Positions 1 through 64,000 of a DNA stretch of 64,000 nucleotides are shown in pieces. Made by a program: the position numbers and the translations under genes. The stretch is from positions 522-64,521 of the forward strand of contig CALWDY010000012.1 of NCBI GenBank assembly GCA_944376825.1, given 5' to 3'. The DNA comes from an uncultured Clostridia bacterium. Lineage in GTDB: Bacteria; Bacillota; Clostridia; Christensenellales; UBA1242. The notes beneath the pieces were generated by a model. It did not search any database. It was not told the DNA's origin and was given only the letters and a program-made list of their open reading frames with translations. Positions within the stretch are counted from its first letter, which is position 1, and every line of letters starts with the position of its first letter.

Positions 1-495
1 CTGCTCTTTTTATTTTTCCCCACCTTCTGTTGTAAAACAACAGGCAATGTGAGATTTTTAAAAATAGGATTAACATCTGTTTATGTTTAATCGGTTTAGC
101 ATTAACTAACATTTTTCTATCAATAGCAATTCCATATGCAAAGCTCAATCATCACTTTACTTAAATTTCTCTATTCATGTTAATCATCTGGACTATAAAA
201 ATGAAAGAGATTTCACCATTGTCATCAATCATATTGCTATCAATTTTGACATTATCGCCAGTTGATGCAAAAATCTTTTGTTTTTGTTTTTTTTTATAAT
301 TTCCATATCATAAAAAGTAAGTTTAAATAAATCATCTAAAAAAGTTTGTAAAAGTTTATCTAATTTAGCATATAAAAATAAATCATTTTAGATAATAACA
401 AATATTACAAAGTAGTTTCATTACTAAATTTGCAATTGTTATTAGTTAATAAAAAGCGTATCTATAAAAAAATTAAGTGCCTTTAAGCACTCAAT

Positions 496-1185
496 TTAAT
501 TTTTATTATACAACTTAATTAATAAAGGAGTATACACTGCCTTAGGGAAAAATGTTTCAGGGTTAAATGTTTTTGCATATATATTTGATTCATATGAAGT
601 TTGTTTAATATTATTTAATTTTAAAGAGTTTGCATATCGCAAATCAAATTCATTAACCACATCATAAAAAACGTCTGAAATTTTTAAATTATACATTGAA
701 TTTAATTTTGCAATCATATATACAATTCAATTTTGTGACAAACCTAACAAATTTAGAATTTTATCATTTTTTGAATATGCTGTTGAAAGATAGAATAGCA
801 CAGCCGTTTTTTTCTTTTTTACAATCTGCGAGATCAATTTCTCCCATTGTAAAATAAGATATTTTTCCAGCTTTATATAATTCAAAAGATTCTTGCTTGA
901 GAAGAAACAAAAAATTGTATCCTATTACCATATTTTTTCAACGTCATAAAATATAAAACACAATTCACTATGCGACAATATCAACCTTTTTATTTTATCT
1001 CTATCATATATATATTTTAAATTAAAAAAATCATTATCTAATAAAAAACACTTTTCAATCATGTCCTCAGATATGTGTTCACCTTGAAAACAAATTACAT
1101 TCTTAGGGCATTCCTCAAAATGAAAACTGTTTAAAATTAAAAGATTAAGCCACACTTTAAATTTATTATTCTCTAATGTTACCAA
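496..1185 (-). pseudogene. Probable decayed gene. Three ORF fragments share one reading frame and are interrupted by TAA-TAG (922..927) and TGA (727..729). Weak resemblance to the neighbouring 1166..1930 product.
   Basis: Track ORFs 925..1185 and 496..717 and the start-less stretch between them are all in the same frame. Only nonsense codons separate them. A small hairpin plus T-run lies downstream at ~472..495. Confidence 0.35.
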
Positions 1186-1930
1186 TAGTATTATCTTTTT
1201 GCATTAAATTTGACACATCATCTCCTAGAAATTTTTGTCTATTACATTCTCGTGCAGCACAATATTCTTGACTAAGTTGAGGGTAGTTTTCAACCTTCTT
1301 AAAAACACTGAAATCAAATGGGGCGCCAAATATTACAAAGTCATTTTTTTTATCCTCATGTACTACTACATTATCAGTTAAATCCTTTCCTATTTTTTGC
1401 CCTTGTTCACTTACGCCTTCACAATAGATGCAATTAATGTTTGCACCCTGTTTTGTAACTTCAACAATAGACTTTGCAAAGTCTCCTATCATGTGCTTAT
1501 ACAACTTTTCCCCATGAAGCTCGCCGCCAAAGTCTTGAATTTCTTTGCCTCTATACTCCTTTGAAACACCTGTTGACCAAACATATAAACTAAGTGGTTT
1601 TTCTCCATCATAATCTAAAACATGAGAACTGTTCATATCCTTAAACGTTGCTTCACCTGCTATATATTTTGCCAAAAAGTTTTCTTCTAACGGAAAAGCC
1701 TGGAAATATCCTACCACCTTTTCTTCTTGCTTATCATATACTATTGATGTTGTTAGAATATTTTTTTGTAAAAATGACATTAAGGTGTCTCGTGGCATAG
1801 TAGTATCACCTTCATACTCGTCTGCGTCAGCTGAAAATATTTCTTCATCAAAATCTAAAATTTTAAAATATAAATCTTGTGGAATATCTCTGCCTGTCAT
1901 TGAAACAAATCGACCAGGACTATTATACAT
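1166..1930 (-). CDS. Hypothetical protein, possibly a GNAT-fold acyltransferase
   Basis: 254-aa ORF whose ATG is preceded by GGGAGGGG. VWSTGVSKEYRGKEI loosely resembles GNAT motif A. No firm family call is possible by eye. Confidence 0.4.
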   Translation of the reverse strand: MYNSPGRFVSMTGRDIPQDLYFKILDFDEEIFSADADEYEGDTTMPRDTLMSFLQKNILTTSIVYDKQEEKVVGYFQAFPLEENFLAKYIAGEATFKDMNSSHVLDYDGEKPLSLYVWSTGVSKEYRGKEIQDFGGELHGEKLYKHMIGDFAKSIVEVTKQGANINCIYCEGVSEQGQKIGKDLTDNVVVHEDKKNDFVIFGAPFDFSVFKKVENYPQLSQEYCAARECNRQKFLGDDVSNLMQKDNTIGNIRE

Positions 1931-2707
1931 ATTCCCCTCCCATTACTTAACAATATTATAACTTTATAATAATATTATAACTTCTTTATCTTTTTGTTAA
2001 ATTATATATTTTTTTTATAAAGTTTATAATTATTAGTACATTTCTTGTTTTTTAATTAAACATTTTTATCTTTTAATTTTTTATATGTTATAAAATAATT
2101 TTATGCTTTAAATTTTTGAAAATTATGCTTTGAATTGTTAATAATAAGAAAGGAATACATTTAAACTTAATCATACTTTACCTTATTACATACCAAAACT
2201 GGTGAGGTTGTTCCTAGCACCTGCTCGCTCACGGTTAATGCTTGTATTGTTCTAAAAAATGAAGTTGTCGATTTGCCGAATTATTACAAGAAAGAAATAT
2301 ATGTTTACATAAATTCCTTAAAAATAGTTGTATTGCAGGTCAACTATTGTAAATATTATGAAATGAAATTCTAAATGTTTTAAGTTGGCGATTATTTATC
2401 AGGTTGCTGATGGTTTTGGTATATCTATATTAGAATTTTTAGATAATGAAAAAATAATTTATTTTAAAACATTTAATGCATAGAGTAAATGGTCGATATT
2501 CTTTACTATATAAACTATAAAATTTTCATTTGAAGTAATCATAAATACAATTGTTGTTTTTAATATCTTTGCAAACTTATATATTTGCATTTTTTCGCCT
2601 TTTATATTATGCCAACAAATATCTATGAATAATATCCCAAACTTTATAACAATTACACAACTTAAAAATATAAAATAATAAAATTTTTAAAAATTTGTTA
2701 TTTTCAT

Positions 2708-2736
2708 TTGCATATTATTTTTATATTTGCTATTAT
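2708..2736 (+). promoter_or_regulatory. Sigma-70-type promoter of the peroxiredoxin/Fur-like operon
   Basis: TTGCAT (2708..2713), a 17-nt spacer ending in TGc (extended -10), then TATTAT (2731..2736). Confidence 0.55.
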
Positions 2737-2761
2737 CTTATTGGAAATGATTTTCAATAAG
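2737..2761 (+). promoter_or_regulatory. Candidate Fur/PerR-type operator (25-bp near-perfect palindrome)
   Basis: CTTATTGGAAATGATTTTCAATAAG has 7-bp perfect outer arms plus AAAT/ATTT inner arms. It lies immediately after the -10 and before the Shine-Dalgarno at 2783. A Fur-family regulator is encoded in the same operon. Confidence 0.45.
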
Positions 2762-2794
2762 GCAACATTTCAACAAACTTTAAGGAGGTTTATT

Positions 2795-3484
2795 ATGGAA
2801 AACAATAATTTAGAAATTAAAAAAATGCCTTTAATTGGTGACGAAGCACCAAGTTTTGTGGCAACTACAACTCAAGGACAAATCAATTTCCCTGCTGATT
2901 ACAAAGGTAAATGGGTTATCTTATTTTCACACCCTGCAGATTTTACACCAGTCTGCACAACAGAATTTATGACTTTTGGTTCAATGATGAAAGAATTTCA
3001 AGAACTAAATACTGAACTTATTGGGTTATCTGTTGATTCATTATACTCACATATTGCATGGCTTAGAAAAATTCAAGAACTTGAATGGAAAGACAAAAAA
3101 CACATTGAAGTTAAATTCCCACTTATTGAAGATATTAGAATGGAAGTGGCAAATAAATATGGTATGATTCAACCAAATTCTTCAAATACTCAAGCTGTTA
3201 GAGCTGTGTTTATCATTGACCCTAAAGGAATTATTAGAACTATATTATACTACCCTCTTTCAACAGGCAGGAATTTCGATGAAATAAAAAGAATTATTCT
3301 TGCACTACAAAAAGCTGATAAAGACAATGTTGCAACTCCTGCCGATTGGAGACCGGGAGATGATGTTATAATTCCTACTGCAGGTTCTTGTGGGACTGCA
3401 AAGGAAAGGGTGGAAAATCAAACTGACGAACAATATTGCCTTGATTGGTTTATGTGTTTCAAAAAAGAAAAAGGACAAAAATAG
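2795..3484 (+). CDS. Peroxiredoxin (AhpC/TSA family, Prx6/1-Cys-like)
   Basis: FSHPADFTPVCTTE peroxidatic-Cys motif. AAGGAGG Shine-Dalgarno at 2782..2788, 6 nt before ATG 2795. The track ORF start at 2708 is an upstream in-frame artefact. Confidence 0.85.
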   Translation: MENNNLEIKKMPLIGDEAPSFVATTTQGQINFPADYKGKWVILFSHPADFTPVCTTEFMTFGSMMKEFQELNTELIGLSVDSLYSHIAWLRKIQELEWKDKKHIEVKFPLIEDIRMEVANKYGMIQPNSSNTQAVRAVFIIDPKGIIRTILYYPLSTGRNFDEIKRIILALQKADKDNVATPADWRPGDDVIIPTAGSCGTAKERVENQTDEQYCLDWFMCFKKEKGQK

Positions 3485-3492
3485 TAATAGTA

Positions 3493-3888
3493 ATGGTTAA
3501 TAGAAATACCAAACAAAAAGAATTTGTTCTTAATAACCTAAAAAATAGATTTGATCATCCAACATCTCAAAAAATATATGATGACGCACAAAAACAAGGA
3601 ATCAAAATTGGACAAGTTAGCATATATAGAATATTAAACAATTTAGTAAAAGAAGGACTAGTTTGCAAAATTGTCACAAAAGATAATGTTGCTCATTTTG
3701 ATTTTGTAAGAAAAAATCACATTCATTTAGTTTGTAATAATTGTAATCAGATTTTTGATAAAAATTTGAGTAATGACGACAATTTAACAGAACTAATTAA
3801 AGAGTTCAATATATCAATGCAAGATGTCATTTTATATGGCATTTGCAAAAATTGCAAAAATAATAATATTAAAAAAACAATAAAATAA
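3493..3888 (+). CDS. Fur-family metalloregulator (PerR-like by context)
   Basis: Winged-helix stretch QVSIYRILNNLVKEGLV, HFDF, and paired CxxC motifs (CNNC...CKNC). Sits directly downstream of the peroxiredoxin. ATG 3493 chosen over the overlapping upstream start. Confidence 0.7.
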   Translation: MVNRNTKQKEFVLNNLKNRFDHPTSQKIYDDAQKQGIKIGQVSIYRILNNLVKEGLVCKIVTKDNVAHFDFVRKNHIHLVCNNCNQIFDKNLSNDDNLTELIKEFNISMQDVILYGICKNCKNNNIKKTIK

Positions 3889-3898
3889 TATGTTATAA

Positions 3899-3936
3899 AA
3901 AGATAATACATAATTTGATTGTATTATCTTTTATTA
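3899..3936 (+). terminator. Rho-independent terminator of the prx/Fur-like operon
   Basis: 12-bp stem AAAGATAATACA / TGTATTATCTTT with a 9-nt loop, followed by a T-rich tract. Confidence 0.6.
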
Positions 3937-4001
3937 TTGGTTAAAATTTAAATAACTAAAATGCATTTTAATAAAATATATATTTATAAATTGGATATTT
4001 T

Positions 4002-4752
4002 TTATAAATTTTTTCCTTTTTCTTCGAGATAAGCTGAATAATTACAATTATATAATGACATTTCCCTATCATCAATTTCTAATATTTTTTCTGGTATTTT
4101 ATCTAAAAAATATAAATCGTGAAACACTTTAATCTTTGCCACATAAAAAGTTTTAATATAATTTTTTAACCATTCTATTCTTTCTATGTCAAAATTATTT
4201 GTGGATTCATCTAGCAACATTAAATTTGGTCTGGTTATCAAAATTATTGCAGTTTTTTACCCACCACTTAAATTATTATAAAACATAAATAAAGTGTTTT
4301 TACTATATTTTAACCCATCCACAACTGCATTAATATTAACATTTATATAACAGCATTTGAAAAAATCTTTCAGTAATATTGCAAAATTTTTCTAATGTTT
4401 TATTATTCTTTTTAGGTAAACTTTCATTTAATAGGTTTTGCAAAGAATTTAATATTACTTCCTTTTATTAAGGTATTTAAACGCATCTTTTAATATATCA
4501 TAAATACATCTAATTCTCCTTTTACTTAAACTAACTTGATTAAGATATACTACTTTTGCATTCTTTTTATTTTTATGCTTCTTGAATCATATTTTTCTAA
4601 ACATATAATCATTATAAGAAAAGTTGATTTTTAAATATTCATTAGGTCTAACTATTTACAGAACCTCTTCTTCATTTTAAAAAAAATGAGTCATCTTTAT
4701 AAAGCTGTTTAGATCCAAAATCTTTTCAAACCTATCAACTTTAAAAAATCAT
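4002..4752 (-). pseudogene. Decayed partial copy of an ABC-F ATPase (first nucleotide-binding domain only)
   Basis: Conceptual translation across several frames matches the intact ABC-F at 15565..17205. Examples are DFGSKQLYKDDSFFLK vs DFGYGKLFENVSFSLN, IYDILKDAF vs VYDILKDSF, and NNLSGG*KT vs NKLSGGEKT. The Walker A is destroyed (DLMNI*KST). Multiple stops and frameshifts; truncated after NBD1. Confidence 0.85.
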
Positions 4753-4814
4753 TATCCAAATTTCATTTGTATAATAGTTTACATATGCTTTTTAATTTAG
4801 TAAACCCAATAAAT

Positions 4815-6200
4815 TTATTTGGCTAAGATTTTTGTAACCAATTTCCTCATATTATATATCCCATTTATTAGATCTTTTTCAGATACTGCAAAATTAATTC
4901 TTGCAACCAACTGTTCTTTTTGGGGCCACATAATAGATTGACCACACAATACTTTAATTAAAGCATCATTGTAAAAAATATCAAATAATTCATAATCGTT
5001 GGTTATTTTTTTATCACCAATGGTTTTCCCTTTTATCATACTAAAATCAAGGACAGCGAAAAAACCAGACTGAACATATTGTGGTTCTACCGCAAATTGA
5101 ATATCAAGAGTATTATAAAGTAAATCCTTGTATTTTGTAGGACCTAATATTTTATAGACTTTCCTTTTTGTTCTAGTATTATATGTTCTATTCAGTAGCG
5201 CTATTAATAACTCAAGTCTATTTTTGTATAATTTATTTAATTTTGTAAAATATTTTTCATAATATTTTTTATTTTTAACAGAAAAAGCCCCTGTAAGTGA
5301 AGATATTGTTAATAAAGAAACAGAATCTAAAGTATGAAAAATAATATCTCTCATTTTTTTTATTACATCATTATTTGCAATCAAAATACCACTTCTTAAT
5401 GCAGCCAAACCAAAACATTTAGATAAACCTAATAATGAAATTATATTATTGGACTCAAAATTTGCCATAGGAATAGGATTGTAATTAGAAAAACAAATAT
5501 CCCTATATATTAAATCATCTATTATAAAAAAATTATATTTTTTAGCTAATTGAGCTAAATTTTTCAACACATCAATTTCTTGCACCCCCAAAACTTTTCC
5601 TGTTGGATTATGTGGATTGCAATTATAAAAAAATTTAACTCTCCCTTGTTTGCCTTGCGACTGCATAGATGAATTATACTTTTTTATTAATTTCTCTATT
5701 TCTTCTATATTAAATATCCAATTTTCTTTTTGTTCTAAATTTATTGTTAAAACTGTAAAACCATGTCTTTCAGGTGTAAAATCAAAAAAACCATAATTAG
5801 GACATGGGATAATTATTGCATCTCCGCATTGACCTAATGCATCAAAAACAAGGTTATACCCGTGCGTCGTTGAATAAGTAAAAACAATATTATTGTCTGC
5901 CACATTGTTATTGTAACCGATAGACTTTAAATATTTTTTTATTATAGCTTTATCATTTAAAGAACCACAAGTCCCCATGTATTGATATAAATCTTTTCTT
6001 TTTAAACATTTTTTAATCTCTTTTACACTAAACTTATAAGGTTTAAACTTGATTGGATCACCGGTCATTAAATTATATTCTTTGCGATTTAACATATATT
6101 TTTTTTGACACATGAAATCATACATAGTTGAAACCAACTTTAATTTTTCATTTTTACAATTTTCTATACTTAAAACCGGAACATCGTTGTTAATTTCCAT
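4815..6200 (-). CDS. PLP-dependent class I/II aminotransferase-fold enzyme (aminotransferase or C-S lyase); last gene of the RiPP-like operon
   Basis: NCNPHNPTG motif and LSKCFGLAALRSG (PLP-lysine region). ATG 6200 is preceded by TAGGTG at 6-nt spacing. An in-frame GTG at 6209 abuts the stop of the upstream gene. Confidence 0.75.
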   Translation of the reverse strand: MEINNDVPVLSIENCKNEKLKLVSTMYDFMCQKKYMLNRKEYNLMTGDPIKFKPYKFSVKEIKKCLKRKDLYQYMGTCGSLNDKAIIKKYLKSIGYNNNVADNNIVFTYSTTHGYNLVFDALGQCGDAIIIPCPNYGFFDFTPERHGFTVLTINLEQKENWIFNIEEIEKLIKKYNSSMQSQGKQGRVKFFYNCNPHNPTGKVLGVQEIDVLKNLAQLAKKYNFFIIDDLIYRDICFSNYNPIPMANFESNNIISLLGLSKCFGLAALRSGILIANNDVIKKMRDIIFHTLDSVSLLTISSLTGAFSVKNKKYYEKYFTKLNKLYKNRLELLIALLNRTYNTRTKRKVYKILGPTKYKDLLYNTLDIQFAVEPQYVQSGFFAVLDFSMIKGKTIGDKKITNDYELFDIFYNDALIKVLCGQSIMWPQKEQLVARINFAVSEKDLINGIYNMRKLVTKILAK

Positions 6201-6209
6201 ACTAAACAC

Positions 6210-7463
6210 CTATAAATCATAATAATTTAATTTTTTTAATTCAAAGTTATTAAGGACATCGCTTTTTAAATAAATATTTTTTAATTTTAATAAAGGTAAA
6301 ATTTTATTTTGTTGGGATTGCATTCTACACAGCTTTAATAAGTATTTTCTATTTCCTGAGCTTTCATATAATTGCGATACATTTCTATATTCCTTACCAA
6401 AAACCAGTTTAAAATATTTAGAAGTGTAAAATATCCCATTTGAATTGCCACCCACATAATTAATTTCCAAATTTATGTCATTATCGTTAGGCTCTGCCAA
6501 CCTGCAACTATGCAATTTTACAACATATCCAAACTTTTCTAATTGTTTTTTTATTTGTAATGCTATAATTTTGTTTGGGTAAAACTCACAATATCCCATT
6601 TTAATTGAACTATTAAAAATTTTCTTCTGCATATTATTATGTTTGTCTGTTTTTTTTGAAGATTTCTGTAAGAGAAAATTGTCTTTTATTTCATAAATGT
6701 AATTTACTTTTTCCAATATTTTAATTTTATCTATACAACCAAAAATGTTTTTTCTCCACATGTCAAATTTATCATCAAAATATTTCTTATTAAATTTTAA
6801 AACAAAAAACAAATTACTGTCATTTATCGATACATTATAATTATTAATTTTGTATAACGGAAAAGTTGTGGGATTGGTCATATCTATTTTACCAGAAACA
6901 AAATCTTTTATTTCTTTTCTAGTGCTTTTTGAAACATTAAATATAATTATGTCATTATTGATATTTTTTAATTTTTTACGATAATATGTATTGCGTTTCA
7001 ATGTAATTTCTTTACGTGTACTTTTTTGTATATAATATGGACCACTTGTCAATCTATTCTTAAAGGGAGAAACATACATTAATGTTAATTTTTCCAAAAA
7101 AAACACATCTTTATTAAACAATTCAATTTGCAATTTATCGTTTATACAAGAAACATTCTTAATGTTTTCAAACAAAAATTTTGCATAACATCTATTATTT
7201 AATATATAATTTAAAGCTTCACAATAATCTTTAGCACTAACCTTTTGACCATCTTGAAAATATAAATCACTTCGTAAAACAAATTCAAAAAACAAATCTT
7301 TTTTATTAATAAATGTCTTACAAGCGTTTGGTATAATTCGGTTCCGTTTATCAAATTTGACCAAAGGATCCATTATCGCTGAATATATCAACACTCCGCT
7401 GTAATCATTTACTAAAAAAGGATTATTAGATAATGGTAATGAATCAACACATATTTTACTCAT
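6210..7463 (-). CDS. Family-5 solute-binding-protein (OppA/DppA/NikA-type) homolog lacking any signal peptide or lipobox
   Basis: SBP_bac_5-like pattern: YSAIMDPLVKFDKRNRIIPNACKTF, LRSDLYFQDGQKVSAKDY, TSGPYYIQ...ITLKRNTYY, VSGKIDMT. The N-terminus MSKICVDSLPLSNNPF has no hydrophobic h-region. Start overlaps the upstream stop (ATGA). Confidence 0.6.
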   Translation of the reverse strand: MSKICVDSLPLSNNPFLVNDYSGVLIYSAIMDPLVKFDKRNRIIPNACKTFINKKDLFFEFVLRSDLYFQDGQKVSAKDYCEALNYILNNRCYAKFLFENIKNVSCINDKLQIELFNKDVFFLEKLTLMYVSPFKNRLTSGPYYIQKSTRKEITLKRNTYYRKKLKNINNDIIIFNVSKSTRKEIKDFVSGKIDMTNPTTFPLYKINNYNVSINDSNLFFVLKFNKKYFDDKFDMWRKNIFGCIDKIKILEKVNYIYEIKDNFLLQKSSKKTDKHNNMQKKIFNSSIKMGYCEFYPNKIIALQIKKQLEKFGYVVKLHSCRLAEPNDNDINLEINYVGGNSNGIFYTSKYFKLVFGKEYRNVSQLYESSGNRKYLLKLCRMQSQQNKILPLLKLKNIYLKSDVLNNFELKKLNYYDL

Positions 7464-8413
7464 CTTTCGTTTTCCTTAAACTTAACAATCAATTCTCTAT
7501 TTAAAGACTTTACACTTTCAAATCTATCCAATAAAAAAAATATAATATCCCAAGCCATATATGTTGCTATTAAAGTATTGGTTACTCCAAAAGAACTTTT
7601 GCAAGGAAATATGTATTTAATTTTGCTTAAAGCTCTATCTAGTTTAGTTATGTAATTATTTTTATCATTGTTGTTATTAAACAGTGGACCATAATGTCCT
7701 TCAAAAACACCAACACCCCCGAAAATTACTGGTGTATTGTACTTTTTAGATGCTTTTAATATTATTTTTTGTATAAATAATGGTGGAGTATCTGCAGCAT
7801 TAACAATTATGTCTATATGATTTTTATCAAGTATTTCAATCAAATCTTCTTCTTTTGATATAAATTTGTTATAACACATAACGCTTGCCTCATTTGAAAC
7901 AGATTTTATGTATTTTTTTAATACTTTTGTCTTTAACTGTCCTATTTCCTTCATTTTGTATACAAATTGCCTATTTAAATTAGAAATACTTATCTTATCA
8001 AAATCTATAATTACATATTTTTTAATGCCAACAGCAAGAAGTTGATTTATTATCTCCGAACAAATCCCCCCAGCACCAACAAAAAGAACTGTTTTTTCTT
8101 GCAATAATGATATATTATTAATATTATCAAAATTATGCATAAACAATTCAGTTCGTTCTGTACTGGTTTGAAACGATTTTATTATATTTTCTGGCGCCTC
8201 TTCCAACACTTCATTATTTACCAAAAACTCAAATGTTTTTTGAGAAAAATCTTTATCATCAATGATAGAAAAAGATTTTGAAAGATTGACCAACAGATTA
8301 TAATCTTTTTCAGGTAAACAATGCCTAATTGTTACTTGATTGTTTTCAAATAAAATTGTATTATCGCCCATAAATAACATCTTTTTTGCATCATTAAAAA
8401 TATATTTACTCAT
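7460..8413 (-). CDS. E1/ThiF/MoeB-like adenylyltransferase with a ~100-aa N-terminal extension (peptide-clamp/RRE-like)
   Basis: VLFVGAGGICSEIINQLLAVGIKKYVIIDFDKISISNLNRQF is the Rossmann GxGGxG plus NLNRQ signature, and NAADTP is present. The N-terminal part is predicted beta-rich (TILFENNQVTIRH). 8-nt overlap with the upstream gene. Confidence 0.75.
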   Translation of the reverse strand: MSKYIFNDAKKMLFMGDNTILFENNQVTIRHCLPEKDYNLLVNLSKSFSIIDDKDFSQKTFEFLVNNEVLEEAPENIIKSFQTSTERTELFMHNFDNINNISLLQEKTVLFVGAGGICSEIINQLLAVGIKKYVIIDFDKISISNLNRQFVYKMKEIGQLKTKVLKKYIKSVSNEASVMCYNKFISKEEDLIEILDKNHIDIIVNAADTPPLFIQKIILKASKKYNTPVIFGGVGVFEGHYGPLFNNNNDKNNYITKLDRALSKIKYIFPCKSSFGVTNTLIATYMAWDIIFFLLDRFESVKSLNRELIVKFKENER

Positions 8414-9674
8414 TGCTAACCACCCTAAGCATATTATCTTTTACAAGTAGAATAAAAATTTCTTTAATAGATTTTAGTTCACTAAAATCATATTTTAAAA
8501 GATTTTGTTCAAATGTTTTGTCAAATGATATTTTTTTTATAAGATTATAGGCTTCTTGGTCGATGATAACATTTTTACATCCTATTAAAACATATTTATC
8601 CTTGTTTTTAACTATTTTTGCAATGCCTGTTTTAAAATGAAATTTTTTTATTTTGTCCCAACTTTCTTCAATTAATTCATTTACCAAAACATCATTGCAA
8701 CCAGATGCAGTTTTTCCTATTTCGCACTTACATCCACCAATACATCTTACAAATTTTGCACAATTTTTACATATAAGTGAGCAATTTCTTATATGAGATT
8801 TTAAAATTTCGTTATTATTTTCCCATATCTCTTGCAACGAAGAAGAATATAAATTGCCCAATATATCAGTAGAATTTCCACAAATTGTCACATCACCATT
8901 TGTTTCAATCGCACAAGATTCTATACCTGCGTTACAGGGAACAACATCATCTAAATCGATATTATTGCTATAACAGCCAACGGAACAATGTCCAAAATTA
9001 ATATAACTTTTTTCACTTCGCAATTTTTTTAAAAGCGTCAAAAGTTTGACTGCCAATTGTTTGGAATCTTTTGTTTGACCTTTTCCAATTTGAAAAACTC
9101 TTGTAACATTAAGTTTTATCCCCAAGCTTTTACAAATATTCGCTACAGATTGTAAATCCTTATAATTAGTGTTAAAATCAGTAGCAGTATAACAAATATC
9201 AATATAGATATTGGGATATGCGTTTCTCAAATATTTTATATTACTTATAACTCTTTCATAACAAGATGATTTGGTTATTGCGTTGTGAGTTTTTTCTCTA
9301 CCATGAAGAGAAATAGATATACCATTTACATAATTAAGACATTCTTTAAGATGAGGACTAGATAGCAAACAACCATTTGTTACAACACATTGGTATAAAC
9401 TTAGAGTTTTGCCGTATTTTAACAGGTCTAAAAAATTAGAATACATAAAAGGTTCTCCACCAGTATAAAAAACTCTAATTATTCCAAAATTTTTTAATTG
9501 TAATAAAAGGTCTTTTGCAAATTTAAAGTCCATTTCAATATGCTTGCTTTCACCTTGAGAACAAAATGAACAATTTAACATACAATTGTTTGTTATTTTA
9601 ACAAATACTGAAAAAGGATGTTCATTTAACAAATACTCATAATGGTTAGATAATATATTATTGTTATAAAGCAT
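8406..9674 (-). CDS. Radical SAM enzyme with a SPASM domain and a C-terminal PqqD-like (RRE-like) extension; putative peptide maturase
   Basis: CMLNCSFC (Cx3Cx2C) at residues ~31-38 and GGEPF. SPASM cysteines are CAIETNGDVTIC and CKNCAKFVRCIGGC (Cx2Cx5Cx3C). About 100 aa follow SPASM (KIVKNKDKYVLIGCKNVIIDQEAYNLIKKI). Confidence 0.85.
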   Translation of the reverse strand: MLYNNNILSNHYEYLLNEHPFSVFVKITNNCMLNCSFCSQGESKHIEMDFKFAKDLLLQLKNFGIIRVFYTGGEPFMYSNFLDLLKYGKTLSLYQCVVTNGCLLSSPHLKECLNYVNGISISLHGREKTHNAITKSSCYERVISNIKYLRNAYPNIYIDICYTATDFNTNYKDLQSVANICKSLGIKLNVTRVFQIGKGQTKDSKQLAVKLLTLLKKLRSEKSYINFGHCSVGCYSNNIDLDDVVPCNAGIESCAIETNGDVTICGNSTDILGNLYSSSLQEIWENNNEILKSHIRNCSLICKNCAKFVRCIGGCKCEIGKTASGCNDVLVNELIEESWDKIKKFHFKTGIAKIVKNKDKYVLIGCKNVIIDQEAYNLIKKISFDKTFEQNLLKYDFSELKSIKEIFILLVKDNMLRVVSNE

Positions 9675-9677
9675 AAG

Positions 9678-11585
9678 CTATCCTTTTAAAATTATATTAA
9701 GCTTTTCTATTTCTTCCCCCAAAAACACATCATAGAAAATATCTACTACATTCTCATTTTTATAATTAATATTTCTTATTTTTAACAACTCGGCAATTTC
9801 ACCATCTCTTTTTTCAAAATAATCAGGGTCCATTGCCCCCATATCCCATATTATTTGATAAGTACTATTTTTAATTTCACTTAAACACTCTAAAAACTCA
9901 CATGTCTTTTTAAGCTTTTTGCTTTTAACTTGAATTTGTTTGTTTAACAAATCATTAAAACTGATATTTTCCTTTTCCAATAATTGAATTGACTGGTTGT
10001 AACTTTCTAATAGAGTTTGGCCAAATGGAATAACTCCAACTAATAATTCATTAATTGCTGCACAATATTCTTTAATAAAAATTTTTAATAATTCATCATC
10101 GCAACTATCTAATGCCTTTACTAGTTTTTTAACAATTAAAAGAAGTTGATCTTTTATTGTTTTTAAAAAATCAGCATCTAAGTTTTTCCCCGCTTGATTG
10201 ATTTGACTATAAAATTGTAAAAATAGAGGTAATTTTTTAAACCTTTCAATTTCCATTATCCACAAATACTTGTTATTGTCTTCACTATATTTTGGACACA
10301 TTCCAAAATGCAGTCTTACAAACAACTCCAATTCTGCTCTATTATCTCCATCCAATTTTTCATTTGAATGAATTATAATCCCCTCATATGTAAGCTCTAT
10401 AAATACTTTTTGATCCCTTAATGAATATGCAAAATAATTTTCAAAACAATCCAAATCACTATAATTAAAATGAAATTTTTTGTTTAAATAAATATCATTA
10501 TTGTTAATTTTAATAATTCCGTGGATTGTATCAAGTTCAATTTTATCTCCCGTTTTAACTTTTTTTGTAATATCTTTGCAAGCAACAACACAAGGTATAT
10601 TTAATTCCCTAGCCAAAATTGCAGCATGACATAAAACAGAACCCGACTCCGTGATAATAGCCGATGCTTTTTTCATTGCTGGCAAAAAATATGTTTCAGT
10701 TGCCTGAGATATTAAAATGCTACCTTCTGGGAATTTATTAATTAATTTAACCATATCCTCATAAGGTAGATCAAAGTCTATGAAATAAGCGTCCCCATTG
10801 ACATTTCCATTTGTTATGATTATTCCTTGCCCTTCACTGTTAGAATATTCTTTATTAATATAAATTGGCTTTGTTATTGGCCTCATTTGAGTAATAAATG
10901 TACGATTTTCATTATCCACGCACCACTCAATATCAACGCCCTTAGGATAAGTATTGTTAATTTTGTTTATAATTGTAATAAGTTGTTGAATATTTTCCAA
11001 ATTTATAAAATTTCCGCTATACTCACAATAATTTTCTTCAAATTTACCATTTATAAATGGGACAACCATTTTAAAAGAATTATAAATTCCTGAAACTAAT
11101 TTATCTCCCTCCCCCTCAACAATTTCAATCATAGCAGCCCGTTGCCCATTGACATTTAGAGCATTTGTAAAACACACACCAGAATATACTGGTTCAATCA
11201 TTTCCTGAATAATAATACTCATTTCAACTTTATTATTAGTATATGATTTAACGACTTCTGAAGTGGAACTTTTAAGTACAAACAAAATTGCTTCCTTAAT
11301 TTTAAAATAATCATTGTCAACATTTAGCATTGTTTTAAATATACCCGCAAAAGAATTTAATTCGCCGTCTTCAACATCTGCAGAAGATCTAACTGCAAAT
11401 TTTTGTGATTTTGAAAAATGAGAAATAAAATCTTTTATTGCAATCTCATCCACCTTTTCATTTTTAAAACTTTTTACAATTATTCCTTTAGGAATTCTAA
11501 TATTCATTTTTGAAAGCAAGCTTAACCCATAAGCCTTACCACCGCACAAATTCGAACAAGTATCATATGTATATATCACAAGCAC
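9678..11585 (-). CDS. PPDK/PEP-synthase-like phosphotransferase: ATP-grasp PPDK_N, then a phosphohistidine swivel domain, then an unknown ~270-aa helical C-terminal domain
   Basis: CGGKAYGLSLL, FAVRSSADVEDGELNSFAGIF, IIQEMIEPVYSGVCFT and TQMRPIT (PPDK_N-like). ITESGSVLCHAAILARELNIPCVV is the PEP-utilizer mobile-domain His motif. The start is uncertain: GTG at 11585 or GTG at 11579, the latter better spaced from AGAGGTG. Confidence 0.75.
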   Translation of the reverse strand: MLVIYTYDTCSNLCGGKAYGLSLLSKMNIRIPKGIIVKSFKNEKVDEIAIKDFISHFSKSQKFAVRSSADVEDGELNSFAGIFKTMLNVDNDYFKIKEAILFVLKSSTSEVVKSYTNNKVEMSIIIQEMIEPVYSGVCFTNALNVNGQRAAMIEIVEGEGDKLVSGIYNSFKMVVPFINGKFEENYCEYSGNFINLENIQQLITIINKINNTYPKGVDIEWCVDNENRTFITQMRPITKPIYINKEYSNSEGQGIIITNGNVNGDAYFIDFDLPYEDMVKLINKFPEGSILISQATETYFLPAMKKASAIITESGSVLCHAAILARELNIPCVVACKDITKKVKTGDKIELDTIHGIIKINNNDIYLNKKFHFNYSDLDCFENYFAYSLRDQKVFIELTYEGIIIHSNEKLDGDNRAELELFVRLHFGMCPKYSEDNNKYLWIMEIERFKKLPLFLQFYSQINQAGKNLDADFLKTIKDQLLLIVKKLVKALDSCDDELLKIFIKEYCAAINELLVGVIPFGQTLLESYNQSIQLLEKENISFNDLLNKQIQVKSKKLKKTCEFLECLSEIKNSTYQIIWDMGAMDPDYFEKRDGEIAELLKIRNINYKNENVVDIFYDVFLGEEIEKLNIILKG

Positions 11586-11617
11586 ACCTCTTTATATATT
11601 TAAATTTTAATGTAAAT

Positions 11618-11646
11618 AATACCAAGCACAAAAAGTGCTTGGTATT
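11618..11646 (-). terminator. Strong intercistronic hairpin between the precursor ORF and the first enzyme gene (partial terminator, attenuator or mRNA-stabilising stem)
   Basis: Perfect 12-bp stem AATACCAAGCAC / GTGCTTGGTATT with a 5-nt loop. It starts 10 nt after the peptide stop codon. The downstream tract AUUUACAUU is only moderately U-rich. Confidence 0.55.
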
Positions 11647-11655
11647 ATACTTTTA

Positions 11656-11718
11656 TTAGCTTCTGTGAACACAGCATTCCGCTAATAATTCTTCGTCGGT
11701 CATTTCTACTTCTTTCAT
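11656..11718 (-). CDS. Unannotated 20-aa ORF, candidate RiPP precursor peptide MKEVEMTDEELLAECCVHRS
   Basis: ATG 11718 lies 7 nt downstream of a perfect AGGAGG (11726..11731); TAA stop at 11656..11658. It has its own promoter, is followed by a hairpin, and sits directly upstream of and co-directional with the rSAM/E1-like operon. Acidic N-terminal part and Cys-Cys-Val-His-Arg-Ser C-terminus. Confidence 0.7.
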   Translation of the reverse strand: MKEVEMTDEELLAECCVHRS

Positions 11719-11737
11719 AAACATGCCTCCTATGTAG

Positions 11738-11766
11738 AGTATGCAACAAATTCATTTAAATGTCAA
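11738..11766 (-). promoter_or_regulatory. Sigma-70-type promoter driving the precursor ORF and operon
   Basis: On the minus strand: TTGACA (11761..11766), a 17-nt spacer, then CATACT (11738..11743). The predicted TSS is a few nt upstream of the Shine-Dalgarno, giving a very short leader. Confidence 0.5.
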
Positions 11767-12092
11767 TAAAAAACAATTAAAAGCCATAATGGTAACTAGC
11801 ACATCATCAAACTCATTCATTCAAATAAAATGAGCGTAAAAATTACTCTTATTTTTTTATTCTAAAAACAGTTATGCGCCTTATAAATAGTTATAGCATT
11901 TTTAATTAAGCAACATTTTCAAGTTGTTTGTTATCGGTATCTTAAAAGTTTTTTCAAAACAGACATAGATAAATTAACGCCAATTGACTCTTTTGTTTTA
12001 ATATAAAATGCTATAACAATGTACCTTTAATCAAATTTTCTTTATCAACCATGCACTAAAAAATAAGAAACTCAATTCATCAATATAAAATT

Positions 12093-12311
12093 TTAATAGT
12101 TCTTTATATTTTTTGATACGGCAACAACACGTAAGTTTTTGCAGTCTTGCTTTTTTGCAAAATTCTCAATATGTTTAACAAGCAATTTCCCATAACCCCT
12201 ATCTCTGTAAATGCGACTCACATAAATCTCATCTATGTTAAAAGATTTTTCACCTTTTTCTATATATGCTTTATCTTTTGCTTCAATTTCAAAACATCCA
12301 AATGCGTATAA
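12093..12311 (-). pseudogene. GNAT acetyltransferase C-terminal remnant (no start codon)
   Basis: 72-codon stop-to-stop frame reading ...IDEIYVSRIYRDRGYGKLLVKHIENFAKKQDCKNLRVVAV..., which is GNAT motif A (R-x-x-G-x-G). The N-terminal half and the start are missing. Confidence 0.55.
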
Positions 12312-12392
12312 TTATGCAATTTTAATTTCAAAATTATTTTGCTAATATTTTTTATATTTTAAAAAATATTTTATGTTTTTTCTAATATTTCT

Positions 12393-13685
12393 TTATTTTT
12401 TTATAATTTTATTAAAATCTTTAACAATTTTCAACATACGCTCGTCTAAATACTTTAATCCTTGTTTTTCAATTTCTTTTGGAACACCATAGTAAGCGCC
12501 TGCTATTGCTCCCGTTATTGCCCCCATTGTGTCTGTATCTCCACCCCAAGAAATAACTTTTCTTATTGCATCTTCATATGAATTTGATACCAAAAACGCA
12601 AAAATGCTTTGCGGAACAGACTGTTGACACGAGCCCTCAAATTTGTAATTTTCAAACAAATCGTTTTCATCATAGTTCATTGGATAATAATTTTCGTCAA
12701 TATACTTTCCAATTTCTTCTTTACTACATCCGTTTAATGCCATCCACTCAGCCACCGCTGTTGCTTCTGCTCCTTTAATTCCTTCTGGATGATTGTGTGT
12801 TATCTCAGTTACTTTTCTTGATAACTCTTTTACTTCTTCTAAATTTTTTGCAACATAAGAGATTGCACTTATTCTCATTGCACTCCCATTACCAAAAGAA
12901 TTATAAGGTTTAGTGCTACCCGAAATTAACCACTTATAAAACATTCCACCATAACCTGCTGTGTTATAATAATTTTTACCTATTTCATGCATATTCACAA
13001 TTGTTATTTTGTCAAGATTTGTGTAATCTCCCTTGCAGTCAATTAAACTTTGTGCTATTGCACAAGTCATAACAGTGTCATCAGTAAAACGACAATAATT
13101 ATTGAATAATGGAAAATCTTTTAATTTTAAATTCATAAATTCATAAGGAGAGCCAACTATATCTCCAATTATGGTACCCATAAGCACCAATCTATTATCT
13201 TTAAGAACAAATTCTTCTGGTTTGGCTTCGTCAATACTCAATAAATTTGCTTCTGTAACATTTTTTGTTGCTATGTAGTTGTTTATATGTTCCAAATCTA
13301 TTTTTGATGAAAACCCACAATTCTCGTGAAATAATCTTGAACCTAAATTATAAATTCTAATATGGCAACTTATTGAGTTAAAACCTTTTAAATATTTAAA
13401 AATATATTCATAAATTTTTGTTCCTACGCCTTCTCTTTGGTAATTTGTATTTACAGCAATTTGTGCAATATACAAATCACCAATTCGATATAAATCTTTT
13501 TTTAAATAAGCATAACCAATTATATTTTTATTTAATCGTGCAACAACAAGATAATCGTATGGCAAAATGCCCTCATTTTCAAGTGTTCCCCCATTTTTTG
13601 CTAAATTTTCATTATTTATTTTTAATATTTGATTTTTGTCATTTTCATTTAAACTTTTTAATGTTTCAATTATATATTTTTCCAT
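12393..13685 (-). CDS. Fusion protein: N-terminal GNAT acetyltransferase domain plus C-terminal ADP-ribosylglycohydrolase (ARH/DraG-family) domain
   Basis: GNAT part: LYIAQIAVNTNYQREGVGTKIYEYI. ARH part: GDIVGSPYEF, FTDDTVMT, GNGSAMRISA, GGDTDTMGAITGAIAGAYYG. ATG 13685 (MEKYII) preferred over the upstream start at 13748. Confidence 0.7.
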   Translation of the reverse strand: MEKYIIETLKSLNENDKNQILKINNENLAKNGGTLENEGILPYDYLVVARLNKNIIGYAYLKKDLYRIGDLYIAQIAVNTNYQREGVGTKIYEYIFKYLKGFNSISCHIRIYNLGSRLFHENCGFSSKIDLEHINNYIATKNVTEANLLSIDEAKPEEFVLKDNRLVLMGTIIGDIVGSPYEFMNLKLKDFPLFNNYCRFTDDTVMTCAIAQSLIDCKGDYTNLDKITIVNMHEIGKNYYNTAGYGGMFYKWLISGSTKPYNSFGNGSAMRISAISYVAKNLEEVKELSRKVTEITHNHPEGIKGAEATAVAEWMALNGCSKEEIGKYIDENYYPMNYDENDLFENYKFEGSCQQSVPQSIFAFLVSNSYEDAIRKVISWGGDTDTMGAITGAIAGAYYGVPKEIEKQGLKYLDERMLKIVKDFNKIIKK

Positions 13686-14073
13686 ATTTTTCCTTTTATT
13701 TTTTTGTTTGCAAACATACAATGGTAAATTGAAATATATTAGATACAAATGTTAATTTTTTTGTTTATAAATATTTTTATTATTGTTATCTTTTACTATT
13801 AAAAATTTTATTTATGTATAATTCTGTTGCAAATTTATAATAAAATTTTTACTGTAACTAGATCTACATTCAACGATATTATCTACCAATATGATAGTGT
13901 ACCATACTTATACATTTTGAGGATGAACACACTGAGATGTCTTCCATTTTCAAACAGCAAACAGTTGCATTTTTTATAAATTCATTTAATAAATTTTCTT
14001 TTAAATTACAAAAACTTGATTTCCCTAAAACATATTTAATAATGTATTTCATAAACAAAGCCTCTAATATCAT

Positions 14074-14107
14074 ATAAAAAACAAAGAGTAGTAAGTGTCT
14101 ACTCTTT
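14074..14107 (-). terminator. Rho-independent terminator after 14124..14603
   Basis: 9-bp stem AAAGAGTAG / CTACTCTTT with a 7-nt loop, followed by a T-run on the minus strand. Confidence 0.6.
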
Positions 14108-14123
14108 GCAGTAAAATTATTTA

Positions 14124-14603
14124 TTAGTAAAACATTTTGTCAAGAAACTTTTGCAAAAAATCAATCTCATTTGCCTCGTGGTCAGCCCAAACAATATTAG
14201 GAACTGTGTAATAATTTGCAACAACATTTTTAGTCATTTCAACTATGTTGTTTATTTTCAACGAGTATATCGTCTTTACCGTGTAAATATCAAATTTAGT
14301 ATCGCAAATATAACTGCTAAATACTTTATATCGGTCAGCAAGATCGTCAAAATTTACCACAACAGAATCTTTTGTAATGGCATTTTGATAAGAATCCCCA
14401 TCAAAATCAAAAGGTGCATTGAAGCAAACTTCTGTGCTTTCTAGTCTATATATTTTGTTGTTTTCAGCAACGGCAACTATTTTTGCAAAAGTCCTATTTT
14501 CACTGTTTTGAACTGTTTGCATCATATCATTTGCTGTATAATAAAATGTTGCAGTCCAATTGGTTAAATCTTCGTTTTGAGAAACAATTTGCAATTTACG
14601 CAC
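14124..14603 (-). CDS. Hypothetical protein
   Basis: 159-aa ORF tightly following 14613..15068, with a terminator downstream. No recognisable motifs. Confidence 0.5.
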   Translation of the reverse strand: MRKLQIVSQNEDLTNWTATFYYTANDMMQTVQNSENRTFAKIVAVAENNKIYRLESTEVCFNAPFDFDGDSYQNAITKDSVVVNFDDLADRYKVFSSYICDTKFDIYTVKTIYSLKINNIVEMTKNVVANYYTVPNIVWADHEANEIDFLQKFLDKMFY

Positions 14604-14612
14604 AGCCTCAGC

Positions 14613-15068
14613 TTATTCTATTTGCACCACCATATTTGCCGTATTTTCATCAATTTCAAAATAGAAATGTGCAGTTTGATAAACGCCATATAAAGTACCT
14701 TTACTTTCATAATATGTTTCTTCACTAAGTTCTGGCTCTTCGATTGCCATCTTGTATAACTCCATCATAAAAACAATGTTATCGTTGTTTGTATAAGGTC
14801 CAGACCCATTATATTCAACTGTGCCAGACAAATAATCGTGAGTTCCTTCTTGAAGTTCCTTATTTGCCATAAGCGAAATCTCACTGTTTGGGCTTGCAGG
14901 ATCATTTGTTATTGCTTGATAACAATTCCCAACCAATGTTTTTAAATCTGTTGTTGTTAAACTTTTGTTTGAATTTTCTCGTCCAAAAAACAAAACCCCA
15001 AAATAAATGGCAACAACTGTTACTACTGTAGCATATAAAGCAAGAATTACTGTTCCAAATTTTTTCAT
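14613..15068 (-). CDS. Hypothetical N-terminally membrane-anchored or secreted protein
   Basis: 151-aa ORF with N-terminal MKKFGTVILALYATVVTVVAIYFGVLFF (signal anchor). Confidence 0.55.
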   Translation of the reverse strand: MKKFGTVILALYATVVTVVAIYFGVLFFGRENSNKSLTTTDLKTLVGNCYQAITNDPASPNSEISLMANKELQEGTHDYLSGTVEYNGSGPYTNNDNIVFMMELYKMAIEEPELSEETYYESKGTLYGVYQTAHFYFEIDENTANMVVQIE

Positions 15069-15564
15069 GTTAAACTCCTATTACACTGATTATGATAAAG
15101 TAAATATGCAGTTTTATAAAGTCCATTTATTGTTGTATATAATATGTAAATAGTATAGATGTATAAAAAAATTTTATATTTTACAAACAAAAAAAGTATT
15201 GCATTTTACATAAATAAGTTTTCTTTTTTTTATAAAAATAAAAAACCATAAAATTATTGATCTCAATACACCTAATTTGTTGCAAATGTTTATTAAATTA
15301 AAATATATAAATCCCAAAAACAAAGCATTTTACTTTTGGTATGTATTTTTATCACCCTATATCTTATTGCACAGAGATTTTACTAAAAATGTAATTGACA
15401 AAAAAAATTTTTTATTATAACATATAAAATATGAGGTATCATACAGTTATCATGAACTAAAAACATTAAGCAGTTGCACTGTAACTTGTGCAACAGTTTC
15501 TTGATGTTTTATATTATGATGAGTATGATTTTTTTATTTCATACTCCCAATTAAGGAGTATACA

Positions 15565-17205
15565 ATGATTATATTAGATGTAAATAAATTAAGTAAAGAT
15601 TTTGGATATGGAAAACTTTTTGAAAATGTTTCTTTCTCACTTAACGAAGGAGAATCTATTTCTATTGTAGGGCCAAATGGCTGTGGAAAGTCCACTTTGT
15701 TAAAAATGATTGCGGGAATTGAAAAAATAGACAACGGAACGGTAAGCATAAAAAAAGATGCAAAAGTCGCATATCTTGACCAGGTCGGTTCAAGTTATGA
15801 AGATGATAGATGTGTTTATGATATTTTAAAAGATTCTTTTGTTGAATTAAACGAAATGGAAAAGCGATTAAACATGTTACAAGAACAATTAAGTCAACAA
15901 AGTTTAAGCAACGATTATGACACAATTCTTAAGAAATATTGCAACTTGATAGAAAAATTTTCTATGCTTGGCGGTTATGATATTGACACAAATATTAACA
16001 TGGTTGCCGAAGGGTTAAAAATTAATAAAACAATATTAAATCAAAGTTATAACAAATTAAGTGGCGGTGAAAAAACTTTGGTGCAACTTGCAAAATCACT
16101 TTTGATAAGACCTGATTTGCTTTTGCTTGATGAACCAACAAACCACTTAGATATAGAAAGAATAGAATGGTTGGAAAAGTATATAAAGTCGTTTAAAGGT
16201 GCAACAGTTATTATTTCTCACGATAGATATTTTTTAGATAAAATGTCCAACAAAATATTGTCATTAGAGTTTGGCACTCCAAAGGTTTATTGCACCAATT
16301 ACACTGGGTATTTAAAAGAAAAAGAATTGGAATTTGAAAAACAATTAACAGCTTATAAAAATCAACAGCAACAAATAGAGAGATTTGAAAAACAAATTAA
16401 ATATTTTGCTCAAATTGGAATGGCAAAGAACAGTTCTGCCATGTGTGATAGAGCCCACACCCTGCAAACTCAATTAGATAGATTGAAAAAAAATGCAATA
16501 AAAAAACCAAAGCAAACAGCAAACATAAATGTTGCATTTGATGAAGTTAAAAAATCAAGTCAAGTGATAATTGATGCAAAAAATTTAAAAACACAAACTC
16601 CAAGTAAAAATATAATTTTAGACAACATAAATATAAAAATTTGTTCAAAAGAAAGAGTCGCCATTATTGGAAATAACGGAAGTGGCAAATCTACTTTTAT
16701 TAAAATAGTTCTTAAAGCAAACGAACTGCCATTTGAAGGAGAAATTGTTGTTGGTCCAAGTGTAAAGATTGGATACTTACCTCAAATAATAAAATTTACA
16801 AACGAAAACTTTACTCTTTTAGAATATTTTAAAAATTCATTAGGTGTAGACGAACAAAAAGCTCGACAAATTTTAGCAAGTTTCCATTTTTACAAAGAAG
16901 ATGTCAATAAAAAGGTTAAAAACCTATCAGGTGGTGAAAAAATTAAGGTAAAATTAGCAGAACTTTTACAACAAAAAATAAACACCTTGATATTTGATGA
17001 ACCAACAAACCACATCGACATTCCAACAAAAGAAGTTTTGGAAAATGCACTTGATGAATTTAAAGGTACTTTGATATTTGTTAGTCATGATAGATATTTT
17101 ATTAACAAGTTTGCAGATAAAACAATAGAGTTTAAAAACGGCAAAACAACAACATATGTTGGAAACTATGATTTTTATAAACAAGAAAAAAACAAAAAAC
17201 TATAA
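15565..17205 (+). CDS. ABC-F family ATPase (two ABC domains, no transmembrane domain; translation-factor or antibiotic-resistance type)
   Basis: Two Walker A motifs (GPNGCGKST, GNNGSGKST), two signatures (LSGGEKT, LSGGEKI), two Walker B motifs (LLLLDEPTNHLD, TLIFDEPTNHID) and a Q/K-rich interdomain linker. AAGGAG lies 6 nt before the ATG. Confidence 0.9.
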   Translation: MIILDVNKLSKDFGYGKLFENVSFSLNEGESISIVGPNGCGKSTLLKMIAGIEKIDNGTVSIKKDAKVAYLDQVGSSYEDDRCVYDILKDSFVELNEMEKRLNMLQEQLSQQSLSNDYDTILKKYCNLIEKFSMLGGYDIDTNINMVAEGLKINKTILNQSYNKLSGGEKTLVQLAKSLLIRPDLLLLDEPTNHLDIERIEWLEKYIKSFKGATVIISHDRYFLDKMSNKILSLEFGTPKVYCTNYTGYLKEKELEFEKQLTAYKNQQQQIERFEKQIKYFAQIGMAKNSSAMCDRAHTLQTQLDRLKKNAIKKPKQTANINVAFDEVKKSSQVIIDAKNLKTQTPSKNIILDNINIKICSKERVAIIGNNGSGKSTFIKIVLKANELPFEGEIVVGPSVKIGYLPQIIKFTNENFTLLEYFKNSLGVDEQKARQILASFHFYKEDVNKKVKNLSGGEKIKVKLAELLQQKINTLIFDEPTNHIDIPTKEVLENALDEFKGTLIFVSHDRYFINKFADKTIEFKNGKTTTYVGNYDFYKQEKNKKL

Positions 17206-17211
17206 TAAAGA

Positions 17212-17417
17212 AGAACGCATTGCGTTCTCAGCGTGTAGACAAATAAATCCAGACTGCCGAAAAACAAGTGAGGCGAGGCTCGCAAAATGCCCAAAAGCAG
17301 GAGTTTAGTTACCTAAATGACTGTTTTTGGGCGTTTTGCAGTAAACAAAGCAAGAAAAATTTTTCATAATTTTTCGGTCACGCAGTTTTTCGACAGCCTG
17401 AGAACGCTTTGCGTTCT
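17212..17417 (+). other. GC-rich ~206-nt imperfect long hairpin: a structured 3'-UTR/sRNA candidate or a MITE-like palindromic insert
   Basis: Terminal inverted repeats AAGAACGCATTGCGTTCTCAG and CTGAGAACGCTTTGCGTTCTT. Inner pairings are CCGAAAAA/TTTTTCGG and a 19-bp stem 17282..17300 with 17321..17339, whose only two non-Watson-Crick pairs are G-U on the plus strand. Markedly GC-richer than the flanks. Confidence 0.5.
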
Positions 17418-17423
17418 TTTTTA
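17401..17423 (+). terminator. Rho-independent terminator (right end of the palindromic element)
   Basis: AGAACGC-TTT-GCGTTCT stem-loop followed by TTTTTT. Confidence 0.6.
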
Positions 17424-17426
17424 TTC

Positions 17427-17822
17427 TTACTTTAAAATATTTTGTAATCTATCAAACTTTTCTTGCCAAAACTCATCTAAAAACCGAGATGAATTTTTGG
17501 AAAATTCATTAGATAGATATTTTAAAACAATTATATTTAATATAAAACTTCTTGAACCATTATGTAAAAAATATTTAAACTCATCCTCCCTTTCTTTAAT
17601 ATTTAAGTCTTTAAGATTTTTGGAAGCAATCACATCATTAACAATAGACAAAAATTTTTCGTCATTAAGAAAGTTTTTAGATATAAAATTATATAGCTTT
17701 TTTTGATTTAAGGTGTTTAAATAATCACCATAAACATCAAATATTTCATGCTGTTTCAGCATACTTTCATCTGTTATATTTTGAAATTGATTTTTATTTT
17801 TTAAACTTGTATCTTTTTTCAT
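17427..17822 (-). CDS. Hypothetical protein
   Basis: 131-aa ORF with no recognisable motifs. The overlapping plus-strand ORF 17317..17706 is judged spurious. Confidence 0.4.
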   Translation of the reverse strand: MKKDTSLKNKNQFQNITDESMLKQHEIFDVYGDYLNTLNQKKLYNFISKNFLNDEKFLSIVNDVIASKNLKDLNIKEREDEFKYFLHNGSRSFILNIIVLKYLSNEFSKNSSRFLDEFWQEKFDRLQNILK

Positions 17823-17953
17823 AATATTTTTCTTTTTATTTAAATTTTAAAAGTAACACTTTATTATAAATTATATTTATTTATTGTGCAACTTTTAAAT
17901 ATAATAAATTTATCATAAGCATTTTTATAACACAAAGTTATATGGAATATTTT

Positions 17954-18634
17954 TTATAAGTTTTCTTTTTCTATAAATGGTATTAAAATTCTAGGAGAAG
18001 CGATTCCTGTGCATGAGATTGTGTGCAAATCACCTTTTATGTTTAATCTTTTAACTTGTTCATCTTTAAAATATGTGCAACTGTGAGTTTCCATCCAGCC
18101 GTATTTTTTTGTTTTTACCTCTATATCAAATTTCTTAAAATGATATCCAGCATCTTCTTTTGTTTTATCAACCACTCTGTATTCAATTGAATAATTTTCC
18201 AAAAAAAATGTTGCGTTTTTTAAAAACTCATAAAAATATTTGTCGGCATTTTCTGGCTTACAAAAACAATATTGTTCAAATTTTTTAAACTCTTTTAATC
18301 TTATAAATCCCTCTAAATTTAATTCCTTTCTAAAACATTCGTTAAATGAAAAATAACATTGTTCTTCTTCTACGCTCTTATTCATAAAGTATTCTAAAAA
18401 GCCTTGTTCTGCACTGCCAAAAAGCGCATGCGTCTCATCAATTCCCAAACTTTGGTCTGTTCTTACTGCTTCTTGTTTTTCAACAACCTCCCATTTCCCA
18501 GCACTTGGCAACGATAAGTATTTGTAACCCTTTTTTAAAAGCATATCTTCAAAATCTCTAAATAGTTTTCTTTCTAGTTCGCTTAACTTATTGTCAAGAT
18601 AATACAATCCGTTTTCAACATAATAATTATTCAT
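17954..18634 (-). CDS. Seryl-tRNA-synthetase-like class II catalytic core only (no tRNA-binding coiled-coil arm); possibly an amino acid:carrier/ligase-type paralog
   Basis: SerRS-like motif 2 is ECFRKELNLEGFIRLKEFKKFEQYCFCKPE. FDIEVKTKKYGWMETHSCTYFKDEQVKRLNI corresponds to DLEvW...E.SSCSN..DFQARR. Motif 3 is HTISCTGIASPRILIPFIE. Only 226 aa. 8-nt overlap with the upstream gene. Confidence 0.6.
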   Translation of the reverse strand: MNNYYVENGLYYLDNKLSELERKLFRDFEDMLLKKGYKYLSLPSAGKWEVVEKQEAVRTDQSLGIDETHALFGSAEQGFLEYFMNKSVEEEQCYFSFNECFRKELNLEGFIRLKEFKKFEQYCFCKPENADKYFYEFLKNATFFLENYSIEYRVVDKTKEDAGYHFKKFDIEVKTKKYGWMETHSCTYFKDEQVKRLNIKGDLHTISCTGIASPRILIPFIEKENL

Positions 18635-19617
18635 ATTTTTTACTTTCCTTAACTTTATTTGAAAATTTTATTAAATCATGTATAGTTAAACCATAATTTT
18701 CTGCAATTTTTTCAACTGCTCCAATGATATCTGAAAGTTCAATAAGATACATTAAATGGTTTTGTTGTTGCAATGCATCTTTTGCCTCTTCAACTTCTTC
18801 TTCTACTTTTGAAAATTCACCATAAACACCTTTTTTTATGTTTTTTTCGTGAAAACTAAATTTTTGATTTACATTTATTTCATCATAAGTGTTTTTTGTT
18901 GAAAAATGAATTGTCAAAGGTTTGTTGTTTTTTGTTTCAAAAATAAATCTTTTGTGTAAAAAAGTTTTAAGTTTATTTGTTGTAATTATATTGTTTATAA
19001 CATTGTCTATCTCTGAAATAGCAAGCGCATTATTCTTAATCCAAAGACTTTGTTTTGTTCCATTGTTTGAATTATCCAAAAATTTTAATGCAATTGTTTC
19101 AACATTTTGAATGTTTGAATAATGGTCTATGTAGCGATTAATAAATTTAACATTGTTGTTTAAAAGAACAATATTTACCCTTACTCTCTTTGCATTTAAA
19201 AAACTTGAAAGTTCCAAATAGTTTTGATTTTAACCAAAAAACTTTTTATCCTCTAATGCGTTAGATGATACAACAGTAATTTCCTTTAACCAACCACTAA
19301 ATAGGTTTAATTTTTCTTGTTCACAAAACAAATTACCAGAGGTTTGAATTCGATAATCTTTAAATATTTTTGAATTTTCCACTATTGTTTTTATTTCTTC
19401 AAGTTTTTTTAAATCATACAACGAAGTTTCGCCATTGCCCGACAAAATAAAATGCTCAAAACTTATTTTTTTTGTTTTTGTAATAACTAATTTTGTCTTT
19501 TAAGCTTTTTATTTCTTCTTCAAATGAACTTGTATTTTTGTTATTCATTTTAGCAATACAATAAGGACAATTCTTATTACACTTGTAATCGTTTAGTATA
19601 AAAACAAAATCTTTCAT
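18627..19617 (-). pseudogene. Disrupted radical-SAM enzyme fused to a C-terminal HisE/MazG-like all-alpha NTP pyrophosphohydrolase domain
   Basis: The N-terminus MKDFVFILNDYKCNKNCPYCIAK (Cx3Cx2C) follows an AGGAG Shine-Dalgarno. A +1 frameshift sits in the A8 run (19466..19473), after which the frame continues FEHFILSGNGETSLY. An in-frame TAA lies at 19230..19232. The C-terminus EFSKVEEEVEEAKDAL...LIELSDIIGAVEKIAENYGL carries the EExxE...ExxD pattern. Confidence 0.6.
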
Positions 19618-19931
19618 ATTTTCTCCTATATTTTTAGCTTTTTTTAAAATAATTTTTATTGGTTTGCCATGTTTATACTTTAAAAAAGTTTAAATAAGTT
19701 ATTATAATTTTCAAACATATAAAAGTAAGTTTAAAACCCACTTTATTTGCTTATGTTATAATATTACGCCAAGAGTTAATATAAGTAAAATACATGTTTT
19801 TTATATAACCCATAATTGTTGGTTATATCTAGTAGGAAAAATAAAAAAAACACAAAACATAAAAATTCAATATGTTTGTGTTTTTTAATGTATTTTTATT
19901 ATATTATAAACAATGCAACATAGATTAAAAA

Positions 19932-20711
19932 CTATGTTCCTGTACCTTGATATTTTTTTAAACTTAAATTAAAAAATGCAAAACATGGAACGGCAAACAA
20001 CATTCCAAAAATTGGTGAAATTGCATAAAGCCACGAAGGCAAATTTCCAACATCCATTAAATATGATAATGGAAGGTAGTTGAAACAAGCAACTGGCAAT
20101 ACAAATGTAAAAAATCTTGTTATCCATTTTGTATAAATATTTATAGGATAATTGGCTAGTTCTTTGCTTCCATTTGTTATAATGTTTAAAAATTCCATTT
20201 TTTCTATTGTAAAAACGCTTATACCCGCACTTAAAACAAATACCCCTAAAAAAAAGCAAATAGCACAAAGATAAGAAGCAATTAACACTAAAATTTTTGC
20301 AAATGTAAAAGTTATGTTTAAATTTAAAAGCGCAATTACACTTGCTATTATACCAACAAAAACCCTGCCTATTTTTGAAAATTCTATTTTTGAACCCAGT
20401 ATTTGATAATGAATATTTACCGGTCTAACAAGCAATCTGTCAAGTTCGCCAAATTTAACAAGCAGTGAAAAATTATCATATCCTCTAAAAAAACATTCCA
20501 CAATTGGATAGGCAGTCATGAGTATTCCAAACATAAGCAAGCATTCATAAAAGCCCCAAGGACCAACACTTTCAAAAGTTTGAAACATAAAATACAAAGC
20601 CAAAAGTTCTCCCACAGTGATAAGCGATTGACTGACTCCAACAAAAATTGTGTTTAATCTATATTCAAAAGATGATTTTAAGTGCATTTTTAAATATTTT
20701 TTATAAAGCAT
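19932..20711 (-). CDS. ABC-2-type transporter permease (six-TM, DUF990-like)
   Basis: 259-aa polytopic membrane protein, third gene after the ABC ATPase and a paralogous permease. Confidence 0.6.
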   Translation of the reverse strand: MLYKKYLKMHLKSSFEYRLNTIFVGVSQSLITVGELLALYFMFQTFESVGPWGFYECLLMFGILMTAYPIVECFFRGYDNFSLLVKFGELDRLLVRPVNIHYQILGSKIEFSKIGRVFVGIIASVIALLNLNITFTFAKILVLIASYLCAICFFLGVFVLSAGISVFTIEKMEFLNIITNGSKELANYPINIYTKWITRFFTFVLPVACFNYLPLSYLMDVGNLPSWLYAISPIFGMLFAVPCFAFFNLSLKKYQGTGT

Positions 20712-20712
20712 T

Positions 20713-21510
20713 TTAACCCCCTTGAACTATAGTTTTCTTTAACGCAAAATGCATTAACAACTTGACCACAAAAATTAGCGCAAAAAGCCATGCCAAAGAA
20801 ATGGCAATTTGTATTATTGATGTTGATATGTCTAAACTGCCAGAATATATCCTAAAAGGTAAATCTGATACATATCTAAACGGAAGATAATTTAACACAT
20901 TTTGGATGCTTTGAGGCATAAAAGGCAAAGGTATATAAAAACCACCCAATAACCCCGATATCACATTAACAATATCCAAAGCCCCCTTAGGCATTAAAGT
21001 TTTAATTGTAAGGTATACTGCAACCATGCCCAGTGTTACACTTAAAAATAAACTTATTATTAAACTTGTTAAAAACAATATAAAATGCACCCAACTTGTT
21101 GGAGCTGACAATGTTAACGGAGATGGCAAAATTAATGCAATTATAATTATTGGAAAGCATCTTAATAATATATTTGCCAGTTTTTCTCCAAAACTTTCAA
21201 AAAACCATTGATTATACAAATTTAACGGTCTTATAAATTTATAGCAAACATCACCCTTAACAATTTCTTGCTCAGAATTTTTAGGTAAACTTATAAAAGA
21301 TACAGCAAAAAACGCTTGTCCCAGCCAAATATAACTTACCATTTGAGAAGTTGTAAAACCATCAACTGCTTGATTTATCATAAAAGCCAAGTACAAATAT
21401 ATTTTAAAAAGCCCCCAAAAAAATTGTGTAGTAAGCCCAGAAATTGCCTTTGCCCTATATTGCAATTGACCTTTAAACTGCATTTTAAAAATTCCAAAGT
21501 AAGACTTCAT
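20713..21510 (-). CDS. ABC-2-type transporter permease
   Basis: Polytopic membrane protein. ATG 21510 (MKSYFGIF) is preceded by AGGGGG. The track start at 21567 would overlap the ATPase gene by 47 nt. Confidence 0.6.
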   Translation of the reverse strand: MKSYFGIFKMQFKGQLQYRAKAISGLTTQFFWGLFKIYLYLAFMINQAVDGFTTSQMVSYIWLGQAFFAVSFISLPKNSEQEIVKGDVCYKFIRPLNLYNQWFFESFGEKLANILLRCFPIIIIALILPSPLTLSAPTSWVHFILFLTSLIISLFLSVTLGMVAVYLTIKTLMPKGALDIVNVISGLLGGFYIPLPFMPQSIQNVLNYLPFRYVSDLPFRIYSGSLDISTSIIQIAISLAWLFALIFVVKLLMHFALKKTIVQGG

Positions 21511-21520
21511 TTTTGCCCCC

Positions 21521-22510
21521 TTATAAATTAAATTCCTTATAAAGTTTAGCAAGCACTTCATCAACACTTATTGTGTTTACCGAAAAGTCTACAATTTCAT
21601 ATTTTTGTGTTATTGTTTGCAAAAATTTTTGTGTGTTAAAAATTGTTTGTGGGAAATTTTTTAACACTGCAACGTTTTTATCATGCGAGACAACATTATA
21701 CCCTTCCACTTCAATCTTGTCATATTCTTTTAAAAATTCAACAGTTATTGTTTTTTCATTTGCATATTTATTTTTTAAATATTCAAAGCTTCCATTATAT
21801 AAAATTTTGCCTTTTCCAATTAAGATAACTTTGTTTGTAAGTGCATCGATGTCGGTCATATCGTGTGTTGTTAAAATAACCGTCGTTTTCCATTCTTTGT
21901 TTATGTATTTAACAAAATCTCTTACTGCAAGTTTTGTTACAGCATCAAGTCCAATTGTTGGTTCATCTAAAAATAAAATTTTTGGCTTATGTAACAATGC
22001 TCCTGCAAGTTCACATTTCATTTTTTGACCAAGTGAAAGTTGTCTAAGAGGCCTATCTAAAAGTTCGCCAATCTTTAAAATATCAATGAGGATATCAAGA
22101 GTTTTTTGATATTCTTCTGTTGGAATGTTGTAAATATCTTTAAGCAGTTCAAAACTATCTCTAACTGGCACATCCCACCACAGTTGGGACCTTTGTCCAA
22201 AGACAACACCTATGCTTTTAACATACTTTTTTCTATCTTTCCATGGAATATATCCGTTTATTTTGCATTGTCCAGAAGTTGGAGTCAAAATGCCACTCAT
22301 AATTTTTATGGTTGTGCTCTTCCCTGCACCATTAGGTCCTATATAACCAACAATGTCGCCTTCTTGAATTTCAAAACAAACATTGTTTAGTGCTTTTATT
22401 AGTTTATGCTTGCGCTTAAATAAACCTTTAATTGCACCCCAAAGTCCCTTGTCTCTTAAGAAAATTTTAAATTCTTTGTTAATATTATTAAACTCAATTA
22501 TATTTGACAT
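21521..22510 (-). CDS. ABC transporter ATP-binding protein (partner of the two ABC-2 permeases)
   Basis: GPNGAGKST Walker A, LSLGQKMKCELAGAL signature and ILFLDEPTIGLD Walker B. Confidence 0.85.
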   Translation of the reverse strand: MSNIIEFNNINKEFKIFLRDKGLWGAIKGLFKRKHKLIKALNNVCFEIQEGDIVGYIGPNGAGKSTTIKIMSGILTPTSGQCKINGYIPWKDRKKYVKSIGVVFGQRSQLWWDVPVRDSFELLKDIYNIPTEEYQKTLDILIDILKIGELLDRPLRQLSLGQKMKCELAGALLHKPKILFLDEPTIGLDAVTKLAVRDFVKYINKEWKTTVILTTHDMTDIDALTNKVILIGKGKILYNGSFEYLKNKYANEKTITVEFLKEYDKIEVEGYNVVSHDKNVAVLKNFPQTIFNTQKFLQTITQKYEIVDFSVNTISVDEVLAKLYKEFNL

Positions 22511-23278
22511 ACTTTTCCTTTTTTAATGGTATAAAGTTTCAAATTTCAGCAACATAACATGAGTCTATTTTGCATAATTATTAATTATACAACTTTTGCA
22601 CAAAAACCGCAAGTGTTTTATATGAGTTTTCGCAAAAGAAAATGTTTTACCAAAATTTTTTAAATTTTATACAACTTTGTTTTTCCGCTGTATATTCTTG
22701 CATTAAATACCTAAGTCTTTCATCAAAATTTGAGACAAATACAAAACTAACTTTTTGATCTTTAATTTCTATAACAGAAATATTTATATCTTCTTTAACA
22801 TTTTCAAAATTAAATTTACCAACTTGAACAGTATTCCTTAAAATTTTTTGGTATTTATTACTGCTATAAGTATTTGTAAAAAACTCATAATTTTTTTAAT
22901 TAAATGATACTTTCATTTCAGTGTAATCCTATACACAAAGCAACTAAACTTGGACAAAAATTTTAAAAATCACTTAACTTGCAATTGGCATTTTCGAAAC
23001 TAAACAAATCTGCATAATATTATTAATTGTTTGTTTGATAATGTGATTTTGTAATCTTTTTTCCGTAAGCAAAAAGCAAACTTAAACACGGAATCACCAA
23101 TAAAAATGTCTAAATTGCAAAAGCAATTTTTCTTTTCATAAAATCTCCCTAAAAATTATGTTTGCTAAAGGGGATAAACATTTAAAAATTATACACTAAG
23201 TTTTGATACCATAAATTATAAAATAATGAAATGTTTGTAAATACTTAGAATAAAAACATCAGCATTTTGCTGATGTTT

Positions 23279-25042
23279 TTATTCTGTTATTTTTATATGA
23301 ACTTCTTTTAATTGTTTTTCTGTTACTTCGCTTGGCGCATTCATTAAAATATCTTGTGCTTTTTTATTCATTGGGAATGCAATTATTTCTCTTATACTTT
23401 CTTCGCCAAGAAGTAGCATAACCATTCTATCCACTCCCGGAGCAATTCCTGCATGTGGTGGTGGTCCATATGAAAATGCGTTGTAAAGTGCTGGAAATTT
23501 TGATTGAACAACATCTTCGCCAAGCCCAACAATTTCAAATGCTTTAAGCATCATTTCCGGATCATGATTTCTTACTGCCCCTGATGATAGTTCAACTCCA
23601 TTGCATACCAAATCGTATTGATATGCTTTTAAACTAAGTGCAAAATTTTTGTCTTGTTTCGCCTTTTCAAGAGCTTGCATTCCACCTTGTGGCATTGAAA
23701 ATGGATTATGACAAAACTCAATTTCACCAGATTCATCACCTATTTCGTACATAGGGAAATCTACAATCCAACAAAATTCATAACATTCTTTATTTATGTG
23801 ATTATTTGTTGCGTACCCTGCTTTTTTAATTATAACACCTGCTGATTTTTGAGCCGTTTTTTTGTCGCCAGCAGTTACAAAGATTATTGTGTTTGGTTTT
23901 AACTGTAATCTTTCTAGCAAATCTGTTTTAATATCTTGCATAAATTTTGCAATTCCGCCAACAAGTTCATTGTTTTCATCAACTTTAAACCAATATACTT
24001 TGTTTTGTGCTTGAACTTCCATATCAGCAACAAGACTGTCAATAAATTTTCTTGACTCTGTAAAATTATCCACAACAACACATTTTACTGTCTTATTTAT
24101 TAAAGCTTCAAAAGTTGACTTTTGCATTAAATCTGTAACATCATTAACTACAAGGTCAATTCTAAGGTCTGGTTTATCCGAGCCATATTTTTCCATTGCT
24201 TCATTATATGGTATCCTTACAAAAGGAGCAGAAGATGCCTTTTTATATTTACCATATTTCTCAAAAACAGGTGGAAGTACTTTTTCTATTACAGTAAATA
24301 CATCTTCTTGATTTGCAAATGCCATTTCCATATCTAATTGATAAAACTCACCTGGTGAACGGTCTTGTCTTGCATCTTCATCTCTAAAACATGGTGCAAT
24401 TTGGAAATACCTATCAAATCCCGATGTCATTAAAAGTTGTTTAAACTGTTGTGGAGCTTGTGGAAGTGCATAAAATTTCCCTGGATAGTTTCTTGAAGGA
24501 ACCAGATAGTCTCTCGCACCTTCTGGTGAAGAACTTGTCAGTATTGGTGTTGTTATTTCCAAAAAGTTTTCTTCTATCATTCTTTGTCTTAATTCTGCAA
24601 CTATTTTACTTCTTAAAACAATTTTACTTTTAACTTCTGGATTTCTTAAATCAAGATATCTATATTTTAATCTAATATTTTCATCTACTTCTGTAGAATG
24701 ATTTACTTCAAATGGAAGTTCGTTATATTTACACTTGCCCAAAACTTCAAGTTTTTCACAAACAATTTCAATGTCTCCTGTTTGCATTTTAGGGTTTTTT
24801 GAAATTCTTTCTCTTACACACCCTTCAACTAATATAGTTGATTCGCAATTGATAGAATTTACTTGTTCAATAATTTCTTGATTGTCTGCAACAATTTGAG
24901 TTTTTCCGTAAAAATCTCTTAAAACCAAAAACATTAAGTTTTTGCTCACGCTTCTAACATTTTCAAGCCAACCAACAAGTTTAACTTTTTGACCTACATT
25001 ACCTAGCCTTAACTCGCCAGCGTTATGTGTTCTATTTTGCAT
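23279..25042 (-). CDS. aspS: Aspartyl-tRNA synthetase
   Basis: 587 aa with an N-terminal OB-fold, class II motifs FQIAPCFRDEDARQDRSPGEFYQLDMEM and GIAPGVDRMVMLL, and the bacterial insertion domain. Confidence 0.95.
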   Translation of the reverse strand: MQNRTHNAGELRLGNVGQKVKLVGWLENVRSVSKNLMFLVLRDFYGKTQIVADNQEIIEQVNSINCESTILVEGCVRERISKNPKMQTGDIEIVCEKLEVLGKCKYNELPFEVNHSTEVDENIRLKYRYLDLRNPEVKSKIVLRSKIVAELRQRMIEENFLEITTPILTSSSPEGARDYLVPSRNYPGKFYALPQAPQQFKQLLMTSGFDRYFQIAPCFRDEDARQDRSPGEFYQLDMEMAFANQEDVFTVIEKVLPPVFEKYGKYKKASSAPFVRIPYNEAMEKYGSDKPDLRIDLVVNDVTDLMQKSTFEALINKTVKCVVVDNFTESRKFIDSLVADMEVQAQNKVYWFKVDENNELVGGIAKFMQDIKTDLLERLQLKPNTIIFVTAGDKKTAQKSAGVIIKKAGYATNNHINKECYEFCWIVDFPMYEIGDESGEIEFCHNPFSMPQGGMQALEKAKQDKNFALSLKAYQYDLVCNGVELSSGAVRNHDPEMMLKAFEIVGLGEDVVQSKFPALYNAFSYGPPPHAGIAPGVDRMVMLLLGEESIREIIAFPMNKKAQDILMNAPSEVTEKQLKEVHIKITE

Positions 25043-25258
25043 TTTTTTTCTCCTCGCTAATTTTCAATGTAAAGTATAACAACATGCACATTAAAAAGCA
25101 AATATAAAATTGTATTTTGTTGTTGTTGGTTTGAATTTACTTGACTTTAACGTTTTGATAAACAACTAGCATTAAAAAATTTTTAATTTATAATCCTAGA
25201 CAATAAATAATTTAAAAAATAATTAAATAATTTATCTGTTAAAAACAATTAAAAAATA

Positions 25259-25287
25259 TTGACAAAAAAAATATTTTATGCTATGTT
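25259..25287 (+). promoter_or_regulatory. Promoter of tRNA-His
   Basis: TTGACA (25259..25264), a 17-nt spacer ending in TGc, then TATGTT (25282..25287). The tRNA starts ~15 nt downstream. Confidence 0.55.
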
Positions 25288-25301
25288 TTATTGCATGATG
25301 T

Positions 25302-25379
25302 GGTGGTTGTAGCGTAGATGGTTATCGCGCCAGATTGTGGCTCTGGAGATCATGGGTTCGAATCCCATCAATCACCCCA
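25302..25379 (+). tRNA. tRNA-His (anticodon GTG) with a genomically encoded G-1 and CCA end
   Basis: Cloverleaf read by eye. Acceptor GTGGTTG/CAATCAC, anticodon loop TTGTGGC (GTG at 25337..25339), T-arm ATGGG-TTCGAAT-CCCAT. An extra 5' G opposes discriminator C73. Terminal CCA present. Confidence 0.9.
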
Positions 25380-25385
25380 TAAACA

Positions 25386-25412
25386 AATCACGGTTTGATT
25401 CCGTGATTTTTA
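25386..25412 (+). terminator. Rho-independent terminator after tRNA-His
   Basis: AATCACGG-TTTGATT-CCGTGATT followed by a T-run. Confidence 0.7.
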
Positions 25413-25531
25413 TTTTATGCTTTTAATAAAAATCATTTAAATAACAATCTTAAATTTAACAACAAAAAAAGATAGTATAAATTTATTAAAACTATCTTTT
25501 TTTACATTTTATCTAATAATTATTTGCAAAA

Positions 25532-26026
25532 TTATTTTTTATTGCTTGCAAGCATTCCAAAAATACTAAATACAAGTCCACCAACAACCATCATAATTGC
25601 ACCTATTTGTGGTAAAATTGTTGAAGTTACTTTTATGTATTCGCTAGTTGATGTATTGCTAAAAACAAATGTCAAAAGTGTTGCAACGCTTGCTATTGTA
25701 AGAATTAAAACCAACACTGCCAACAATTTTTTAATTTTATCTAGAGTAGCAACTTTTCCAATATTAGCAAGTTGCAAAACAAACAAAATTACATATACAG
25801 CTGATAGACAAAGCATAACAACTGCTAAAACATCTGTTATTGTTGCAAATGCAACACCATCTGGTTGCAAAAGTCCCCAATCGCCAAAAATGTTAATTGA
25901 AGCAATTTTTGTTGTTTCATTTGCTGCAATAACTGTTGGCGCATACATTGCCAAAAACATAGGCAATATTAAAAGAACCATGCCAACTGCTGCAATTAAA
26001 TTTAAAATTAGTTTTTTTGTTTTCAT
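25532..26026 (-). CDS. Hypothetical polytopic membrane protein
   Basis: About 5 hydrophobic helices. ATG 26026 (MKTKKLIL) is preceded by AGGGGGAAG. Confidence 0.55.
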   Translation of the reverse strand: MKTKKLILNLIAAVGMVLLILPMFLAMYAPTVIAANETTKIASINIFGDWGLLQPDGVAFATITDVLAVVMLCLSAVYVILFVLQLANIGKVATLDKIKKLLAVLVLILTIASVATLLTFVFSNTSTSEYIKVTSTILPQIGAIMMVVGGLVFSIFGMLASNKK

Positions 26027-26106
26027 ATCTTCCCCCTTAGTTTTATGATACAATATATATTCTTTTGTGTCAAATAAATATTTATATCATTTTTTATAAT
26101 AAAAAA

Positions 26107-26134
26107 ATACTAGAATTTTATCTAGTATTTTTGT
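26107..26134 (-). terminator. Rho-independent (bidirectional) terminator after rplL
   Basis: ATACTAGA-ATTTTA-TCTAGTAT flanked by an A-run and a T-run. Confidence 0.65.
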
Positions 26135-26158
26135 TACATACAAATCTTATATGTTAAA

Positions 26159-26530
26159 TTATTTAAGTTCAACTGTTGCGCCAGCTTCTTTAAGTTTTGC
26201 TTCCATTGCTTTTGCTTCTTCTGCTGGAACATTTTCTTTAACAGTTTTTGGAGCACCGTCAACAAGAGCTTTTGCTTCTCCAAGTCCAAGACCTGTAATT
26301 TCTCTAACTGCTTTAATAACAGCAATTTTGTTTGCACCAGCTTCTTTTAATACAACTGTAAATTCTGTTTTTTCTTCTGCTTGAGCTGCTGCTCCACCTT
26401 GTGCACCACCAGCAACAACTGCTGCAGCTGCACTAACACCAAATTCTTCTTCTAACATTTTAACAAGGTCGTTAAGTTCAACAACGCTAAGACCTTTAAC
26501 TTCTTCAACAAACTTATTTAAATCTGCCAT
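26159..26530 (-). CDS. rplL: 50S ribosomal protein L7/L12
   Basis: 123 aa with an Ala/Gly-rich hinge and the C-terminal [29 protein letters not shown]. Confidence 0.97.
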
Positions 26531-26558
26531 TTTTTTTACTTCCTTTTATAATAATTTT

Positions 26559-27044
26559 TTAATTTTTATCTGCAATAGCCTTTAAGCATACCGCCAATCC
26601 CCTCATAGGTGACGATAACATACCAACAAGTTGAGCAAGTAAAACTTCTCTTGTAGGAATGCTTGCAAGTTTTTTAATTTCATTTGCATCTACAATGTTG
26701 TTGTTGTAAATACCAAATTTAACATTAAATGCGCACTTGTCTGATTTAACACCAGCAACAATTCTTGCAGGCGCAAGTTCATCTTCATAACCAAACGCAA
26801 CAGCATTTGTGCCTTCTAGATAACTTTCGCAACCTGTGTAACCAAGTTCATTTAATGCCCTTAAAACTAACCTGTTTTTGTAAACTTTGTATTCGGAACC
26901 ACTTTTTCTAAAATCCACACGAAGTTTTGTATCTTGTTCAACTGTAAGTCCACGATAATCCACAAAAACAACGGTTTTGGCTTTTTGAAGTTTTTCCTTA
27001 ATTTCTTCAACAAGTTTTTGTTTTGCTTCTAAATTTGCACTCAT
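26559..27044 (-). CDS. rplJ: 50S ribosomal protein L10
   Basis: 161 aa immediately upstream of rplL. VVFVDYRGLTVEQDTKLR is typical of L10. AAGGAGG Shine-Dalgarno. Confidence 0.95.
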   Translation of the reverse strand: MSANLEAKQKLVEEIKEKLQKAKTVVFVDYRGLTVEQDTKLRVDFRKSGSEYKVYKNRLVLRALNELGYTGCESYLEGTNAVAFGYEDELAPARIVAGVKSDKCAFNVKFGIYNNNIVDANEIKKLASIPTREVLLAQLVGMLSSPMRGLAVCLKAIADKN

Positions 27045-27200
27045 TTTGCCTCCTTTTTAGATTTGTATGTTTTAATTAAAAAATCCTTTGGCCAAAGTAA
27101 AGCCGAAAGGATTTAATACCAATCTAAACTTCGCCTCGGCAAGCACAATAAATTGTTTACGAAAAATCACTTGCTGTCTTTGGAAAAGGACAATATTTAA
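27045..27200 (-). promoter_or_regulatory. Probable L10 (rplJ) autoregulatory leader RNA
   Basis: GC-enriched, stem-rich 5' region. Examples are AAATCCTTTCGGC...GCCAAAGGATTT and CAGCAAGTG...CTTGCCGAGGCGAAG. It sits directly upstream of rplJ, as in Firmicutes L10 leaders. The family assignment is not verifiable by eye. Confidence 0.4.
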
Positions 27201-27249
27201 TTAACGGACTGATAATATCACAAATTTTTTAACATGTCAACGCTTTTGT

Positions 27250-28779
27250 TTAAAATTCAAAAAAATCACAATATTTTTCTTTGTTTAAATTTTTTTTGTT
27301 TTTGTTTTTACAAGATTTCTTTTTTGTTGTATTTTTGATTGATGATTTTTTAGAATATTTGCCAGATGATTTTTTGTTGTTTTTTTGTTTGTAGTAAACT
27401 TCATGCATATCTTCGTAGTAATCATTTTCAACATCAATATTTTCAAAATTATCTAAGCTTGAAAAGTCAAAATTTGTGCTTTTTGGAGTGTTTTCTTTTT
27501 CTTTAAATGTTTTTGATTGTTTTTTAATATCATAAAACTTATTAAATTCTTTCATATCCATATCATCAATTAAATTTATAATATTTTTTATTTCAACCAA
27601 ATTTAGTTCGCCTTTTAATATGTTTTCGCATTTAAAAGACTGTTTGCACTCTAACTCCATTGCATTGCTTTTATTTAACATGTAGTCAACAAAAGCAAGA
27701 CCTGTAATTTTGTTTTTTATTTTATTTTTGTAATCTTCCCTATCATCAGCATCCAGCGAACAATATTCAAACCTTTTTGAAAAACATTTGCTAAGCATAT
27801 TATTTGGGTGCAAAACACCACCATGGAAATCTGAGCCACAAGTTACAAATAAATTATATTTTTTTGCTATTTCATACATTTTATCAAATGCTCTCGGAAC
27901 AGTGTTCTCATTGTGGAACAACTCAACAAAATCTAAACCATTATTTGAAGCTTTTTGCACAATATCTATAAACCTATCAAACATTTCCATTTTTATATTT
28001 GGATTTGTTTTATCTGCAAATATTTCTTTTTGTTCAAATTTTATCGTGTTTCCGTGAGCAATGCCAACCTTGCCACCAGCAGACTTTATCATATTTATTA
28101 TATCAAAAATATCTTGCTTGCTTGAACCATCTGCAATCTCGTTGTATTTTGGCTCGGCGTAATAGATATCTTTGATAATTTCTTCCACCTCGTTTTCAGT
28201 TAAATTTAAAAATATTGATGAAACAAGTATAAAATTTTTTCTTATTTCGTTATGAGAATCTAAATTTGCACACTGTTCGTAAATATTAAATGGTATTTTT
28301 GTTTTAAATAATGTTTCTAAATATTTTTTAGCACAAATAATTTGCTTGCCCGTGTTAATTTGTTTTCTTATCACACCCTTTTTTGTGCTAACATCGGCAA
28401 AAACTTTTTTGTGTGAAAGTTTTGAGTATGTTATAAGATTTCTGTCCATTAAATTATATCCATACCCAAGCATGTGGCATCTTGAATATATAGAATGTCC
28501 ACTTTCGTTTAACCCAACAGATTTTAAACTTGCATTAAGTTCTATTCCTGGTATAAAATGCAACCTTTTATATTCATCAGGTCGACATTTTAACAATTTC
28601 GCCGCTTCTATACAACCCAATATACTTTCATGATCGGTTATTGAGAAACATATATTTTTGTTTTCTTTTTCTGCCATTGCATTCAGCATATCCAAAAGTT
28701 TTTGCACAGTTATATCAACCCCATCTTCATATGAGTGGACAGTATGTATGTGCAAATCTACAAAAGCGTAACTTTTCAT
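27250..28779 (-). CDS. PHP-domain metal-dependent phosphoesterase with a long Lys-rich C-terminal tail
   Basis: FVDLHIHTVHSYEDG and FSITDHESI are PHP motifs. The C-terminal ~60 aa are K/N-rich low complexity. Confidence 0.6.
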   Translation of the reverse strand: MKSYAFVDLHIHTVHSYEDGVDITVQKLLDMLNAMAEKENKNICFSITDHESILGCIEAAKLLKCRPDEYKRLHFIPGIELNASLKSVGLNESGHSIYSRCHMLGYGYNLMDRNLITYSKLSHKKVFADVSTKKGVIRKQINTGKQIICAKKYLETLFKTKIPFNIYEQCANLDSHNEIRKNFILVSSIFLNLTENEVEEIIKDIYYAEPKYNEIADGSSKQDIFDIINMIKSAGGKVGIAHGNTIKFEQKEIFADKTNPNIKMEMFDRFIDIVQKASNNGLDFVELFHNENTVPRAFDKMYEIAKKYNLFVTCGSDFHGGVLHPNNMLSKCFSKRFEYCSLDADDREDYKNKIKNKITGLAFVDYMLNKSNAMELECKQSFKCENILKGELNLVEIKNIINLIDDMDMKEFNKFYDIKKQSKTFKEKENTPKSTNFDFSSLDNFENIDVENDYYEDMHEVYYKQKNNKKSSGKYSKKSSIKNTTKKKSCKNKNKKNLNKEKYCDFFEF

Positions 28780-28792
28780 GCTTTCTCCTTTG

Positions 28793-29473
28793 TTAGTACA
28801 AATTGTTAATATAATTTATTATATCTTGTGGCAAATTGTTTTTTATTTCATCTAGTTTTTTATTAGCTTTATCTTCTAAATTTAATTTTTTTAAACATTC
28901 TATATACATTATATTTGCATAAATATTGCCTTTAATAAATTTATATATGTTTAATATTTTAAAAAGATTTTGTTTGATACTTTTTTTTAACCTTATGTTT
29001 AATTCATCATATAATTTTATTTCTATTTCTGTTAAATCTTCGAAATCTTCCCGTTTTTGCTGAGTGTATCTTTTAATTAAAGTTTCTTTTAACAGTACTG
29101 CCTTAAAATATCCCTTAATTGCATTTTCATATTCTTTTACATGTTCTTTCAAAATTGCAAAACACTCATATAAATTTGCAGGATAACTATTTAAAAAATT
29201 ATCATTTAATTTATTTGAAACATCATCTAAATAAGAATAAGTTAAACTTTCATTGTATTTTTCACTGTTTATTACACTTTCTAATTCATTACTATAACCT
29301 TGTTCAACATCAGTTGAAATATAACCACAATAAGGGCAAACTTCTAGGTCAAAGTTGACATAATTTTTATAATTTTCAAGTGTAATCGTGCTTAAATTTG
29401 GCTTGTCAAAAACAAGATAATCATCACTTTTTTTGCACCTTGCACATGTTTTTTTATAATATTTACAACTCAT
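28793..29473 (-). CDS. Zinc-ribbon plus helical-repeat protein (DUF2225-like)
   Basis: CARCKK...CPYCGY N-terminal zinc ribbon followed by an alpha-helical region. Family call is from memory only. Confidence 0.4.
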   Translation of the reverse strand: MSCKYYKKTCARCKKSDDYLVFDKPNLSTITLENYKNYVNFDLEVCPYCGYISTDVEQGYSNELESVINSEKYNESLTYSYLDDVSNKLNDNFLNSYPANLYECFAILKEHVKEYENAIKGYFKAVLLKETLIKRYTQQKREDFEDLTEIEIKLYDELNIRLKKSIKQNLFKILNIYKFIKGNIYANIMYIECLKKLNLEDKANKKLDEIKNNLPQDIINYINNLY

Positions 29474-29611
29474 AAAACTCTCCTTAATATTATGGTTTTA
29501 TTTTGTGAATACTATTACTTCTATTTTTAGTGTATCACAAAAAAAATCACTTTTCAATAGTAGTTTAAAAAAAACGCAAAACTCTCTAAGTAAGAGTTTT
29601 GCATAATTTAT

Positions 29612-30070
29612 TTAATTTTCTTTTTTATCTTCTAGTTGTGGTTTGTTTTCATCTTGTGCTAATTCGTTACTATTTTCATCATTATTTTTTGCAGGTTCTC
29701 TTTTATAGTTGTTTTCGCTTATCATTGCTGGCATAAAGCATAACAAAAACAGTACAAAAACAATAAATTGTGGAACAAAAACCCAAACAAATTCAACATT
29801 AAAGAACATGAAAATTGTGCCCATAACGAATTCTATAACAAAATACATAACCGTCATAGTGGTAACAGGCAAGCCTACAACCTGCTTTTTGCGTTTTTCG
29901 TTTGAAACAAAAAAGAACGCAATTGTCATAAACAAAAAACTAAGCACAACAAAAATTAGTGATACCCAAAAAGATGTGTGCAAATTGTTTGCAACCAAAA
30001 ATAAAACAATTAAATATGCAACAAAGAAAACACCAAAGCCAAGTCCGAGTTGAAGTTTTTTTCTATCCAT
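29612..30070 (-). CDS. Hypothetical membrane protein (4 TM) with an acidic C-terminal tail
   Basis: 152-aa ORF with an AAAGGAGAG Shine-Dalgarno and four hydrophobic segments. Confidence 0.55.
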   Translation of the reverse strand: MDRKKLQLGLGFGVFFVAYLIVLFLVANNLHTSFWVSLIFVVLSFLFMTIAFFFVSNEKRKKQVVGLPVTTMTVMYFVIEFVMGTIFMFFNVEFVWVFVPQFIVFVLFLLCFMPAMISENNYKREPAKNNDENSNELAQDENKPQLEDKKEN

Positions 30071-30292
30071 AACTCTCTCCTTTAATTCTAATATAACAAA
30101 ATGTTCTGTTTTTTCCTAATAATTTTTGATTATAATTATTATTACTTAATAATATTTATTAAAGTATTTAAACATAATTGACAAAAAATAAAAAAAGTTA
30201 TACATTATGTTAGAAAAAAAGATAGTTGTTAAACAAAAAAATTATATATATATAGTGTGATACAAATATCAAAAAATATTTAGGAGAAAGAT

Positions 30293-31681
30293 ATGGACAA
30301 CAATGTAACAATGGACAAAATTGTAAGTTTGTGTAAAAATCGTGGAATAATTTTTCAAGGCAGTGAAATTTATGGTGGAATGGGAAACACTTGGGACTAT
30401 GGTCCTGTTGGTGTTGAAATAAAAAACAATATTAAACGTGCTTGGTGGAAAAAATTTGTTCAAGAAAGCGAAAACTCTTTTGGTGTTGATGCTGCTATTT
30501 TAATGAATTCAAAAGTTTGGGATGCAAGCGGACACACAACATCTTTTAGCGATCCAAAAATGGATTGCAAGGAATGCAAAACTCGTCATCGTGCTGATAA
30601 CTTAATTGAAAATTATTGCTGTAAACACAAAATTGATGGCGTTGTACCTGACAATATGACCAACGAAGAAATGGAGAATTTTATTGAAGAGCACAAAATT
30701 GCCTGCCCTGTTTGTGGAAAACATAACTTTACACCAATAAGACAATTTAAACTTATGTTTGAAACAAGTCGTGGAGTAACCGAAGACAACACCGACAAAA
30801 TTTATTTAAGACCAGAAACAGCACAAGGTGAATTTGTAAACTTTTTGAATGTTCAAAGAAGTATGCGTGCAAAAGTACCTTTTGGAATTGCGCAAATTGG
30901 CAAAGCATTTAGAAACGAAATTACTCCCGGGAACTTTATTTTTAGAACAATAGAATTTGAACAAATGGAACATCAACTATTTTGCAAAGAATGTGATGAT
31001 GAAAAATTTTATAACTTATACAAACAAAAAGCATGGAACTTTTTGGTAAGTCTTGGAATTGACGAAACAAAATTAAGATTTAAAGACCATGACAAACTTG
31101 CACACTACGCAAAAAATGCTTGTGATATTCAATACAACTTCCCTATCGGTTGGAGTGAACTTAATGGAATACACAACAGAACAAACTATGATCTTTCTCG
31201 TCATCAAGAATATTCGGGTAAAAACATGATGTATTTGGACCCAATAACAAATGAAAAATATATTCCATATGTTGTTGAATATTCTATCGGTGCTGACAGA
31301 CTTATGCTTACAGTACTATGTGATGCATATCGTGAAGAAAAACTTGAAGACGGAGAAACAAGAGTTGTGTTAAAACTTGCTCCATTTATTGCACCATATA
31401 AGGCATGTGTTTTGCCACTTATGAAGAAAAATCACAGTCAAAAAGCACAAGAATTACACACTATGCTTGCAAAATACTTTATGTGCGATTATGACGAAAG
31501 TGGAAGCATTGGAAAAAGATACCGTAGACAAGACGAAATTGGCACTCCATACTGTATTACTGTTGACGATGAAACACTTAATAATGGTACTGTTACAATT
31601 AGAGATAGAGATACAATGAAGCAAGACATTGTTAAAATTGAAGATGTAAAAAATTATATACAATCAAGATGTGAATATTAA
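30293..31681 (+). CDS. glyQS: Glycyl-tRNA synthetase (single-chain alpha2 type)
   Basis: IVSLCKNRGIIFQGSEIYGGMGNTWDYGPVG, YLRPETAQG and FRNEITPGNFIFRTIEFEQME (class II motif 2). C-terminal anticodon-binding domain. Confidence 0.95.
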   Translation: MDNNVTMDKIVSLCKNRGIIFQGSEIYGGMGNTWDYGPVGVEIKNNIKRAWWKKFVQESENSFGVDAAILMNSKVWDASGHTTSFSDPKMDCKECKTRHRADNLIENYCCKHKIDGVVPDNMTNEEMENFIEEHKIACPVCGKHNFTPIRQFKLMFETSRGVTEDNTDKIYLRPETAQGEFVNFLNVQRSMRAKVPFGIAQIGKAFRNEITPGNFIFRTIEFEQMEHQLFCKECDDEKFYNLYKQKAWNFLVSLGIDETKLRFKDHDKLAHYAKNACDIQYNFPIGWSELNGIHNRTNYDLSRHQEYSGKNMMYLDPITNEKYIPYVVEYSIGADRLMLTVLCDAYREEKLEDGETRVVLKLAPFIAPYKACVLPLMKKNHSQKAQELHTMLAKYFMCDYDESGSIGKRYRRQDEIGTPYCITVDDETLNNGTVTIRDRDTMKQDIVKIEDVKNYIQSRCEY

Positions 31682-31720
31682 AAAACGAAAATAAAAATTG
31701 GAATTTGTAAAATAAACATA

Positions 31721-31752
31721 AAAAAACACTTTGGAAACCAAAGCGTTTTTTT
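31721..31752 (+). terminator. Bidirectional rho-independent terminator between glyQS and 31774..32337
   Basis: CACTTTGG-AAA-CCAAAGCG stem flanked by an A-run and a T-run. Confidence 0.6.
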
Positions 31753-31773
31753 ATCGCCATATTTTTTAATATA

Positions 31774-32337
31774 TTATTTTCCTGCTTTTAATGCAAGACT
31801 TAAATTTAATGTTCCTGCTAATTCTTTTGTTATATCATTTAAATAAACAGTAATTGTTAATTTGTAAACTTCACCACTATTTAAAGTTACAACATTTGAT
31901 CCTGTTAAATTTTCAACAGGTGCTGGTGCATTTTGTTTACCTTCTGTAATTGTAACATCCAATGTGTCAGATTTATACATAGAACTTGCAGTTGCTGAAA
32001 CTTTTACAGGATCAGTACCATTGTTTGTACATGTAAATGTGTAGGTTATTGTTCTTTGTGCTGTTTGTGTGCCAAATGCAATTTCTCCAATTTCCCATGT
32101 ATCATCACCTTGACCACCTGTTTCATCAGCTGTTACTTGATATGTATCATCTTTTGCTGCTGCAAGAGATCCACCTGTAACATTACCTGTCCATGTTACT
32201 GCTACTTGTGATTCAAATGAAACACTACCTGTTACGTTGTAAGTAACTTGTGTTGCTGCGTAAACGCCGAATGCCATAAGTGCTACTGCAAGGCAAAGTG
32301 ATGCGATTGACGCAAAAATTTTTACTTTTCTTTTCAT
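31774..32337 (-). CDS. Secreted or cell-surface protein (T/G/A-rich, beta-rich) with an N-terminal signal anchor
   Basis: MKRKVKIFASIASLCLAVALMAFGVYAATQVTYNVTGSV. The FGVYAA-x-V-x-Y-x-V-x-G-x-V module recurs at the N-terminus of the LRR pseudogene at 45.4 kb. Noticeably GC-richer than its neighbours. Confidence 0.6.
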   Translation of the reverse strand: MKRKVKIFASIASLCLAVALMAFGVYAATQVTYNVTGSVSFESQVAVTWTGNVTGGSLAAAKDDTYQVTADETGGQGDDTWEIGEIAFGTQTAQRTITYTFTCTNNGTDPVKVSATASSMYKSDTLDVTITEGKQNAPAPVENLTGSNVVTLNSGEVYKLTITVYLNDITKELAGTLNLSLALKAGK

Positions 32338-32539
32338 AAATATCTCTCCTTAATTATATTTTTATATATAAATGTAAATAATTAAGTGGCGAACCTAATT
32401 ATTACAGATATACCAAAACCTAAGGCAATAAAAGAATACCGAAAAAACCTTGTTAAAGATAAAGGGAGATTTAATTGGATTATGATTAACTGCCGTTTTG
32501 TTAATCCTCTTTTATTGCCGTTTTGGGCTTAATCAAGCC

Positions 32540-32570
32540 TTGATTTGATAGCAATTTGCTATCAAATCAA
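32540..32570. promoter_or_regulatory. Perfect 31-bp palindrome, candidate operator for the adjacent XRE regulator
   Basis: TTGATTTGATAGCAATTTGCTATCAAATCAA is centred at 32555. Its right arm abuts or overlaps the predicted -35 region of an extended -10 promoter (TGaTAAAAT, 32587..32595) for 32611..32817. Confidence 0.5.
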
Positions 32571-32610
32571 TAACAATATAGCAAACTGATAAAATTAAGT
32601 CAAGGAAACA

Positions 32611-32817
32611 ATGGAGATTTTTTGTAAAAGATTGATTGAATTAAGAAAAATTTTTGGGTATACCCAAAGGGACATGGCAAGCATGCTCCATATCAGTCAA
32701 CCGTCATATATTAGGTATGAACTTGGAACAAGCGAACCAACTCAACAAAACTTGGTAAACATTGCCAATATTTTTGATGTTAGTTTAGACTATTTGCTAG
32801 GCAGAGTTGATTTATGA
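32611..32817 (+). CDS. XRE-family helix-turn-helix transcriptional regulator
   Basis: 68 aa. LRKIFGYTQRDMASMLHISQPSYIRYELGTSEPTQQNLVNIANIFDVSLDYLLG is a canonical HTH_3 pattern. Confidence 0.85.
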   Translation: MEIFCKRLIELRKIFGYTQRDMASMLHISQPSYIRYELGTSEPTQQNLVNIANIFDVSLDYLLGRVDL

Positions 32818-32953
32818 ACTTCAAAAAAATATGCTCATTTTTAAATTAAATAACAAAAAACACACAAAAATTTAAATTTTGTGTGTTTTTTATTTGTTTT
32901 TATGCTACATAATTTTTAAATTTTTCGCTCCCCCATTTTTTGCCAGCGTGACT

Positions 32954-34285
32954 TTAAATATTTTCAACTTTTAATTGATATATTCGTTTTGTTTTGTCAT
33001 CAACTTTAAGTTTGTTTGAAATTTCCATTCCACCAATTATATAAACTTCGTTATCACATGCAAGCACAGGAAGATTATCTCGTAATCTTTTTGGATATTT
33101 TTGGTCGATTAAATAACTTTTAAGTTTCTTTGTTCCCCCACCGAACTTTTCAAAAATATCTCCATTTTGTCTAAATCTCCAAACTGCATCTTTTGGCAAC
33201 TTATCTATATCATAAAAAAGTGCATTTTCGTTTGTTATTGCACTAACCTTTTTTGTTGTTATTTTGCCAAAATTTGGAACGGTTATTGTTCCTATTTTGT
33301 TTTTTTCATTAAAATATATTTCTTTTTTCTGTTTGTTTGTAAGTGTTATATAATCGTATTCTTTATACACACCAACTTTAAGGGGCAGTTCAATTCGTTT
33401 GCCATTTTCACTGTTTTTAACAAAATCTTTTATTATTTCAATATGTTTACTTTCTATATCTTTATTTATGCCAATCATATGCAGTGCTTTGTATATCATT
33501 CTGCTTGTTATTGGATTTGGGTATACAAAATAAGAAAGTGGAATTTTTACTTCTTTATCATTAACAATAAAAGCGTCTGTTGGAACTTGACTGTTTATGT
33601 ATTCATCATCTTCACTTGCAAGATTACTAAAATTTATTATTGCATTTATTGCATTTGGCCATCTTTTTAAAATTACAGGCAAAATTTCATTTCTAATTAA
33701 ATTTCTTGAAAATTCATTGTCTTGATTTGTTTCGTCTTCCACTGTTGGAATATCGTTATCTAAAATATAGTGCCAAATCTCTTTTTCGTTTGTTTCTAGC
33801 ATTGGTCTAATAAAAATGTTATCTCTAATTAGACTCATACCTTTTAGACCTGTTATGCCACTACCCCTAAAAAGATGCATAAGCACTGTTTCTGCTTGGT
33901 CGCTTTGGTGATGTGCAAGTGCAATTTTGTCTACTATGTTTTTATCTATCATAGATTTAAAAACATTAAATCTGCCCTCTCTTGCTGCACTTTCTAGTGA
34001 TAGAGATTTTTCTTTGGCAAGCTGTGGTGCATCTATTTTAAATTTATATGCTCTAATTCTATTTTGCCTGCAATAGTCCATAACAAACAAAGCATCATGA
34101 ACGCCATTTTCTCTTATGCCGTGGTCGATTGTTATTGCAACAACTTCAAAATCAAGTTCACGGGAAAGCTTGTTTAAATAGTGAAGCAGTGCCATACTAT
34201 CTTTTCCACCACTTACACCAACACCTACAACATCACCCATGTTTATTAAATTGTTCTCTAAAATTAATCTTTTGACATTTTCCAT
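32954..34285 (-). CDS. tilS: tRNA(Ile)-lysidine synthase
   Basis: PP-loop VGVSGGKDSMAL, AHHQSDQAETVLMHLFRGSG, and a C-terminal TilS substrate domain. Confidence 0.9.
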   Translation of the reverse strand: MENVKRLILENNLINMGDVVGVGVSGGKDSMALLHYLNKLSRELDFEVVAITIDHGIRENGVHDALFVMDYCRQNRIRAYKFKIDAPQLAKEKSLSLESAAREGRFNVFKSMIDKNIVDKIALAHHQSDQAETVLMHLFRGSGITGLKGMSLIRDNIFIRPMLETNEKEIWHYILDNDIPTVEDETNQDNEFSRNLIRNEILPVILKRWPNAINAIINFSNLASEDDEYINSQVPTDAFIVNDKEVKIPLSYFVYPNPITSRMIYKALHMIGINKDIESKHIEIIKDFVKNSENGKRIELPLKVGVYKEYDYITLTNKQKKEIYFNEKNKIGTITVPNFGKITTKKVSAITNENALFYDIDKLPKDAVWRFRQNGDIFEKFGGGTKKLKSYLIDQKYPKRLRDNLPVLACDNEVYIIGGMEISNKLKVDDKTKRIYQLKVENI

Positions 34286-34507
34286 AGTTTTATCCTTGTT
34301 TTTATTATAACTATATTATGATATATTTTCAATGTAAAACAAATGATATTTTTAATTATTTATTGAATTTTTTGTTATTTTTTACTTTTTTTTACATTTT
34401 TTTGTGATTTTTTACTTTTTTGTTTTATTTTTTATAACAATAAACTTTAATAATTTATTTTTAAAACATTTTAACATAAAAAAAACAGCACCCGTTTATG
34501 CTGTTTT

Positions 34508-34756
34508 TTATTTATTTTTATCATTATCATATTTTGTTGTGTTTGTTGTTGAATGTTGCCAAGCAATAACTATTCCAAGCCCAACACCTCCAAGCAAAAA
34601 CACGCCCACAAAAGCAATTATGCTAAAAATATATTTTGCTGTACTTAATGTTTTTGCAATGTTTAATGCACTATAAATTATCATTATAACTGCAAATATC
34701 ATTACCAAAACACAAGTTGTTATTAAAATACTGTAAATAGATTTATTTAATTTCAT
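34508..34756 (-). CDS. Small 2-TM membrane protein
   Basis: 82 aa with two hydrophobic helices. Overlaps a similar upstream ORF by 14 nt. Confidence 0.5.
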   Translation of the reverse strand: MKLNKSIYSILITTCVLVMIFAVIMIIYSALNIAKTLSTAKYIFSIIAFVGVFLLGGVGLGIVIAWQHSTTNTTKYDNDKNK

Positions 34757-35000
34757 TATCGTTTATTGTATTTGTTTGCATCTTTTGTATTTTATTTGCT
34801 TTATATAATGTTGCTGTTACACCAACAAGTGCAGAGCAAATTACAAAAGCAACACTAAGTGCAACCAACCCCCATATTTTTGTTTGATTTGTTCCATTTA
34901 AAAACATGCTATTTGCAAGAACAATAATAAAAATTACGCTTGCAACAGCACCAATTGACGATAGCACTGTTATCAGTAGATTCCAATTAACTTTTTTCAT
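34743..35000 (-). CDS. Small 2-TM membrane protein (same architecture as 34508..34756)
   Basis: 85 aa with two hydrophobic helices. AAAGGAG Shine-Dalgarno upstream. Confidence 0.5.
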   Translation of the reverse strand: MKKVNWNLLITVLSSIGAVASVIFIIVLANSMFLNGTNQTKIWGLVALSVAFVICSALVGVTATLYKANKIQKMQTNTINDNEIK

Positions 35001-35058
35001 AATATCTCCTTTTACATAAATAAGAATAATATTATTTTGCTCAATTTGTCAAATTTTA

Positions 35059-37572
35059 TTAGTTGTTATTTTTCTCGATATTTTCTTCAATTACAGTTTC
35101 AATTTGATTTTCTTCTTCTTCATGCTCGCTTGTTGCAATACAAACAACATTTGCACCTTCTTTAAGTTTCATAATTTTTACGCCCTGTGTATTTCTAGAA
35201 ATTAAACTTATGTCTTTTACCGGTGTTCTAATTATAACTCCATTGTCGGCAATTATCATTAAATCTTCGTCTAATGTTACTTGTTTAAGTCCAACAAGTT
35301 TTCCTGTTTTTTCGTTAAATGTTCCTGCCTTAACGCCTTTTGCACCACGGCTTGTCAACCTATAATCATCAACACTATTTCGCTTTCCATATCCATTTTG
35401 AGATATTGTTACAATTTGAGCATCTTTTTCGCCTTTTTTAATTACTGTCATGCTTACAACATTTTCGCCATCGCTTAAATTAATTGATTTAACACCTTGT
35501 GCAGTTCTTCCCATTGCTCTTACTTTATCTTCGTTAAATCTTACACATTTTCCATCGCTTGAAGCCACTAAAATTTCATCATCACCAGACGATTGCATAA
35601 CATCAATAAGTTCATCATCTTCGGCAAGAGATATTGCAATTTTACCATTTTTTCTTATATTTGCAAATTCTATTAATTTTGTCTTTTTAATTAAACCATT
35701 TTTGGTTGCCATAACCAAATTGCCTGTTGTGTCGCTACTTGTTGGAATAATTGTGTTGACCTTTTCGCCGGAGTCTAGTGGCAACAAGTTTATCATTGCT
35801 CTACCCTTTGCCTGTCTCTGCGCTTCTGGAATTTCATAGGCTTTTAGCGTGTAAACTTTACCAAAGTTTGTAAAGAACATTAAGTCATCATGAGTTGAAG
35901 CAACAAATAGATGTTCAACAAAATCTTCTTCTTTTGTTTTATGGGCGCTTATTCCCACTCCACCGCGTTTTTGTGCTTTGTACTCACTCATGCTCATTCT
36001 CTTTATATAACCCTGATGTGTTTTTGAAACAACAACATCTTCTTTTTCAATTAAATCAGCAATGTTTATGTCGCCAAGGTCGTGGCTTATTTCAGTTTTT
36101 CTTTCATCGCCATATTGCTCTTTTATTTTTTCAAGATTGTTTTTTATAATATCTAAAACTTTTTGTTCGGAACTTAAAATGCTGTTTAATTCTTCTATGA
36201 GTTTTTCAAGTTCTTTATATTCTTCATTTAACTTTTCAACTTCCAAACTTGTAAGCTTTGAAAGTTTCATATCTAAAATTGCATTTGCTTGAATGTCATC
36301 AAGTTCAAAATTTTGTGTAAGCTTTTCTCTTGCATCTTCTTTGTCATCTGCTTCTTTAATAATTTTTATTACTTCATCAATATTGGCAAGTGCAATTACT
36401 AAACCTTTAACAATGTGCATTCTTTCTTCGGCTTTTTTAAGGTCGAATTGTGTTTTGCGTTTAAGCACATCTTTTTGATGTTCTAGATAGTAATAGAGCA
36501 TTTCTTTAAGATTTAAAACTTTTGGCTTATCTTCAACAAGTGCAAGCATAATTATTCCTTCACTTTGTTGAAGCATTGTTTTTTTGTAGAGCATATTTAA
36601 CACAACCTGAGCATTTGCATCTTTTTTAATGTCTACAACAACTCTAAGCCCATCACGGTCGGATTCTTCTTTTATGTCAGATATACCTTCAAGTTTTTTG
36701 TTTTTTACCATGTCTGCCATTTGCATGATAAATCTTGCTTTGTTAACACCATAAGGAAGTTCTGTTATAACAATTTTAAATCTTCCTGACGCTGTTTCTT
36801 CTATTTCTGCTCTACCTCTTACAATTATTCCGCCTCTGCCTGTTTTATATGCAAGTTTAACAGCGTTTTTACCCATTATTATTCCACCTGTTGGAAAATC
36901 TGGGGCTTTAATATATTCCATTAGTTCATCTATTTCAATATCAGGATTATCTATAAGCGCTTGCACACCGTTTATAACCTCTGTTAAATTGTGTGGAGGT
37001 ATATTTGTTGCCATACCAACTGCAATTCCGTCTGCGCCATTTACAAGCAAATTTGGGAAAAGTGCAGGAAGAACCCTTGGTTGCATTAAAGTATCATCAA
37101 AGTTTGGATAAAAATCCACCGTTTCTTTGTCTATATCTTCAAGCATAAGCGAAGCAATCTTGCTTAGTCTTGCTTCGGTATATCTCATTGCGGCTGCACT
37201 ATCGCCGTCCACTGAACCAAAGTTGCCATGACCATCAACAAGCGGATATCTTATTGAAAAGTCTTGTGCAAGTCTAACAAGTGCATCATAAACCGAACTA
37301 TCGCCATGTGGGTGATATTTACCCATTACTTCACCGACAATTCTTGCACATTTTTTATATGGTTTATCGTTAAAATTGTTTAGTTCGCCCATAGAATACA
37401 AAATTCTTCTATGCACAGGTTTAAGTCCATCTCTAACATCTGGAATTGCTCTTGAAACATTTACTGCCATTGCATATGAAATAAATGATTTTTTTAATTC
37501 ATCCGTTGCTTCTACCTGTTTTATTTTTGTGTTTTCAAACAGTTCGTGCAACTCTTTTTTCTTTTCTTCCAT
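35059..37572 (-). CDS. gyrA: DNA gyrase subunit A
   Basis: AMAVNVSRAIPDVRDGLKPVHRRILY, the GKYHPHGDSSVYDALVR (QRDR) region, and a C-terminal beta-pinwheel. Confidence 0.97.
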   Translation of the reverse strand: MEEKKKELHELFENTKIKQVEATDELKKSFISYAMAVNVSRAIPDVRDGLKPVHRRILYSMGELNNFNDKPYKKCARIVGEVMGKYHPHGDSSVYDALVRLAQDFSIRYPLVDGHGNFGSVDGDSAAAMRYTEARLSKIASLMLEDIDKETVDFYPNFDDTLMQPRVLPALFPNLLVNGADGIAVGMATNIPPHNLTEVINGVQALIDNPDIEIDELMEYIKAPDFPTGGIIMGKNAVKLAYKTGRGGIIVRGRAEIEETASGRFKIVITELPYGVNKARFIMQMADMVKNKKLEGISDIKEESDRDGLRVVVDIKKDANAQVVLNMLYKKTMLQQSEGIIMLALVEDKPKVLNLKEMLYYYLEHQKDVLKRKTQFDLKKAEERMHIVKGLVIALANIDEVIKIIKEADDKEDAREKLTQNFELDDIQANAILDMKLSKLTSLEVEKLNEEYKELEKLIEELNSILSSEQKVLDIIKNNLEKIKEQYGDERKTEISHDLGDINIADLIEKEDVVVSKTHQGYIKRMSMSEYKAQKRGGVGISAHKTKEEDFVEHLFVASTHDDLMFFTNFGKVYTLKAYEIPEAQRQAKGRAMINLLPLDSGEKVNTIIPTSSDTTGNLVMATKNGLIKKTKLIEFANIRKNGKIAISLAEDDELIDVMQSSGDDEILVASSDGKCVRFNEDKVRAMGRTAQGVKSINLSDGENVVSMTVIKKGEKDAQIVTISQNGYGKRNSVDDYRLTSRGAKGVKAGTFNEKTGKLVGLKQVTLDEDLMIIADNGVIIRTPVKDISLISRNTQGVKIMKLKEGANVVCIATSEHEEEENQIETVIEENIEKNNN

Positions 37573-37587
37573 TTTTCTTTCCTTTTA

Positions 37588-39537
<1,950 letters not shown>

Positions 39538-39629
39538 TTATTATATATTTATATATATTATATACTAATAGTATTATATCATAGTATAGTATATAAATAA
39601 AGTCTTTTTTTAAAATATCCATATGCGCA

Positions 39630-39660
39630 CAACAAAAAACGCATGCTAGCACATGCGTTT
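39630..39660 (-). terminator. Rho-independent terminator after 39683..40216, upstream of gyrB
   Basis: AAACGCATG-CTAGCA-CATGCGTTT followed by a T-run on the minus strand. Confidence 0.6.
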
Positions 39661-39682
39661 GACAATTTGATATAACTAATCT

Positions 39683-40216
39683 TTACATATTTAAATCGAT
39701 TTCTTTTAATTTCATGTTATTATTTAAAATTTTCACAATAGATGATACAATTTGTCTTTCTTGTTTAATTTCCAAAGATTTGCCAAAATGAACATAATCT
39801 TGCAAAATATCAATAACATTTATAATTTCTTTTTTTATATTTTCATATTTAATTAAAGTATCTTCAAATTTTATTTGGATATTTGTTAAATCTTTCAATC
39901 TTTCTTCACTTTTGGAAAGAAACTCTTTGACCTTTTTTTCTTTTTTAGACAAGAATATCCATTCACCAACAAAACATGGCAACAAAACAAACAATATTGG
40001 CGCGAAAAAGAAAGATAGCAACACTCCAAAAGAAGATAAACAAAAAAACAATTTCCAGTTTGGGTTTTTAACTTTTTGAATATCAGTTTTCACCTTGTTT
40101 TTTAAAAGCCTTGCGCGAATAATGGCATTGTTACTTTTTTGTATTGCAATGTCAACTTCAATCAAAATGTTTTTATACTTTTGCAACATTTGGTACATTT
40201 TTAATTTGTCTACCAC
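39683..40216 (-). CDS. Coiled-coil / TM-hairpin / coiled-coil membrane protein (paralog of 40308..40850)
   Basis: 177 aa with a GTG start behind GGGAG. Central WKLFFCLSSFGVLLSFFFAPILFVLLPCFVGEWIFL is flanked by charged helical regions. Confidence 0.5.
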   Translation of the reverse strand: MVDKLKMYQMLQKYKNILIEVDIAIQKSNNAIIRARLLKNKVKTDIQKVKNPNWKLFFCLSSFGVLLSFFFAPILFVLLPCFVGEWIFLSKKEKKVKEFLSKSEERLKDLTNIQIKFEDTLIKYENIKKEIINVIDILQDYVHFGKSLEIKQERQIVSSIVKILNNNMKLKEIDLNM

Positions 40217-40307
40217 TTTAAACTCCCTAACATATTTTACAAAAAAATATTAAACATTTCAATATTAATTTTTAAAAAAATCCAAACCAATGGTTTGGAC
40301 ATGTTTT

Positions 40308-40850
40308 TTATCTTTCAAGATCCTTTTCAAGATCGTTTAAAAAATTAAGATTTCTTTGTGATAATGAAATTTTATTTCCTTTTTCTTTTGTTATTTCATC
40401 TTTTGTATAAATTATATCATGCAAGCAATCTATGTTAGAAACCAAAAATTTTCTTTTGTCTTGTAGCCTTTCCAATTCGTTATTAGACTCTAAAATAGTA
40501 TCGTTTGTTTTGTTTAAAAGATGTTTATTTATTTTTAGATCGGCATTTAAAGAAAGTGCTTTCATTGCGCTAAAATAAAAACCCAGCCCAACGAAAACAA
40601 TAACTGGCAAAAAAAATATTGCAGGATTTGATATTGTCAAGCCAATAGAAACAATTAGCCCAGCAAAAAAAGCAAATGACCATTTTTTGCTTGGATTTTT
40701 ATATGTATTAATTTTATGCTTTAAATCATCTACCGTTTCATATAATTGTTTTATTGTTTGTTTTTTTAGGTCTATGTCTTTATCAATAGCATTTAATTTT
40801 TTCTTATATTCACTTATTGTTTTAAATGCTTGAGTTTTTTTGTCGTCCAT
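40308..40850 (-). CDS. Coiled-coil / TM-hairpin / coiled-coil membrane protein
   Basis: ATG 40850 (MDDKKTQ) follows AAGGAG. Central KWSFAFFAGLIVSIGLTISNPAIFFLPVIVFVGLGFYF. Same layout as 39683..40216. Confidence 0.5.
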   Translation of the reverse strand: MDDKKTQAFKTISEYKKKLNAIDKDIDLKKQTIKQLYETVDDLKHKINTYKNPSKKWSFAFFAGLIVSIGLTISNPAIFFLPVIVFVGLGFYFSAMKALSLNADLKINKHLLNKTNDTILESNNELERLQDKRKFLVSNIDCLHDIIYTKDEITKEKGNKISLSQRNLNFLNDLEKDLER

Positions 40851-40915
40851 TTTATTCTCCTTAAAGCATTTTATCATAAGAAATGCATTTTTTCAATACC
40901 CAATTCAATTTAATT

Positions 40916-41965
40916 TTAAAGTGCAAAAAAAGCAATTGCTATTGCTGTAAATATTGCCAAAATAAACAAAACAAAAAAAGTAATTTTTATTGCAGATTTT
41001 GGATATCCACTTCCAACCTTTCCCGTTTGTCCGTTCATAAACGTTGTGTAGTTTTTGTTTTTATATTTATAATTTACTTGATATGTTGGAACTATATAGT
41101 AAGAATATTTTTCTTGGCTAAAAACTGTATCTTGATTAAAATAATCTATAAAATCATAAGAATATTTTGATAATATAAGTTTTTTGATTCTATCTTTAAT
41201 CATGTCATCAGCAATTGTTTTACAATGTTCTAACTTTTGATTATAATGCTCCAAACTGTATCCCAATATAAACGCCGAATTAAAATTTACAACATCTGCC
41301 ATGTTAAATGGATTTATGGAATTAAATGTTGCTTGGTCAAGTTTTGTGCTTGTTTCAACAAGCACATTGCTGTGCTGTGAATTGTATGTTCCACTTATTG
41401 TTTTGTAACTTGTGTGAGTTTCGCCTTGGGAGTTTGTTCTTTGTGTTCCTAACCTTCCACTATATTTTGTAAATGCTTTTGCATCAAAAGAAAAAGTTGG
41501 AACATAAACACCTTTCATTTCATCTATTGGAGGCTTTTTCTTGAATATGTTTGGAATAAACCATTTTTTTCTTATTCCTTTTTTATACAAATCTCTTGCT
41601 TTTTCTCTTCCAAACTTAAAAGGAATTATTCCATCAGGTTTAATCCCTATTTTTTCATTTTCATCAATAACGCACGGACTTGAACAATAAGGACAAACCT
41701 TACTTACTTCAAGTGTGTTTAAAACAATGTTGCTTCCACAACTATAACATTTAAAAACTTTGTTTTGTTTTACAAACTCATTATACTCTTTTGTTGTTTG
41801 TTCTTGCACGCCATAATCGTGTTTTTTAACATTTTTACTATAATCAATTTTTTCAATGCTTGAACACGAACCACATTTAAGTGCCCCATCATCTGGTGAA
41901 AATCGCAATATCCCACCACAAGTTTGGCATTTGTCTTGATTTGAATCAATTTTTGTTTTATTCAT
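40916..41965 (-). CDS. Double zinc-ribbon protein with a C-terminal TM anchor (YdjG-like)
   Basis: CQTCGG...CGSC and CYSCGS...CPYC ribbons, with C-terminal ITFFVLFILAIFTAIAIAFFAL. Sits immediately downstream of an SPFH gene, as in the Bacillus subtilis ydjGHI arrangement (recalled from memory). Confidence 0.45.
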   Translation of the reverse strand: MNKTKIDSNQDKCQTCGGILRFSPDDGALKCGSCSSIEKIDYSKNVKKHDYGVQEQTTKEYNEFVKQNKVFKCYSCGSNIVLNTLEVSKVCPYCSSPCVIDENEKIGIKPDGIIPFKFGREKARDLYKKGIRKKWFIPNIFKKKPPIDEMKGVYVPTFSFDAKAFTKYSGRLGTQRTNSQGETHTSYKTISGTYNSQHSNVLVETSTKLDQATFNSINPFNMADVVNFNSAFILGYSLEHYNQKLEHCKTIADDMIKDRIKKLILSKYSYDFIDYFNQDTVFSQEKYSYYIVPTYQVNYKYKNKNYTTFMNGQTGKVGSGYPKSAIKITFFVLFILAIFTAIAIAFFAL

Positions 41966-41967
41966 TA

Positions 41968-43092
41968 TTATTCAACCTTTGTTCCGCACTCTGGACAAAA
42001 TTTTGCACCTTTTTTTAAAGTTGCATTACAATTTTTGCATTTTTTTTCTTGCTTTAAATTTGCCCCACATTCTGGACAAAATTTGGCATTTTTTGAAACA
42101 GCTTTATGACAAACTGGGCATTCCACTCCCTGACTCGCTCCACATTCTGCACAAAATTTGGCACCTTCTTTAATTTGAGCACCACACTTTATGCAAGTTG
42201 TTGTTTTTAATTTTGGTTTGTTTTGTGTTGTTATGTTATCTGCAAAAACACCACCAATTGTTGTTCCTGCACCAAGGCCAACCCCCAACCCTGCAAGATT
42301 TCCGCCACTTGTGTTTTGGGCAGCATCACGAATGGCTTGCGCTGCTTGATATTGAGTAAATGTTCCCATTTTATCTTCAAGCACGCCAAGTTTTGTTCTT
42401 TCATCAAGAGTCTTTTCAACTTCTTCTGGAAGCGATAAGTTTTCTATTACAACAGAGCAAAGTTTTAAGCCATACTTAGCAAATTCTTTTGTTGAAACTG
42501 TTAAAACTTCATTAGAAAACTCACGATAGTTTGCAGCAAGGTCGAGTGCCGAAATTTTGCTTTCTGCAATTGCATCTGTAAGTGCTTGAATAAGCATAGG
42601 TCTTATTTGCAAACCAACATCTTCAACTTTATAAACTTCATTTGTTCCAAAAAGTTCTTGCATAAAAATTTTTGCGTCTTCCACTTTAAAAGAATATACA
42701 CCAAATCCGCGAAGCCTTATTGTTCCAAATTCGTTATCACGCATCATTATTGGATTTTGTGTCCCCCATTTAAGCCCCACGAATTGTTTTGTGTTTACAT
42801 AATAAACTTCGGCTTTGATTGGAGATTCAAAACCTGTTGGAAGCGACAATATTTTTGTTAAAAATGGTATGTTTTCCGTTGTTAGTTTATATGTTCCCGG
42901 CATAAAAACATCTGCAATTTTACCTTTATGTACAAACAGTGCAACTTGCGATTCTCTAACAACAAGTGTTGAGCTTGTCATAATCTCATCCCTGTCCGTA
43001 AGTGGAAATCTATATACAATTGTATCTTTTGAAGAATCTTTCCATTCTATAACTTTTAAAAGTTGCTTTTTAAAAAAACTAAATAATCCCAT
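41968..43092 (-). CDS. SPFH/Band-7-type protein (YdjI-like, so-called virion-core-protein-like) with three C-terminal zinc-ribbon repeats
   Basis: MGLFSFFKKQLLKVIEWKD...LVVRESQVALFVHKGKIADVF is typical of this family. C-terminal repeats are CIKCGAQIKEGAKFCAECGA, CPVCHKAVSKNAKFCPECGA and CKNCNATLKKGAKFCPECG. Confidence 0.6.
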   Translation of the reverse strand: MGLFSFFKKQLLKVIEWKDSSKDTIVYRFPLTDRDEIMTSSTLVVRESQVALFVHKGKIADVFMPGTYKLTTENIPFLTKILSLPTGFESPIKAEVYYVNTKQFVGLKWGTQNPIMMRDNEFGTIRLRGFGVYSFKVEDAKIFMQELFGTNEVYKVEDVGLQIRPMLIQALTDAIAESKISALDLAANYREFSNEVLTVSTKEFAKYGLKLCSVVIENLSLPEEVEKTLDERTKLGVLEDKMGTFTQYQAAQAIRDAAQNTSGGNLAGLGVGLGAGTTIGGVFADNITTQNKPKLKTTTCIKCGAQIKEGAKFCAECGASQGVECPVCHKAVSKNAKFCPECGANLKQEKKCKNCNATLKKGAKFCPECGTKVE

Positions 43093-43226
43093 AATTTTTC
43101 TCCTTATTTTATGTTGTTAGTCTATAATATATATGGTTTAATGTCAAATATTTTGCAACTATAACCAATTGCATAAAAATATTTCGCTTTACATTTTGAT
43201 GATTTTATTATAAACTTTTTATACAT

Positions 43227-44063
43227 ATGCAAAAGAGAATATATCCTGATAAAAATATTGTTGTTATGCCTTGTTCATTTGATGATAAGGTCCTTTTTAA
43301 TAAAACTAAAAAGAAAAAAATTAAAGTTGATGAACATTACAAATATAACAAAAATATATTTTACAAGATTTGGCAATTTGTTTTGTATTATTTTATAGCA
43401 CGACCTGTGTTTTTGGTGTATGGCAAGATGTTTCTTGGAATAAAAGTTTATGGCAAAGAAAAAATAAAACACATAAAAACTGGTGCAATAACCGTTTCAA
43501 ACCATGTACACTATTTAGATTTTTTCATTTCCACGCATTTTATTGCAGGAAATAAGCGTTCACATATAATTTCAAACAAGGAAAATTTTGATGTTCCAAT
43601 TGCCGGCAAATTGTTGTCTGGATATGGAGTTATGCCACTGCCCGAAACAACAAAAGCACATATAAATTTTTATAAGCAAGTAAATGCTTACTTAAAAAAT
43701 AAAAGATTTATTCACTTGTTCCCCGAAGCAAGCATGTGGCCATATTATAATAAACTTAGACCACTAAAATCAGGGGCATTTCACTTTGCCTGCAAAAACA
43801 ATTTGCCTGTTATTCCTTATGTTTTGGTGTTTAGAGAAAGTAAAGGAATTGAAAAATTTTTAAGAACAAGACCAAGAATAAGTGTTTATATTTGCGACCC
43901 AATTTATCCAAACATAGACCTTAAAGGAAAAGAACAAAATTTAGACATATTAAACAAAACACAACAATCAATGCAGAAAATTTTAGACGAGCATAATAGT
44001 TTTGAATATTGGCATTACATAACCGAAGAAGAATTCAACCAAAAATATAAAAACACTTTTTAA
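43227..44063 (+). CDS. plsC: 1-acyl-sn-glycerol-3-phosphate acyltransferase family protein
   Basis: NHVHYLD (HX4D acyltransferase motif) and FPEASMW (FPEGT-like). One N-terminal hydrophobic helix. Confidence 0.65.
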   Translation: MQKRIYPDKNIVVMPCSFDDKVLFNKTKKKKIKVDEHYKYNKNIFYKIWQFVLYYFIARPVFLVYGKMFLGIKVYGKEKIKHIKTGAITVSNHVHYLDFFISTHFIAGNKRSHIISNKENFDVPIAGKLLSGYGVMPLPETTKAHINFYKQVNAYLKNKRFIHLFPEASMWPYYNKLRPLKSGAFHFACKNNLPVIPYVLVFRESKGIEKFLRTRPRISVYICDPIYPNIDLKGKEQNLDILNKTQQSMQKILDEHNSFEYWHYITEEEFNQKYKNTF

Positions 44064-44080
44064 TCAAAAAGTGTTTTTTT
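44049..44080 (+). terminator. Rho-independent terminator overlapping the plsC-like stop codon
   Basis: AAAAACACTTTTT-AATC-AAAAAGTGTTTTT. Confidence 0.6.
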
Positions 44081-44149
44081 AATTATATAAATTGTGTTTT
44101 AATTTTTTATATAAACATCAAAACTTGCTCCATTTATTGTTTCGGTGCC

Positions 44150-45526
44150 CTATTTTGTGAAACTGCTTGTCATATGTGAATTGCAATTAGCACCTTGTGG
44201 AACTTTTATTGTTGTTGCATAATTTAAAAGATTTCCGTGGCTTGTTTGTGTTACATTTTCACATATTGTTTCATTGTCTATTATAACTGTTTTTAAATTT
44301 GGACACAAATTAAATGTGTCTGTTAATATATTTGAAATATTTTCTGAAATGTAAAACTCTGTCAAATTTGAACAAGAATAAAAAGCTTCTTCGCCTATTG
44401 TTTGCAGTTGCGTATTTAACATATCAATATTAAAAATTATTAAATTGGCACAATATGTAAAAGCCCAATCCCCAATTTTTGTTACTTTGTTTGATATATT
44501 AACTTCTGTTAATGATGTACAGTTTATAAACGCATGCGCGTCTATTATTCCATTTGGAATACTTATAGATTTTAATGCCTAGCAACTCGCAAAAGCATAC
44601 ATAGAAATATTCTCAACCTCATCCGGAATGTTGATTTTTGTTAAAGATGTACACCCGTTAAATGCTTCCATGCCCAATTTCCTTATAGTTTTTGGAATGT
44701 AAACACTTGTAATTTTTGTAGCATTTCTAAAAGAATAACCTTCAATTTCTGTTACAGGTTTACCATTATACGTTTCAGGAATAACAACCGCACCAGAAAT
44801 TGTTGTATAATTTATTGCTTTTACAGAATACTCTTCGCCATTATTTATTGGGGTAAAAGCAAGTTCTTGTGTTGTTTCTTTCGTTAAAAATATTGGCACA
44901 TCAAAAACCACACTTGAAACGCTTGAATATGGATCTTTAAGTGACATTGCGATAACTATATTTGTTTGTGAATAAGAATTTTCTCCCTTACCCTCTATAT
45001 CCGTTGAAGAACTTATGTAAACATAACTATTAGTTGATGTGCGATTTATATTGTCAGTTAATACAGCATGAGCCGTTTCCGAGCCGTAGTTTTTTATATT
45101 TAAAACAATGTAGTAAGCAAAACCTTTTGGAGTTGAAATGTTGTTGTTGTATGAACCATATGTTATGCCAATCACCTTTGACTGTGTTGGGTCAGGGTTT
45201 AGAATTTGTCCCGTTGTGGGATCGTATGATTTAAAACTATCCGCATATTTTGTTTTTGTTGTTTTTGTTAAAGTTGTTGCACTTTCACCATTTTGCTCAA
45301 ACAATTTTGCATTGTTTATAAGTGTTTCTTGATTTGTTAAAATAGATTGATTTGAAACATACACCGAAGCATCCACTGTTACAAAAACATCTTGAACTTG
45401 ATATGTAACCGTTCCCCCTACAACATAGTTAACATTTAATGCTGCATAAACACCAAAAAAAGCACAGAAACCATTATGCATAAACATGATATACTTAAAA
45501 ATAATTTGATTTTCTTTTTCATACAA
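44150..45526 (-). pseudogene. BspA-type leucine-rich-repeat surface protein interrupted by one in-frame TAG (44579..44581) and with a degenerate N-terminal signal region
   Basis: Track ORFs 44579..45526 and 44150..44422 are in the same frame. The 156 nt between them also read as LRR (ALKSISIPNGIIDAHAFINCTSLTEVNISNKVTKIGDWAFTYCANL). Repeats fit the F.gC.sLt.i.IP pattern. Only a TTG start without a Shine-Dalgarno is available. Confidence 0.6.
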
Positions 45527-45693
45527 TCTCCAAAAGGCGTAAACAATACATATAGTGCATATATATTTTTTTCTTTTTTGTCAAATATATTTGTATTTTA
45601 ACAACATTTTGAAAACAATATAAAATTAAAATCAAATTCCTTTTTTTACATTTTTAATTAAATAAATATATAACAATAAAATAAAATGGTAAG

Positions 45694-46764
45694 TTATTTT
45701 ATTATTGTTCCATTGCTTACTTTTATTTTTTTGCATTTAACATCAAAATCAAACTCTGTGCAAGTAATTAGCGTTTGTGTGTTTTTACAAAATTCTAAAA
45801 GTCTTTTCTTACGGTTGTCGTCAAGTTCGCTTAAAACATCATCTAACAGCAAAACAGGTTTTGTTTTTGTTACATTTTCCAAGATGTTTAATTCAGCAAG
45901 TTTAAGTGAAAGTGCACAAGTCCTTTGTTGACCTTGCGAACCAAATGTTCTAACATCAACATTGTTTATACTTACTTTAATATCATCTCTATGTGGTCCA
46001 TATGTTGTATATCCAAGAGAAAGGTCCTTATCTAAATTTTTTTCAAGTACATCTATTATTTCTTGCTTTGTTTGTTCTTTTATTCCAACATATTCTACGC
46101 TTAAATCTTCTTTGTTGTCAGTTAGATAGTTATGTGCAATTTTTGCATATGGAGAAAGGGTAAAAACAAAATTTTGTCTAAACTTTGCAATTTTTAAAGC
46201 ACAATCGGCAAGTTGTTCGTTCCAAATTTTCATTATATTTTTTACATCGGTTAAACTAATTTTAGATTTTAGTTGTTTGTTTCTGTTTTGCAAAATTTCA
46301 TTATATCTTGATAATAAATAAAAATATTGTCTGCTTGTTTGAGATATGTCTATGTCCATAAATCTGCGCCTGTCTTCTGGACTTTCTTTTATAAGTTTAA
46401 GTTCATCCGGCGAAAAGAAAACACCATTAAATTCGCCAAGCAGTTCGCTTATTTTTTTAATTGGTATGCCATTTATTTTTATTGTCTTTTTTTGTTTTTT
46501 GGAAAATATAATTTCAACAGTGCTTTCTCCTATGTCCTTTTTTATAAACACTTTTATTTTTGCAATATCACTGTTTAAATTTATTACTTCTTTTTCTCGT
46601 GATGCCCTAAAACTTTTTCCTACAACACAAAAATACACCGCTTCAAGAAGATTTGTTTTTCCTTGTGCATTTTCGCCACAAATTACATTTAATCCATCAT
46701 CAAAATTTACCTCACAAGATAGGTAATTTCGATATGAATAAAGTTGTAATTTTGTTATCTCCAT
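45694..46764 (-). CDS. recF: DNA replication and repair protein RecF
   Basis: GENAQGKTNLLEA Walker A, the SQGQQRT signature and LLLDDVLSELD Walker B. Confidence 0.93.
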   Translation of the reverse strand: MEITKLQLYSYRNYLSCEVNFDDGLNVICGENAQGKTNLLEAVYFCVVGKSFRASREKEVINLNSDIAKIKVFIKKDIGESTVEIIFSKKQKKTIKINGIPIKKISELLGEFNGVFFSPDELKLIKESPEDRRRFMDIDISQTSRQYFYLLSRYNEILQNRNKQLKSKISLTDVKNIMKIWNEQLADCALKIAKFRQNFVFTLSPYAKIAHNYLTDNKEDLSVEYVGIKEQTKQEIIDVLEKNLDKDLSLGYTTYGPHRDDIKVSINNVDVRTFGSQGQQRTCALSLKLAELNILENVTKTKPVLLLDDVLSELDDNRKKRLLEFCKNTQTLITCTEFDFDVKCKKIKVSNGTIIK

Positions 46765-47459
46765 TTATATATTCCTAATATTTGTTTTATAACTTCTATT
46801 AACTTAAAATTGTTTCCATGAACAATGTAAATCACTTTACCAACTATATTATCATATTTCATTGGCCCATAATCTATACAATCATCGCTGTTTAATCTAT
46901 TGTCGCCCGCATAAAAAATTTCATCTTCTTCTATATGCAAATACATGTTGCCATTTTCATCTGTAACAAAATTTTTATTGCTTGTGTTGTCAAAATAAAA
47001 TTGATAATATTGGCTTTTGTATGATGATTTGTCTTGCACATAATCTTCCACAAGTTCAACAAACTCACCCTGTCCGCCATATTGAATATATATTGCATAA
47101 TAATTGTTTGCAGAGTTTTCTTCTTTTCTGCCAGTGTCTTTTATCATTATGTTGTCACCGGACATTGCAATTACTCTTTTTATAACAAGCACATCATTAG
47201 TTTTTTTATATATAACCACATCTCCATAAGACAAGTCACTTATGTTTGTTGTTATATAAACATGATCTTCATCTTTGCCACTAGCATTTAAAAGTGGTTG
47301 CATGCTTGTTCCAGAAATTGGATAATACTCCAAAAACGCATTGCAATAAAACATAACTCCCATAGCAAAAACTATGGGAATACATATTACTGTAAATATA
47401 ATCCTCAAAATTATATTAATTTTTTTATTTGTTGTTTTTTTATATGGTGAATATTGCAT
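46755..47459 (-). CDS. lepB: Signal peptidase I (S26 family)
   Basis: ISGTSMQPLL (catalytic Ser), VIKRVIAMSGD (catalytic Lys box) and GDNRLNSDDCIDYGP. ATG 47459 overlaps the queH stop (TAATG). Confidence 0.85.
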   Translation of the reverse strand: MQYSPYKKTTNKKINIILRIIFTVICIPIVFAMGVMFYCNAFLEYYPISGTSMQPLLNASGKDEDHVYITTNISDLSYGDVVIYKKTNDVLVIKRVIAMSGDNIMIKDTGRKEENSANNYYAIYIQYGGQGEFVELVEDYVQDKSSYKSQYYQFYFDNTSNKNFVTDENGNMYLHIEEDEIFYAGDNRLNSDDCIDYGPMKYDNIVGKVIYIVHGNNFKLIEVIKQILGIYKWR

Positions 47460-48064
47460 TAAACTTCCTTTTTTATTGAAAATCTGCAACCGCAATAGTT
47501 TTGTCTATATAGATCTATTTGTTTTGAAAGATCAATACTTCTTTTGTACCCATCGTGTTTTTTAAAATCGGAAAATAAAAATTCAACTTTTGTTTCTTCA
47601 CTTATTTCTTTGCCTATTTTGTTTATAATTTGTTCATTTTTATGAGAACTTACAGTGAGCGTTGTGCCAAAATATTCATATCCGTGTAATTTTGCATAAA
47701 GTGCCGTTTCTCTTAACCTTAACTTGAAGCACTCTTCACATCTTTTTCCGCCTTCTTTTTCACCTTCAAGCCCTTTTACTGTTTTTAAATAAATTTCTTC
47801 TTCGTATGTTGGCGAAACGATTTTTACATCACTAAAATAGTTTATAACTTTTTGCTGATTATACAACCTTTTTTCAAACTCTTCTTTTGGATAAATATTG
47901 GGATTATAATAAAATATTGTAACATCAAAAAACTGCTTTAATCTTTCTATGCATGCAGTTGAACAAGGTCCACAACAACTATGCAAAAGCAAAGTTTTTT
48001 TTGTGTCAAATTTATTGATTTGTTCTTGCATTAATTTATCATAATTAATTTTTTGAAATTGCAT
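47459..48064 (-). CDS. queH: Epoxyqueuosine reductase QueH (DUF208)
   Basis: LLLHSCCGPCST and YRQNYCGC are the conserved Cys clusters of the QueH family. Confidence 0.8.
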   Translation of the reverse strand: MQFQKINYDKLMQEQINKFDTKKTLLLHSCCGPCSTACIERLKQFFDVTIFYYNPNIYPKEEFEKRLYNQQKVINYFSDVKIVSPTYEEEIYLKTVKGLEGEKEGGKRCEECFKLRLRETALYAKLHGYEYFGTTLTVSSHKNEQIINKIGKEISEETKVEFLFSDFKKHDGYKRSIDLSKQIDLYRQNYCGCRFSIKKEV

Positions 48065-48518
48065 TATAGCAGTATCCTATATGCGAATATTTTTCACACA
48101 AATCTTCTAATGTTAAGTTTTTTTCATCTTTGTTTATGTTAAAATGAAAACTATAAAGTTTATTATTTTCAACAAAAAACAAATCAACCATATTTAAAAC
48201 AGGATTATAAACTGGTTTAAGAACACTTATGAACAAATCATCCTTTTTTTCCCAATAAAGTGGAAAAACCCCACATTCATCTTGTTCTTTTAAACTTAGT
48301 TGCAACTCTTGATAATCATTTTCCATTTCATCAATTTGACCATCATCATCGCCGTAACAATAAAGAGTTACTGCATTAAAAGCATTTTTTTCATTTGCTA
48401 TCAAAAAAGCCTCTTCAACCTTAGCATCTGGAAAATCTGCAATTCCATAAATTGAAAAATCTTTTTTATTTATTTCTGTCCATTCTTTTGGTGCTATAAA
48501 ATTAAATTCTTTACTCAT
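48045..48518 (-). CDS. Hypothetical protein
   Basis: 157-aa ORF, acidic, no recognisable motif. Confidence 0.45.
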   Translation of the reverse strand: MSKEFNFIAPKEWTEINKKDFSIYGIADFPDAKVEEAFLIANEKNAFNAVTLYCYGDDDGQIDEMENDYQELQLSLKEQDECGVFPLYWEKKDDLFISVLKPVYNPVLNMVDLFFVENNKLYSFHFNINKDEKNLTLEDLCEKYSHIGYCYNAISKN

Positions 48519-48635
48519 ATCTTTTGTTCCTTTTTTTTATTATAATAGAATTGTTAAAAAAAAACAAGCAAAACAAAAAAAAACACACCTAATTGTTTTC
48601 TTGATAAATATATTTGTATGTGTTAAACTAAAAAC

Positions 48636-49751
48636 ATGAAAAAGAAAAATATTAAAGCGAAAAATATAAAAAAACCATTCTTTTTGGCTTTTTTGCTTGT
48701 GTTATCATTTTGTTTAAGTGGTTGTTACTCCCCAGACAATCCAAGTGAAAATGTAAAGGGATATGATATATCCTCTTTTCAGGTTGTTTACAAAAATGAA
48801 ACAAATGAACAAGGCTTTCTTTTAGAAAATTTTGCAACAAATGTTTCTACCAAAATAAAAGAACAATTTAACAGCGAAAATATTGTTGTAAGCGACAATA
48901 TAACAGAAATTTTAAAAATTGTAACATACGAATTGGCTCTAAACAAAAATACAAGTGATTTTACAGTTTTAAACAACAATGAAAATTTAACAAATTATTT
49001 AACTTTACTTCAAGAAGAATACAAAAATAATGCGTTATATGTTGGACTTTCGCTTGAAAGCAAAAACACATTTTCTGCCTATGTGTTTGATAACATTATT
49101 ATAGACTCACAAAACAAACAAACAGACAAAGAAAAAATAGAAGCCATTGTCGATGAAGAATACACAAACAAACTTGAACCATGTTTAAATTCTACAATTG
49201 TTGGCACAAGCAACACAAATAGAAACATGTTTTTACTTTCCAACTCACAAGGTTTTTCTACAATACAAGAACAGCAATATCAATCAATTATTATTAACCC
49301 TAACAAATTTGGAAATTTTGTAACTCTGGTTTTTTCGTTACAGTGCAACTTTGATTTACAGTTAGAAGTTAAAATTGCATATCACAACTTAAAAAACAAT
49401 ACAAGCGAATATGATAGCAAGGTGTATAACATAAACAAAAGCACATCAACAAGTAGCATCATGACATATTATGAAACAAAAGAAGTTTCAAAATTGTCCA
49501 CTTTAAACAGCAATTTTGACAATGATATATTTAACAACAAAACAAATATAACAAACAACCAAAACAACACCAATTACTCGCTTGCAGATTATTATCCAAT
49601 TAACAATCAAGCAAACAATGTTTTATCAACATCATTAAACACTTCTATTTTGTCAACTGATTTTTGCCAAGAAGGGTTTATTGAGATAACATTTATACCC
49701 AACAAAAATGTACCTTTTAAATTTGGAATATCTGCTTTCGTTGTAGATTAA
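48636..49751 (+). CDS. Lipoprotein, N/T-rich, function unknown
   Basis: Signal peptide with lipobox FCLSGC (Cys at residue ~30). Confidence 0.7.
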   Translation: MKKKNIKAKNIKKPFFLAFLLVLSFCLSGCYSPDNPSENVKGYDISSFQVVYKNETNEQGFLLENFATNVSTKIKEQFNSENIVVSDNITEILKIVTYELALNKNTSDFTVLNNNENLTNYLTLLQEEYKNNALYVGLSLESKNTFSAYVFDNIIIDSQNKQTDKEKIEAIVDEEYTNKLEPCLNSTIVGTSNTNRNMFLLSNSQGFSTIQEQQYQSIIINPNKFGNFVTLVFSLQCNFDLQLEVKIAYHNLKNNTSEYDSKVYNINKSTSTSSIMTYYETKEVSKLSTLNSNFDNDIFNNKTNITNNQNNTNYSLADYYPINNQANNVLSTSLNTSILSTDFCQEGFIEITFIPNKNVPFKFGISAFVVD

Positions 49752-49806
49752 AATTAAATAATTTAAATTAAAAAAATTCAAGATATTTTAATCTTGAATT
49801 TTTTTA

Positions 49807-50388
49807 TTAATATGACTCTAACAAATCATATAATCCATCAAAATTGCATTGAACGGTTTGTTTATAATATGTTGTTCTGTTTATATTTGAACTATCAACG
49901 TATTTATAAACATAATAAACATAATTAACACCAAAACCATTGTCATTTGCAACATCAACATAAATTTCTTCATACTCTATAGTTTGTGAAGAGTTTGTTG
50001 GTGGATTGTATTCTTTGCCATTAAGCACGATTGTTTGTTTTGTGGCAAAAGATAGTTTTAAAGTGTATCCACTAAAAGATGGAAGACTTTGTGATGATTC
50101 TATTCTTGACTTACCAAACAATCTCCCTGAAAACAACGAAGACAACACGCTTTCTTCAAATGAACTATTAAACTCCTCTAAAACTTCGTTATATCTTTCT
50201 GTGTTGTGATCTTTGTCACAAGCAATATAAGAATCTGCATTTCCTGAAATTTGAGCTGTAAAGGCATATGGATTTTCTATTTCAGGACGATAACTTGTTT
50301 TAACAAAACAACAAACAATTGTTGACAGTACAAGCACCGCTACTAAACAATATGTTAATATAAGCCATCCTTTATTCTTTTTTGCCAT
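49807..50388 (-). CDS. Hypothetical N-terminally anchored extracytoplasmic protein
   Basis: [28 protein letters not shown] signal anchor. Overlaps the ftsH stop by 17 nt. Confidence 0.5.
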   Translation of the reverse strand: MAKKNKGWLILTYCLVAVLVLSTIVCCFVKTSYRPEIENPYAFTAQISGNADSYIACDKDHNTERYNEVLEEFNSSFEESVLSSLFSGRLFGKSRIESSQSLPSFSGYTLKLSFATKQTIVLNGKEYNPPTNSSQTIEYEEIYVDVANDNGFGVNYVYYVYKYVDSSNINRTTYYKQTVQCNFDGLYDLLESY

Positions 50389-52639
50389 CTTTTTTCTCCT
50401 TTTTTTCTTTTGCTACACTATTTTTTTGTTGTTTTAATTTTTTTTCTAATTGCTCGTTTTTTTCTTCGTCTTTTTCATCTTGAACATCACTTTGTTTTTT
50501 ATTTGGTTCTTCTTCTACTTTAAGTGATTTTATATCTTCTTCTTTTATATCGCTTGCATTGGACAAATCTTGATTTTCTTCTTCGTTTAGTTTTTTTATT
50601 GCCTTTTCTTTTTCTTTTAAAATTAAATCAAAATCTTTTTGAGATATTATGCCTTCTTTAAGATACATTTCCGCAGTTTTAACTCGCACTTCTATTTCTT
50701 TTATTTTTTTCTCTTTTTCGTTTGATTTGCGAATTTTTTCTTCTTCTTTTCTTCTTTTTTCCGTTTCTTCGTCCATATGCTTTATAATTTCTTCTTTGCT
50801 CTTGCCTTCCATAAGCATATCAACTTCTTCTTTATATATTGTATCTTTTTCAAGAAGCAACTCAGACATTTGTTTAACAAGTTCACTATTTTCCAACAAA
50901 ATTTTCTTTGCACGATTATAGTTATAATCTAAAATTTTCTTTACTTCCTTGTCTATTTCAAAAGCCGTTGTTTCGCTGTATTCATTTTTACTTTGATAGT
51001 TTCTTCCAACAAAAATTTCCTCTTCGCTGTTGAAACTCATAAAACCAAACTTGTCGCTCATTCCCCAAGTTGTAACCATTTTTCTTGCAAGTTCGGTTGC
51101 ACGCTTAATGTCATTTGACGCCCCCGTTGATATATCTTCCATAAAGAGTTCTTCGCTTAGTCTGCCACCCATCATCATTGCTATTGTGTCGTTCAATTTA
51201 AGTTTGCCCATATGATTATCATCGTTGTCTGGTCTGCTCATTGTGTATCCTGCTGCACCACCTCTTGGGATTATTGAAACTTCCTGAACTTCTTCGCAAT
51301 GCTCTAAAAGTTTTCCAATAATTGCATGACCACTTTCATGATATGCAGTAATTAATTTATCTTTTTCGGTTACAAGCAAACTCTTTTTTTGAGGTCCCAT
51401 TAAAACTTTGTTAATTCCTTCGGTTATGTCTTGCATAAGTATTTTTGGTCTATGGTTTCGTGCTGCAAGTATTGCCGCCTCATTTAACATGTTTTCAAGG
51501 TCTGCACCTGTGAATCCACTTGTAATTCTTGCAAGAGTTTGAAAGTCAACATCGCTTGATATAGGTTTGTTTTTTGCATGAATTCTTATAATACCTTCTC
51601 TACCCTTAACATCAGGAATATTAACATAGATTTGCCTATCAAATCTTCCCGGTCTAAGTAGTGCCGGATCAAGAACATCACTTCTATTTGTTGCAGCAAG
51701 CACAATTATTCCTTCATTTGCTTCAAACCCATCCATTTCAACAAGAAGTTGATTTAAAGTTTGTTCTCTTTCATCGTTGCCACCACCAAGACCAGCACCT
51801 CTTTGTCTACCAACTGCATCTATTTCATCTATAAACACAATGCATGGCTGTGCTTTCTTTGCTTGATCAAACAAATCTCTAACCCTACTTGCACCAACAC
51901 CAACAAACATTTCAACAAAATCACTTCCGCTTATTGACAAGAATGGCACATTACTTTCACCAGCAACTGCTCTTGCAAGAAGAGTTTTTCCCGTTCCCGG
52001 ATTTCCAACAAGGAGTACTCCTTTTGGTATTCTTGCCCCAAGTTCAGTAAACTTTTGTGGATTTTTTAAAAATTCAACAATTTCTTGAAGTTCTTCTTTT
52101 TCCTCTTCTGCGCCTGCAATATCGGAAAATCTAACTTTTATATTGCTTGTTATTCTAGCCTTATTCTTACCAAATTGCATTGCATTGGAATTTGATTTTG
52201 TAAACATCCTAAAAATCAAATAAATAGAAAGCAAGCCAAGTCCAATATATAAAAATGGCATAATTGTTTCAAACCAACTTGCCTCAACTGGTGGATTTGA
52301 CCATTTTATTTGAAGATCTTCGGCCTTGTCTTCGTTATATTTTTGAATTTCCAACAAAATTTGTTCCCAAGATTGTGATGTATATTTAAAGTATGCATCA
52401 GCCATGCTAGGAAACTTTGTTTTATCTTCCACAGCAGAATCTTTTAAAAGAACTCTTGCCTCGCCATTGTAAGCATATATTTCTTCAACTTTCCCCTCTT
52501 TTATCCATGTTATTGCTGTAGATGGTTCTATTTGCTCAATGCCCTTATTTATATCTACCATAGCAAACATAACAAACACAAACACAAGCATAATTAAAAA
52601 TAGATAAAATAGATTAAAGCCCTTTTTCTTTGTATTCAA
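50372..52639 (-). CDS. ftsH: ATP-dependent zinc metalloprotease FtsH with an extended K/E-rich C-terminal tail
   Basis: Two N-terminal TM helices, [11 protein letters not shown] Walker [10 protein letters not shown], the second region of homology and the HESGHAI zinc site. TTG start behind GGAGGTG. Confidence 0.95.
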
Positions 52640-52855
52640 ATTTTACACCTCCGATTTATTGTGCAATCACATATTATATTAACATAAACATAAAATATTT
52701 TGCAACTAACTGTTTACAATATTTATGTGAAATTATGAACATAATTATAATTATAAAATAATTAATTATTTGTGCAACAATAATATTATATAAATATTTT
52801 AAAAAAACAAGGCATAAAACCTTGTATTTTTTTATAGTTTTTTGAATGTTTTTAT

Positions 52856-53737
52856 TTAATTTAATTTTTCAGCCACAAAAACACCATTTTTGACAATTAT
52901 CGATTTATTAAATTTTTTGTTTTTTATTTCGTTTACACACATACTCGCAAATTTTTTTGCATAAAGTTTTTCAATTTTTGTTGGCATTCCACCTCGTTGA
53001 AAATATCCAACAATACAAGTTCGAACATCCAAATCGAGTTTTTTTTCAATTTCTTGCTTTAAATATTTAATATCAATTAAATTTTCTCTTATAATTACAA
53101 TTGGAGCATCTTTTGTTTTAATTGTTTTTCTTAATGTTTCAACGCAACTATCCACACTGCAATTATTTGAAACATACAAATAATCTGCATTAACCATGTT
53201 TCCAACTGTAATAGCAATAGAAGGACATTTTCTTCCCATTGCTTCATAAATGCAAGTTCTATTAAAGGATTTCATTGTATCGTTTACTTGTTTTATAAAA
53301 TTTGCACAATTGTTGCATGCAGTATCAAATCCAATACAATATTCACTGTTTAAAACATCATTGTCAATGGTGCAAGGAATAAACATTATATTTATATTTC
53401 GTTTAAGAAGTTCTTTGGCGCCTTTTAAAGAACCATTTCCTCCCATAACTATTAAAACATCAATATTATTTTTTGATAAATTTTTAATTGCTTTTTCTAA
53501 ACCACCTGGTGTTTGAAACTGGGGACATCTTGAAGTTTTTATCATTATGCCCCCATCGTTTTTGTGATTTTTTATATATTTAAAGTCATAATTTAAAATA
53601 TCATTATTTATAAGTCCCATATAACCACGATTAAACAAAAACACATTGTTGTTTCTATAAATTTTTTTATAAATATTATACAAACAATAATTCATCCCAG
53701 CGCCATCTCCGCCACTTGCCAAAATCCCTATGTTCAT
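52856..53737 (-). CDS. pfkA: ATP-dependent 6-phosphofructokinase (short form)
   Basis: GILASGGDGAGMN, VMGGNGSLKGA, PCTIDNDV and GYFQRGG. Confidence 0.8.
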   Translation of the reverse strand: MNIGILASGGDGAGMNYCLYNIYKKIYRNNNVFLFNRGYMGLINNDILNYDFKYIKNHKNDGGIMIKTSRCPQFQTPGGLEKAIKNLSKNNIDVLIVMGGNGSLKGAKELLKRNINIMFIPCTIDNDVLNSEYCIGFDTACNNCANFIKQVNDTMKSFNRTCIYEAMGRKCPSIAITVGNMVNADYLYVSNNCSVDSCVETLRKTIKTKDAPIVIIRENLIDIKYLKQEIEKKLDLDVRTCIVGYFQRGGMPTKIEKLYAKKFASMCVNEIKNKKFNKSIIVKNGVFVAEKLN

Positions 53738-53745
53738 ACATTCTC

Positions 53746-56700
53746 CTAAATTAATATTACATTTCCTTCACCTAAAAGTCCAATAAGTTCGTTGATTAGG
53801 TGATTATTTCCATTTACTCTTTTAGAAAGTTTATATGCTTTGTTGTCGCTTGTACATCTTACACAAACAGGATAATTTCCTTTATATAAAGACAAAATTA
53901 AAATGACTTTATCGTTAAGTTTTTTATCTTTGGAATTATATTTTAAATATAAAGTTCTATCTTTATTTTCTTCTTGCTCTTGTTGTTCTTTCATTACAGA
54001 TATTCTCTCTACCATTATAATTGGTTCTCTTCCAACTCTATAAGAAAATTTACCATTAATCATTACAATGTTATCTTCTTCCAAAATGCTTTTATACTTA
54101 TCGTAAACATTAGGCGTAATCATGCAACTAAATGTTCCATACAAATCTTCAACATCAATAATAGCCATACTTTTGTTTGATGCTTTTGATATTATTCGCT
54201 TAAAGTTTGTAATAATTCCACCACATGTTACACGCATGCCATCAGTTAAGCCCTCATATACAACATCTTCAACGGCTTCTTCATCGCCATCTTCACCAAT
54301 GCCATCTTCGTCATTCTTTACAATCATATCCGCTCTAAAATTAAAATCGTTCCACATATTTGCAAAGTTTTGAAGTGGATGCCCAGACATATACACGCCA
54401 GTTATGTCTTTTTCAAATTTTAATTTTGTTTGTTTATTATACTCTTTAATTTTTGGATAATCTATTTTGTCTATGTCCTCAACTTCACTTTTAAAATTGT
54501 CAAAAAGAGAGAACTGCCCCGACTCTTTATTTTTTAAATCTCTGCTTACTTTTTCAATTGCTTGTTCATAAACAGCCATGAGTTGAGACCTATAAACATT
54601 AAAGCAATCAAACGCACCACTAAGTATTAAACTTTCCAAACTTTTTTTGTTTACAACACCCGTGTTATACAATCTTGATATAAAATCAAAAATGTCTTTA
54701 TATTCACCGTTTTTTTCTCGTTCCTTTATCATGGTGTCAATAGCACCAACACCTACACCTTTAAGCCCACTTAAACCATATCTTATTTTGCCATTTTCCA
54801 CGCTAAAATATGTTTTACTTTTGTTTATTGATGGTGGAAGAACTTCTATGTTTTCTTGTCTTGCATATGCCACATACTTTTTTATTTCATCGGCGTTTGT
54901 TATTCTGTTATTTATAATTGCCGTTAAAAATTCCACTTCATAATAACATTTAAGATATGCCGTTTGATATGTAAGCATTGCATATGCAGTTGCGTGAGAT
55001 TTGTTAAAAGCATATGAAGCAAAACTTTCCATATCGGCAAAAACTCTTTCTGCCACTTCTTTTGGCACACCAAGTTTAACGGCACCTGGAATTGAGTTTT
55101 TCCCTTTGGGATCTTTCCATCCATTTATAAATTTTTCTTTTTCGTATGCCATTTTGTCAACTTTCTTTTTGCCCATAATTCTTCTAACATTGTCCGCTTG
55201 TCCCAAATTATATCCGCCCATAATTTGAAAAACCTGCATAACTTGTTCTTGATAGACAATACAGCCATAAGTAACTTTTAATATGTCTTTAATACATTCA
55301 TGTGGGTATTCTACTTTATCAGGATTAAATTTGTTCCTAACATAAGTTGGAATGGAATCCATTGGTCCCGGACGATACAATGACACACCCGCTATAATAT
55401 CTTCAAGTCCCGATGGTTTTAATTCTTTCATAAATTTTTTAAATCCACCACTTTCCAATTGAAATATTGCTTCTGTATTTCCAGTTCCTATTAAATCATA
55501 AACATTTTTGTCATCATAACCAATTTTATCAAAGTCAATATTAACATTATAATCTTCTTTAACGTATTTTATTGCTTTATTTATATCTGTTAATGTTTTT
55601 AAACCTAAAAAGTCCATTTTTAAAAGTCCCAGCGATTCCAACTCCACCATATCGTATTGAGTTGTTATTTCTTCGCCGTTCCTAGATTGTGGAACAAACT
55701 CTTCAACCGGCTCGGGAGCAATTAAAACCCCGCATGCATGCATTGATGTGTTTCTTGGAAAACCTTCAAGTTTTATTGCTATGTCTATCACCCTTTTTAA
55801 ATCGGCATCTTGGTCATAAATTTCTTTTAATTCTGGAACTATATACTTATCATTTTCTTGCTTGCCAGTCTTGCCAAAATAATAAGCAAGAACAGGTGGT
55901 TTTTTTATTCCTTCCGGCAATCTTGATGGAATCAACTTTGTTATTTTATCAGTTTCGGCATAAGGAATTCTCAGCACCCTTCCAACATCTTTAATGGCAT
56001 TTTTGGCTTGCATTTTTCCAAAAGTTACTATATATGAAACATTTTCCGGATGATATTTTCTTTTAGCATATTCAATGACTTCTGTTCTTCTATCGAAATC
56101 AAAGTCTATGTCAAAGTCTGGCATCGAAACCCTTTCCTTGTTTATAAACCTTTCAAAAAACAGTGCATATTTAAGAGGATCAACTTTTGTTATTCCCATA
56201 AGATAGGCAACAATACTTCCAGCACCACTGCCTCTTCCGGGACCAACCGGGATGGAGTTGTTTTTTGCCCAATTTATATAATCCCACACAACCAAAAAGT
56301 ACTCAACAAATCCTTGGTCTTTTATGACTGATAATTCATATTCTATTCTATCCAACACCTCTTTGCTTGCATTGGGATATTTTTCATCCAAACTTCCGTA
56401 AGTAAGTTTTCGCATAAACTCATAAGCGGACAAACCATCAGGTGGCTCATATTTTGGTATAAAGTTTTCTGTTGCTGGCAAAACATATTTTTCTTCCAGC
56501 CCCATTTCGCCATGAACTTTTCTCCTTATTACAACATCACACTTGTCTGCAATTTCAAGCGTTGTTTTTAGTGCATCCTCATAGCCTACAAATGCCTCTT
56601 GCATTTCTTCGTATGTTTTATAATAAAATTCTTCTGTTGAAAATTTTAATCTATCTGGATCATCGAGCGTTTTTCCCATTTGAACGCACATTAAAACATC

Positions 56701-57345
56701 TTGAATTTCTGCATCTTCTTTTTTTATATAATGGCAGTCGTTTGTAGCCACCAGTTTAATGCCTGTTTCTTTGCTAATTTTATCTAGTCCAAGCAGAACT
56801 TCTTTTTCTTCTAAAATACCGTGATTTTGAATTTCCAAATAAAAGTCGCCGTCATCAAACATTGATTTTAATTTAAGTGCAAACTCTTTTGCATCTTCCA
56901 TTCGATGAGAAAGAATAAGTTTTGGCAAGTGCCCTGCAAGACATCCACTTAAACATATAAGCCCTTTGGAATGCTGGCTGAGCATTTTGTAATCTATTCT
57001 AGGCTTATAGTAATAACCATCAATAAAGGCAACAGAATTTAATTTTAGAAGATTTTTATAACCATCATTGTTTTTTGCAATAAGAATTAAATGTCCTATA
57101 TCTTGCTTCCCTTGTTTTAAATTCATGTCTTCGCACATATAAAACTCGCAACCAATAATTGGTTTTATACCTGCACCCAAACACGCCGTATAAAATTGCA
57201 GTGCACCATACATATTCCCATGGTCTGTTATTGCAACTGCTTTGTAGCCTCTATTTTTTGTTTCTTTTACAAGTTCTGTTATTTTTGCCGCCCCATCAAG
57301 CAAACTAAACTCTGTGTGATTATGTAAATGCACAAATTCTTCCAT
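53746..57345 (-). CDS. dnaE: DNA polymerase III alpha subunit (DnaE type)
   Basis: 1199 aa with N-terminal PHP FVHLHNHTEFSLLDGA, GPGRGSGAGS, the PDFDIDF catalytic aspartates, and a C-terminal OB-fold. Confidence 0.95.
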   Translation of the reverse strand: MEEFVHLHNHTEFSLLDGAAKITELVKETKNRGYKAVAITDHGNMYGALQFYTACLGAGIKPIIGCEFYMCEDMNLKQGKQDIGHLILIAKNNDGYKNLLKLNSVAFIDGYYYKPRIDYKMLSQHSKGLICLSGCLAGHLPKLILSHRMEDAKEFALKLKSMFDDGDFYLEIQNHGILEEKEVLLGLDKISKETGIKLVATNDCHYIKKEDAEIQDVLMCVQMGKTLDDPDRLKFSTEEFYYKTYEEMQEAFVGYEDALKTTLEIADKCDVVIRRKVHGEMGLEEKYVLPATENFIPKYEPPDGLSAYEFMRKLTYGSLDEKYPNASKEVLDRIEYELSVIKDQGFVEYFLVVWDYINWAKNNSIPVGPGRGSGAGSIVAYLMGITKVDPLKYALFFERFINKERVSMPDFDIDFDFDRRTEVIEYAKRKYHPENVSYIVTFGKMQAKNAIKDVGRVLRIPYAETDKITKLIPSRLPEGIKKPPVLAYYFGKTGKQENDKYIVPELKEIYDQDADLKRVIDIAIKLEGFPRNTSMHACGVLIAPEPVEEFVPQSRNGEEITTQYDMVELESLGLLKMDFLGLKTLTDINKAIKYVKEDYNVNIDFDKIGYDDKNVYDLIGTGNTEAIFQLESGGFKKFMKELKPSGLEDIIAGVSLYRPGPMDSIPTYVRNKFNPDKVEYPHECIKDILKVTYGCIVYQEQVMQVFQIMGGYNLGQADNVRRIMGKKKVDKMAYEKEKFINGWKDPKGKNSIPGAVKLGVPKEVAERVFADMESFASYAFNKSHATAYAMLTYQTAYLKCYYEVEFLTAIINNRITNADEIKKYVAYARQENIEVLPPSINKSKTYFSVENGKIRYGLSGLKGVGVGAIDTMIKEREKNGEYKDIFDFISRLYNTGVVNKKSLESLILSGAFDCFNVYRSQLMAVYEQAIEKVSRDLKNKESGQFSLFDNFKSEVEDIDKIDYPKIKEYNKQTKLKFEKDITGVYMSGHPLQNFANMWNDFNFRADMIVKNDEDGIGEDGDEEAVEDVVYEGLTDGMRVTCGGIITNFKRIISKASNKSMAIIDVEDLYGTFSCMITPNVYDKYKSILEEDNIVMINGKFSYRVGREPIIMVERISVMKEQQEQEENKDRTLYLKYNSKDKKLNDKVILILSLYKGNYPVCVRCTSDNKAYKLSKRVNGNNHLINELIGLLGEGNVILI

Positions 57346-57347
57346 TT

Positions 57348-58304
57348 TTACTCCTTTATTTTGTCTGCTATTTTTATAAGTTTATTAAGTCTATAATTTA
57401 AACCACTTTTTGTTATTGGAAAAGTTGCCAGTTTAACTAACTCATCCAAACTTTCTTCTGGATTTGCCATTCTAAGCAGTGCAACATTTTGCAAATCTTG
57501 CGAAAGACTTTCAAGCCCCATTTTAAAAACTATTAATGATATTGCATCATTTTGCTTTAAACTTGCATTTACTGTTTTGTTTATATTTGCATTAATACAA
57601 TTGGTTTGTCTATTAACTTTATTCCTTACTTCTCTAACCGCCATTTCGTTTTGAAGTGCCAAAACCCCATTATATGCACCAATTAGTGCCAAAATGTTGC
57701 TAACCTCGTTTGCATCTTTAACATATAAAATATACATTTTTTTACGATCTATTAATTTTGCATAGATTTCAAACTGCGTTAAAATTTGTTGTAGTCCAAT
57801 CAAAAAGTCTTTGTTTTTTGATGCAAATTCCAAATGATATCCTGTTGACATTCTGCTTTGATTGTTAATTTTTATGCTACTTGTGCCACAACCTATAAAC
57901 ACTCCCGACACAAAACTTTTTAAACAATGCTCTTCTTTTATCATATACTTATCAACAGTTAAGCATCTTATTAAATTTCCATTTTCAACTTTTGCACATC
58001 CAGTGTCAAGCAAAATTCTATCTGCAATATCTGTTGGAAAATTTATAACATAGTAGTCTTCTTTTTTTATTTGATATTTTTTGCAAAGTTTTGCATTTAC
58101 TTCTATTCCATAAAGATTTTTTATAATTGAATTTATAAAGCCAACAAGTTCAAACAAATCTGTATTTAAACTAATTTCAATTTTTCCATTTAAATTAATT
58201 TTCGCCGAAGAACTAAGTACTCCACTTAAAAAACTAAGGCCACAACAATCTTGTGTTATTGGCTTACTTAAAATTTCAATTTTTACATCTTTGGAAAAAC
58301 TCAA
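57348..58304 (-). CDS. whiA: DNA-binding protein WhiA
   Basis: MSFSKDVKIEILS N-terminus, degenerate LAGLIDADG-like middle region and a C-terminal HTH (SGLNYRLNKL). Confidence 0.85.
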   Translation of the reverse strand: MSFSKDVKIEILSKPITQDCCGLSFLSGVLSSSAKINLNGKIEISLNTDLFELVGFINSIIKNLYGIEVNAKLCKKYQIKKEDYYVINFPTDIADRILLDTGCAKVENGNLIRCLTVDKYMIKEEHCLKSFVSGVFIGCGTSSIKINNQSRMSTGYHLEFASKNKDFLIGLQQILTQFEIYAKLIDRKKMYILYVKDANEVSNILALIGAYNGVLALQNEMAVREVRNKVNRQTNCINANINKTVNASLKQNDAISLIVFKMGLESLSQDLQNVALLRMANPEESLDELVKLATFPITKSGLNYRLNKLIKIADKIKE

Positions 58305-59083
58305 CTTTCCAACTCCTTTTGTTGAATTTGACTTTTAAAATATATTTTTTTCCCCATATTTGCAATTTGTTCATAAGATATTGAATTCTTAATTGCAAAA
58401 TTTACAGGCTTGTTTATACTGCCAACTTTCTTAGCACTATGGGCATCAGAAGAAATTACAAATTTTGCATCGATTTTTTTAATATCTTCAATATCTTTGG
58501 CTTTGTAGGCAATTCTTTTGCCGTTTATTTCAAGCAATGTGCCTGTTTTTTTTGCATGACTTGCAACTTTATCAAAATATATAGGCATATTAACACCTGG
58601 ATGAGAAATTATATCAATTGGATACTTGTCCATTGCTTTTAAAAGTGCAAGCGTATTTCTTTGATAGTCTTTTTTTCTTTTAAAGCCTAATAGATTTGGC
58701 AAAAAAAACTTAAACCATTCTTTAATGGATTTTGCTTTTGCAAAACTATGAAAGCCCACAATAATTAAGTCGAATTGTTTTATATCTTCATCTGTCAAAT
58801 CAACATCCCCTTCGCTTGATATTATGTTTGCCTCTATTCCCAAAAGTATGTTTATGCCAGTTTTGATTTTTGCATCTTCAATTTCGGATAGCATTTTTTT
58901 TATGTTCTTTCTTTGAAGTCCATAAAGTTTATGAGAAAAACCATGATCTGTTATTGCAATCTCACTTAACCCTTTTTGTTTTGCATACATTGCATTTTCT
59001 AGTATTGTGCCAGTTGCATGCTTTCTTTTATGTTTTCCACTACTATATATTGTGTGAGTGTGATAATCACCATAAATTACCAT
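58301..59083 (-). CDS. PHP-family phosphoesterase (histidinol-phosphatase-like)
   Basis: GDYHTHTIYS, ITDHGF, the GFHS/ISHPG metal ligands and SSDAH. Confidence 0.7.
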   Translation of the reverse strand: MVIYGDYHTHTIYSSGKHKRKHATGTILENAMYAKQKGLSEIAITDHGFSHKLYGLQRKNIKKMLSEIEDAKIKTGINILLGIEANIISSEGDVDLTDEDIKQFDLIIVGFHSFAKAKSIKEWFKFFLPNLLGFKRKKDYQRNTLALLKAMDKYPIDIISHPGVNMPIYFDKVASHAKKTGTLLEINGKRIAYKAKDIEDIKKIDAKFVISSDAHSAKKVGSINKPVNFAIKNSISYEQIANMGKKIYFKSQIQQKELES

Positions 59084-59964
59084 TAATCTTCTCCTATAAA
59101 AATAACTTCTTCCTCAAGTTCTATATTGTTTTTTTCCTTTGCAACTTTTTTTATAATATTTATTAAATCTTGTATATCTTTTGCTTTTGCATTGCCTAAA
59201 TTTACAATAAAATTTGCATGAAGTTTTGATATTTGCGCTCCATTAACTATAACACCTTTAAGCCCCAGATTGTCAATCATTTTGCCGGCACTTAAATTAT
59301 TAATCTTTTTAAATATGCTACCACTATTAAACGTTTCTATTGGCTGGGATAATCGTCTTTTATTTAAATAGTTTATTTGCTTATTTTTTATATTTTCTTT
59401 CTCATCTTTTTTTAATTTTATCCAAATTTTCAACACTATATAATTTTTTTCCTTAACAATGCTATTTCGATATCCAAATTTTAGTTGGTCATTGTAAAGG
59501 ATTTTAATTTTTTTTCCATCAAAAACTTTTGCTTTTAAAACAACATCTTGCATTTGTCCGCCGTAAGCCCCAGCATTCATGCACAAAGCCCCACCACAAC
59601 TGCCAGGTATTCCATAACTCCACTCCATTCCGCCAAGACCACTGTCTTTTGCCATTTTATTTAAAACATACAAATTGGCACCACAATCTGCAATTAACAC
59701 ATCTTCCTTTATAGTTATGCTTGACATCTTTTTTGTGCAAATAACAACACCATCAAAGCCTTTGTCTTTAAATATCACATTGCTTCCATTTCCCAAAATA
59801 AAATATTTTATTTTTAATTTATTACATTGTTTAACAATTTCAACAAGTTGCGATGCTGTTAAAGGTTCAATATAATATTTTGCTTTTCCACCAACTCGCA
59901 TTGTGCAATGAGTGCTTAAATCTTCACATTGAAGCATGTTATATTTATTTAAAAAATTTATCAT
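59083..59964 (-). CDS. murB: UDP-N-acetylenolpyruvoylglucosamine reductase
   Basis: HCTMRVGGKAKYY, ILGNGSNV, GMEWSYGIPGSCGGA and SGSIFK. Confidence 0.9.
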   Translation of the reverse strand: MINFLNKYNMLQCEDLSTHCTMRVGGKAKYYIEPLTASQLVEIVKQCNKLKIKYFILGNGSNVIFKDKGFDGVVICTKKMSSITIKEDVLIADCGANLYVLNKMAKDSGLGGMEWSYGIPGSCGGALCMNAGAYGGQMQDVVLKAKVFDGKKIKILYNDQLKFGYRNSIVKEKNYIVLKIWIKLKKDEKENIKNKQINYLNKRRLSQPIETFNSGSIFKKINNLSAGKMIDNLGLKGVIVNGAQISKLHANFIVNLGNAKAKDIQDLINIIKKVAKEKNNIELEEEVIFIGED

Positions 59965-60021
59965 ATAATAATATATGTTTTTTGTAAAACTATGTTGAAA
60001 AAATAGCCCAAAAGGACTATT

Positions 60022-60657
60022 TTAACTAAATACAAAATTATACAAAGAATTTATCATCTCTTTAACTTTTTTATTGTTGTATGTTTTGTTTGTTTTTTGT
60101 GACAATTTAAAAATATATTGTTTTAACAGGGGTCTTAACGAATCGTAAATATGCTTACACTCAACTTCTTTGCTTGCCCCAACAGTTTCAATGATATCCC
60201 TGCTCACACGCCTTTCTCCACGACTACGCATTTCGCAAAGTATGTACTTTATAAACCTTGCCTTCCACGAATTCATCACAATATCAAGTTCATTTAATTT
60301 TTTGTTTACATTATCTTCGTAGTTGGATTGAGTTTTTTGATATATTAAATGTTTAAAAACATCACTTTCAAAAAAATCTTTATAAGTTTTAAATTCTGTT
60401 TTATTGTTATGGTCTGCAACAACTCCATTTTTTACATAATAAACTTTTTTTAAAATAACTTCACTTATATTTTCTTGCAAATTACCATACTTTTCAACAT
60501 TTTCAATAATTATTGCATTTGTGCCTTTGTTGTATTTTTCCAACATTTCAAAAATGCTTTTACAAGATGCAAGCTCAATGTCATATGTTTTTGCAATGTC
60601 TCTAAGTTCACATGCAAGAATCAAATTGTCCGACAGCAACACGCATATTTTTTTCAT
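60022..60657 (-). CDS. Pseudo-receiver plus Spo0A_C-like DNA-binding protein (paralog of 61946..62659)
   Basis: The N-terminal flavodoxin-like part lacks the acidic pocket (LLSDN, IIIENVE). The C-terminus aligns by eye with its paralog: NELDIVMNSWKARFIKYILCEM vs SELDNLSFRPKLIGVKYITDLI. Confidence 0.4.
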   Translation of the reverse strand: MKKICVLLSDNLILACELRDIAKTYDIELASCKSIFEMLEKYNKGTNAIIIENVEKYGNLQENISEVILKKVYYVKNGVVADHNNKTEFKTYKDFFESDVFKHLIYQKTQSNYEDNVNKKLNELDIVMNSWKARFIKYILCEMRSRGERRVSRDIIETVGASKEVECKHIYDSLRPLLKQYIFKLSQKTNKTYNNKKVKEMINSLYNFVFS

Positions 60658-61724
60658 AAGCTAAGTTCTTCATCTTTGCTATTTATAATATATCCACTAG
60701 AACTATTTGATTGATTGTTTTCTTGTTCTAAATTTTCAAAAGTCAATGGTATGTTTGCCTGTTCCATATCCTCAGCAAAATTAATTTCATCGCCCGTCAA
60801 TTCATGGCAGGATAATTCGTATAGATATCTGTCCTCGGCATTTTCCAATTTAGTTGTATAGTTTGTCTTTTCATTTGAACTTGTTTCTTTAATTACTGCA
60901 TTCATTATTGTATTTATGTATTTTACTTCGCTCCCTCTTGTTAATTTGTAAGTTGCGTAAATGTTAAATACTTTATTATCCTCTTCCAATTTCCCAACCT
61001 GTTGAGAAATAACTTCAAAGGAATACCCTTGTTCGCGATACTCTTCCATTTGACCAGCATATGAATTTGATTTAAGCAAACTGTTTGCCGCATCATAATT
61101 AGCTATTGGATATTTATCTAAAATTCTAACATATCCCCCTTTTTCATTCATAACCTCGCTTAATGATTGTACTTCAAAATCGTATTCCGTTGACAACTCA
61201 TAAACCTTATATTCACCGTCGCTTTCAAAAACTGCCGTTGTATAAACCTTGTCGCCTTCTAAACTGATATTGACTAGTTTTTTAAAATTAAACCCTCCGG
61301 GCAACATTGTTGACACAAATGAATTAACAGATGCGTACGACACCTCGTTTTCTGCAATTTGATATGTTACCGTATCAGACCACTCAGACGCCTTGTATTC
61401 ACCAGAAGAATCCACTGCCTGAACCTTAAATTCTGTTGTTTGCGTTGTTGGAACATAAAAGTAACTGTTATCTTCCACCGTTTGAGTTTCGCCGTTAATA
61501 TTTACATTATAGTAGTCCGCATTGGCGACTTCATCCCAAAATAGTTTATAGTATTCATCATTATATTCAACCGTCCTTACAATAGCCAATTGTGGAGTGT
61601 TGTCTTGAGCCCATATTTTGTTATAAATATCATCGGCATTTGTTGCAACTCCTACCACCGCAGCAACCAATGCACCAATTGCACCCAATGCTGCAAGAAT
61701 TTTTTTGCCTTTTTTCATTGCCAT
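60654..61724 (-). CDS. N-terminally anchored extracytoplasmic protein, function unknown
   Basis: MAMKKGKKILAALGAIGALVAAVVGVA signal anchor. ATG 61724 sits behind GAGGTG. Confidence 0.55.
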   Translation of the reverse strand: MAMKKGKKILAALGAIGALVAAVVGVATNADDIYNKIWAQDNTPQLAIVRTVEYNDEYYKLFWDEVANADYYNVNINGETQTVEDNSYFYVPTTQTTEFKVQAVDSSGEYKASEWSDTVTYQIAENEVSYASVNSFVSTMLPGGFNFKKLVNISLEGDKVYTTAVFESDGEYKVYELSTEYDFEVQSLSEVMNEKGGYVRILDKYPIANYDAANSLLKSNSYAGQMEEYREQGYSFEVISQQVGKLEEDNKVFNIYATYKLTRGSEVKYINTIMNAVIKETSSNEKTNYTTKLENAEDRYLYELSCHELTGDEINFAEDMEQANIPLTFENLEQENNQSNSSSGYIINSKDEELSL

Positions 61725-61886
61725 GTTTTCACCTCGCAAAGAGTATAACATACAAAACTCAACATTGCAATACCCAACTTTTGTGCTAAAAAAAACATGC
61801 TTTTACATTTAAGCACAAAATTAAGCGCTGACTTTTGTAAAAATTGCAACATTTTAAAATATTTTGTAAAAATGTTAGATTTTTTG

Positions 61887-61915
61887 TTGACTTGACATAT
61901 TTATGGTGTTACAAT
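61887..61915 (+). promoter_or_regulatory. Strong sigma-70-type promoter of 61946..62659
   Basis: TTGACT, a 17-nt spacer ending in TGt, then TACAAT. Confidence 0.6.
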
Positions 61916-61945
61916 CTAGACAAATAAAAGGCAAGGATAAAGATT

Positions 61946-62659
61946 ATGAATCAAAATTCAGTTGTGTTTTACCATAATAAATCGTATGATTTTAAAGAAG
62001 TATACGATATTTGTACAAAACTTAAATTGCATATATTTGAATGCGACAAGCTTGACATTCTTGCTTATATAATGGATAAAATTTCTCCACTTTATGTTAT
62101 ATTTGATAAAAATGTTGATTTAAGCCAAAACATTTTTAAAGATTTTGTTTTTCACAACAAGAAAAACCTTATATATTTTATTGGCGAAAAGTTTATGGAA
62201 TATAGTTGCAATCATGTTTTTATTGCAAACAACTACAACGAATTAGAAAGCGTCATTTCCAATCATTATAGATGTTTTTCAAAAGGTTTATGCACGGAAG
62301 ACAAAAATCAATCTCTATGCTATTCCATAATGCATAGTGAATTGGACAATTTGTCATTTAGACCAAAACTAATTGGCGTAAAGTATATCACCGATTTAAT
62401 TTACGAATTATACACAAACAGTTCAATCTCTCACGGCAAATGCAATGACACTTATAACAAACTTGCAATAAAATATAACACAACCTCATGTAGCATAGAA
62501 AAATCCATAAGATTTTGCATACTAAGAGCGTATGAAACATGTCAAAATAAAAGTTTGTTCTATAATATTTCAAAAACAGAAAAAGCACCATCCATAAAAG
62601 AAGTTGCAAATTACATTTTAGACAAGATTAATTTAAGAATAAGCCAAAAGATGTATTAA
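61946..62659 (+). CDS. Spo0A C-terminal-domain-like regulator with a degenerate receiver-like N-terminus
   Basis: YNKLAIKYNTTSCSIEKSIRFCILRAYE matches the Spo0A_C signature (...[23 protein letters not shown]...). The N-terminal part lacks the conserved DD pocket. Confidence 0.55.
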   Translation: MNQNSVVFYHNKSYDFKEVYDICTKLKLHIFECDKLDILAYIMDKISPLYVIFDKNVDLSQNIFKDFVFHNKKNLIYFIGEKFMEYSCNHVFIANNYNELESVISNHYRCFSKGLCTEDKNQSLCYSIMHSELDNLSFRPKLIGVKYITDLIYELYTNSSISHGKCNDTYNKLAIKYNTTSCSIEKSIRFCILRAYETCQNKSLFYNISKTEKAPSIKEVANYILDKINLRISQKMY

Positions 62660-62723
62660 TTTTGTTATTATATGCGGATGTAAATATTATCCCCTTTAAC
62701 AATTCTCATCCGCTGTAATATAT

Positions 62724-62756
62724 AAAAACCCACCAGTTTTATCTGGTGGGTTTTTG
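62724..62756. terminator. Bidirectional rho-independent terminator
   Basis: AAAAACCCACCAG-TTTTAT-CTGGTGGGTTTTT. It sits between the convergent 61946..62659 gene and tRNA-Trp. Confidence 0.8.
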
Positions 62757-62763
62757 TTTACAT

Positions 62764-62837
62764 TGGCAGGGGTGGAAGGAATCGAACCCTCCTCTGGAGT
62801 TTTGGAGACTCTCATTCTACCGATGAACTACACCCCT
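62764..62837 (-). tRNA. tRNA-Trp (anticodon CCA), CCA end encoded
   Basis: Acceptor AGGGGTG/CACCCCT and anticodon loop CTCCAAA (CCA = plus-strand TGG at 62803..62805). T-arm GAGGG-TTCGATT-CCTTC. Confidence 0.9.
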
Positions 62838-62908
62838 TCAAAGTTATTTTGCTTTGATATGTTATCAAAACAAATTAAACTTGTCAATAAATATTAAATA
62901 TTTTTGGT

Positions 62909-64000
62909 CTATAATATCACAATTTTAAAAGTATAACACACATTTTCGTAATGTTTTAATTCCAATGTAACAACAATTTCACCTTTGCCTTTTACATTAA
63001 AAACAATTGCATTTGAAAAGTTATCATAAGACACATATGTTTCTTGGCTACAAACATATTTTACATCACACTCAATATTCACCTCTAAAATACCATCAAT
63101 TACACAATAGTAACTCAATGGAATGATTGCGCTGTCACTTCCATTATTTATTGTTAAAACATCACTATTAAATGTTGCATTGTTTTCTGTTAAAAAAGAT
63201 TTATTAATTTCAATATAGAATGAATAAAACAGCTTTCTTTTTACAAGCACACTAAAAGTTTTTTCATAGTTAGATAAGTGGTCTTTTACAATAACATTAA
63301 ACTCACCCTCTTTTATTGCAGTTATCTTGTTGCCTTCAACATTAAAACCATCTTGGCAAAATAAGTACAAGTCGCAAAGCGCATATACTGGAAAATAATT
63401 AATAAGCACCTCTAAGGTTTCTCCAACATATATTTCATTAACATTTACATCAACAACAACATCTTGTACATTTATTGTAGATATTTTAACAATGTACTCT
63501 TCCATATAGTTTGATCCATCGTTTGCCATTATTTTTAAAGTGCCTACGCCTTGACTTTTAGCTATAATTTTATTGTTGCTTATTTTTGCAATGTTATCAC
63601 CTTCAAAAATAACAGCAAAATCATTTAGATTTTTATCTGTTACAGAAACATAAAAATTTGCAAATGAATAATAACCATCTTGGTTTGCCTGCTCATTATA
63701 AACAGAATTGTATAAAAACAATTGTATTTCATCATTTACTAAACTGTTTGAAAAATCCACTGAAAAATCATCAATATATTCATAGCACAAAACAGAACAA
63801 AAGCACGAATAATTTCTGTACAAAAACTCAAACTTTGTTTCTTCATAAAATTCAACATAAAAACTAAACAACAAAATATTATTTTCATAATTTATATATT
63901 GCAAATTATTAATGTTTTCACTTGTAAACAATGAATATTGTTGAGTTAAAGTTTGATTTGTTGTTATTTTTAAAAAGTAACTTTCTCCAACAAAAACCTT
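62909..64000 (-). CDS. Partial (5'-truncated by the window edge) large secreted or surface protein with an Ig-like (Big_2-like) segment
   Basis: The frame stays open from 63931 to the window end, so the track start (TTG) is artificial. KSQGVGTLKIMANDGSNYMEEYIVKI resembles bacterial Ig-like group 2 repeats. Confidence 0.45.
   Translation of the reverse strand, partial: KVFVGESYFLKITTNQTLTQQYSLFTSENINNLQYINYENNILLFSFYVEFYEETKFEFLYRNYSCFCSVLCYEYIDDFSVDFSNSLVNDEIQLFLYNSVYNEQANQDGYYSFANFYVSVTDKNLNDFAVIFEGDNIAKISNNKIIAKSQGVGTLKIMANDGSNYMEEYIVKISTINVQDVVVDVNVNEIYVGETLEVLINYFPVYALCDLYLFCQDGFNVEGNKITAIKEGEFNVIVKDHLSNYEKTFSVLVKRKLFYSFYIEINKSFLTENNATFNSDVLTINNGSDSAIIPLSYYCVIDGILEVNIECDVKYVCSQETYVSYDNFSNAIVFNVKGKGEIVVTLELKHYENVCYTFKIVIL

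What the first reader, a model, noticed from the sequence alone, without database searches (positions are those of the whole stretch)
4815..11766. Candidate undescribed RiPP-type operon: 20-aa Cys-Cys peptide, PPDK-like phosphotransferase, rSAM-SPASM, E1/ThiF-like enzyme, cytoplasmic SBP5 homolog and PLP enzyme
Seen in sequence: six co-directional minus-strand genes are translationally coupled. The junctions are a 3-nt gap at 9675..9677, an 8-nt overlap at 8406..8413, an ATGA overlap at 7460..7463, and abutting frames at 6209/6210. The operon is headed by a promoter-bearing 20-codon ORF that the ORF track misses. The block is flanked on both sides by gene remnants (an ABC-F fragment and a GNAT fragment) and reads as more AT/Asn/Lys/Ile-rich than the housekeeping genes.

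Established knowledge: rSAM-SPASM enzymes (PqqE, MftC, AlbA, ranthipeptide/SCIFF maturases) modify ribosomal peptides. So do E1/ThiF-like enzymes with N-terminal peptide clamps (MccB of microcin C, PaaA of pantocin A). An aminotransferase (MbnN) and an SBP5-type binding protein (MbnE) accompany the Cys-containing methanobactin precursor.

Inference: I do not recognise this particular enzyme set, especially a PEP-synthase/PPDK/rifampin-phosphotransferase-type kinase inside a peptide-maturation operon, as any described RiPP class. No leader protease or exporter is present. The product may therefore be intracellular (cofactor-like, as with PQQ or mycofactocin) or rely on unlinked functions.
Basis: partly seen in the sequence, partly recalled or inferred. 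Interest (0 to 1): 0.93.

Follow-up and report, generated by a model that had tools for sequence, protein, structure and literature searches.

The report
Undescribed peptide-antibiotic-like gene cluster family
This is a real and apparently undescribed gene cluster in an uncultured gut-type Clostridia bacterium that makes a tiny ribosomal peptide and chemically modifies its tail, and its linked ribosome-protection gene suggests the product blocks protein synthesis.

Summary
All gene junctions, the 20-codon ORF (MKEVEMTDEELLAECCVHRS) with promoter, RBS and trailing hairpin, both flanking remnants and the lower GC are as described.

All 17 related loci carrying the ThiF-type cluster have a homologous small ORF directly upstream of the PPDK-like gene.

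The invariant feature is not Cys-Cys. It is the C-terminus: [H/Q/K]-Arg-[Ser/Thr/Cys]-stop. The Ser codon switches between AGY and TCN, so selection acts on the peptide.

The conserved core is:
- the precursor;
- a PPDK-like His-swivel kinase with a novel helical C-terminal domain;
- an MccB-like E1 enzyme;
- an SBP5 homolog without signal peptide;
- an ARE-type ABC-F.

The rSAM-SPASM tracks the CC motif (4/4) and is deleted in 92-94% identical relatives, so it is accessory. The PLP enzyme is lineage-specific.

The "ABC-F fragment" is the decayed last gene of the operon; it is intact in relatives. An intact homolog lies 3.8 kb upstream.

No curated family or paper searched describes this enzyme set. 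The best reading is a new RiPP class, probably translation-targeting; its chemistry is inferred only.

The parts
11738..11766 (-). Promoter-like site, TTGACA-17 nt-CATACT, upstream of the precursor gene
   Evidence: 10 of 12 matches; sequence read. This is weak evidence alone, because such sites are not enriched in this AT-rich region.
11656..11718 (-). Precursor peptide gene, 20 codons plus stop: MKEVEMTDEELLAECCVHRS. The GGAGG RBS lies at 11726-11730.
   Evidence: Homologous small ORFs sit at the same position in all 17 related loci with the ThiF-type cluster. The C-terminal Ser codon switches family, AGC/AGT versus TCA/TCT.
11616..11648 (-). Stem-loop (14 bp, about -20.7 kcal/mol) between the precursor gene and the first enzyme gene. 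It is probably a partial terminator or attenuator that sets the precursor:enzyme ratio.
   Evidence: A hairpin follows the precursor gene in 14 of the 15 loci checked (dG -8 kcal/mol or stronger), although the sequences differ.
9678..11585 (-). PPDK/PEP-synthase-like phosphotransferase. It has an ATP-grasp domain (1-245), a His-swivel domain (255-360, catalytic His320 in the motif LCHAAILARE) and a family-specific beta plus helical C-terminal domain (363-635). The probable start is GTG at 11579.
   Evidence: Pfam hits. It falls below every NCBIfam cut-off. The family alignment has His320 invariant. The AF2 model has pLDDT 86. Foldseek finds PPDK and rifampin phosphotransferase. The C-terminal domain has only 29 relatives among 1.84 billion representative proteins.
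8406..9674 (-). Radical SAM/SPASM peptide maturase. It has the C31xxxC35xxC38 motif, conserved SPASM cysteines and a C-terminal RRE-like domain (about 346-419). It is an accessory gene tied to the Cys-Cys motif.
   Evidence: The best PDB profile hits are SkfB (1.7e-26), CteB and SuiB. The AF2 model has pLDDT 81.7, with 4 strands plus 3 helices at the C-terminus. Foldseek top hits are SuiB, SkfB and CteB. The rSAM is present in 4 of 4 rSAM-linked loci whose precursor has a CC motif. It is deleted in close relatives.
7460..8413 (-). MccB-like E1/ThiF adenylyltransferase. It has an N-terminal peptide-clamp region of about 100 aa and an intact ATP-binding motif set.
   Evidence: Pfam ThiF. The only full-length PDB matches are MccB (query residues 18-307, E about 1e-10). 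GxGG, DxD...NxNRQ and AD.P are invariant across 10 family members.
6210..7463 (-). SBP_bac_5 (NikA/OppA-type) homolog without signal peptide, 417 aa. Orthologs occur in both cluster architectures.
   Evidence: It is 33% identical over its full length to the L002 ortholog. Its N-terminus aligns to NikA chain residue 26, leaving no room for a signal sequence.
4815..6209 (-). Fold-type I PLP enzyme of the aminotransferase / C-S lyase class. The Lys of the SKCFG motif is present. It is found only in the rSAM-type architecture.
   Evidence: best hit GntC at 119.7 bits, far below the 415 cut-off; aminotransferases and PatB/MalY C-S lyases. The L093 ortholog is 42% identical.
3996..4739 (-). Pseudogene: the N-terminal half of the operon-terminal ABC-F (ribosomal-protection-like) gene.
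   Evidence: tblastn. The DNA alignment to the intact L100 gene shows indels, a stop and truncation. An intact ABC-F occupies this position in L093, L100-102, L002-5, L089 and L098.
12059..12312 (-). GNAT acetyltransferase fragment. It is homologous to the GNAT ORF that follows the ABC-F in close relatives, but here it is displaced to the upstream side.
   Evidence: 85% DNA identity to L100 13765-14017. The sequence read shows GNAT motif A (RDRGYGKLL).
15565..17205 (+). Intact ARE-type ABC-F (546 aa), 3.8 kb upstream and divergent. It is the likely surviving immunity or partner gene.
   Evidence: Pfam. It scores 465 bits on NF000355, above the 380 cut-off. It is 62-63% identical to the cluster-linked ABC-Fs of L001 and L089, and 55% to that of L093.

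Best explanation
The block is a biosynthetic operon for a ribosomally made, post-translationally modified peptide (RiPP) of a family not yet described.

Shown:
- A 20-aa precursor gene heads the operon and is followed by a hairpin.
- The precursor belongs to a conserved family. Its leader carries a D/E-x-E/Q-L-L motif, often with an N-terminal MxKFIKSLF. Its C-terminus is invariant: [His/Gln/Lys]-Arg-[Ser/Thr/Cys].
- Three enzymes always travel with it. The first is a PPDK/PEP-synthase-type phosphotransferase with catalytic His320 and a private C-terminal domain. The second is an MccB-like E1 adenylyltransferase with intact ATP motifs and an N-terminal clamp. The third is an SBP5-type binding protein without signal peptide.
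- An ARE-type ABC-F is linked in 7 of the 8 lineages whose contigs reach far enough.

Inferred:
- The MccB-like enzyme holds the leader and adenylates the C-terminal carboxylate.
- The PPDK-like enzyme passes a phosphoryl group from ATP through phospho-His320 to the tail. The acceptor is the Ser/Thr/Cys side chain or an activated carbonyl.
- The SBP5-like protein binds or chaperones the peptide.
- In this sub-family the rSAM-SPASM, docking through its own RRE-like domain, cross-links or otherwise modifies the Cys-Cys pair, and the PLP enzyme adds a further tailoring step.
- The product acts on the large ribosomal subunit, and the ABC-F protects the producer.

In this genome the operon-terminal ABC-F has decayed and a homologous copy 3.8 kb upstream probably substitutes.
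For: - A small ORF is conserved in all 17 related loci with the ThiF-type cluster. Synonymous changes and a Ser codon-family switch occur at the invariant tail.
- The gene set recurs across enzyme identities of 31-51% and in different genomic contexts.
- The complete form of this architecture is in L093: precursor, PPDK-like, rSAM, ThiF, SBP5, aminotransferase, ABC-F.
- The ThiF-like protein matches MccB over its full length, and its ATP motifs are invariant.
- The rSAM is closest to the RiPP maturases SkfB, CteB and SuiB, has an RRE-like C-terminal domain, and co-occurs with the CC motif in 4 of 4 loci.
- The PPDK-like His320 is invariant. The C-terminal domain is family-specific and rare, with 29 representatives.
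- A distant branch of the same kinase family also sits beside a conserved precursor (ending ...SGRLY) and a different rSAM.
- The ABC-Fs pass the NCBIfam ribosomal-protection-like cut-off.
- dN/dS is 0.10-0.15 for the PPDK-like, ThiF, SBP5 and aminotransferase genes against a 92-94% identical relative.
- No curated family and no paper found describes this set.
Against: - No chemistry has been observed. Which atom is adenylated or phosphorylated is a guess.
- A C-terminal Cys variant fits poorly with simple O-phosphorylation.
- No protease or exporter is present in any locus, which is unusual for a secreted antibiotic.
- ABC-F linkage is circumstantial. ABC-Fs can also be regulators or housekeeping translation factors, and locus L008 lacks one.
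- PLP enzymes normally need a free amine, so they may act on a co-substrate rather than on the peptide.
- In this lineage the cluster is eroding. The ABC-F is lost here and the rSAM is lost in sister strains, so production in this organism is not assured.
- All relatives come from metagenomes, and no isolate is available.
Confidence: 0.6

Rival explanations
1. A microcin C-type Trojan-horse peptidyl-nucleotide. The MccB-like enzyme attaches a nucleotide to the C-terminal residue, and after uptake and proteolysis the warhead inhibits an aminoacyl-tRNA synthetase rather than the ribosome.
For: - The ThiF-like protein's only full-length structural relatives are MccB.
- The sister architecture carries a class-I methyltransferase-fold protein and a carboxynorspermidine-decarboxylase-like PLP enzyme. 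These are fused in L008 and L092. The pair is reminiscent of MccD plus the MccE N-terminal domain, which add the aminopropyl group.
- GNAT remnants sit next to the cluster, as with MccE C-terminal-domain immunity.
- The S/T/C variation at the last residue could retarget different synthetases.
Against: - The defining C-terminal Asn, needed for the succinimide route to the N-P bond, is absent in all 17 precursors.
- There is no MccC-type exporter and no MccF.
- ABC-F proteins are not known to protect against synthetase inhibitors.
- McC biosynthesis has no role for a PPDK-like kinase.
- The window's own architecture lacks the methyltransferase and decarboxylase pair.
Confidence: 0.15
2. The peptide is a scaffold or carrier, not the product. 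The conserved Arg-Ser tail is built up into a small molecule or cofactor that stays inside the cell or is clipped off by an unlinked protease, with the leader reused. Pearlin, PQQ and mycofactocin biosynthesis follow this logic.
For: - Only the last three residues are invariant.
- No exporter or protease lies in any locus.
- PLP enzymes point to chemistry on a free amine.
- An SBP5 homolog without signal peptide could hold a small ligand.
Against: - No PEARL-type ligase and no PqqB/C or MftD/E/F-type partners are present.
- The ARE-type ABC-F linkage is unexplained by a cofactor role.
- The patchy, island-like distribution, with an integrase and transposases nearby, is more typical of antibiotics than of cofactors.
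Confidence: 0.15
3. In this particular genome the cluster is a decaying, no longer productive remnant of a mobile island.
For: - The operon-terminal ABC-F is a pseudogene and the GNAT is a displaced fragment.
- Sister strains have lost the rSAM by a 1.1-kb deletion.
- GC is lower than in the host genes.
- An integrase lies nearby in L100.
Against: - The precursor gene and all five enzyme genes are intact and tightly coupled.
- dN/dS of 0.10-0.15 shows purifying selection on four of them since the split from L100.
- A homologous ABC-F remains intact 3.8 kb away.
Confidence: 0.07
4. The small ORF is a regulatory leader peptide (Cys-codon attenuation, with the hairpin as terminator) for a small-molecule sulfur or amino-acid pathway. 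It is not a substrate.
For: Two tandem Cys codons are followed by a strong hairpin. The operon also encodes ThiF-like and C-S-lyase-like enzymes.
Against: - The Cys codons are absent from two family members, while the Arg-Ser/Thr/Cys tail is invariant at the amino-acid level across codon families.
- The enzymes carry peptide-binding modules, an MccB clamp and an RRE-like domain.
- The rSAM is of the RiPP-maturase type.
Confidence: 0.03

Closest known systems
Microcin C biosynthesis (MccA/MccB, with MccD/MccE tailoring)
   Same: - A very short precursor heads the operon.
- An E1-like enzyme with an N-terminal peptide clamp is the only full-length structural relative of the ThiF-like protein.
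- The conserved feature is the C-terminal residue.
- The sister architecture has a methyltransferase-fold plus decarboxylase pair resembling MccD/MccE.
- A GNAT gene lies nearby.
   Different: - The precursor ends in Arg-Ser/Thr/Cys, never Asn.
- A PPDK-like kinase, an SBP5-like protein and an ABC-F are added.
- There is no MFS exporter and no MccF.
- The hosts are Clostridia-type Firmicutes known only from metagenomes.
Other ThiF-like RiPP enzymes (PaaA of pantocin A, EnfB of enterofaecin, IndF)
   Same: These are ATP-dependent enzymes that adenylate a peptide carboxylate, after which an intramolecular N-nucleophile attacks (reviews PMC12596934 and PMC12250964). Position -3 here (His/Gln/Lys) and the invariant Arg both offer N-nucleophiles.
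   Different: Those clusters are minimal: precursor, ThiF-like enzyme and transporter. Neither review mentions a dikinase-type partner.
Sactipeptide/ranthipeptide-type rSAM-SPASM maturases (SkfB, CteB, SuiB)
   Same: The rSAM has the CxxxCxxC motif, SPASM cysteines and an RRE-like domain. These are its best sequence and structure matches. It co-occurs with Cys in the core.
   Different: - The RRE-like domain is C-terminal rather than N-terminal.
- The enzyme is dispensable for the family, being absent from most members and deleted in close relatives.
- It is below all NCBIfam maturase cut-offs.
PEP synthase, PPDK, rifampin phosphotransferase, PigC/RedH
   Same: It has the ATP-grasp nucleotide domain and the phospho-His swivel domain with the TxxGSxLCHAAI motif. 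The family is known to phosphorylate hydroxyl or enol oxygens of varied substrates.
   Different: - It lacks the PEP/pyruvate TIM-barrel domain.
- Unlike rifampin phosphotransferase, its His domain is central rather than C-terminal.
- Its 270-aa C-terminal domain has no Pfam or PDB sequence match and only 29 relatives.
- It sits in a peptide-maturation operon.
ARE ABC-F self-resistance genes in antibiotic gene clusters (OleB, CarA, SrmB, TlrC, LmrC, Ard1)
   Same: It is a two-ATPase ABC-F with an interdomain linker, scores above the NF000355 cut-off, and is encoded inside or next to the biosynthetic operon.
   Different: - It falls below the cut-offs of all named resistance subfamilies: Vga, Lsa, Sal, Msr, OptrA, CplR and the producer type.
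- The known examples guard macrolide, lincosamide, streptogramin or nucleoside clusters.
- The searches here found no RiPP cluster with an ABC-F.

Membership tests
RiPP biosynthetic gene cluster (general) | A short precursor gene lies next to the modifying enzymes and is conserved in homologous clusters | tested here: met
   All 17 loci with the ThiF-type cluster carry a homologous small ORF directly upstream of the PPDK-like gene. The tail is invariant, with codon-family switching.
RiPP biosynthetic gene cluster (general) | The enzymes carry peptide-recognition modules (an RRE or peptide clamp) | tested here: met
   The ThiF-like protein aligns to MccB from residue 18, which includes the clamp region. 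The rSAM AF2 model shows a beta3-4/alpha3 domain at residues 346-419. Pfam PqqD does not score on it, so the RRE call rests on topology only.
RiPP biosynthetic gene cluster (general) | Post-translational modification of the peptide has been demonstrated | not testable with these tools
   This needs co-expression and mass spectrometry.
Microcin C-type peptidyl-nucleotides | An MccB-type E1 enzyme with an N-terminal peptide clamp | tested here: met
   MccB entries 3h5n and 6om4 match query residues 18-307, with E about 1e-10.
Microcin C-type peptidyl-nucleotides | The precursor ends in Asn, which is required for the succinimide/phosphoramidate chemistry | tested here: not met
   All 17 precursors end in Ser, Thr or Cys.
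Microcin C-type peptidyl-nucleotides | A dedicated exporter (MccC) and immunity genes (MccE C-terminal domain, MccF) | tested here: not met
   No transporter or peptidase lies in any locus. Only a GNAT fragment is present.
Sactipeptide/ranthipeptide (rSAM-SPASM thioether RiPPs) | An rSAM with CxxxCxxC and SPASM auxiliary-cluster cysteines | tested here: met
   C31, C35, C38 and seven further Cys (230, 234, 247, 265, 302, 305, 311, 315) are invariant in the family alignment. Pfam SPASM also scores.
Sactipeptide/ranthipeptide (rSAM-SPASM thioether RiPPs) | The rSAM is the class-defining, indispensable enzyme, and a Cys-to-carbon thioether forms | tested here: not met
   The rSAM is absent from most family members and is deleted in 92-94% identical relatives that keep the other genes. 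Thioether formation itself cannot be tested here.
Methanobactin | An MbnB (DUF692/MNIO) and MbnC pair acting on Cys | tested here: not met
   No such domain occurs among the operon proteins or in related loci.
PQQ / mycofactocin-type peptide-derived cofactors | Hallmark partner genes (PqqB/C/D or MftB/D/E/F) and a conserved Glu...Tyr or Gly-Val-Tyr core | tested here: not met
   The rSAM scores far below the PqqE and MftC cut-offs (53 against 381 bits; 72 against 265 bits). The partner genes are absent, and the core is Arg-Ser/Thr/Cys.
TOMM/LAP azoline RiPPs | A YcaO cyclodehydratase partnered with an E1-like docking protein | tested here: not met
   There is no YcaO. The E1-like protein keeps all its ATP-binding motifs, unlike the inactive docking proteins. 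The S/T/C equivalence at the last residue does resemble azoline-forming substrates, so a YcaO-like role for the PPDK-like kinase is an untested idea.
PEP synthase / PPDK (primary metabolism) | A C-terminal PEP/pyruvate-binding TIM-barrel domain (PF02896) and an equivalog-level score | tested here: not met
   Only PPDK_N and PEP-utilizers are found. The best NCBIfam score is 160.7 bits against a cut-off of 598. The C-terminal domain has no hit.
ARE-type (ribosomal-protection-like) ABC-F | Two ABC domains plus a linker, scoring above the NF000355 cut-off | tested here: met
   The intact copy at 15565-17205 scores 465 bits against a cut-off of 380. The cluster-linked copies in L002 and L089 score 440 and 455 bits. 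The operon-terminal copy in the window is a pseudogene. Ribosome protection itself cannot be tested here.

The most novel reading that the evidence does not exclude
This is the first example of a RiPP class defined by a PEP-synthase/PPDK-type phospho-histidine swivel kinase. The kinase would work with an MccB-like E1 enzyme on an invariant Arg-Ser/Thr/Cys C-terminus to build a new phosphorylated or nucleotidylated warhead. That warhead would bind the large ribosomal subunit, and the producer would survive through a dedicated ABC-F. If so, it is a ribosome-targeting peptide antibiotic family from uncultured gut and rumen Clostridia, and the first RiPP cluster with ABC-F self-resistance.
Probability: 0.35. 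Interest if true: 0.9.

Novelty: new variant of a known kind. Interest (0 to 1): 0.8.

Why it matters
If the reading is right, it would matter in four ways.

- It adds a new enzyme class to peptide natural-product chemistry, a dikinase-type His-swivel phosphotransferase, alongside the YcaO, LanB/LanKC and ATP-grasp activators.
- It extends MccB-type E1 chemistry to non-Asn C-termini.
- It points to a new translation inhibitor. The ABC-F in the operon is a ready-made handle for resistance-guided discovery and for target identification.
- The family is small, about 30 sequence clusters in 1.8 billion representative proteins. It is confined to metagenomes and invisible to curated family models, so it would not be found by routine annotation.

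The complete cluster in L093 and the naturally rSAM-less variants (L100-L103) provide built-in comparisons for experiments.

Tried and rejected
- The single genome-contig scan, run with the full-length kinase alignment, picked generic PEP-synthase motifs. It returned almost only ordinary PEP synthases. Just one full-length relative (L009) came out, and the window's own genome was not recovered.
A 6-sequence version worked.
- PADLOC gave only generic viperin, E1 and ATPase similarities, so there is no support for a known defence system.
- NCBIfam has no model for the precursors or for the 380-411-aa unknown protein of the sister architecture.
- Pfam finds nothing in the rSAM C-terminal 84 aa, the ThiF N-terminal 105 aa or the kinase C-terminal 274 aa.
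- No plasmid carries a family member.
- The window aminotransferase is not detectably related to the 411-aa protein of the sister architecture.
- Five literature searches and three papers read turned up no description of a dikinase-type enzyme in a RiPP cluster, nor of an ABC-F in one.
- One PDB search was repeated by mistake.
- The fold of the kinase C-terminal domain could not be searched separately from the whole model.

Full report
**1. Observation**

The window is AT-rich (GC 0.288). Its nearest named GyrA relative is a "MAG: Clostridia bacterium" protein at 87% identity. A Firmicutes-type L10 leader RNA is present. The contig is an NCBI/ENA metagenome-assembled contig of 69,004 bp with no names attached.

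- PPDK-like gene, 9678..11585.
- A 3-nt gap, then the rSAM-SPASM gene, 8406..9674.
- An 8-nt overlap (ATGAGTAA), then ThiF, 7460..8413.
- An ATGA overlap, then SBP5, 6210..7463.
- The SBP5 stop TAG abuts the GTG of the PLP enzyme, 4815..6209.

All expected Pfam domains score above gathering thresholds.

The 20-codon ORF MKEVEMTDEELLAECCVHRS (11718..11656) has GGAGG 7 nt upstream and a TTGACA-17-CATACT site at 11766..11738. A 14-bp hairpin at 11616-11648 follows it. Promoter-like hexamers are not enriched in this region (73 against 63.6 expected), so the promoter call is only suggestive.

The operon has GC 0.263 against 0.327 for housekeeping ORFs, with more Asn and Ile.

**2. Is the small ORF real?**

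A search with the PPDK-like protein found 24 full-length relatives at 30-94% identity, almost all unnamed metagenome proteins. Their contigs were fetched. So were seven loci from a metagenome scan using the family-specific C-terminal domain and the contigs of close relatives.

Every locus with the ThiF-type cluster carries a small ORF immediately upstream of the kinase gene. The sequences are:
- window ...ELLAECCVHRS
- L100 ...ELLAECCVHRC
- L001 ...ELLEECCVHRS
- L091 MLKFIKSIFNKENELEDRELLAKCCVHRS
- L093 ...KQLLTNCCIHRS
- L094 ...KQLLASCCVHRS
- L002, L095-L099 MxKxIKSLFSKKLDxxDLELLAICE[T/A]HRS
- L090 ...CETHRT
- L008 ...AELATIAMSQRS
- L089 ...KELDNVYFTKRS
- L092 ...QELETLSMTQRC
- L004 ...VEILECSMTQRC

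The penultimate Arg is invariant. The last residue is Ser, Thr or Cys, and position -3 is His, Gln or Lys. Cys is not invariant.

The C-terminal Ser is encoded by AGC/AGT in some loci and by TCA/TCT in others. The His, Cys and Leu codons vary synonymously. Selection is therefore on the amino-acid sequence, not on the RNA.

A hairpin follows the ORF in 14 of the 15 loci checked (dG of -8 kcal/mol or stronger), although the sequences differ.

**3. The gene set**

A tblastn map of all loci shows two architectures.

- A (window, L091, L093, L094, L100-104): precursor, kinase, rSAM-SPASM, ThiF, SBP5, PLP aminotransferase-like, ABC-F.
- B (L002-5, L008, L089, L090, L092, L095, L098): precursor, kinase, ThiF, an optional methyltransferase, a carboxynorspermidine-decarboxylase-like PLP enzyme (nspC E = 3.6e-14), a 380-411-aa unknown protein, SBP5, ABC-F.

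The ThiF-like and SBP5-like proteins are orthologous between the two architectures, at 37% and 33% identity over full length.

The core is therefore the precursor, the kinase, the ThiF-like enzyme and the SBP5-like protein, usually with an ABC-F. The rSAM and the aminotransferase are accessory.

The rSAM is found with a Cys-Cys precursor in 4 of 4 loci: window, L091, L093 and L094.

In relatives that are 92-94% identical at the DNA level (L100-L103), a 1.1-kb deletion (window 8428-9544) leaves only 43 codons of the rSAM. Everything else stays intact, and the precursor ends in Cys instead of Ser.

Between the window and L100, dN/dS is 0.139 for the kinase, 0.148 for ThiF, 0.127 for SBP5 and 0.102 for the aminotransferase. 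These genes are under purifying selection.

**4. The flanking remnants belong to the cluster**

L093 and L100-102 show the complete architecture A ending in an intact 550-aa ABC-F.

The window's 3996-4739 aligns to the N-terminal half of that gene, within a 91.7%-identical DNA block. It has several frameshifting indels, a 12-nt deletion, a stop inside LSGG and truncation.

The GNAT fragment upstream of the promoter (12059-12312) is 85% identical to the 80-aa GNAT ORF that follows the ABC-F in L100. The island has therefore been rearranged.

An intact ABC-F lies 3.8 kb upstream (15565-17205, + strand). It is 62-63% identical to the cluster-linked ABC-Fs of L001 (adjacent, divergent) and L089 (operon-terminal), and 55% to that of L093.

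The intact window copy and the cluster-linked copies of L002 and L089 exceed the NCBIfam cut-off for "ribosomal protection-like ABC-F" (465, 440 and 455 bits against 380). They stay below the cut-offs for EttA, Uup and every named resistance subfamily.

Of the eight independent lineages whose contigs reach far enough, seven have a linked ABC-F. L008 does not.

**5. The enzymes**

*Kinase.* The ATP-grasp and swivel domains match PEP synthase, PPDK and rifampin phosphotransferase by sequence and by fold.
- His320, in the motif TESGSVLCHAAILARE, is invariant.
- No NCBIfam cut-off is approached; the best score is 160.7 bits against 598.
- The PEP/pyruvate TIM-barrel domain is missing.
- Residues 363-635 form a small beta unit plus a helical bundle (pLDDT 80-97). 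This region has no Pfam or PDB sequence match.
- It has only 29 relatives among 1.84 billion representative proteins.
- The invariant C-terminal-domain residues are K439, W442, E445, E506, G522, R593 and Y618.

*ThiF-like enzyme.* The only PDB proteins matching over its full length, including the N-terminal 100 residues, are MccB entries. GxGG, DxD...NxNRQ and AD.P are invariant in ten family members. It is therefore predicted to be a working adenylyltransferase, not a mere docking protein.

*rSAM.* It has CxxxCxxC plus conserved SPASM cysteines.
- The best profile hits are SkfB (1.7e-26), CteB, SuiB, PqqE and anSME.
- The best structural hits are SuiB, SkfB and CteB.
- The C-terminal residues 346-419 fold as four strands plus three helices, an RRE-like topology.

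*SBP5-like protein.* It starts where mature NikA starts, so it has no signal peptide.

*PLP enzyme.* It keeps the Schiff-base Lys. It lies between aminotransferases and PatB/MalY C-S lyases. Its best curated hit is GntC at 119.7 bits against a cut-off of 415.

**6. Mechanism**

Shown:
- a conserved precursor;
- an MccB-like enzyme with intact catalytic motifs;
- a kinase with an intact phospho-His site and a private substrate domain;
- a RiPP-type rSAM that tracks the Cys-Cys motif;
- an ARE-type ABC-F in the operon.

Inferred:
- The MccB-like enzyme binds the leader and adenylates the C-terminal carboxylate. All known RiPP ThiF-like enzymes activate a carboxylate (PMC12596934).
- An N-nucleophile, either the invariant Arg or the His/Gln/Lys at -3, or an external partner, may then attack.
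- The kinase transfers phosphate through His320 to the tail.
- The Ser/Thr/Cys equivalence also recalls azoline-forming substrates. A YcaO-like backbone activation by the kinase is therefore conceivable but untested.
- The ABC-F argues for a target on the 50S subunit. ARE ABC-Fs in antibiotic clusters protect against PTC and exit-tunnel binders. This rests on established knowledge and on the papers listed.
- The methyltransferase-decarboxylase pair of architecture B, fused in L008 and L092, parallels the MccD/MccE aminopropylation of a phosphate. This would fit a phosphorylated or nucleotidylated tail.

**7. A second branch**

The most distant kinase relatives (L007, and L009 from an "Acetobacter sp. 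46_36" MAG) lack ThiF and SBP5. They sit after a 502-aa rSAM and a different conserved small ORF ending ...SGRLY. This kinase family thus travels with a conserved small upstream ORF in at least two cluster types. L006 has the kinase alone.

**8. Comparison and novelty**

The cluster works most like a microcin C-type or ThiF-type RiPP pathway but fails the defining C-terminal Asn test. It borrows a sactipeptide-type rSAM as an accessory. It has none of the hallmark genes of methanobactin, PQQ, mycofactocin or TOMM pathways.

No NCBIfam model names the precursor or reaches cut-off for any operon enzyme. Two 2025 reviews of ThiF-like RiPPs do not mention a dikinase partner. Searches combining RiPP with dikinase, phosphohistidine, rifampin phosphotransferase or ABC-F found nothing relevant.

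I rate it a new variant of a known kind: a new RiPP class. The library searched is not the whole literature, so prior description cannot be excluded.

**9. Caveats**

- No chemistry has been observed.
- No exporter or protease is present in any locus.
- All members come from metagenomes.
- The cluster is eroding in this lineage.
- The ABC-F argument is circumstantial.

Noticed in passing
window 12393-13748 (-): A 451-aa fusion of an N-terminal GNAT acetyltransferase with a C-terminal ADP-ribosylglycohydrolase lies between the cluster and the intact ABC-F. It is not found in any related locus. Whether it relates to the cluster, for example as an immunity gene, is unknown.
   Followed up: partly
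window 3996-4739 and 12059-12312, compared with L100 12108-14017: In close relatives the order is aminotransferase, ABC-F, GNAT. In the window the ABC-F is cut after its first half and the GNAT piece sits on the other side of the operon. This implies a rearrangement, such as a tandem duplication plus deletion or a re-integration. L100 has a phage-type integrase 4 kb from the cluster, and L004/L005 have an IS transposase next to theirs.
   Followed up: partly
L100-L103 (for example L100 8304-8438), compared with window 8428-9544: Sister strains carry a 1.1-kb in-frame-breaking deletion that reduces the rSAM to 43 codons. Their precursor ends in Cys instead of Ser (MEEVEMTDEELLAECCVHRC). This is a natural rSAM knock-out.
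   Followed up: yes
L007 8439-11863 and L009 8392-11788: A distant branch of the PPDK-like family sits after a 502-aa radical SAM gene and a conserved about 42-54-aa ORF ending SGRLY. It has no ThiF or SBP5. This is a possible second peptide family using this kinase.
   Followed up: partly
L008 3758-5401 and L092 12761-14383: A class-I methyltransferase domain is fused to the carboxynorspermidine-decarboxylase-like PLP domain in one 540-547-aa protein. The two are separate genes in L089. The fusion suggests consecutive steps, like the MccD/MccE aminopropylation.
   Followed up: partly
L098 5741-8517: A homolog of the window's rSAM (41% identity) and a 528-aa unknown protein lie just upstream of an architecture-B cluster whose precursor has a single Cys (CETHRS). 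This is an intermediate arrangement.
   Followed up: no
L002 16090-16989 (also L003): A 299-aa ORF with a weak uracil-DNA-glycosylase-superfamily hit (E = 2.8e-4) follows the ABC-F in one lineage only.
   Followed up: no
window 14124-14603 and 14613-15068 (-): Two ORFs (159 and 151 aa) have no Pfam or PADLOC hit. The second has an N-terminal hydrophobic segment. They lie between the GNAT-glycohydrolase gene and the intact ABC-F and are absent from related loci.
   Followed up: partly
window 27069-27201 (-), 25303-25379 (+), 62764-62837 (-): An L10 leader RNA (61 bits), tRNA-His(GTG) and tRNA-Trp(CCA) are present. A Fur-family gene and a peroxiredoxin gene lie just downstream of the cluster, at 2708-3888, as annotated in the identical contig L104.
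   Followed up: no

Follow-up and report, generated by a model that had tools for sequence, protein, structure and literature searches.

We analysed a 64,000-nucleotide stretch of DNA from an uncultured Clostridia bacterium (hereafter the window), in which a gene for a signal-less protein related to family-5 solute-binding proteins (hereafter the SBP5-like protein) stands inside a biosynthetic operon. Our preferred reading, to which we assign a probability of about 0.55, is that this protein descends from OppA-type oligopeptide-binding proteins but stays in the cytoplasm, has no part in transport and serves as a core subunit of a peptide-maturation system of the ThiF/MccB type. The constant partnership of the SBP5-like family with ThiF enzymes is a new result, and the family is widespread and apparently has not been described so far.

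The initial annotation had named the protein an SBP_bac_5-like homolog, which Pfam, a profile match, an AF2 model and Foldseek all bore out. The protein matched the Pfam family SBP_bac_5 with E=1.6e-16 and 60.8 bits (cut-off 32.4), and the profile of its family matched Firmicute OppA structures end to end (E=5.6e-42). An AF2 model built from a 57-sequence alignment (pLDDT 94.8, pTM 0.91) predicted a complete two-lobe SBP5 fold. Foldseek searches with this model returned OppA, DppA, NikA, MppA and AapF (TMq 0.78-0.85), and the top 50 structural neighbours were all binding proteins. Both the SBP5 homology and the fold are far above chance.

An exhaustive profile search for relatives of the SBP5-like protein produced 451 matches at E<1e-10, of which 48 were at E<1e-30. 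The family is set apart from transport SBPs by the motifs [GAS]Y[DE]x[FY]YPN and IDxxPLx(9)DY, and its TxNTxFP motif and D20-Y21 dyad are likewise missing from transport SBPs; residues D20, Y21, Y291 and N297 are invariant in the family. No protein fusing the SBP5-like and ThiF parts occurred among the top 150 representatives. Two giant proteins, P0086 and P0140, were considered as informative fusions and rejected, being SARP/AAA regulators that carry ordinary SBP5 repeats in tandem and have no relation to the SBP5-like family. Plasmid tblastn searches with queries P0081 and P0033 gave no match, and query P0050 found canonical OppA genes only. A scan of metagenomes with a narrow alignment of the family yielded 2 loci.

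Export of the SBP5-like protein by a signal peptide cannot occur. Its first 40 residues contain neither a hydrophobic h-region nor a lipobox, and in the AF2 model residues 2-6 already form the first beta-strand of the SBP fold (pLDDT 97). Because there are in-frame stops 4 codons 5' of the ATG, a longer N-terminus is impossible, and the start position is identical in four independent orthologues with 37-49% identity. The absence of a signal peptide and lipobox, as first claimed, therefore holds, and a mis-called start hiding a signal peptide, which had been set as the refuting test, is excluded by the upstream stops together with the conserved start. The signal was also missing in at least 125 of the 150 best representatives from the profile search, and the signal-less cytoplasmic state appears to be a conserved, family-wide trait rather than a quirk of a single gene.

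No OppB/C-like permease was found in the whole 64 kb of the window. A link between orthologues and Opp/Dpp permeases, for which a check had been proposed, was likewise not seen: no such permease adjoined the SBP5-like gene in 18 related loci. The gene had also been said to have no ABC permease or ATPase partner; the permease part of this statement stands, but ABC ATPases are encoded nearby. These ATPases are soluble, ribosome-associated ABC-F proteins and not transporter subunits. In Vibrio cholerae, an opp-type permease pair lies 7 kb from the SBP5-like gene and has its own 518-aa SBP5 gene, which suggests that the SBP5-like gene does not encode its binding protein.

The operon in the window is RiPP-like, comprising genes for a precursor peptide, a PEP-utilising enzyme, a radical SAM (rSAM)/SPASM enzyme, an MccB-like ThiF adenylyltransferase, the SBP5-like protein and a PLP-dependent enzyme, as well as a decayed ABC-F gene (Table 1). 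The ATG of the SBP5-like gene overlaps the stop of the ThiF gene (ATGA, 7460-7463), and the PLP enzyme gene begins 0-9 nt past the TAG of the SBP5-like gene, in agreement with the earlier claim of translational coupling on both sides. From this layout, the SBP5-like and ThiF genes are predicted to be co-transcribed and translationally coupled. The hairpin downstream of the precursor gene has a dG of -20.5 kcal/mol (z=-5.7), was picked by a terminator scan and is kept in the related locus L006. The PEP-utilising enzyme consists of a PPDK_N ATP-grasp domain, a swivel-His domain and a C-terminal part of 265 aa for which we found no family match. For the PLP enzyme, the best NCBIfam matches were GntC-like and PatB C-S lyase-like, all under cut-off. 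A dedicated exporter is missing from the window cluster.

Table 1. Features of the SBP5-like gene cluster and its surroundings, in window coordinates
Feature	Position	Strand	Details
ABC-F remnant (pseudogene), cluster-linked	3800..4830 (about)	minus	DNA match to L006 ABC-F
PLP-dependent class I/II aminotransferase-fold enzyme	4815..6209	minus	461-464 aa; Pfam Aminotran_1_2 E=6e-29
SBP5-like protein	6210..7463	minus	417 aa, signal-less; start MSKICVDSLPLSNNPFL
MccB-like ThiF adenylyltransferase	7460..8413	minus	317 aa; Pfam ThiF E=4e-34
Radical SAM/SPASM enzyme	8406..9674	minus	422 aa; Pfam Radical_SAM and SPASM
PEP-utilising enzyme	9678..11585	minus	635 aa; Pfam PPDK_N ATP-grasp E=9e-29, PEP-utilizers E=2e-22
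14-bp hairpin, attenuator or terminator-like	11616..11648	minus	separates precursor from enzyme genes
Precursor peptide	11656..11718	minus	20 aa, MKEVEMTDEELLAECCVHRS; read from sequence; AGGAGG 7 nt upstream
Promoter-like site	11738..11766	minus	TTGACA, 17 nt, CATACT; 10/12 consensus positions, assigned purely by consensus match
ABC-F, intact second copy	15565..17205		

In the precursor peptide, MKEVEMTDEELLAE is taken as the leader, and the C-terminal hexapeptide is CCVHRS. Small ORFs homologous to the precursor, with the ending -R-[S/C/T], were present at the equivalent place in L006, L007 and L008 as well as in every other architecture of the cluster (see below). This ending was shared by 12 out of 12 precursors, against a background of about 0.9% for such endings.

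Over 860 nt, the ABC-F remnant is 81% identical at the DNA level to the 5' portion of the L006 ABC-F gene, which is intact, and the 79-aa ORF of the remnant (4002..4241) is 70% identical to residues 178-254 of the L006 protein. The ABC-F proteins of the window, L006, L007 and L019 scored 441-486 bits against NF000355 (cut-off 380 bits). An ABC-F ribosomal-protection-like gene accompanies most, not all, SBP5-like clusters, and its recurrence suggests that the cluster product acts on the ribosome.

We sampled genomic context in approximately 19 loci, picked by availability, and distinguished six cluster architectures, found in uncultured Clostridia and Tenericutes, Paraclostridium, Pantoea, Dickeya and V. 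cholerae. Architecture A (the window, L001-L004 and L006-L008) has ThiF paired with the SBP5-like gene, and the PLP enzyme gene is conserved 3' of the SBP5-like gene. Architecture B (Pantoea, V. cholerae, Dickeya and L013) carries JmjC and HExxH hydroxylases, an MFS protein and ABC-F. Architectures C and E (L016 and, on a Paraclostridium plasmid, L018) have two rSAM enzymes, with a B12-binding domain in one or both, and a methyltransferase. Architectures D and F (L017 and L019) have PLP enzymes and ABC-F, and the PEP-utilising enzyme recurs in them. What is invariant over the six architectures is the set of SBP5-like protein, ThiF enzyme and precursor ending in -R-[S/C/T].

A ThiF/MccB-like adenylyltransferase was encoded in every SBP5-like locus with enough visible context. 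In 11 out of 13 loci the SBP5-like and ThiF genes overlapped or abutted, with either of the two coming first, and two genes stood between them in L017 and L019. Pairwise identities of the two proteins over 13 loci correlated with r=0.89, a value inflated by shared phylogeny. The initial annotation had looked to the rSAM family for a co-occurring partner, and this expectation failed. The counterpart of the window rSAM was absent from L002 and reduced by a deletion to 43 codons in L006, and architectures B, D and F had no rSAM; those of architectures C and E may belong to a family other than that of the window rSAM. The rSAM/SPASM enzyme of the window is probably a dispensable, accessory tailoring enzyme, as judged from these gene contents, and the constant partner is ThiF.

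Residues 18-307 of the window ThiF align with residues 31-322 of MccB, N-terminal peptide clamp included, and it is from the MccB alignment alone that the clamp of the window enzyme is read. L016 and L019 encode ThiF enzymes with a truncated clamp and still have the SBP5-like protein. No RRE/PqqD match was found with Pfam in the C-terminal 103 aa of the rSAM enzyme or the N-terminal 100 aa of ThiF. The idea of a recruited peptide binder is upheld insofar as a cytoplasmic member of the peptide-binding fold occurs, family-wide, in a RiPP-type pathway, but its partner is ThiF and not rSAM. Similarly, the suggestion that it substitutes for an RRE fits the window just in part, since ThiF retains its clamp there and a second peptide binder is thus not plainly needed; in two further architectures the clamp is truncated and the SBP5-like protein retained.

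In the mechanism that we favour, the inter-lobe cleft of the SBP5-like protein would clamp the precursor by its conserved C-terminal core, and ThiF, working together with the SBP5-like protein, would activate a carboxylate with ATP. The SBP5-like protein might offer the peptide to ThiF, protect the acyl-adenylate or hold the resolving nucleophile in place. The PEP-utilising, rSAM and PLP enzymes would provide lineage-specific tailoring steps, and the product would target the ribosome. A counter-argument is that a cleft burying the C-terminus would rival ThiF for the carboxylate, unless another segment or the adenylated product were bound. More tentatively, the SBP5-like protein and the MccB-like ThiF could form a two-protein maturase of an unrecognised, broad RiPP class with R-(Ser/Cys/Thr) precursors and ribosome-targeting products, in which the flytrap fold, beyond binding a leader passively, takes part directly in the C-terminal chemistry by positioning the activated carboxylate or nucleophile. 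Its members would range from gut Firmicutes and Tenericutes to V. cholerae, Pantoea and Dickeya, and ribosome-targeting products would account for the ABC-F protection genes linked to the clusters. This wider proposal is possible, although we would not yet bet on it.

A different role would be that of a catalytic subunit, with the SBP5-like protein itself resolving the ThiF acyl-adenylate, for example by cyclisation or amine/thiol condensation in the cleft. The protein is kept in all architectures, including those in which ThiF brings a clamp of its own, its family has invariant polar motifs absent from transport SBPs, and known ThiF-RiPP enzymes require a defined nucleophile (PMC12596934). 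However, we could recognise no catalytic arrangement of residues, a nucleophile-base pair for instance, and binding proteins account for all of the closest 50 structures; the conserved residues might merely shape a specificity pocket. We consider direct catalysis rather unlikely.

Self-protection, in which the SBP5-like protein would keep the product, mature or activated, sequestered in the producer's cytoplasm before export, appeared in the initial annotation as an immunity function and has become improbable. SBPs do bind small peptide-like ligands tightly, and in the window the lack of a dedicated exporter and the decay of the linked ABC-F would leave room for such a function. By contrast, the gene is coupled to ThiF, not to genes of resistance or export, and lies within the biosynthetic operon in all architectures, and most clusters carry a separate ABC-F resistance-type gene. 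Architecture B retains the SBP5-like protein despite having both an MFS exporter and ABC-F, and stoichiometric sequestration would be a weak defence against a catalytically made compound.

A role in the cytoplasm as ligand sensor or regulatory module, reporting precursor or product level in the manner of SgrR, is in our view very improbable. The SBP_bac_5 domain works in the cytoplasm in Escherichia coli SgrR, and "SgrR" is the IMG label on some family members, but the SBP5-like protein begins at the first strand of the fold and has no DNA-binding or signalling domain, its profile resembles SgrR no more closely than it does SBP5 proteins in general, and no regulator is consistently adjacent. 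We give almost no credence to an ordinary transport SBP, mis-annotated or non-classically exported and serving an Opp/Dpp system elsewhere, since its OppA-like sequence and fold are outweighed by the upstream in-frame stops and the signal-less start conserved in the family, by the missing lipobox Cys for the lipid anchor that a transport SBP needs in a Gram-positive-type cell, by the lack of a permease in the window or beside the gene in related loci, and by the separate SBP5 gene of the V. cholerae opp-type pair.

ThiF-like enzymes are being actively mined for new peptide chemistry, and in current reviews they act either by themselves or together with RRE domains. If the SBP5-like protein is indeed a core subunit of a ThiF-type maturation system, cluster detection would change, as genes annotated "ABC transporter substrate-binding protein" are usually taken as transport genes and ignored, and reconstitution of such pathways in vitro may require the SBP5-like partner. 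It would also widen the view of how the SBP fold has been reused in evolution within the cell. The -R-S/C/T ending and the recurrent ABC-F hint at an uncharacterised, possibly ribosome-targeting peptide family, and the clusters occur in gut bacteria as well as in pathogens, V. cholerae among them.

The SBP5-like protein shares the two-lobe fold of OppA, DppA and NikA (cluster C, family 5) and keeps the motifs LRxDLxFxDG, GPY and NxxY. Unlike these proteins, it is approximately 80-100 residues shorter, with trimmed loops, has no signal, lipobox or permease/ATPase partner, and sits inside a biosynthetic operon. In OppA, an Asp (D419-type) anchors the free N-terminus of the ligand through a salt bridge to the alpha-amino group. 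At the column of this Asp (GW.xD), the family consensus is non-acidic, with Gly340 in the SBP5-like protein, as placed by profile alignment alone; its loss would be in keeping with a ligand formed by the tail end of some longer peptide.

E. coli SgrR likewise has an SBP_bac_5 domain that works in the cytoplasm without export. SgrR carries an N-terminal SgrR_N winged-helix DNA-binding domain and has a regulatory context, whereas the SBP5-like protein consists of SBP_bac_5 alone and has a biosynthetic context. A special kinship to SgrR, as the IMG names imply, was rejected, the similarity being of the generic SBP5 kind (86% probability over 131 columns). The role had first been described as uncommon; a cytoplasmic SBP5 protein is uncommon, but SgrR is a precedent. 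MbnE, an SBP5-family protein of the methanobactin RiPP operon, is exported to the periplasm, whereas the SBP5-like protein cannot leave the cell by way of a signal peptide and has ThiF as its partner.

MccB-MccA (microcin C), PaaA, GrcB, EnfB and IndF are systems with ThiF maturases, and the window ThiF aligns with MccB, N-terminal clamp included. The cluster has a ThiF domain, an N-terminal MccB-like clamp and a 20-aa precursor with its own RBS, as ThiF RiPP systems do, and a short precursor with a strictly conserved C-terminus is also found in MccB-type systems. The SBP5-like clusters differ from these in having ABC-F, PEP-utilising and PLP enzymes alongside. Microcin C-type precursors have a C-terminal Asn and pantocin A-type precursors an internal EEN motif (PMC11256085). 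None of the 12 cluster precursors has a C-terminal Asn or an EEN motif; all end in R-S/C/T and fall outside both types. An SBP partner for ThiF is not described in the main text of recent reviews of ThiF RiPPs or of a genome-mining study of ThiF in lactic acid bacteria. The searched literature on ThiF-like RiPP enzymes, translation-targeting RiPPs and RREs mentions no SBP partner, -R-S/C/T class or PEP-utilising/ThiF combination, an absence that is no proof.

The RRE is a winged helix of approximately 85-90 aa with three strands followed by three helices (PMC12710340). With its 417-aa SBP fold, the SBP5-like protein is not an RRE or PqqD protein, although it may work in an RRE-like way. In two-component maturases (E1-like/Ocin-ThiF with YcaO), a separate peptide binder, non-catalytic or regulatory, is encoded beside an ATP-dependent modifying enzyme and acts together with it, as set out in section 3.6 of PMC12596934. 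The logic of the SBP5-like clusters would equal that of Ocin-ThiF/YcaO and stand-alone RRE/PqqD systems, with a Venus-flytrap SBP in place of the ~90-aa winged-helix RRE, and ThiF is here probably the catalyst rather than the binder.

The SBP5-like gene encodes a cytoplasmic protein with a full-length SBP5 fold but without a transporter. Its product matches Pfam SBP_bac_5 (E = 1.6e-16, 60.8 bits; cut-off 32.4 bits) and, weakly, the NCBIfam models and crystal-structure sequences of NikA and OppA. AlphaFold produced a poor model from five sequences (pLDDT only 61), whereas a 57-sequence family alignment gave a pLDDT of 94.8 and a pTM of 0.91. A Foldseek search of the PDB with this model returned only family-5 transport binding proteins (TMq 0.78–0.85, ~15% identity), including OppA, DppA, MppA, NikA, AapF, and SapA, and the family profile aligned end to end with Firmicute OppA (E = 5.6e-42). 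Inspection of the N-terminus revealed no basic or hydrophobic signal segment and no lipobox; residues 2–6 form the first β-strand of the modelled fold. The SBP5 homology and the missing export signal, both claimed in the initial annotation, are therefore real. That annotation had allowed for a mis-called start hiding a signal peptide, which the sequence contradicts: the called ATG is the first start available after a stop, stop codons lie four codons 5′ of it in the in-frame upstream translation, and five close homologues (37–99% identity) begin at the identical position without a signal. The proposed translational coupling is present on both sides, as the start codon shares the sequence ATGA (7460–7463) with the TGA that ends the upstream ThiF gene, and the PLP-enzyme gene starts 0–9 nt past the TAG. 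No OppB/C-type permease was detectable across the 64-kb window, in line with the reported lack of an adjacent one.

Features of the operon and its surroundings in the window
Feature	Coordinates	Strand	Remarks
Promoter-like site	11766..11738	minus	TTGACA-17-CATACT, by sequence match
Precursor ORF	11718..11656	minus	20 codons, product MKEVEMTDEELLAECCVHRS; AGGAGG 7 nt upstream
14-bp hairpin		minus	3′ of precursor ORF; dG -20.5 kcal/mol, z = -5.7
PEP-utilising enzyme		minus	635 aa, after hairpin; PPDK_N ATP-grasp and swivel-His domains
Radical SAM/SPASM enzyme (rSAM)		minus	422 aa, after PEP-utilising enzyme
ThiF enzyme		minus	317 aa, between rSAM and SBP5-like genes
SBP5-like protein	6210..7463	minus	417 aa, N-terminus MSKICVDSLPLSNNPFL
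PLP enzyme		minus	class I/II aminotransferase fold, after SBP5-like gene
Cluster-linked ABC-F, decayed (pseudogene)	3800-4830	minus	sole remaining ORF 79 aa
Intact ABC-F paralogue	15565..17205	plus	4 kb upstream of cluster
GNAT acetyltransferase/ADP-ribosylglycohydrolase fusion	12393-13748	minus	451 aa, immediately upstream of cluster
GNAT-like fragment	12093-12221	minus	42 aa, follows fusion gene; looks like a decayed duplicate
Overlapping ORFs	17954-18634 and 18627-19217	minus	226 aa (with tRNA-synt_2b, the class II tRNA-synthetase core domain) and 196 aa; perhaps one split or frameshifted gene, or else a HisZ-like paralogue

One arrangement recurs in the contigs of the close homologues and in three loci taken from genomes that represent their species (a MAG of uncultured Clostridia, a genome of uncultured Tenericutes, and a further MAG): precursor, PEP-utilising enzyme, (rSAM), ThiF, SBP5-like protein, PLP enzyme, and ABC-F. 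Their precursors include MEEVEMTDEELLAECCVHRC, MIKFFRRVFSKRSELTDKQLLTNCCIHRS, and MVKFLKRVFRKKSDLTDKQLLASCCVHRS. Only the first 43 codons of the rSAM gene are left in the 94%-identical Clostridia MAG locus L006 (5836–5964), and the gene is absent from the orthologous locus L002 (846–1051), although both operons are otherwise intact. The rSAM is thus not an obligatory partner, contrary to the co-occurrence that had been put forward for testing, and close strains hold differently decayed versions of the cluster. Past its swivel-His domain, the PEP-utilising enzyme ends in 265 aa (9678–10475) that matched no Pfam family but are nevertheless retained by orthologues, with 55% identity in L002; they are possibly the substrate-binding domain, in an order unlike that of rifampin phosphotransferase.

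Downstream of the window operon, ~860 nt of the decayed ABC-F gene retain 81% DNA identity to the 5′ portion of its intact counterpart in L006. The intact window paralogue is 65% identical to the L006 protein. ABC-F proteins of the window and of loci L006, L007, and L019 scored 441–486 bits, above the NCBIfam "ribosomal protection-like ABC-F" cut-off of 380, whereas those of Vibrio cholerae (350 bits) and L017 (317) fell below it; none of the scored cluster-linked proteins reached the EttA or Uup cut-offs.

More distant members occupy other layouts. Pantoea, V. cholerae, Dickeya, and one metagenome contig carry a 47–48-aa ORF, a JmjC enzyme, the SBP5-like protein, ThiF, an aKG-HExxH peptide hydroxylase, a second JmjC enzyme, an MFS transporter, and an ABC-F. 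In two other layouts the SBP5-like protein and ThiF are accompanied by a methyltransferase and two rSAM enzymes: a GC-rich metagenome contig (L016) adds a 94-aa ORF and has one plain rSAM and one B12-rSAM, whereas a Paraclostridium bifermentans plasmid adds a small ORF and an MFS transporter and has two B12-rSAMs. Two Firmicute-type contigs (L017 and L019) combine an ABC-F with a small ORF, a PEP-utilising enzyme, ThiF, two PLP-related products (an Orn/Arg-decarboxylase-like PLP domain and an unassigned PLP-like protein), and the SBP5-like protein. The six architectures have just three elements in common: the SBP5-like protein, a ThiF enzyme, and a short precursor.

Two of these layouts merit further description. 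In the Pantoea, V. cholerae, and Dickeya clusters (L009, L010/L011, L012, and L013), the two JmjC enzymes are of the JmjC/cupin type, the hydroxylase is a TIGR04267 peptide β-hydroxylase, and the precursors end in LLLA(T/V)HRC or LSVQRT; we found no description of this cluster in the searchable literature. In the Firmicute-type contigs, a gene immediately upstream of and overlapping the SBP5-like gene encodes an unassigned family of ~370–390 aa (L017 6415–7587, L019 7914–9014; also L005 1–555). Its mutual identity of 35%, the pattern GMSAI...SHTKLDMLG, and a sub-threshold Cys_Met_Meta_PP match (E = 0.012) suggest a divergent PLP enzyme replacing the aminotransferase.

The SBP5-like protein belongs to the co-inherited core of ThiF-type peptide-maturation clusters, and the substrates of these clusters have a C-terminal -R-S/C/T in common. 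In all 12 precursors the last residue is Ser, Cys, or Thr and the one before it is Arg (CCVHRS, CCVHRC, CCIHRS, CMSARS, MSQRS, NDRRS, VDRRS, AVHRC, ATHRC, and SVQRT), an ending that, among 1,370 small ORFs from the same loci, only ~0.9% of the others show, and the candidates have leader motifs in common. In 11 of 13 loci the SBP5-like gene overlaps or directly adjoins the ThiF gene, with both orders represented, and their pairwise identities across loci correlate with r = 0.89, a value inflated by shared phylogeny. Residues 18–307 of the window ThiF align to MccB 31–322, including the N-terminal peptide clamp. In L016 and L019, by contrast, the P-loop lies at residue 61 or 73 (~113–128 elsewhere), so the clamp is cut short, yet both loci keep the SBP5-like protein.

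When 1.84 billion representative proteins were searched exhaustively with the family profile, 48 matched at E < 1e-30 and 451 matched at E < 1e-10. Nearly all of the best 150 representatives have 400–480 aa and begin directly at an IDxxPL...DY motif; only ~12, low-ranked and resembling ordinary exported SBPs, have a hydrophobic signal-like N-terminus. The motif [GAS][YF][DEN]x[FY][YF]PN occurs in ~95 of 159 sequences and is missing from the signal-bearing ones. Two giant database proteins of 2,700–2,850 aa (P0086 and P0140), in which four SBP_bac_5 domains stand in tandem behind a SARP-like BTAD/AAA N-terminus, are unrelated to this family and represent another, apparently cytoplasmic, deployment of the fold. 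The finding extends to a protein family and a type of RiPP cluster that are sizeable, taxonomically broad, and apparently uncharacterised.

OppA-type proteins close two lobes around short peptide segments, and the Asp of the OppA GW.xD motif binds the free α-amino group of the ligand. In the profile alignment this column is non-acidic in the family (Gly340 in the window protein), a change that would suit a ligand formed by the tail of a longer peptide. Judged by sequence register, the family's invariant D20-Y21 dyad would sit on the OppA strand that hydrogen-bonds the ligand backbone. We consider it somewhat probable (roughly 55%) that the SBP5-like protein is a binding partner of ThiF. It would bind the conserved C-terminal core of the precursors and co-operate with ThiF; it may add specificity for Arg and the terminal residue, protect the adenylate, or position a nucleophile. 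According to PMC12596934, enzymes of the ThiF/MccB type activate a carboxylate by adenylation, in many cases that of the peptide C-terminus, before a nucleophile, internal or external, resolves the adenylate. None of the terms looked up for a solute- or substrate-binding partner occurs in the main text of two ThiF-RiPP reviews and a ThiF genome-mining paper. The searchable literature, whose coverage is incomplete, yielded nothing on an SBP5-like/ThiF pairing, on -R-S/C/T precursors, or on PEP-utilising enzymes in ThiF-type clusters.

The suggestion that a peptide binder had been recruited to the cytoplasm was partly right: the protein is probably such a binder, but the partner, present in all architectures, is ThiF rather than the rSAM, and immunity loses weight. 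A catalytic role for a protein whose structural matches are binding proteins is unlikely, and immunity by sequestration is more doubtful still. SgrR provides a precedent for a cytoplasmic SBP5 domain, and some family members are named "SgrR" in IMG; however, SgrR has a DNA-binding domain that the family lacks and is no nearer to it than SBP5 proteins generally, making an SgrR-like sensor very improbable. An ordinary or non-classically exported transport SBP is scarcely credible: the protein is homologous to OppA, DppA, and NikA by fold but shows neither export nor permease linkage, their two defining functional features. We class the system among the ThiF-type RiPP systems, with an SBP fold repurposed as one of its core subunits. 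Although it is not a RiPP recognition element by fold, the SBP5-like protein may function similarly, or in the manner of the auxiliary peptide binders that assist YcaO enzymes.

Follow-up and report, generated by a model that had tools for sequence, protein, structure and literature searches.

A PpsA-ordered dikinase with a new C-terminal domain, genetically coupled to a precursor-like peptide, as a candidate RiPP-tailoring enzyme

What does a dikinase phosphorylate when its pyruvate-binding domain has been exchanged for one that matches no known family, and when its gene follows directly on that of a 20-residue peptide? The question is raised by an open reading frame at 9678–11585 of a 64,000-nucleotide stretch of DNA from an uncultured Clostridia bacterium (the window). 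An initial annotation, made from the sequence alone, had proposed that the C-terminal part of the protein binds the acceptor and that the acceptor could be the peptide.

The reading frame exists and lies on the minus strand, which had been left unstated; the plus-strand reading was ruled out, as its translation is full of stops. The maximal frame encodes 635 aa. The likely start codon is GTG 11579, giving 633 aa, because it stands 7 nt after a GAGG and matches the start of the 94%-identical protein P0001. The ATP-grasp nucleotide-binding domain (residues ~1–250; 10836–11585, minus strand) scores 101.2 bits with Pfam PPDK_N (PF01326), whose cut-off is 27; Foldseek matches the dikinase to PPDK, RPH and PpsA at E-values of 1e-12 to 1e-15. 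The swivel phospho-His domain (residues ~255–360; 10506–10823, minus strand), placed by Pfam and by alignment to the PpsA swivel, matches PEP-utilizers (PF00391) at residues 285–356 over the full model (1–72 of 72) with 78.8 bits against a cut-off of 23.1. The ATP-grasp residues GGK15-17, RSS66-68, ED72-73, D218/E220 and Q233/R235 are invariant among 21–25 family members, as is the swivel histidine His320 (codon 10626–10628) within ESGSVLCHAAILARELNIPCVV. Judged by its sequence, the dikinase engine is intact in both of its modules; the initial annotation had recognized the two modules and the retained histidine. With an ATP-grasp and a phospho-His domain both present, the predicted enzyme would belong to the PEP-utilising dikinase superfamily. 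Automatic pipelines label its relatives 'pyruvate, water dikinase'.

The remaining 274 residues (362–635; 9681–10502, minus strand) form a C-terminal domain for which AF2 gives a confident model (pLDDT 92, pTM 0.89). The model shows a three-stranded sheet and then about nine helices, so the earlier description of this part as helical is largely correct. Neither the single sequence nor a 20-sequence profile gave a significant match in Pfam, NCBIfam or PDB sequences, in agreement with the earlier view of ~270 residues without a recognisable motif; the best PDB sequence match, a TatD hydrolase (E 0.065 over 85 residues), was judged to be chance. Foldseek searches with the isolated domain model reached E-values of 0.13 (PDB) and 0.12 (BFVD) at best, with TM <0.3. 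The top matches, to CorA and coiled-coil-like helices (E ~0.1), identified no fold. Neither RPH structure (5hv1, 5fbt) was matched, and the counter-case named by the initial annotation, a likeness to an RPH-type antibiotic-binding domain, did not turn up among the PDB and BFVD folds. The succession of three strands and then helices is reminiscent of a PqqD-type RRE, which would be a speculative assignment: Pfam finds no such domain in any of 20 family members, and no RRE is among the top Foldseek matches. Profile comparison with the clamp region of the ThiF protein encoded in the same cluster (below) detected no similarity. The domain is new, without likeness to the rifampin-binding domain of RPH or to any other solved or viral-predicted fold. 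It occurs solely behind this dikinase engine (89 matches among 1.84e9 representative proteins), is under purifying selection (dN/dS 0.15–0.3) and has a set of conserved residues, with invariant charged and aromatic positions (E397, R424, K439, Y440, W442, E445, R448, E506, G522, Y589, R593 and Y618).

PpsA and PPDK have the same ATP-grasp and swivel-His domains with conserved motifs, in the same order (grasp, swivel, acceptor). Because the swivel domain aligns to the middle of the PpsA model (positions 290–463 of 798), the third domain would sit at the position of the PpsA acceptor domain. There PpsA and PPDK have a C-terminal PEP/pyruvate TIM-barrel (PF02896), which Pfam does not find in the dikinase, whereas the window protein has its unrelated domain: it is a PpsA-ordered dikinase whose pyruvate-binding barrel is replaced by a new sheet-plus-helix domain. 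RPH and the prodiginine ligases PigC/RedH/HapC resemble the window protein in part, by sequence and by fold, in their grasp and swivel domains. They illustrate that exchanging the third domain can direct the engine to an acceptor outside central metabolism. In RPH and PigC, however, the substrate domain lies between grasp and swivel, and the window's swivel, central in its own protein, aligns to the extreme C-terminus of their models. Both act on small molecules, and neither is known to have a tie to a ribosomal peptide. The dikinase scores 104.8 bits against a cut-off of 999 with the rifampin phosphotransferase model (NF041857), from which its architecture differs, and 120 against 1300 with the PigC/RedH model (NF052631), where only the grasp and swivel segments align.

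The precursor-like peptide gene (11656–11718, minus strand) has an AGGAGG 7 nt before its ATG and encodes MKEVEMTDEELLAECCVHRS (20 aa, then stop), with the tail ...C-C-V-H-R-S-COOH. A consensus scan placed a candidate promoter-like site (TTGACA, 17 nt, CATACT; 10/12 matches; 11738–11766, minus strand) upstream of the gene, in a region where such sites do not exceed the number expected by chance. Fourteen distinct homologous peptides follow the pattern D-x-E-L-L/A ... [H/Q]-R-[S/C]-stop, with an invariant Arg at −2, and the three peptides of type C clusters (below) end in G-R-[L/W]-Y. Across all cluster types the leaders differ and the ends follow R-x(0-1)-[S/C/Y], so the last residue always carries a nucleophilic side chain. 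R424 and R448 of the C-terminal domain are kept in every member with an [HQ]R[SC] peptide and replaced in the GR[LW]Y-peptide clade, a covariation that amounts to a single phylogenetic event. The short frame has the generic features of a RiPP precursor (a variable leader and a conserved core, adjoined by MccB-like and rSAM/SPASM genes), and together with its operon it looks like a RiPP cluster with a putative product.

The dikinase gene heads a tightly coupled operon, in which the genes for a radical SAM/SPASM enzyme, a ThiF protein, an SBP_bac_5-fold protein and an aminotransferase follow at gaps of 3, −8, −4 and 0 nt, all on the minus strand. These genes, with the peptide frame upstream, bear out the peptide-maturation context first suggested for the locus. 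The rSAM/SPASM enzyme (422 aa; 8406–9674; Pfam Radical_SAM and SPASM) reaches the cut-off of no NCBIfam maturase family and is kept at the same position in related loci L092–L096, L099, L100 and L103. The ThiF protein (317 aa; 7460–8413; Pfam ThiF) is an MccB-like adenylyltransferase with an N-terminal extension of ~100 aa. Its residues 18–307 align to MccB 31–322 (phmmer, single sequence), and MccB is the best PDB match of its family profile (E 1e-29), with E1 enzymes and PaaA ranking lower. The SBP_bac_5-fold protein (SBP5; 417 aa; 6210–7463; Pfam), conserved in cluster types A and B, lacks a signal peptide; its N-termini start directly with the fold in nine homologues, which points to a cytoplasmic location. 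The PLP-dependent class I/II aminotransferase-fold enzyme (464 aa; 4815–6209; Pfam Aminotran_1_2) is conserved in type B clusters, and its best NCBIfam match, GntC-like, falls far under the cut-off.

Further downstream, tblastn with the ABC-F protein of the L006 cluster detected an ABC-F gene remnant (4005–4346, minus strand) covering residues ~137–256 of a 540-aa protein, and loci L092–L096 and L103 have an intact ABC-F gene at this position. The L006 protein is predicted from its score to be of ARE type (480 bits against the NF000355 cut-off of 380). An intact ABC-F paralogue of uncertain cluster membership lies 4 kb upstream of the cluster (15565–17205, plus strand); it is ribosomal-protection-like by the same NCBIfam model (465 bits against 380) and 38% identical to the L006 protein. 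PADLOC models matched neither the dikinase nor SBP5 nor the aminotransferase and gave only generic E1 and viperin-fold matches for ThiF and rSAM; a reading as one of the anti-phage defence systems that PADLOC covers was rejected.

The microcin C (mcc) operon has in common with the window a short precursor gene followed by a hairpin and an MccB-like ThiF gene. MccB aligns to the window protein across the N-terminal clamp region, with the zinc-binding CxxC insert region gapped. The precursors, however, end in Ser or Cys in all 14 homologues and not in Asn, and MccB chemistry needs the precursor-terminal Asn for succinimide and N–P bond formation (PMC12596934). Microcin C has an MccC-type pump and MccF, and Pfam finds no pump or MccF-like gene in the window operon; the window cluster has in addition the dikinase, the rSAM/SPASM enzyme, the cytoplasmic SBP5, the aminotransferase and the ABC-F gene. 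GNAT genes lie near the window cluster. One relative carries a methyltransferase–PLP decarboxylase fusion, which we take to recall MccD joined to the N-terminal domain of MccE. This link was set aside: tblastn of the fusion against plasmids retrieved only decarboxylases of remote similarity and, on a plasmid of Lactococcus, a cluster with ThiF; neither MccE nor other E. coli mcc genes came up.

Genome scans for relatives with a full-length alignment gave about 30 related loci of three cluster types, besides two-gene peptide–dikinase modules and orphan dikinases. Type A combines ThiF, a PLP decarboxylase, an unknown 400-aa protein, SBP5 and ABC-F; type B, to which the window belongs, combines rSAM, ThiF, SBP5, aminotransferase and ABC-F; type C has a ryptide-like rSAM. 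Ryptides are a class of radical-SAM RiPPs (the RRR subfamily of RaS-RiPPs) named in PMC13361665, whose ryptide passages do not mention a dikinase. The type C rSAM has the ryptide maturase as its best NCBIfam match, at 207 bits against a cut-off of 600, and is not an equivalog; the likeness concerns type C, and the window's cluster has a different rSAM. The dikinase gene is the first after the conserved short frame in all three types, the peptide family precedes it in about 20 distinct loci, and dikinase and peptide are the sole constant pair across the types. The link to the peptide is much stronger than the initial annotation could know. The family, which comprises about 50 sequence clusters, is common in human and animal gut metagenomes. 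The clusters are prone to decay, so an incomplete module may be a leftover and not a unit with a function of its own.

The reading that we favour, tentatively and at slightly less than an even chance, is that the dikinase is a RiPP-tailoring enzyme that phosphorylates the C-terminal tail of the adjacent peptide. Four points are observed: how the domains are arranged, that the catalytic residues are all in place, that the acceptor domain is new, and that the gene stays coupled to the peptide gene across loci. That the peptide is the acceptor, which of its atoms takes the phosphate, in what sequence the steps run and that the product acts on the ribosome are inferred. ATP would pyrophosphorylate His320, the gamma-phosphate would be lost to water or Pi, and the swivel domain would carry His~P to the C-terminal domain, which would hold the peptide's tail while the phosphate is transferred to it. 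The phosphate would most likely go to the last residue's side chain, which belongs to Ser in the window peptide and to Cys or Tyr in related ones; the terminal carboxylate would be a less likely acceptor. RPH, phenylphosphate synthase and PTS EIIB set chemical precedents for transfer from His~P to Ser-OH, Tyr-OH or Cys-SH. The phosphopeptide might next pass to the other proteins of the operon (MccB-like adenylyltransferase, rSAM/SPASM enzyme, SBP-fold protein and PLP enzyme), and the final product would be countered at the ribosome by the cluster's ABC-F protein. The cluster contains no phosphatase, lyase, protease or exporter to indicate the fate of the phosphopeptide. The suggestion of phosphorylation followed by elimination, as in lanthipeptides, gained no specific support: neither a cyclase nor a lyase is present, and the last residue can be Cys or Tyr.

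Phosphorylation of the precursor from ATP would be a possible functional analogy to the known RiPP peptide kinases (the lasso-peptide C-terminal Ser kinases, with an HPr-kinase fold, and LanL/LanKC/LxmK). The lasso peptide kinases phosphorylate a C-terminal Ser and do so in another fold. The dikinase has no sequence or fold relation to these enzymes and no Pfam kinase domain; they transfer the gamma-phosphate directly, whereas the dikinase would work through a phospho-His on its swivel domain, with AMP set free. Such a reaction, provided that the peptide is the acceptor, would add a fourth, mechanistically distinct route of RiPP phosphorylation, and the C-terminal domain a new protein fold for peptide recognition.

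More doubtful is a wider proposal, that the dikinase defines a RiPP class which has not been described before and is made by uncultured gut Bacillota. No other swivel-His dikinase is known to phosphorylate a ribosomal peptide; here a new-fold domain would hold the R-x-[S/C/Y] tail. An MccB-like enzyme would then elaborate the phospho-peptide at a C-terminus other than Asn, and the outcome would be an antibiotic directed at the ribosome, with an ABC-F protein dedicated to countering it. No paper in the library searched links enzymes of the dikinase, swivel-His or RPH type to RiPPs, in keeping with the earlier remark that the family had not been assigned to a RiPP class. Should the peptide be the acceptor, ~50 sequence clusters now annotated 'pyruvate, water dikinase' would be defined as a family, and MccB-type chemistry would be seen on peptides incapable of the microcin C reaction. 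The conserved ABC-F gene points to a translation-targeting product, which makes the clusters candidates for a new antibiotic scaffold from uncultured gut bacteria.

The favoured reading is weakened by the negative Pfam search of the dikinase for a PqqD-type RRE. Dikinases outside the clusters also weigh against it, since an enzyme with a solely biosynthetic role ought to have no use in such places. Intact dikinase genes without peptide or maturases occur in at least five lineages (L002/L107, L012, L016, L110 and L111) and are under the same constraint as in-cluster copies. Orphans L012, L016 and L002 stand in unrelated contexts and keep all catalytic and C-domain residues. L016 and in-cluster L130 differ with a dN/dS of 0.14 at a dS of 0.69, equal to in-cluster pairs, and L012, a 91%-identical relative of L095, has neither the peptide nor any of the five downstream genes left but retains an intact dikinase (dN/dS 0.16); in L110 the dikinase is paired with ABC-F only. 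Because the orphan copies are under purifying selection, a role in self-resistance stays alive as the main rival, though a rather unlikely one: an RPH-type kinase would inactivate the mature antibiotic of the cluster or of neighbouring strains at R-x-[S/C/Y], alongside target protection by ABC-F. In a possible variant, phosphorylation would keep the intermediate harmless inside the producer as a prodrug. ABC-F and dikinase are indeed the two components common to cluster types with different maturases, and RPH, the superfamily's best-known member with a non-metabolic acceptor, is a resistance enzyme (PMC4844700). The maturase-free peptide–dikinase modules (L013 and L109), in which the peptide is intact and conserved (dN/dS ~0.1), are nevertheless unexpected if only the matured peptide is a substrate. 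The dikinase gene always comes first after the precursor and is translationally coupled to the maturase genes, the usual place of a core enzyme, and one kinase would need to recognise MccB-type and ryptide-type products alike. We also know of no RiPP immunity by phosphorylation, which counts against such a role. Should the resistance reading be correct, the enzyme would be the first RPH-like one directed against a peptide antibiotic, with orphan copies already in gut bacteria.

It is decidedly less probable that the enzyme is a small-molecule or carbonyl-activating dikinase (compare PigC/RedH, phenylphosphate synthase and HpeHI) whose C-terminal domain binds a non-peptide co-substrate or a released fragment, with phosphorylation activating it for condensation, for example with a PLP-enzyme amine or the ThiF-adenylated peptide C-terminus. 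The characterised relatives with a replaced acceptor domain all act on small molecules, and the partial matches point the same way (PigC/RedH and RPH in NCBIfam, and HpeI, 9goj, in Foldseek), as do the handling of small molecules suggested by the PLP enzymes and the cytoplasmic solute-binding-fold protein and the failure to detect an RRE in the dikinase. Against this stand PigC, RedH and RPH scores 10-fold below the cut-offs and a different domain order, and a C-terminal domain that matches no known small-molecule-binding domain. PLP enzymes, SBP5 and ThiF, moreover, are missing from type C and D loci, where the dikinase has no other company than the peptide or the peptide and an rSAM.

Directly 3' of the peptide's stop codon lies a stable 14-bp hairpin, attenuator- or terminator-like (11616–11648, minus strand; MFE z = −4.7 for the region), whose equivalents in L092 and L095 carry U-runs. 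A short frame, a strong hairpin or terminator and then the dikinase gene, with resistance-type ABC-F genes in the same operon and with two-gene modules of 'leader' plus enzyme elsewhere, could also describe a drug-inducible resistance operon attenuated by stalling on a regulatory leader peptide, as for erm, cat and ARE ABC-F genes. We consider this very improbable. Folds of the hairpin region in the window and its relatives show no competing antiterminator pairing, the peptides are divided into leader and core as RiPP precursors typically are, and an MccB-like enzyme with a peptide-clamp region and a RiPP-type rSAM/SPASM enzyme need a peptide, for which there is no conserved candidate but the short frame. 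RiPP operons commonly have a terminator behind the precursor gene, as in mccA–mccB. An ordinary or degenerate PEP synthase paralogue that adjoins the peptide by coincidence, as the pipeline label might suggest, is scarcely credible: the missing PF02896 domain and the low PpsA scores (160.7 bits against 598 for NF005057 and 152.4 against 739.75 for TIGR01418) effectively refute a housekeeping role, and the synteny with the peptide recurs from locus to locus.

The dikinase is encoded by a single minus-strand ORF (9678–11585; 635 residues, GTG start); the plus-strand translation of this interval is full of stops. The true start is most likely the in-frame GTG at 11579, because GAGG precedes this codon with 7-nt spacing and the N-terminus of P0001, a 94% identical homologue, falls at this position. 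The PPDK-type grasp and swivel modules read from the sequence in the initial annotation both score above their Pfam cut-offs (PPDK_N, 101 bits against 27; PEP-utilizers mobile domain, a full-length match at residues 285–356, 78.8 bits against 23.1), and the swivel-His motif is present, the His being residue 320 (codon 10626–10628). Matches to the NCBIfam models of PpsA, RPH-like 'PEP synthases', PigC and RedH are confined to the grasp and swivel segments, with scores 4- to 10-fold under their cut-offs. Since the swivel segment aligns in the middle of the PpsA model (290–463 of 798) but at the very end of the RPH and PigC models on the C-terminal side, the domain order is that of PpsA (grasp, swivel, third domain), with the third domain in the place of the PpsA pyruvate-binding barrel; PF02896 was not found in the protein by Pfam. 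Foldseek with the full-length AlphaFold2 model (family alignment; confident, pLDDT 85) matched PPDK, RPH, PpsA and HpeI via the N-terminal two domains. Judged by these features, each tested and found, the engine is a predicted member of the PEP-utilising dikinase superfamily. We rejected assignment of the enzyme to PpsA/PPDK, RPH or PigC because, when checked, it lacked hallmarks that define each of these families.

The C-terminal part had been described as lacking any recognisable motif, and database searches agree: residues ~362–635 gave no significant match in Pfam, NCBIfam or PADLOC, nor to PDB sequences, whether the query was a single sequence or a 20-sequence profile. AlphaFold2 modelled this isolated domain (C-domain) very confidently (pLDDT 92, pTM 0.89), with a predicted three-stranded sheet followed by approximately nine helices. 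Foldseek found no match to the isolated model in the PDB (best E 0.13, TM <0.3) and likewise none in BFVD. Because the RPH rifampin-binding domain was in the searched structure library yet unmatched, structure prediction and Foldseek do not identify the C-domain as the RPH-type antibiotic-binding domain that the initial annotation had set against its own proposal of a peptide acceptor. A C-domain profile found only 89 matches among 1.84 billion representative proteins; the full-length matches are all 600–700-residue proteins with the domain at ~360–640, and the remainder are fragments. Among these proteins the C-domain occurs only as the third module of the dikinase. It is under purifying selection (dN/dS 0.15–0.3), with E397, R424, K439, Y440, W442, E445, R448, E506, G522, Y589, R593 and Y618 invariant or nearly so.

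The precursor-like peptide ORF (MKEVEMTDEELLAECCVHRS; 11656–11718, minus strand, 20 codons) lies 76 bases upstream of the dikinase gene. AGGAGG precedes its ATG with 7-nt spacing, a TTGACA-17-CATACT site lies farther upstream, and a 14-bp hairpin follows immediately 3' of the stop codon. Four minus-strand genes lie 3' of the dikinase gene with gaps of 3, −8, −4 and 0 nt, encoding in order a radical-SAM (rSAM)/SPASM enzyme, a ThiF-family enzyme, an SBP_bac_5-fold protein without a signal peptide (SBP5; 6210–7463) and a class I/II aminotransferase-fold enzyme. The ThiF-family protein aligns to MccB over residues 18–307, taking in the MccB peptide-clamp region, and MccB is the top PDB match of the family profile (E 1e-29), ahead of E1 enzymes and PaaA. 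Beyond the aminotransferase gene is an ABC-F fragment (4005–4346, minus strand; residues ~137–256 of 540), a stump that marks the window cluster as partly decayed; an intact ABC-F closes the cluster in relatives L092–L096 and L103. An intact ABC-F paralogue 4 kb upstream of the cluster (15565–17205, plus strand; 465 bits against the cut-off of 380 for the NCBIfam ribosomal-protection-like model) may substitute for the decayed copy. A ribosomal protein L10 leader (27069–27201, minus strand), tRNA-His(GTG) (25303–25379, plus strand), and tRNA-Trp(CCA) (62764–62837, minus strand), all ordinary features of a chromosome, place the region on one and point to the standard genetic code; the GC content is 24–33% throughout.

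Among 5.8 billion proteins, full-length matches to the dikinase form only ~24 clusters at 90% identity, and nearly all of these derive from gut metagenomes or MAGs of uncultured Bacilli and Clostridia. We examined ~30 distinct loci and sorted them by the genes accompanying the dikinase. Type A comprises peptide, dikinase, ThiF, a fold-III PLP decarboxylase (at some loci carrying a fused methyltransferase), an unknown 380–411-residue protein, SBP5 and ABC-F. Type B (the window, L092–L096, L099, L100, L103) comprises peptide, dikinase, rSAM/SPASM, ThiF, SBP5, aminotransferase and ABC-F. In type C (L004, L118, L120–L129, L132) the peptide is followed by an rSAM, which among NCBIfam families scores best with the ryptide maturase (207 bits, cut-off 600), and then by the dikinase overlapping it; in L118 an ABC-F follows. 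Type D (L013, L109, L116/L119/L133) has peptide and dikinase only, among housekeeping genes, and type E (L002/L107/L108, L012, L016, L111) the dikinase alone, with L110, a variant, adding only an ABC-F. The cluster-linked ABC-F scores above the threshold of the NCBIfam model for ribosomal-protection-like ABC-F proteins (480 bits against 380).

The 14 distinct type A, B and D peptides align, with a variable N-terminal part, D-x-E-L-L/A and a tail [H/Q]-R-[S/C]-stop, in which the Arg is invariant. Type C peptides have another leader and end in S-G-R-[L/W]-Y. All peptide-bearing types thus have in common a tail R-x(0-1)-[S/C/Y]-COOH, and the terminal residue always carries a nucleophilic side chain. 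R424 and R448 are kept in all dikinases associated with [HQ]R[SC] peptides whereas the type C clade has T/E and N in their place; L110/L111, an orphan clade, diverges further (W442S, R593M). This covariation, which represents one phylogenetic split, is compatible with a C-domain that reads the peptide tail.

Several observations argue that dikinase and peptide function directly as a pair. The two are the sole constant pair across cluster types with differing maturases, and the dikinase gene is always first after the precursor and translationally coupled to the next genes. The L109 two-gene module has been kept as a unit, with 75% nucleotide identity to L130 over exactly peptide and dikinase and unrelated flanks, and its peptide gene is intact and under constraint. 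Other loci argue for a function that needs no cluster, gene absence being judged at the locus only. L012, a 91% identical relative of L095, has lost the peptide and five downstream genes at the locus, and its dikinase is intact (dN/dS 0.16). Orphan L016 compared with in-cluster L130 gives dN/dS 0.14 at dS 0.69, equal to in-cluster pairs; the old orphan clade made up of L110 and L111 is also constrained, and all orphan dikinases keep the catalytic residues. The clusters are prone to decay. L116 is a strain 99% identical to L117 with a clean 4.8-kb deletion (L117 6991–11814 versus L116 about 11795) that removes ThiF, the decarboxylase-methyltransferase, the unknown 400-residue gene and SBP5, a presence/absence polymorphism at strain level. 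Even in L117, the decarboxylase-methyltransferase has broken up into two ORFs.

The analysis establishes four elements: an apparently active dikinase of PpsA order, a new domain in the acceptor position, a close coupling to a RiPP-type precursor that recurs across loci, and an MccB-like partner. Most economically, His320~P would be delivered to the C-terminal tail of the peptide, with the new domain holding that tail. Most probably the acceptor would be the side chain of the terminal residue (Ser, Cys or Tyr), with the carboxylate as an alternative; downstream chemistry would include the MccB-like enzyme, working on a C-terminus other than Asn, and the PLP enzymes. We favor such a biosynthetic (tailoring) role tentatively, with somewhat less than even confidence. 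An RPH-like kinase acting on the mature product in self-resistance or resistance is rather unlikely; the constrained orphans speak for it, and the peptide-plus-dikinase modules kept as units against it. A prodrug-type dual role would reconcile the biosynthetic and resistance evidence. A PigC-type role, in which the enzyme would act on a small molecule or activate a carbonyl, is improbable. Only a small probability attaches to the short ORF being a regulatory leader or to the dikinase being a housekeeping enzyme.

Like the mcc system, the cluster has an MccB-like enzyme, a precursor and a hairpin; unlike it, the peptides lack the defining C-terminal Asn and the cluster lacks a pump. No dikinase partner is mentioned in reviews (to late 2025) of ThiF-like RiPP enzymes, and our literature search found no relevant paper linking RiPPs, MccB or precursor peptides with dikinase, PEP-utilizing or RPH enzymes. 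Because the superfamily features are present and no such link was found, we regard the system as a known engine that has gained a new acceptor domain and is placed in a biological context new for it. That the dikinase defines a new RiPP class is conceivable but doubtful. The cluster ABC-F is the sole basis on which we infer that the product targets the ribosome.

Within the type A clade the last ~12 peptide-gene codons hardly vary, synonymous sites included (window 11656–11680, with equivalents in L014, L015, L008, L109 and L130), and can fold into a small UGUG/CACA hairpin; this could be a nucleotide-level constraint or simply reflect a short sequence. The SGR[L/W]Y peptides with a distant ryptide-like rSAM/SPASM and dikinase (L004 6439–9863; L120 8392–11812; L129 69–3234; L118 1–3996) constitute a separate RiPP family that is apparently undescribed and is widespread in metagenomes of the human gut. 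The SBP5s of the window, L006, L008, L010, L092, L095, L103 and L115 lack a signal peptide or lipobox, and homologues begin directly with the fold; they are predicted cytoplasmic solute-binding-fold proteins, unusual inside a biosynthetic operon.

In L010 (3758–5401) and L115 (12741–14363) the type A PLP decarboxylase carries a SAM methyltransferase domain at its N-terminus, an arrangement reminiscent of the microcin C aminopropylation pair, MccD and the MccE N-terminal domain; a link to that pair was not borne out by plasmid tblastn. A further uncharacterised peptide cluster of the ThiF type may lie in L097 (Lactococcus lactis plasmid NZ_CP053672.2, 31429–44061), where seven hypothetical genes come after a ThiF adenylyltransferase gene and one of the seven bears a distant similarity to the cluster decarboxylase. 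An unknown 161-residue protein with no Pfam or NCBIfam match is encoded directly 3' of the orphan dikinase in L002, L107 and L108 and elsewhere in two cluster-bearing loci (L002 9832–10317; L107 8325–8813; L014 2557–3075; L116 20840–21370). In several lineages a GNAT gene lies shortly before the peptide gene, on its upstream side (L013 7460–8817; L120 7150–7800; L012 about 9700–9920); the window has, on the minus strand, a GNAT fused to an ADP-ribosylglycohydrolase domain (12393–13748) and a truncated GNAT remnant (12093–12311). By analogy, these genes may recall MccE-type acetylation immunity.
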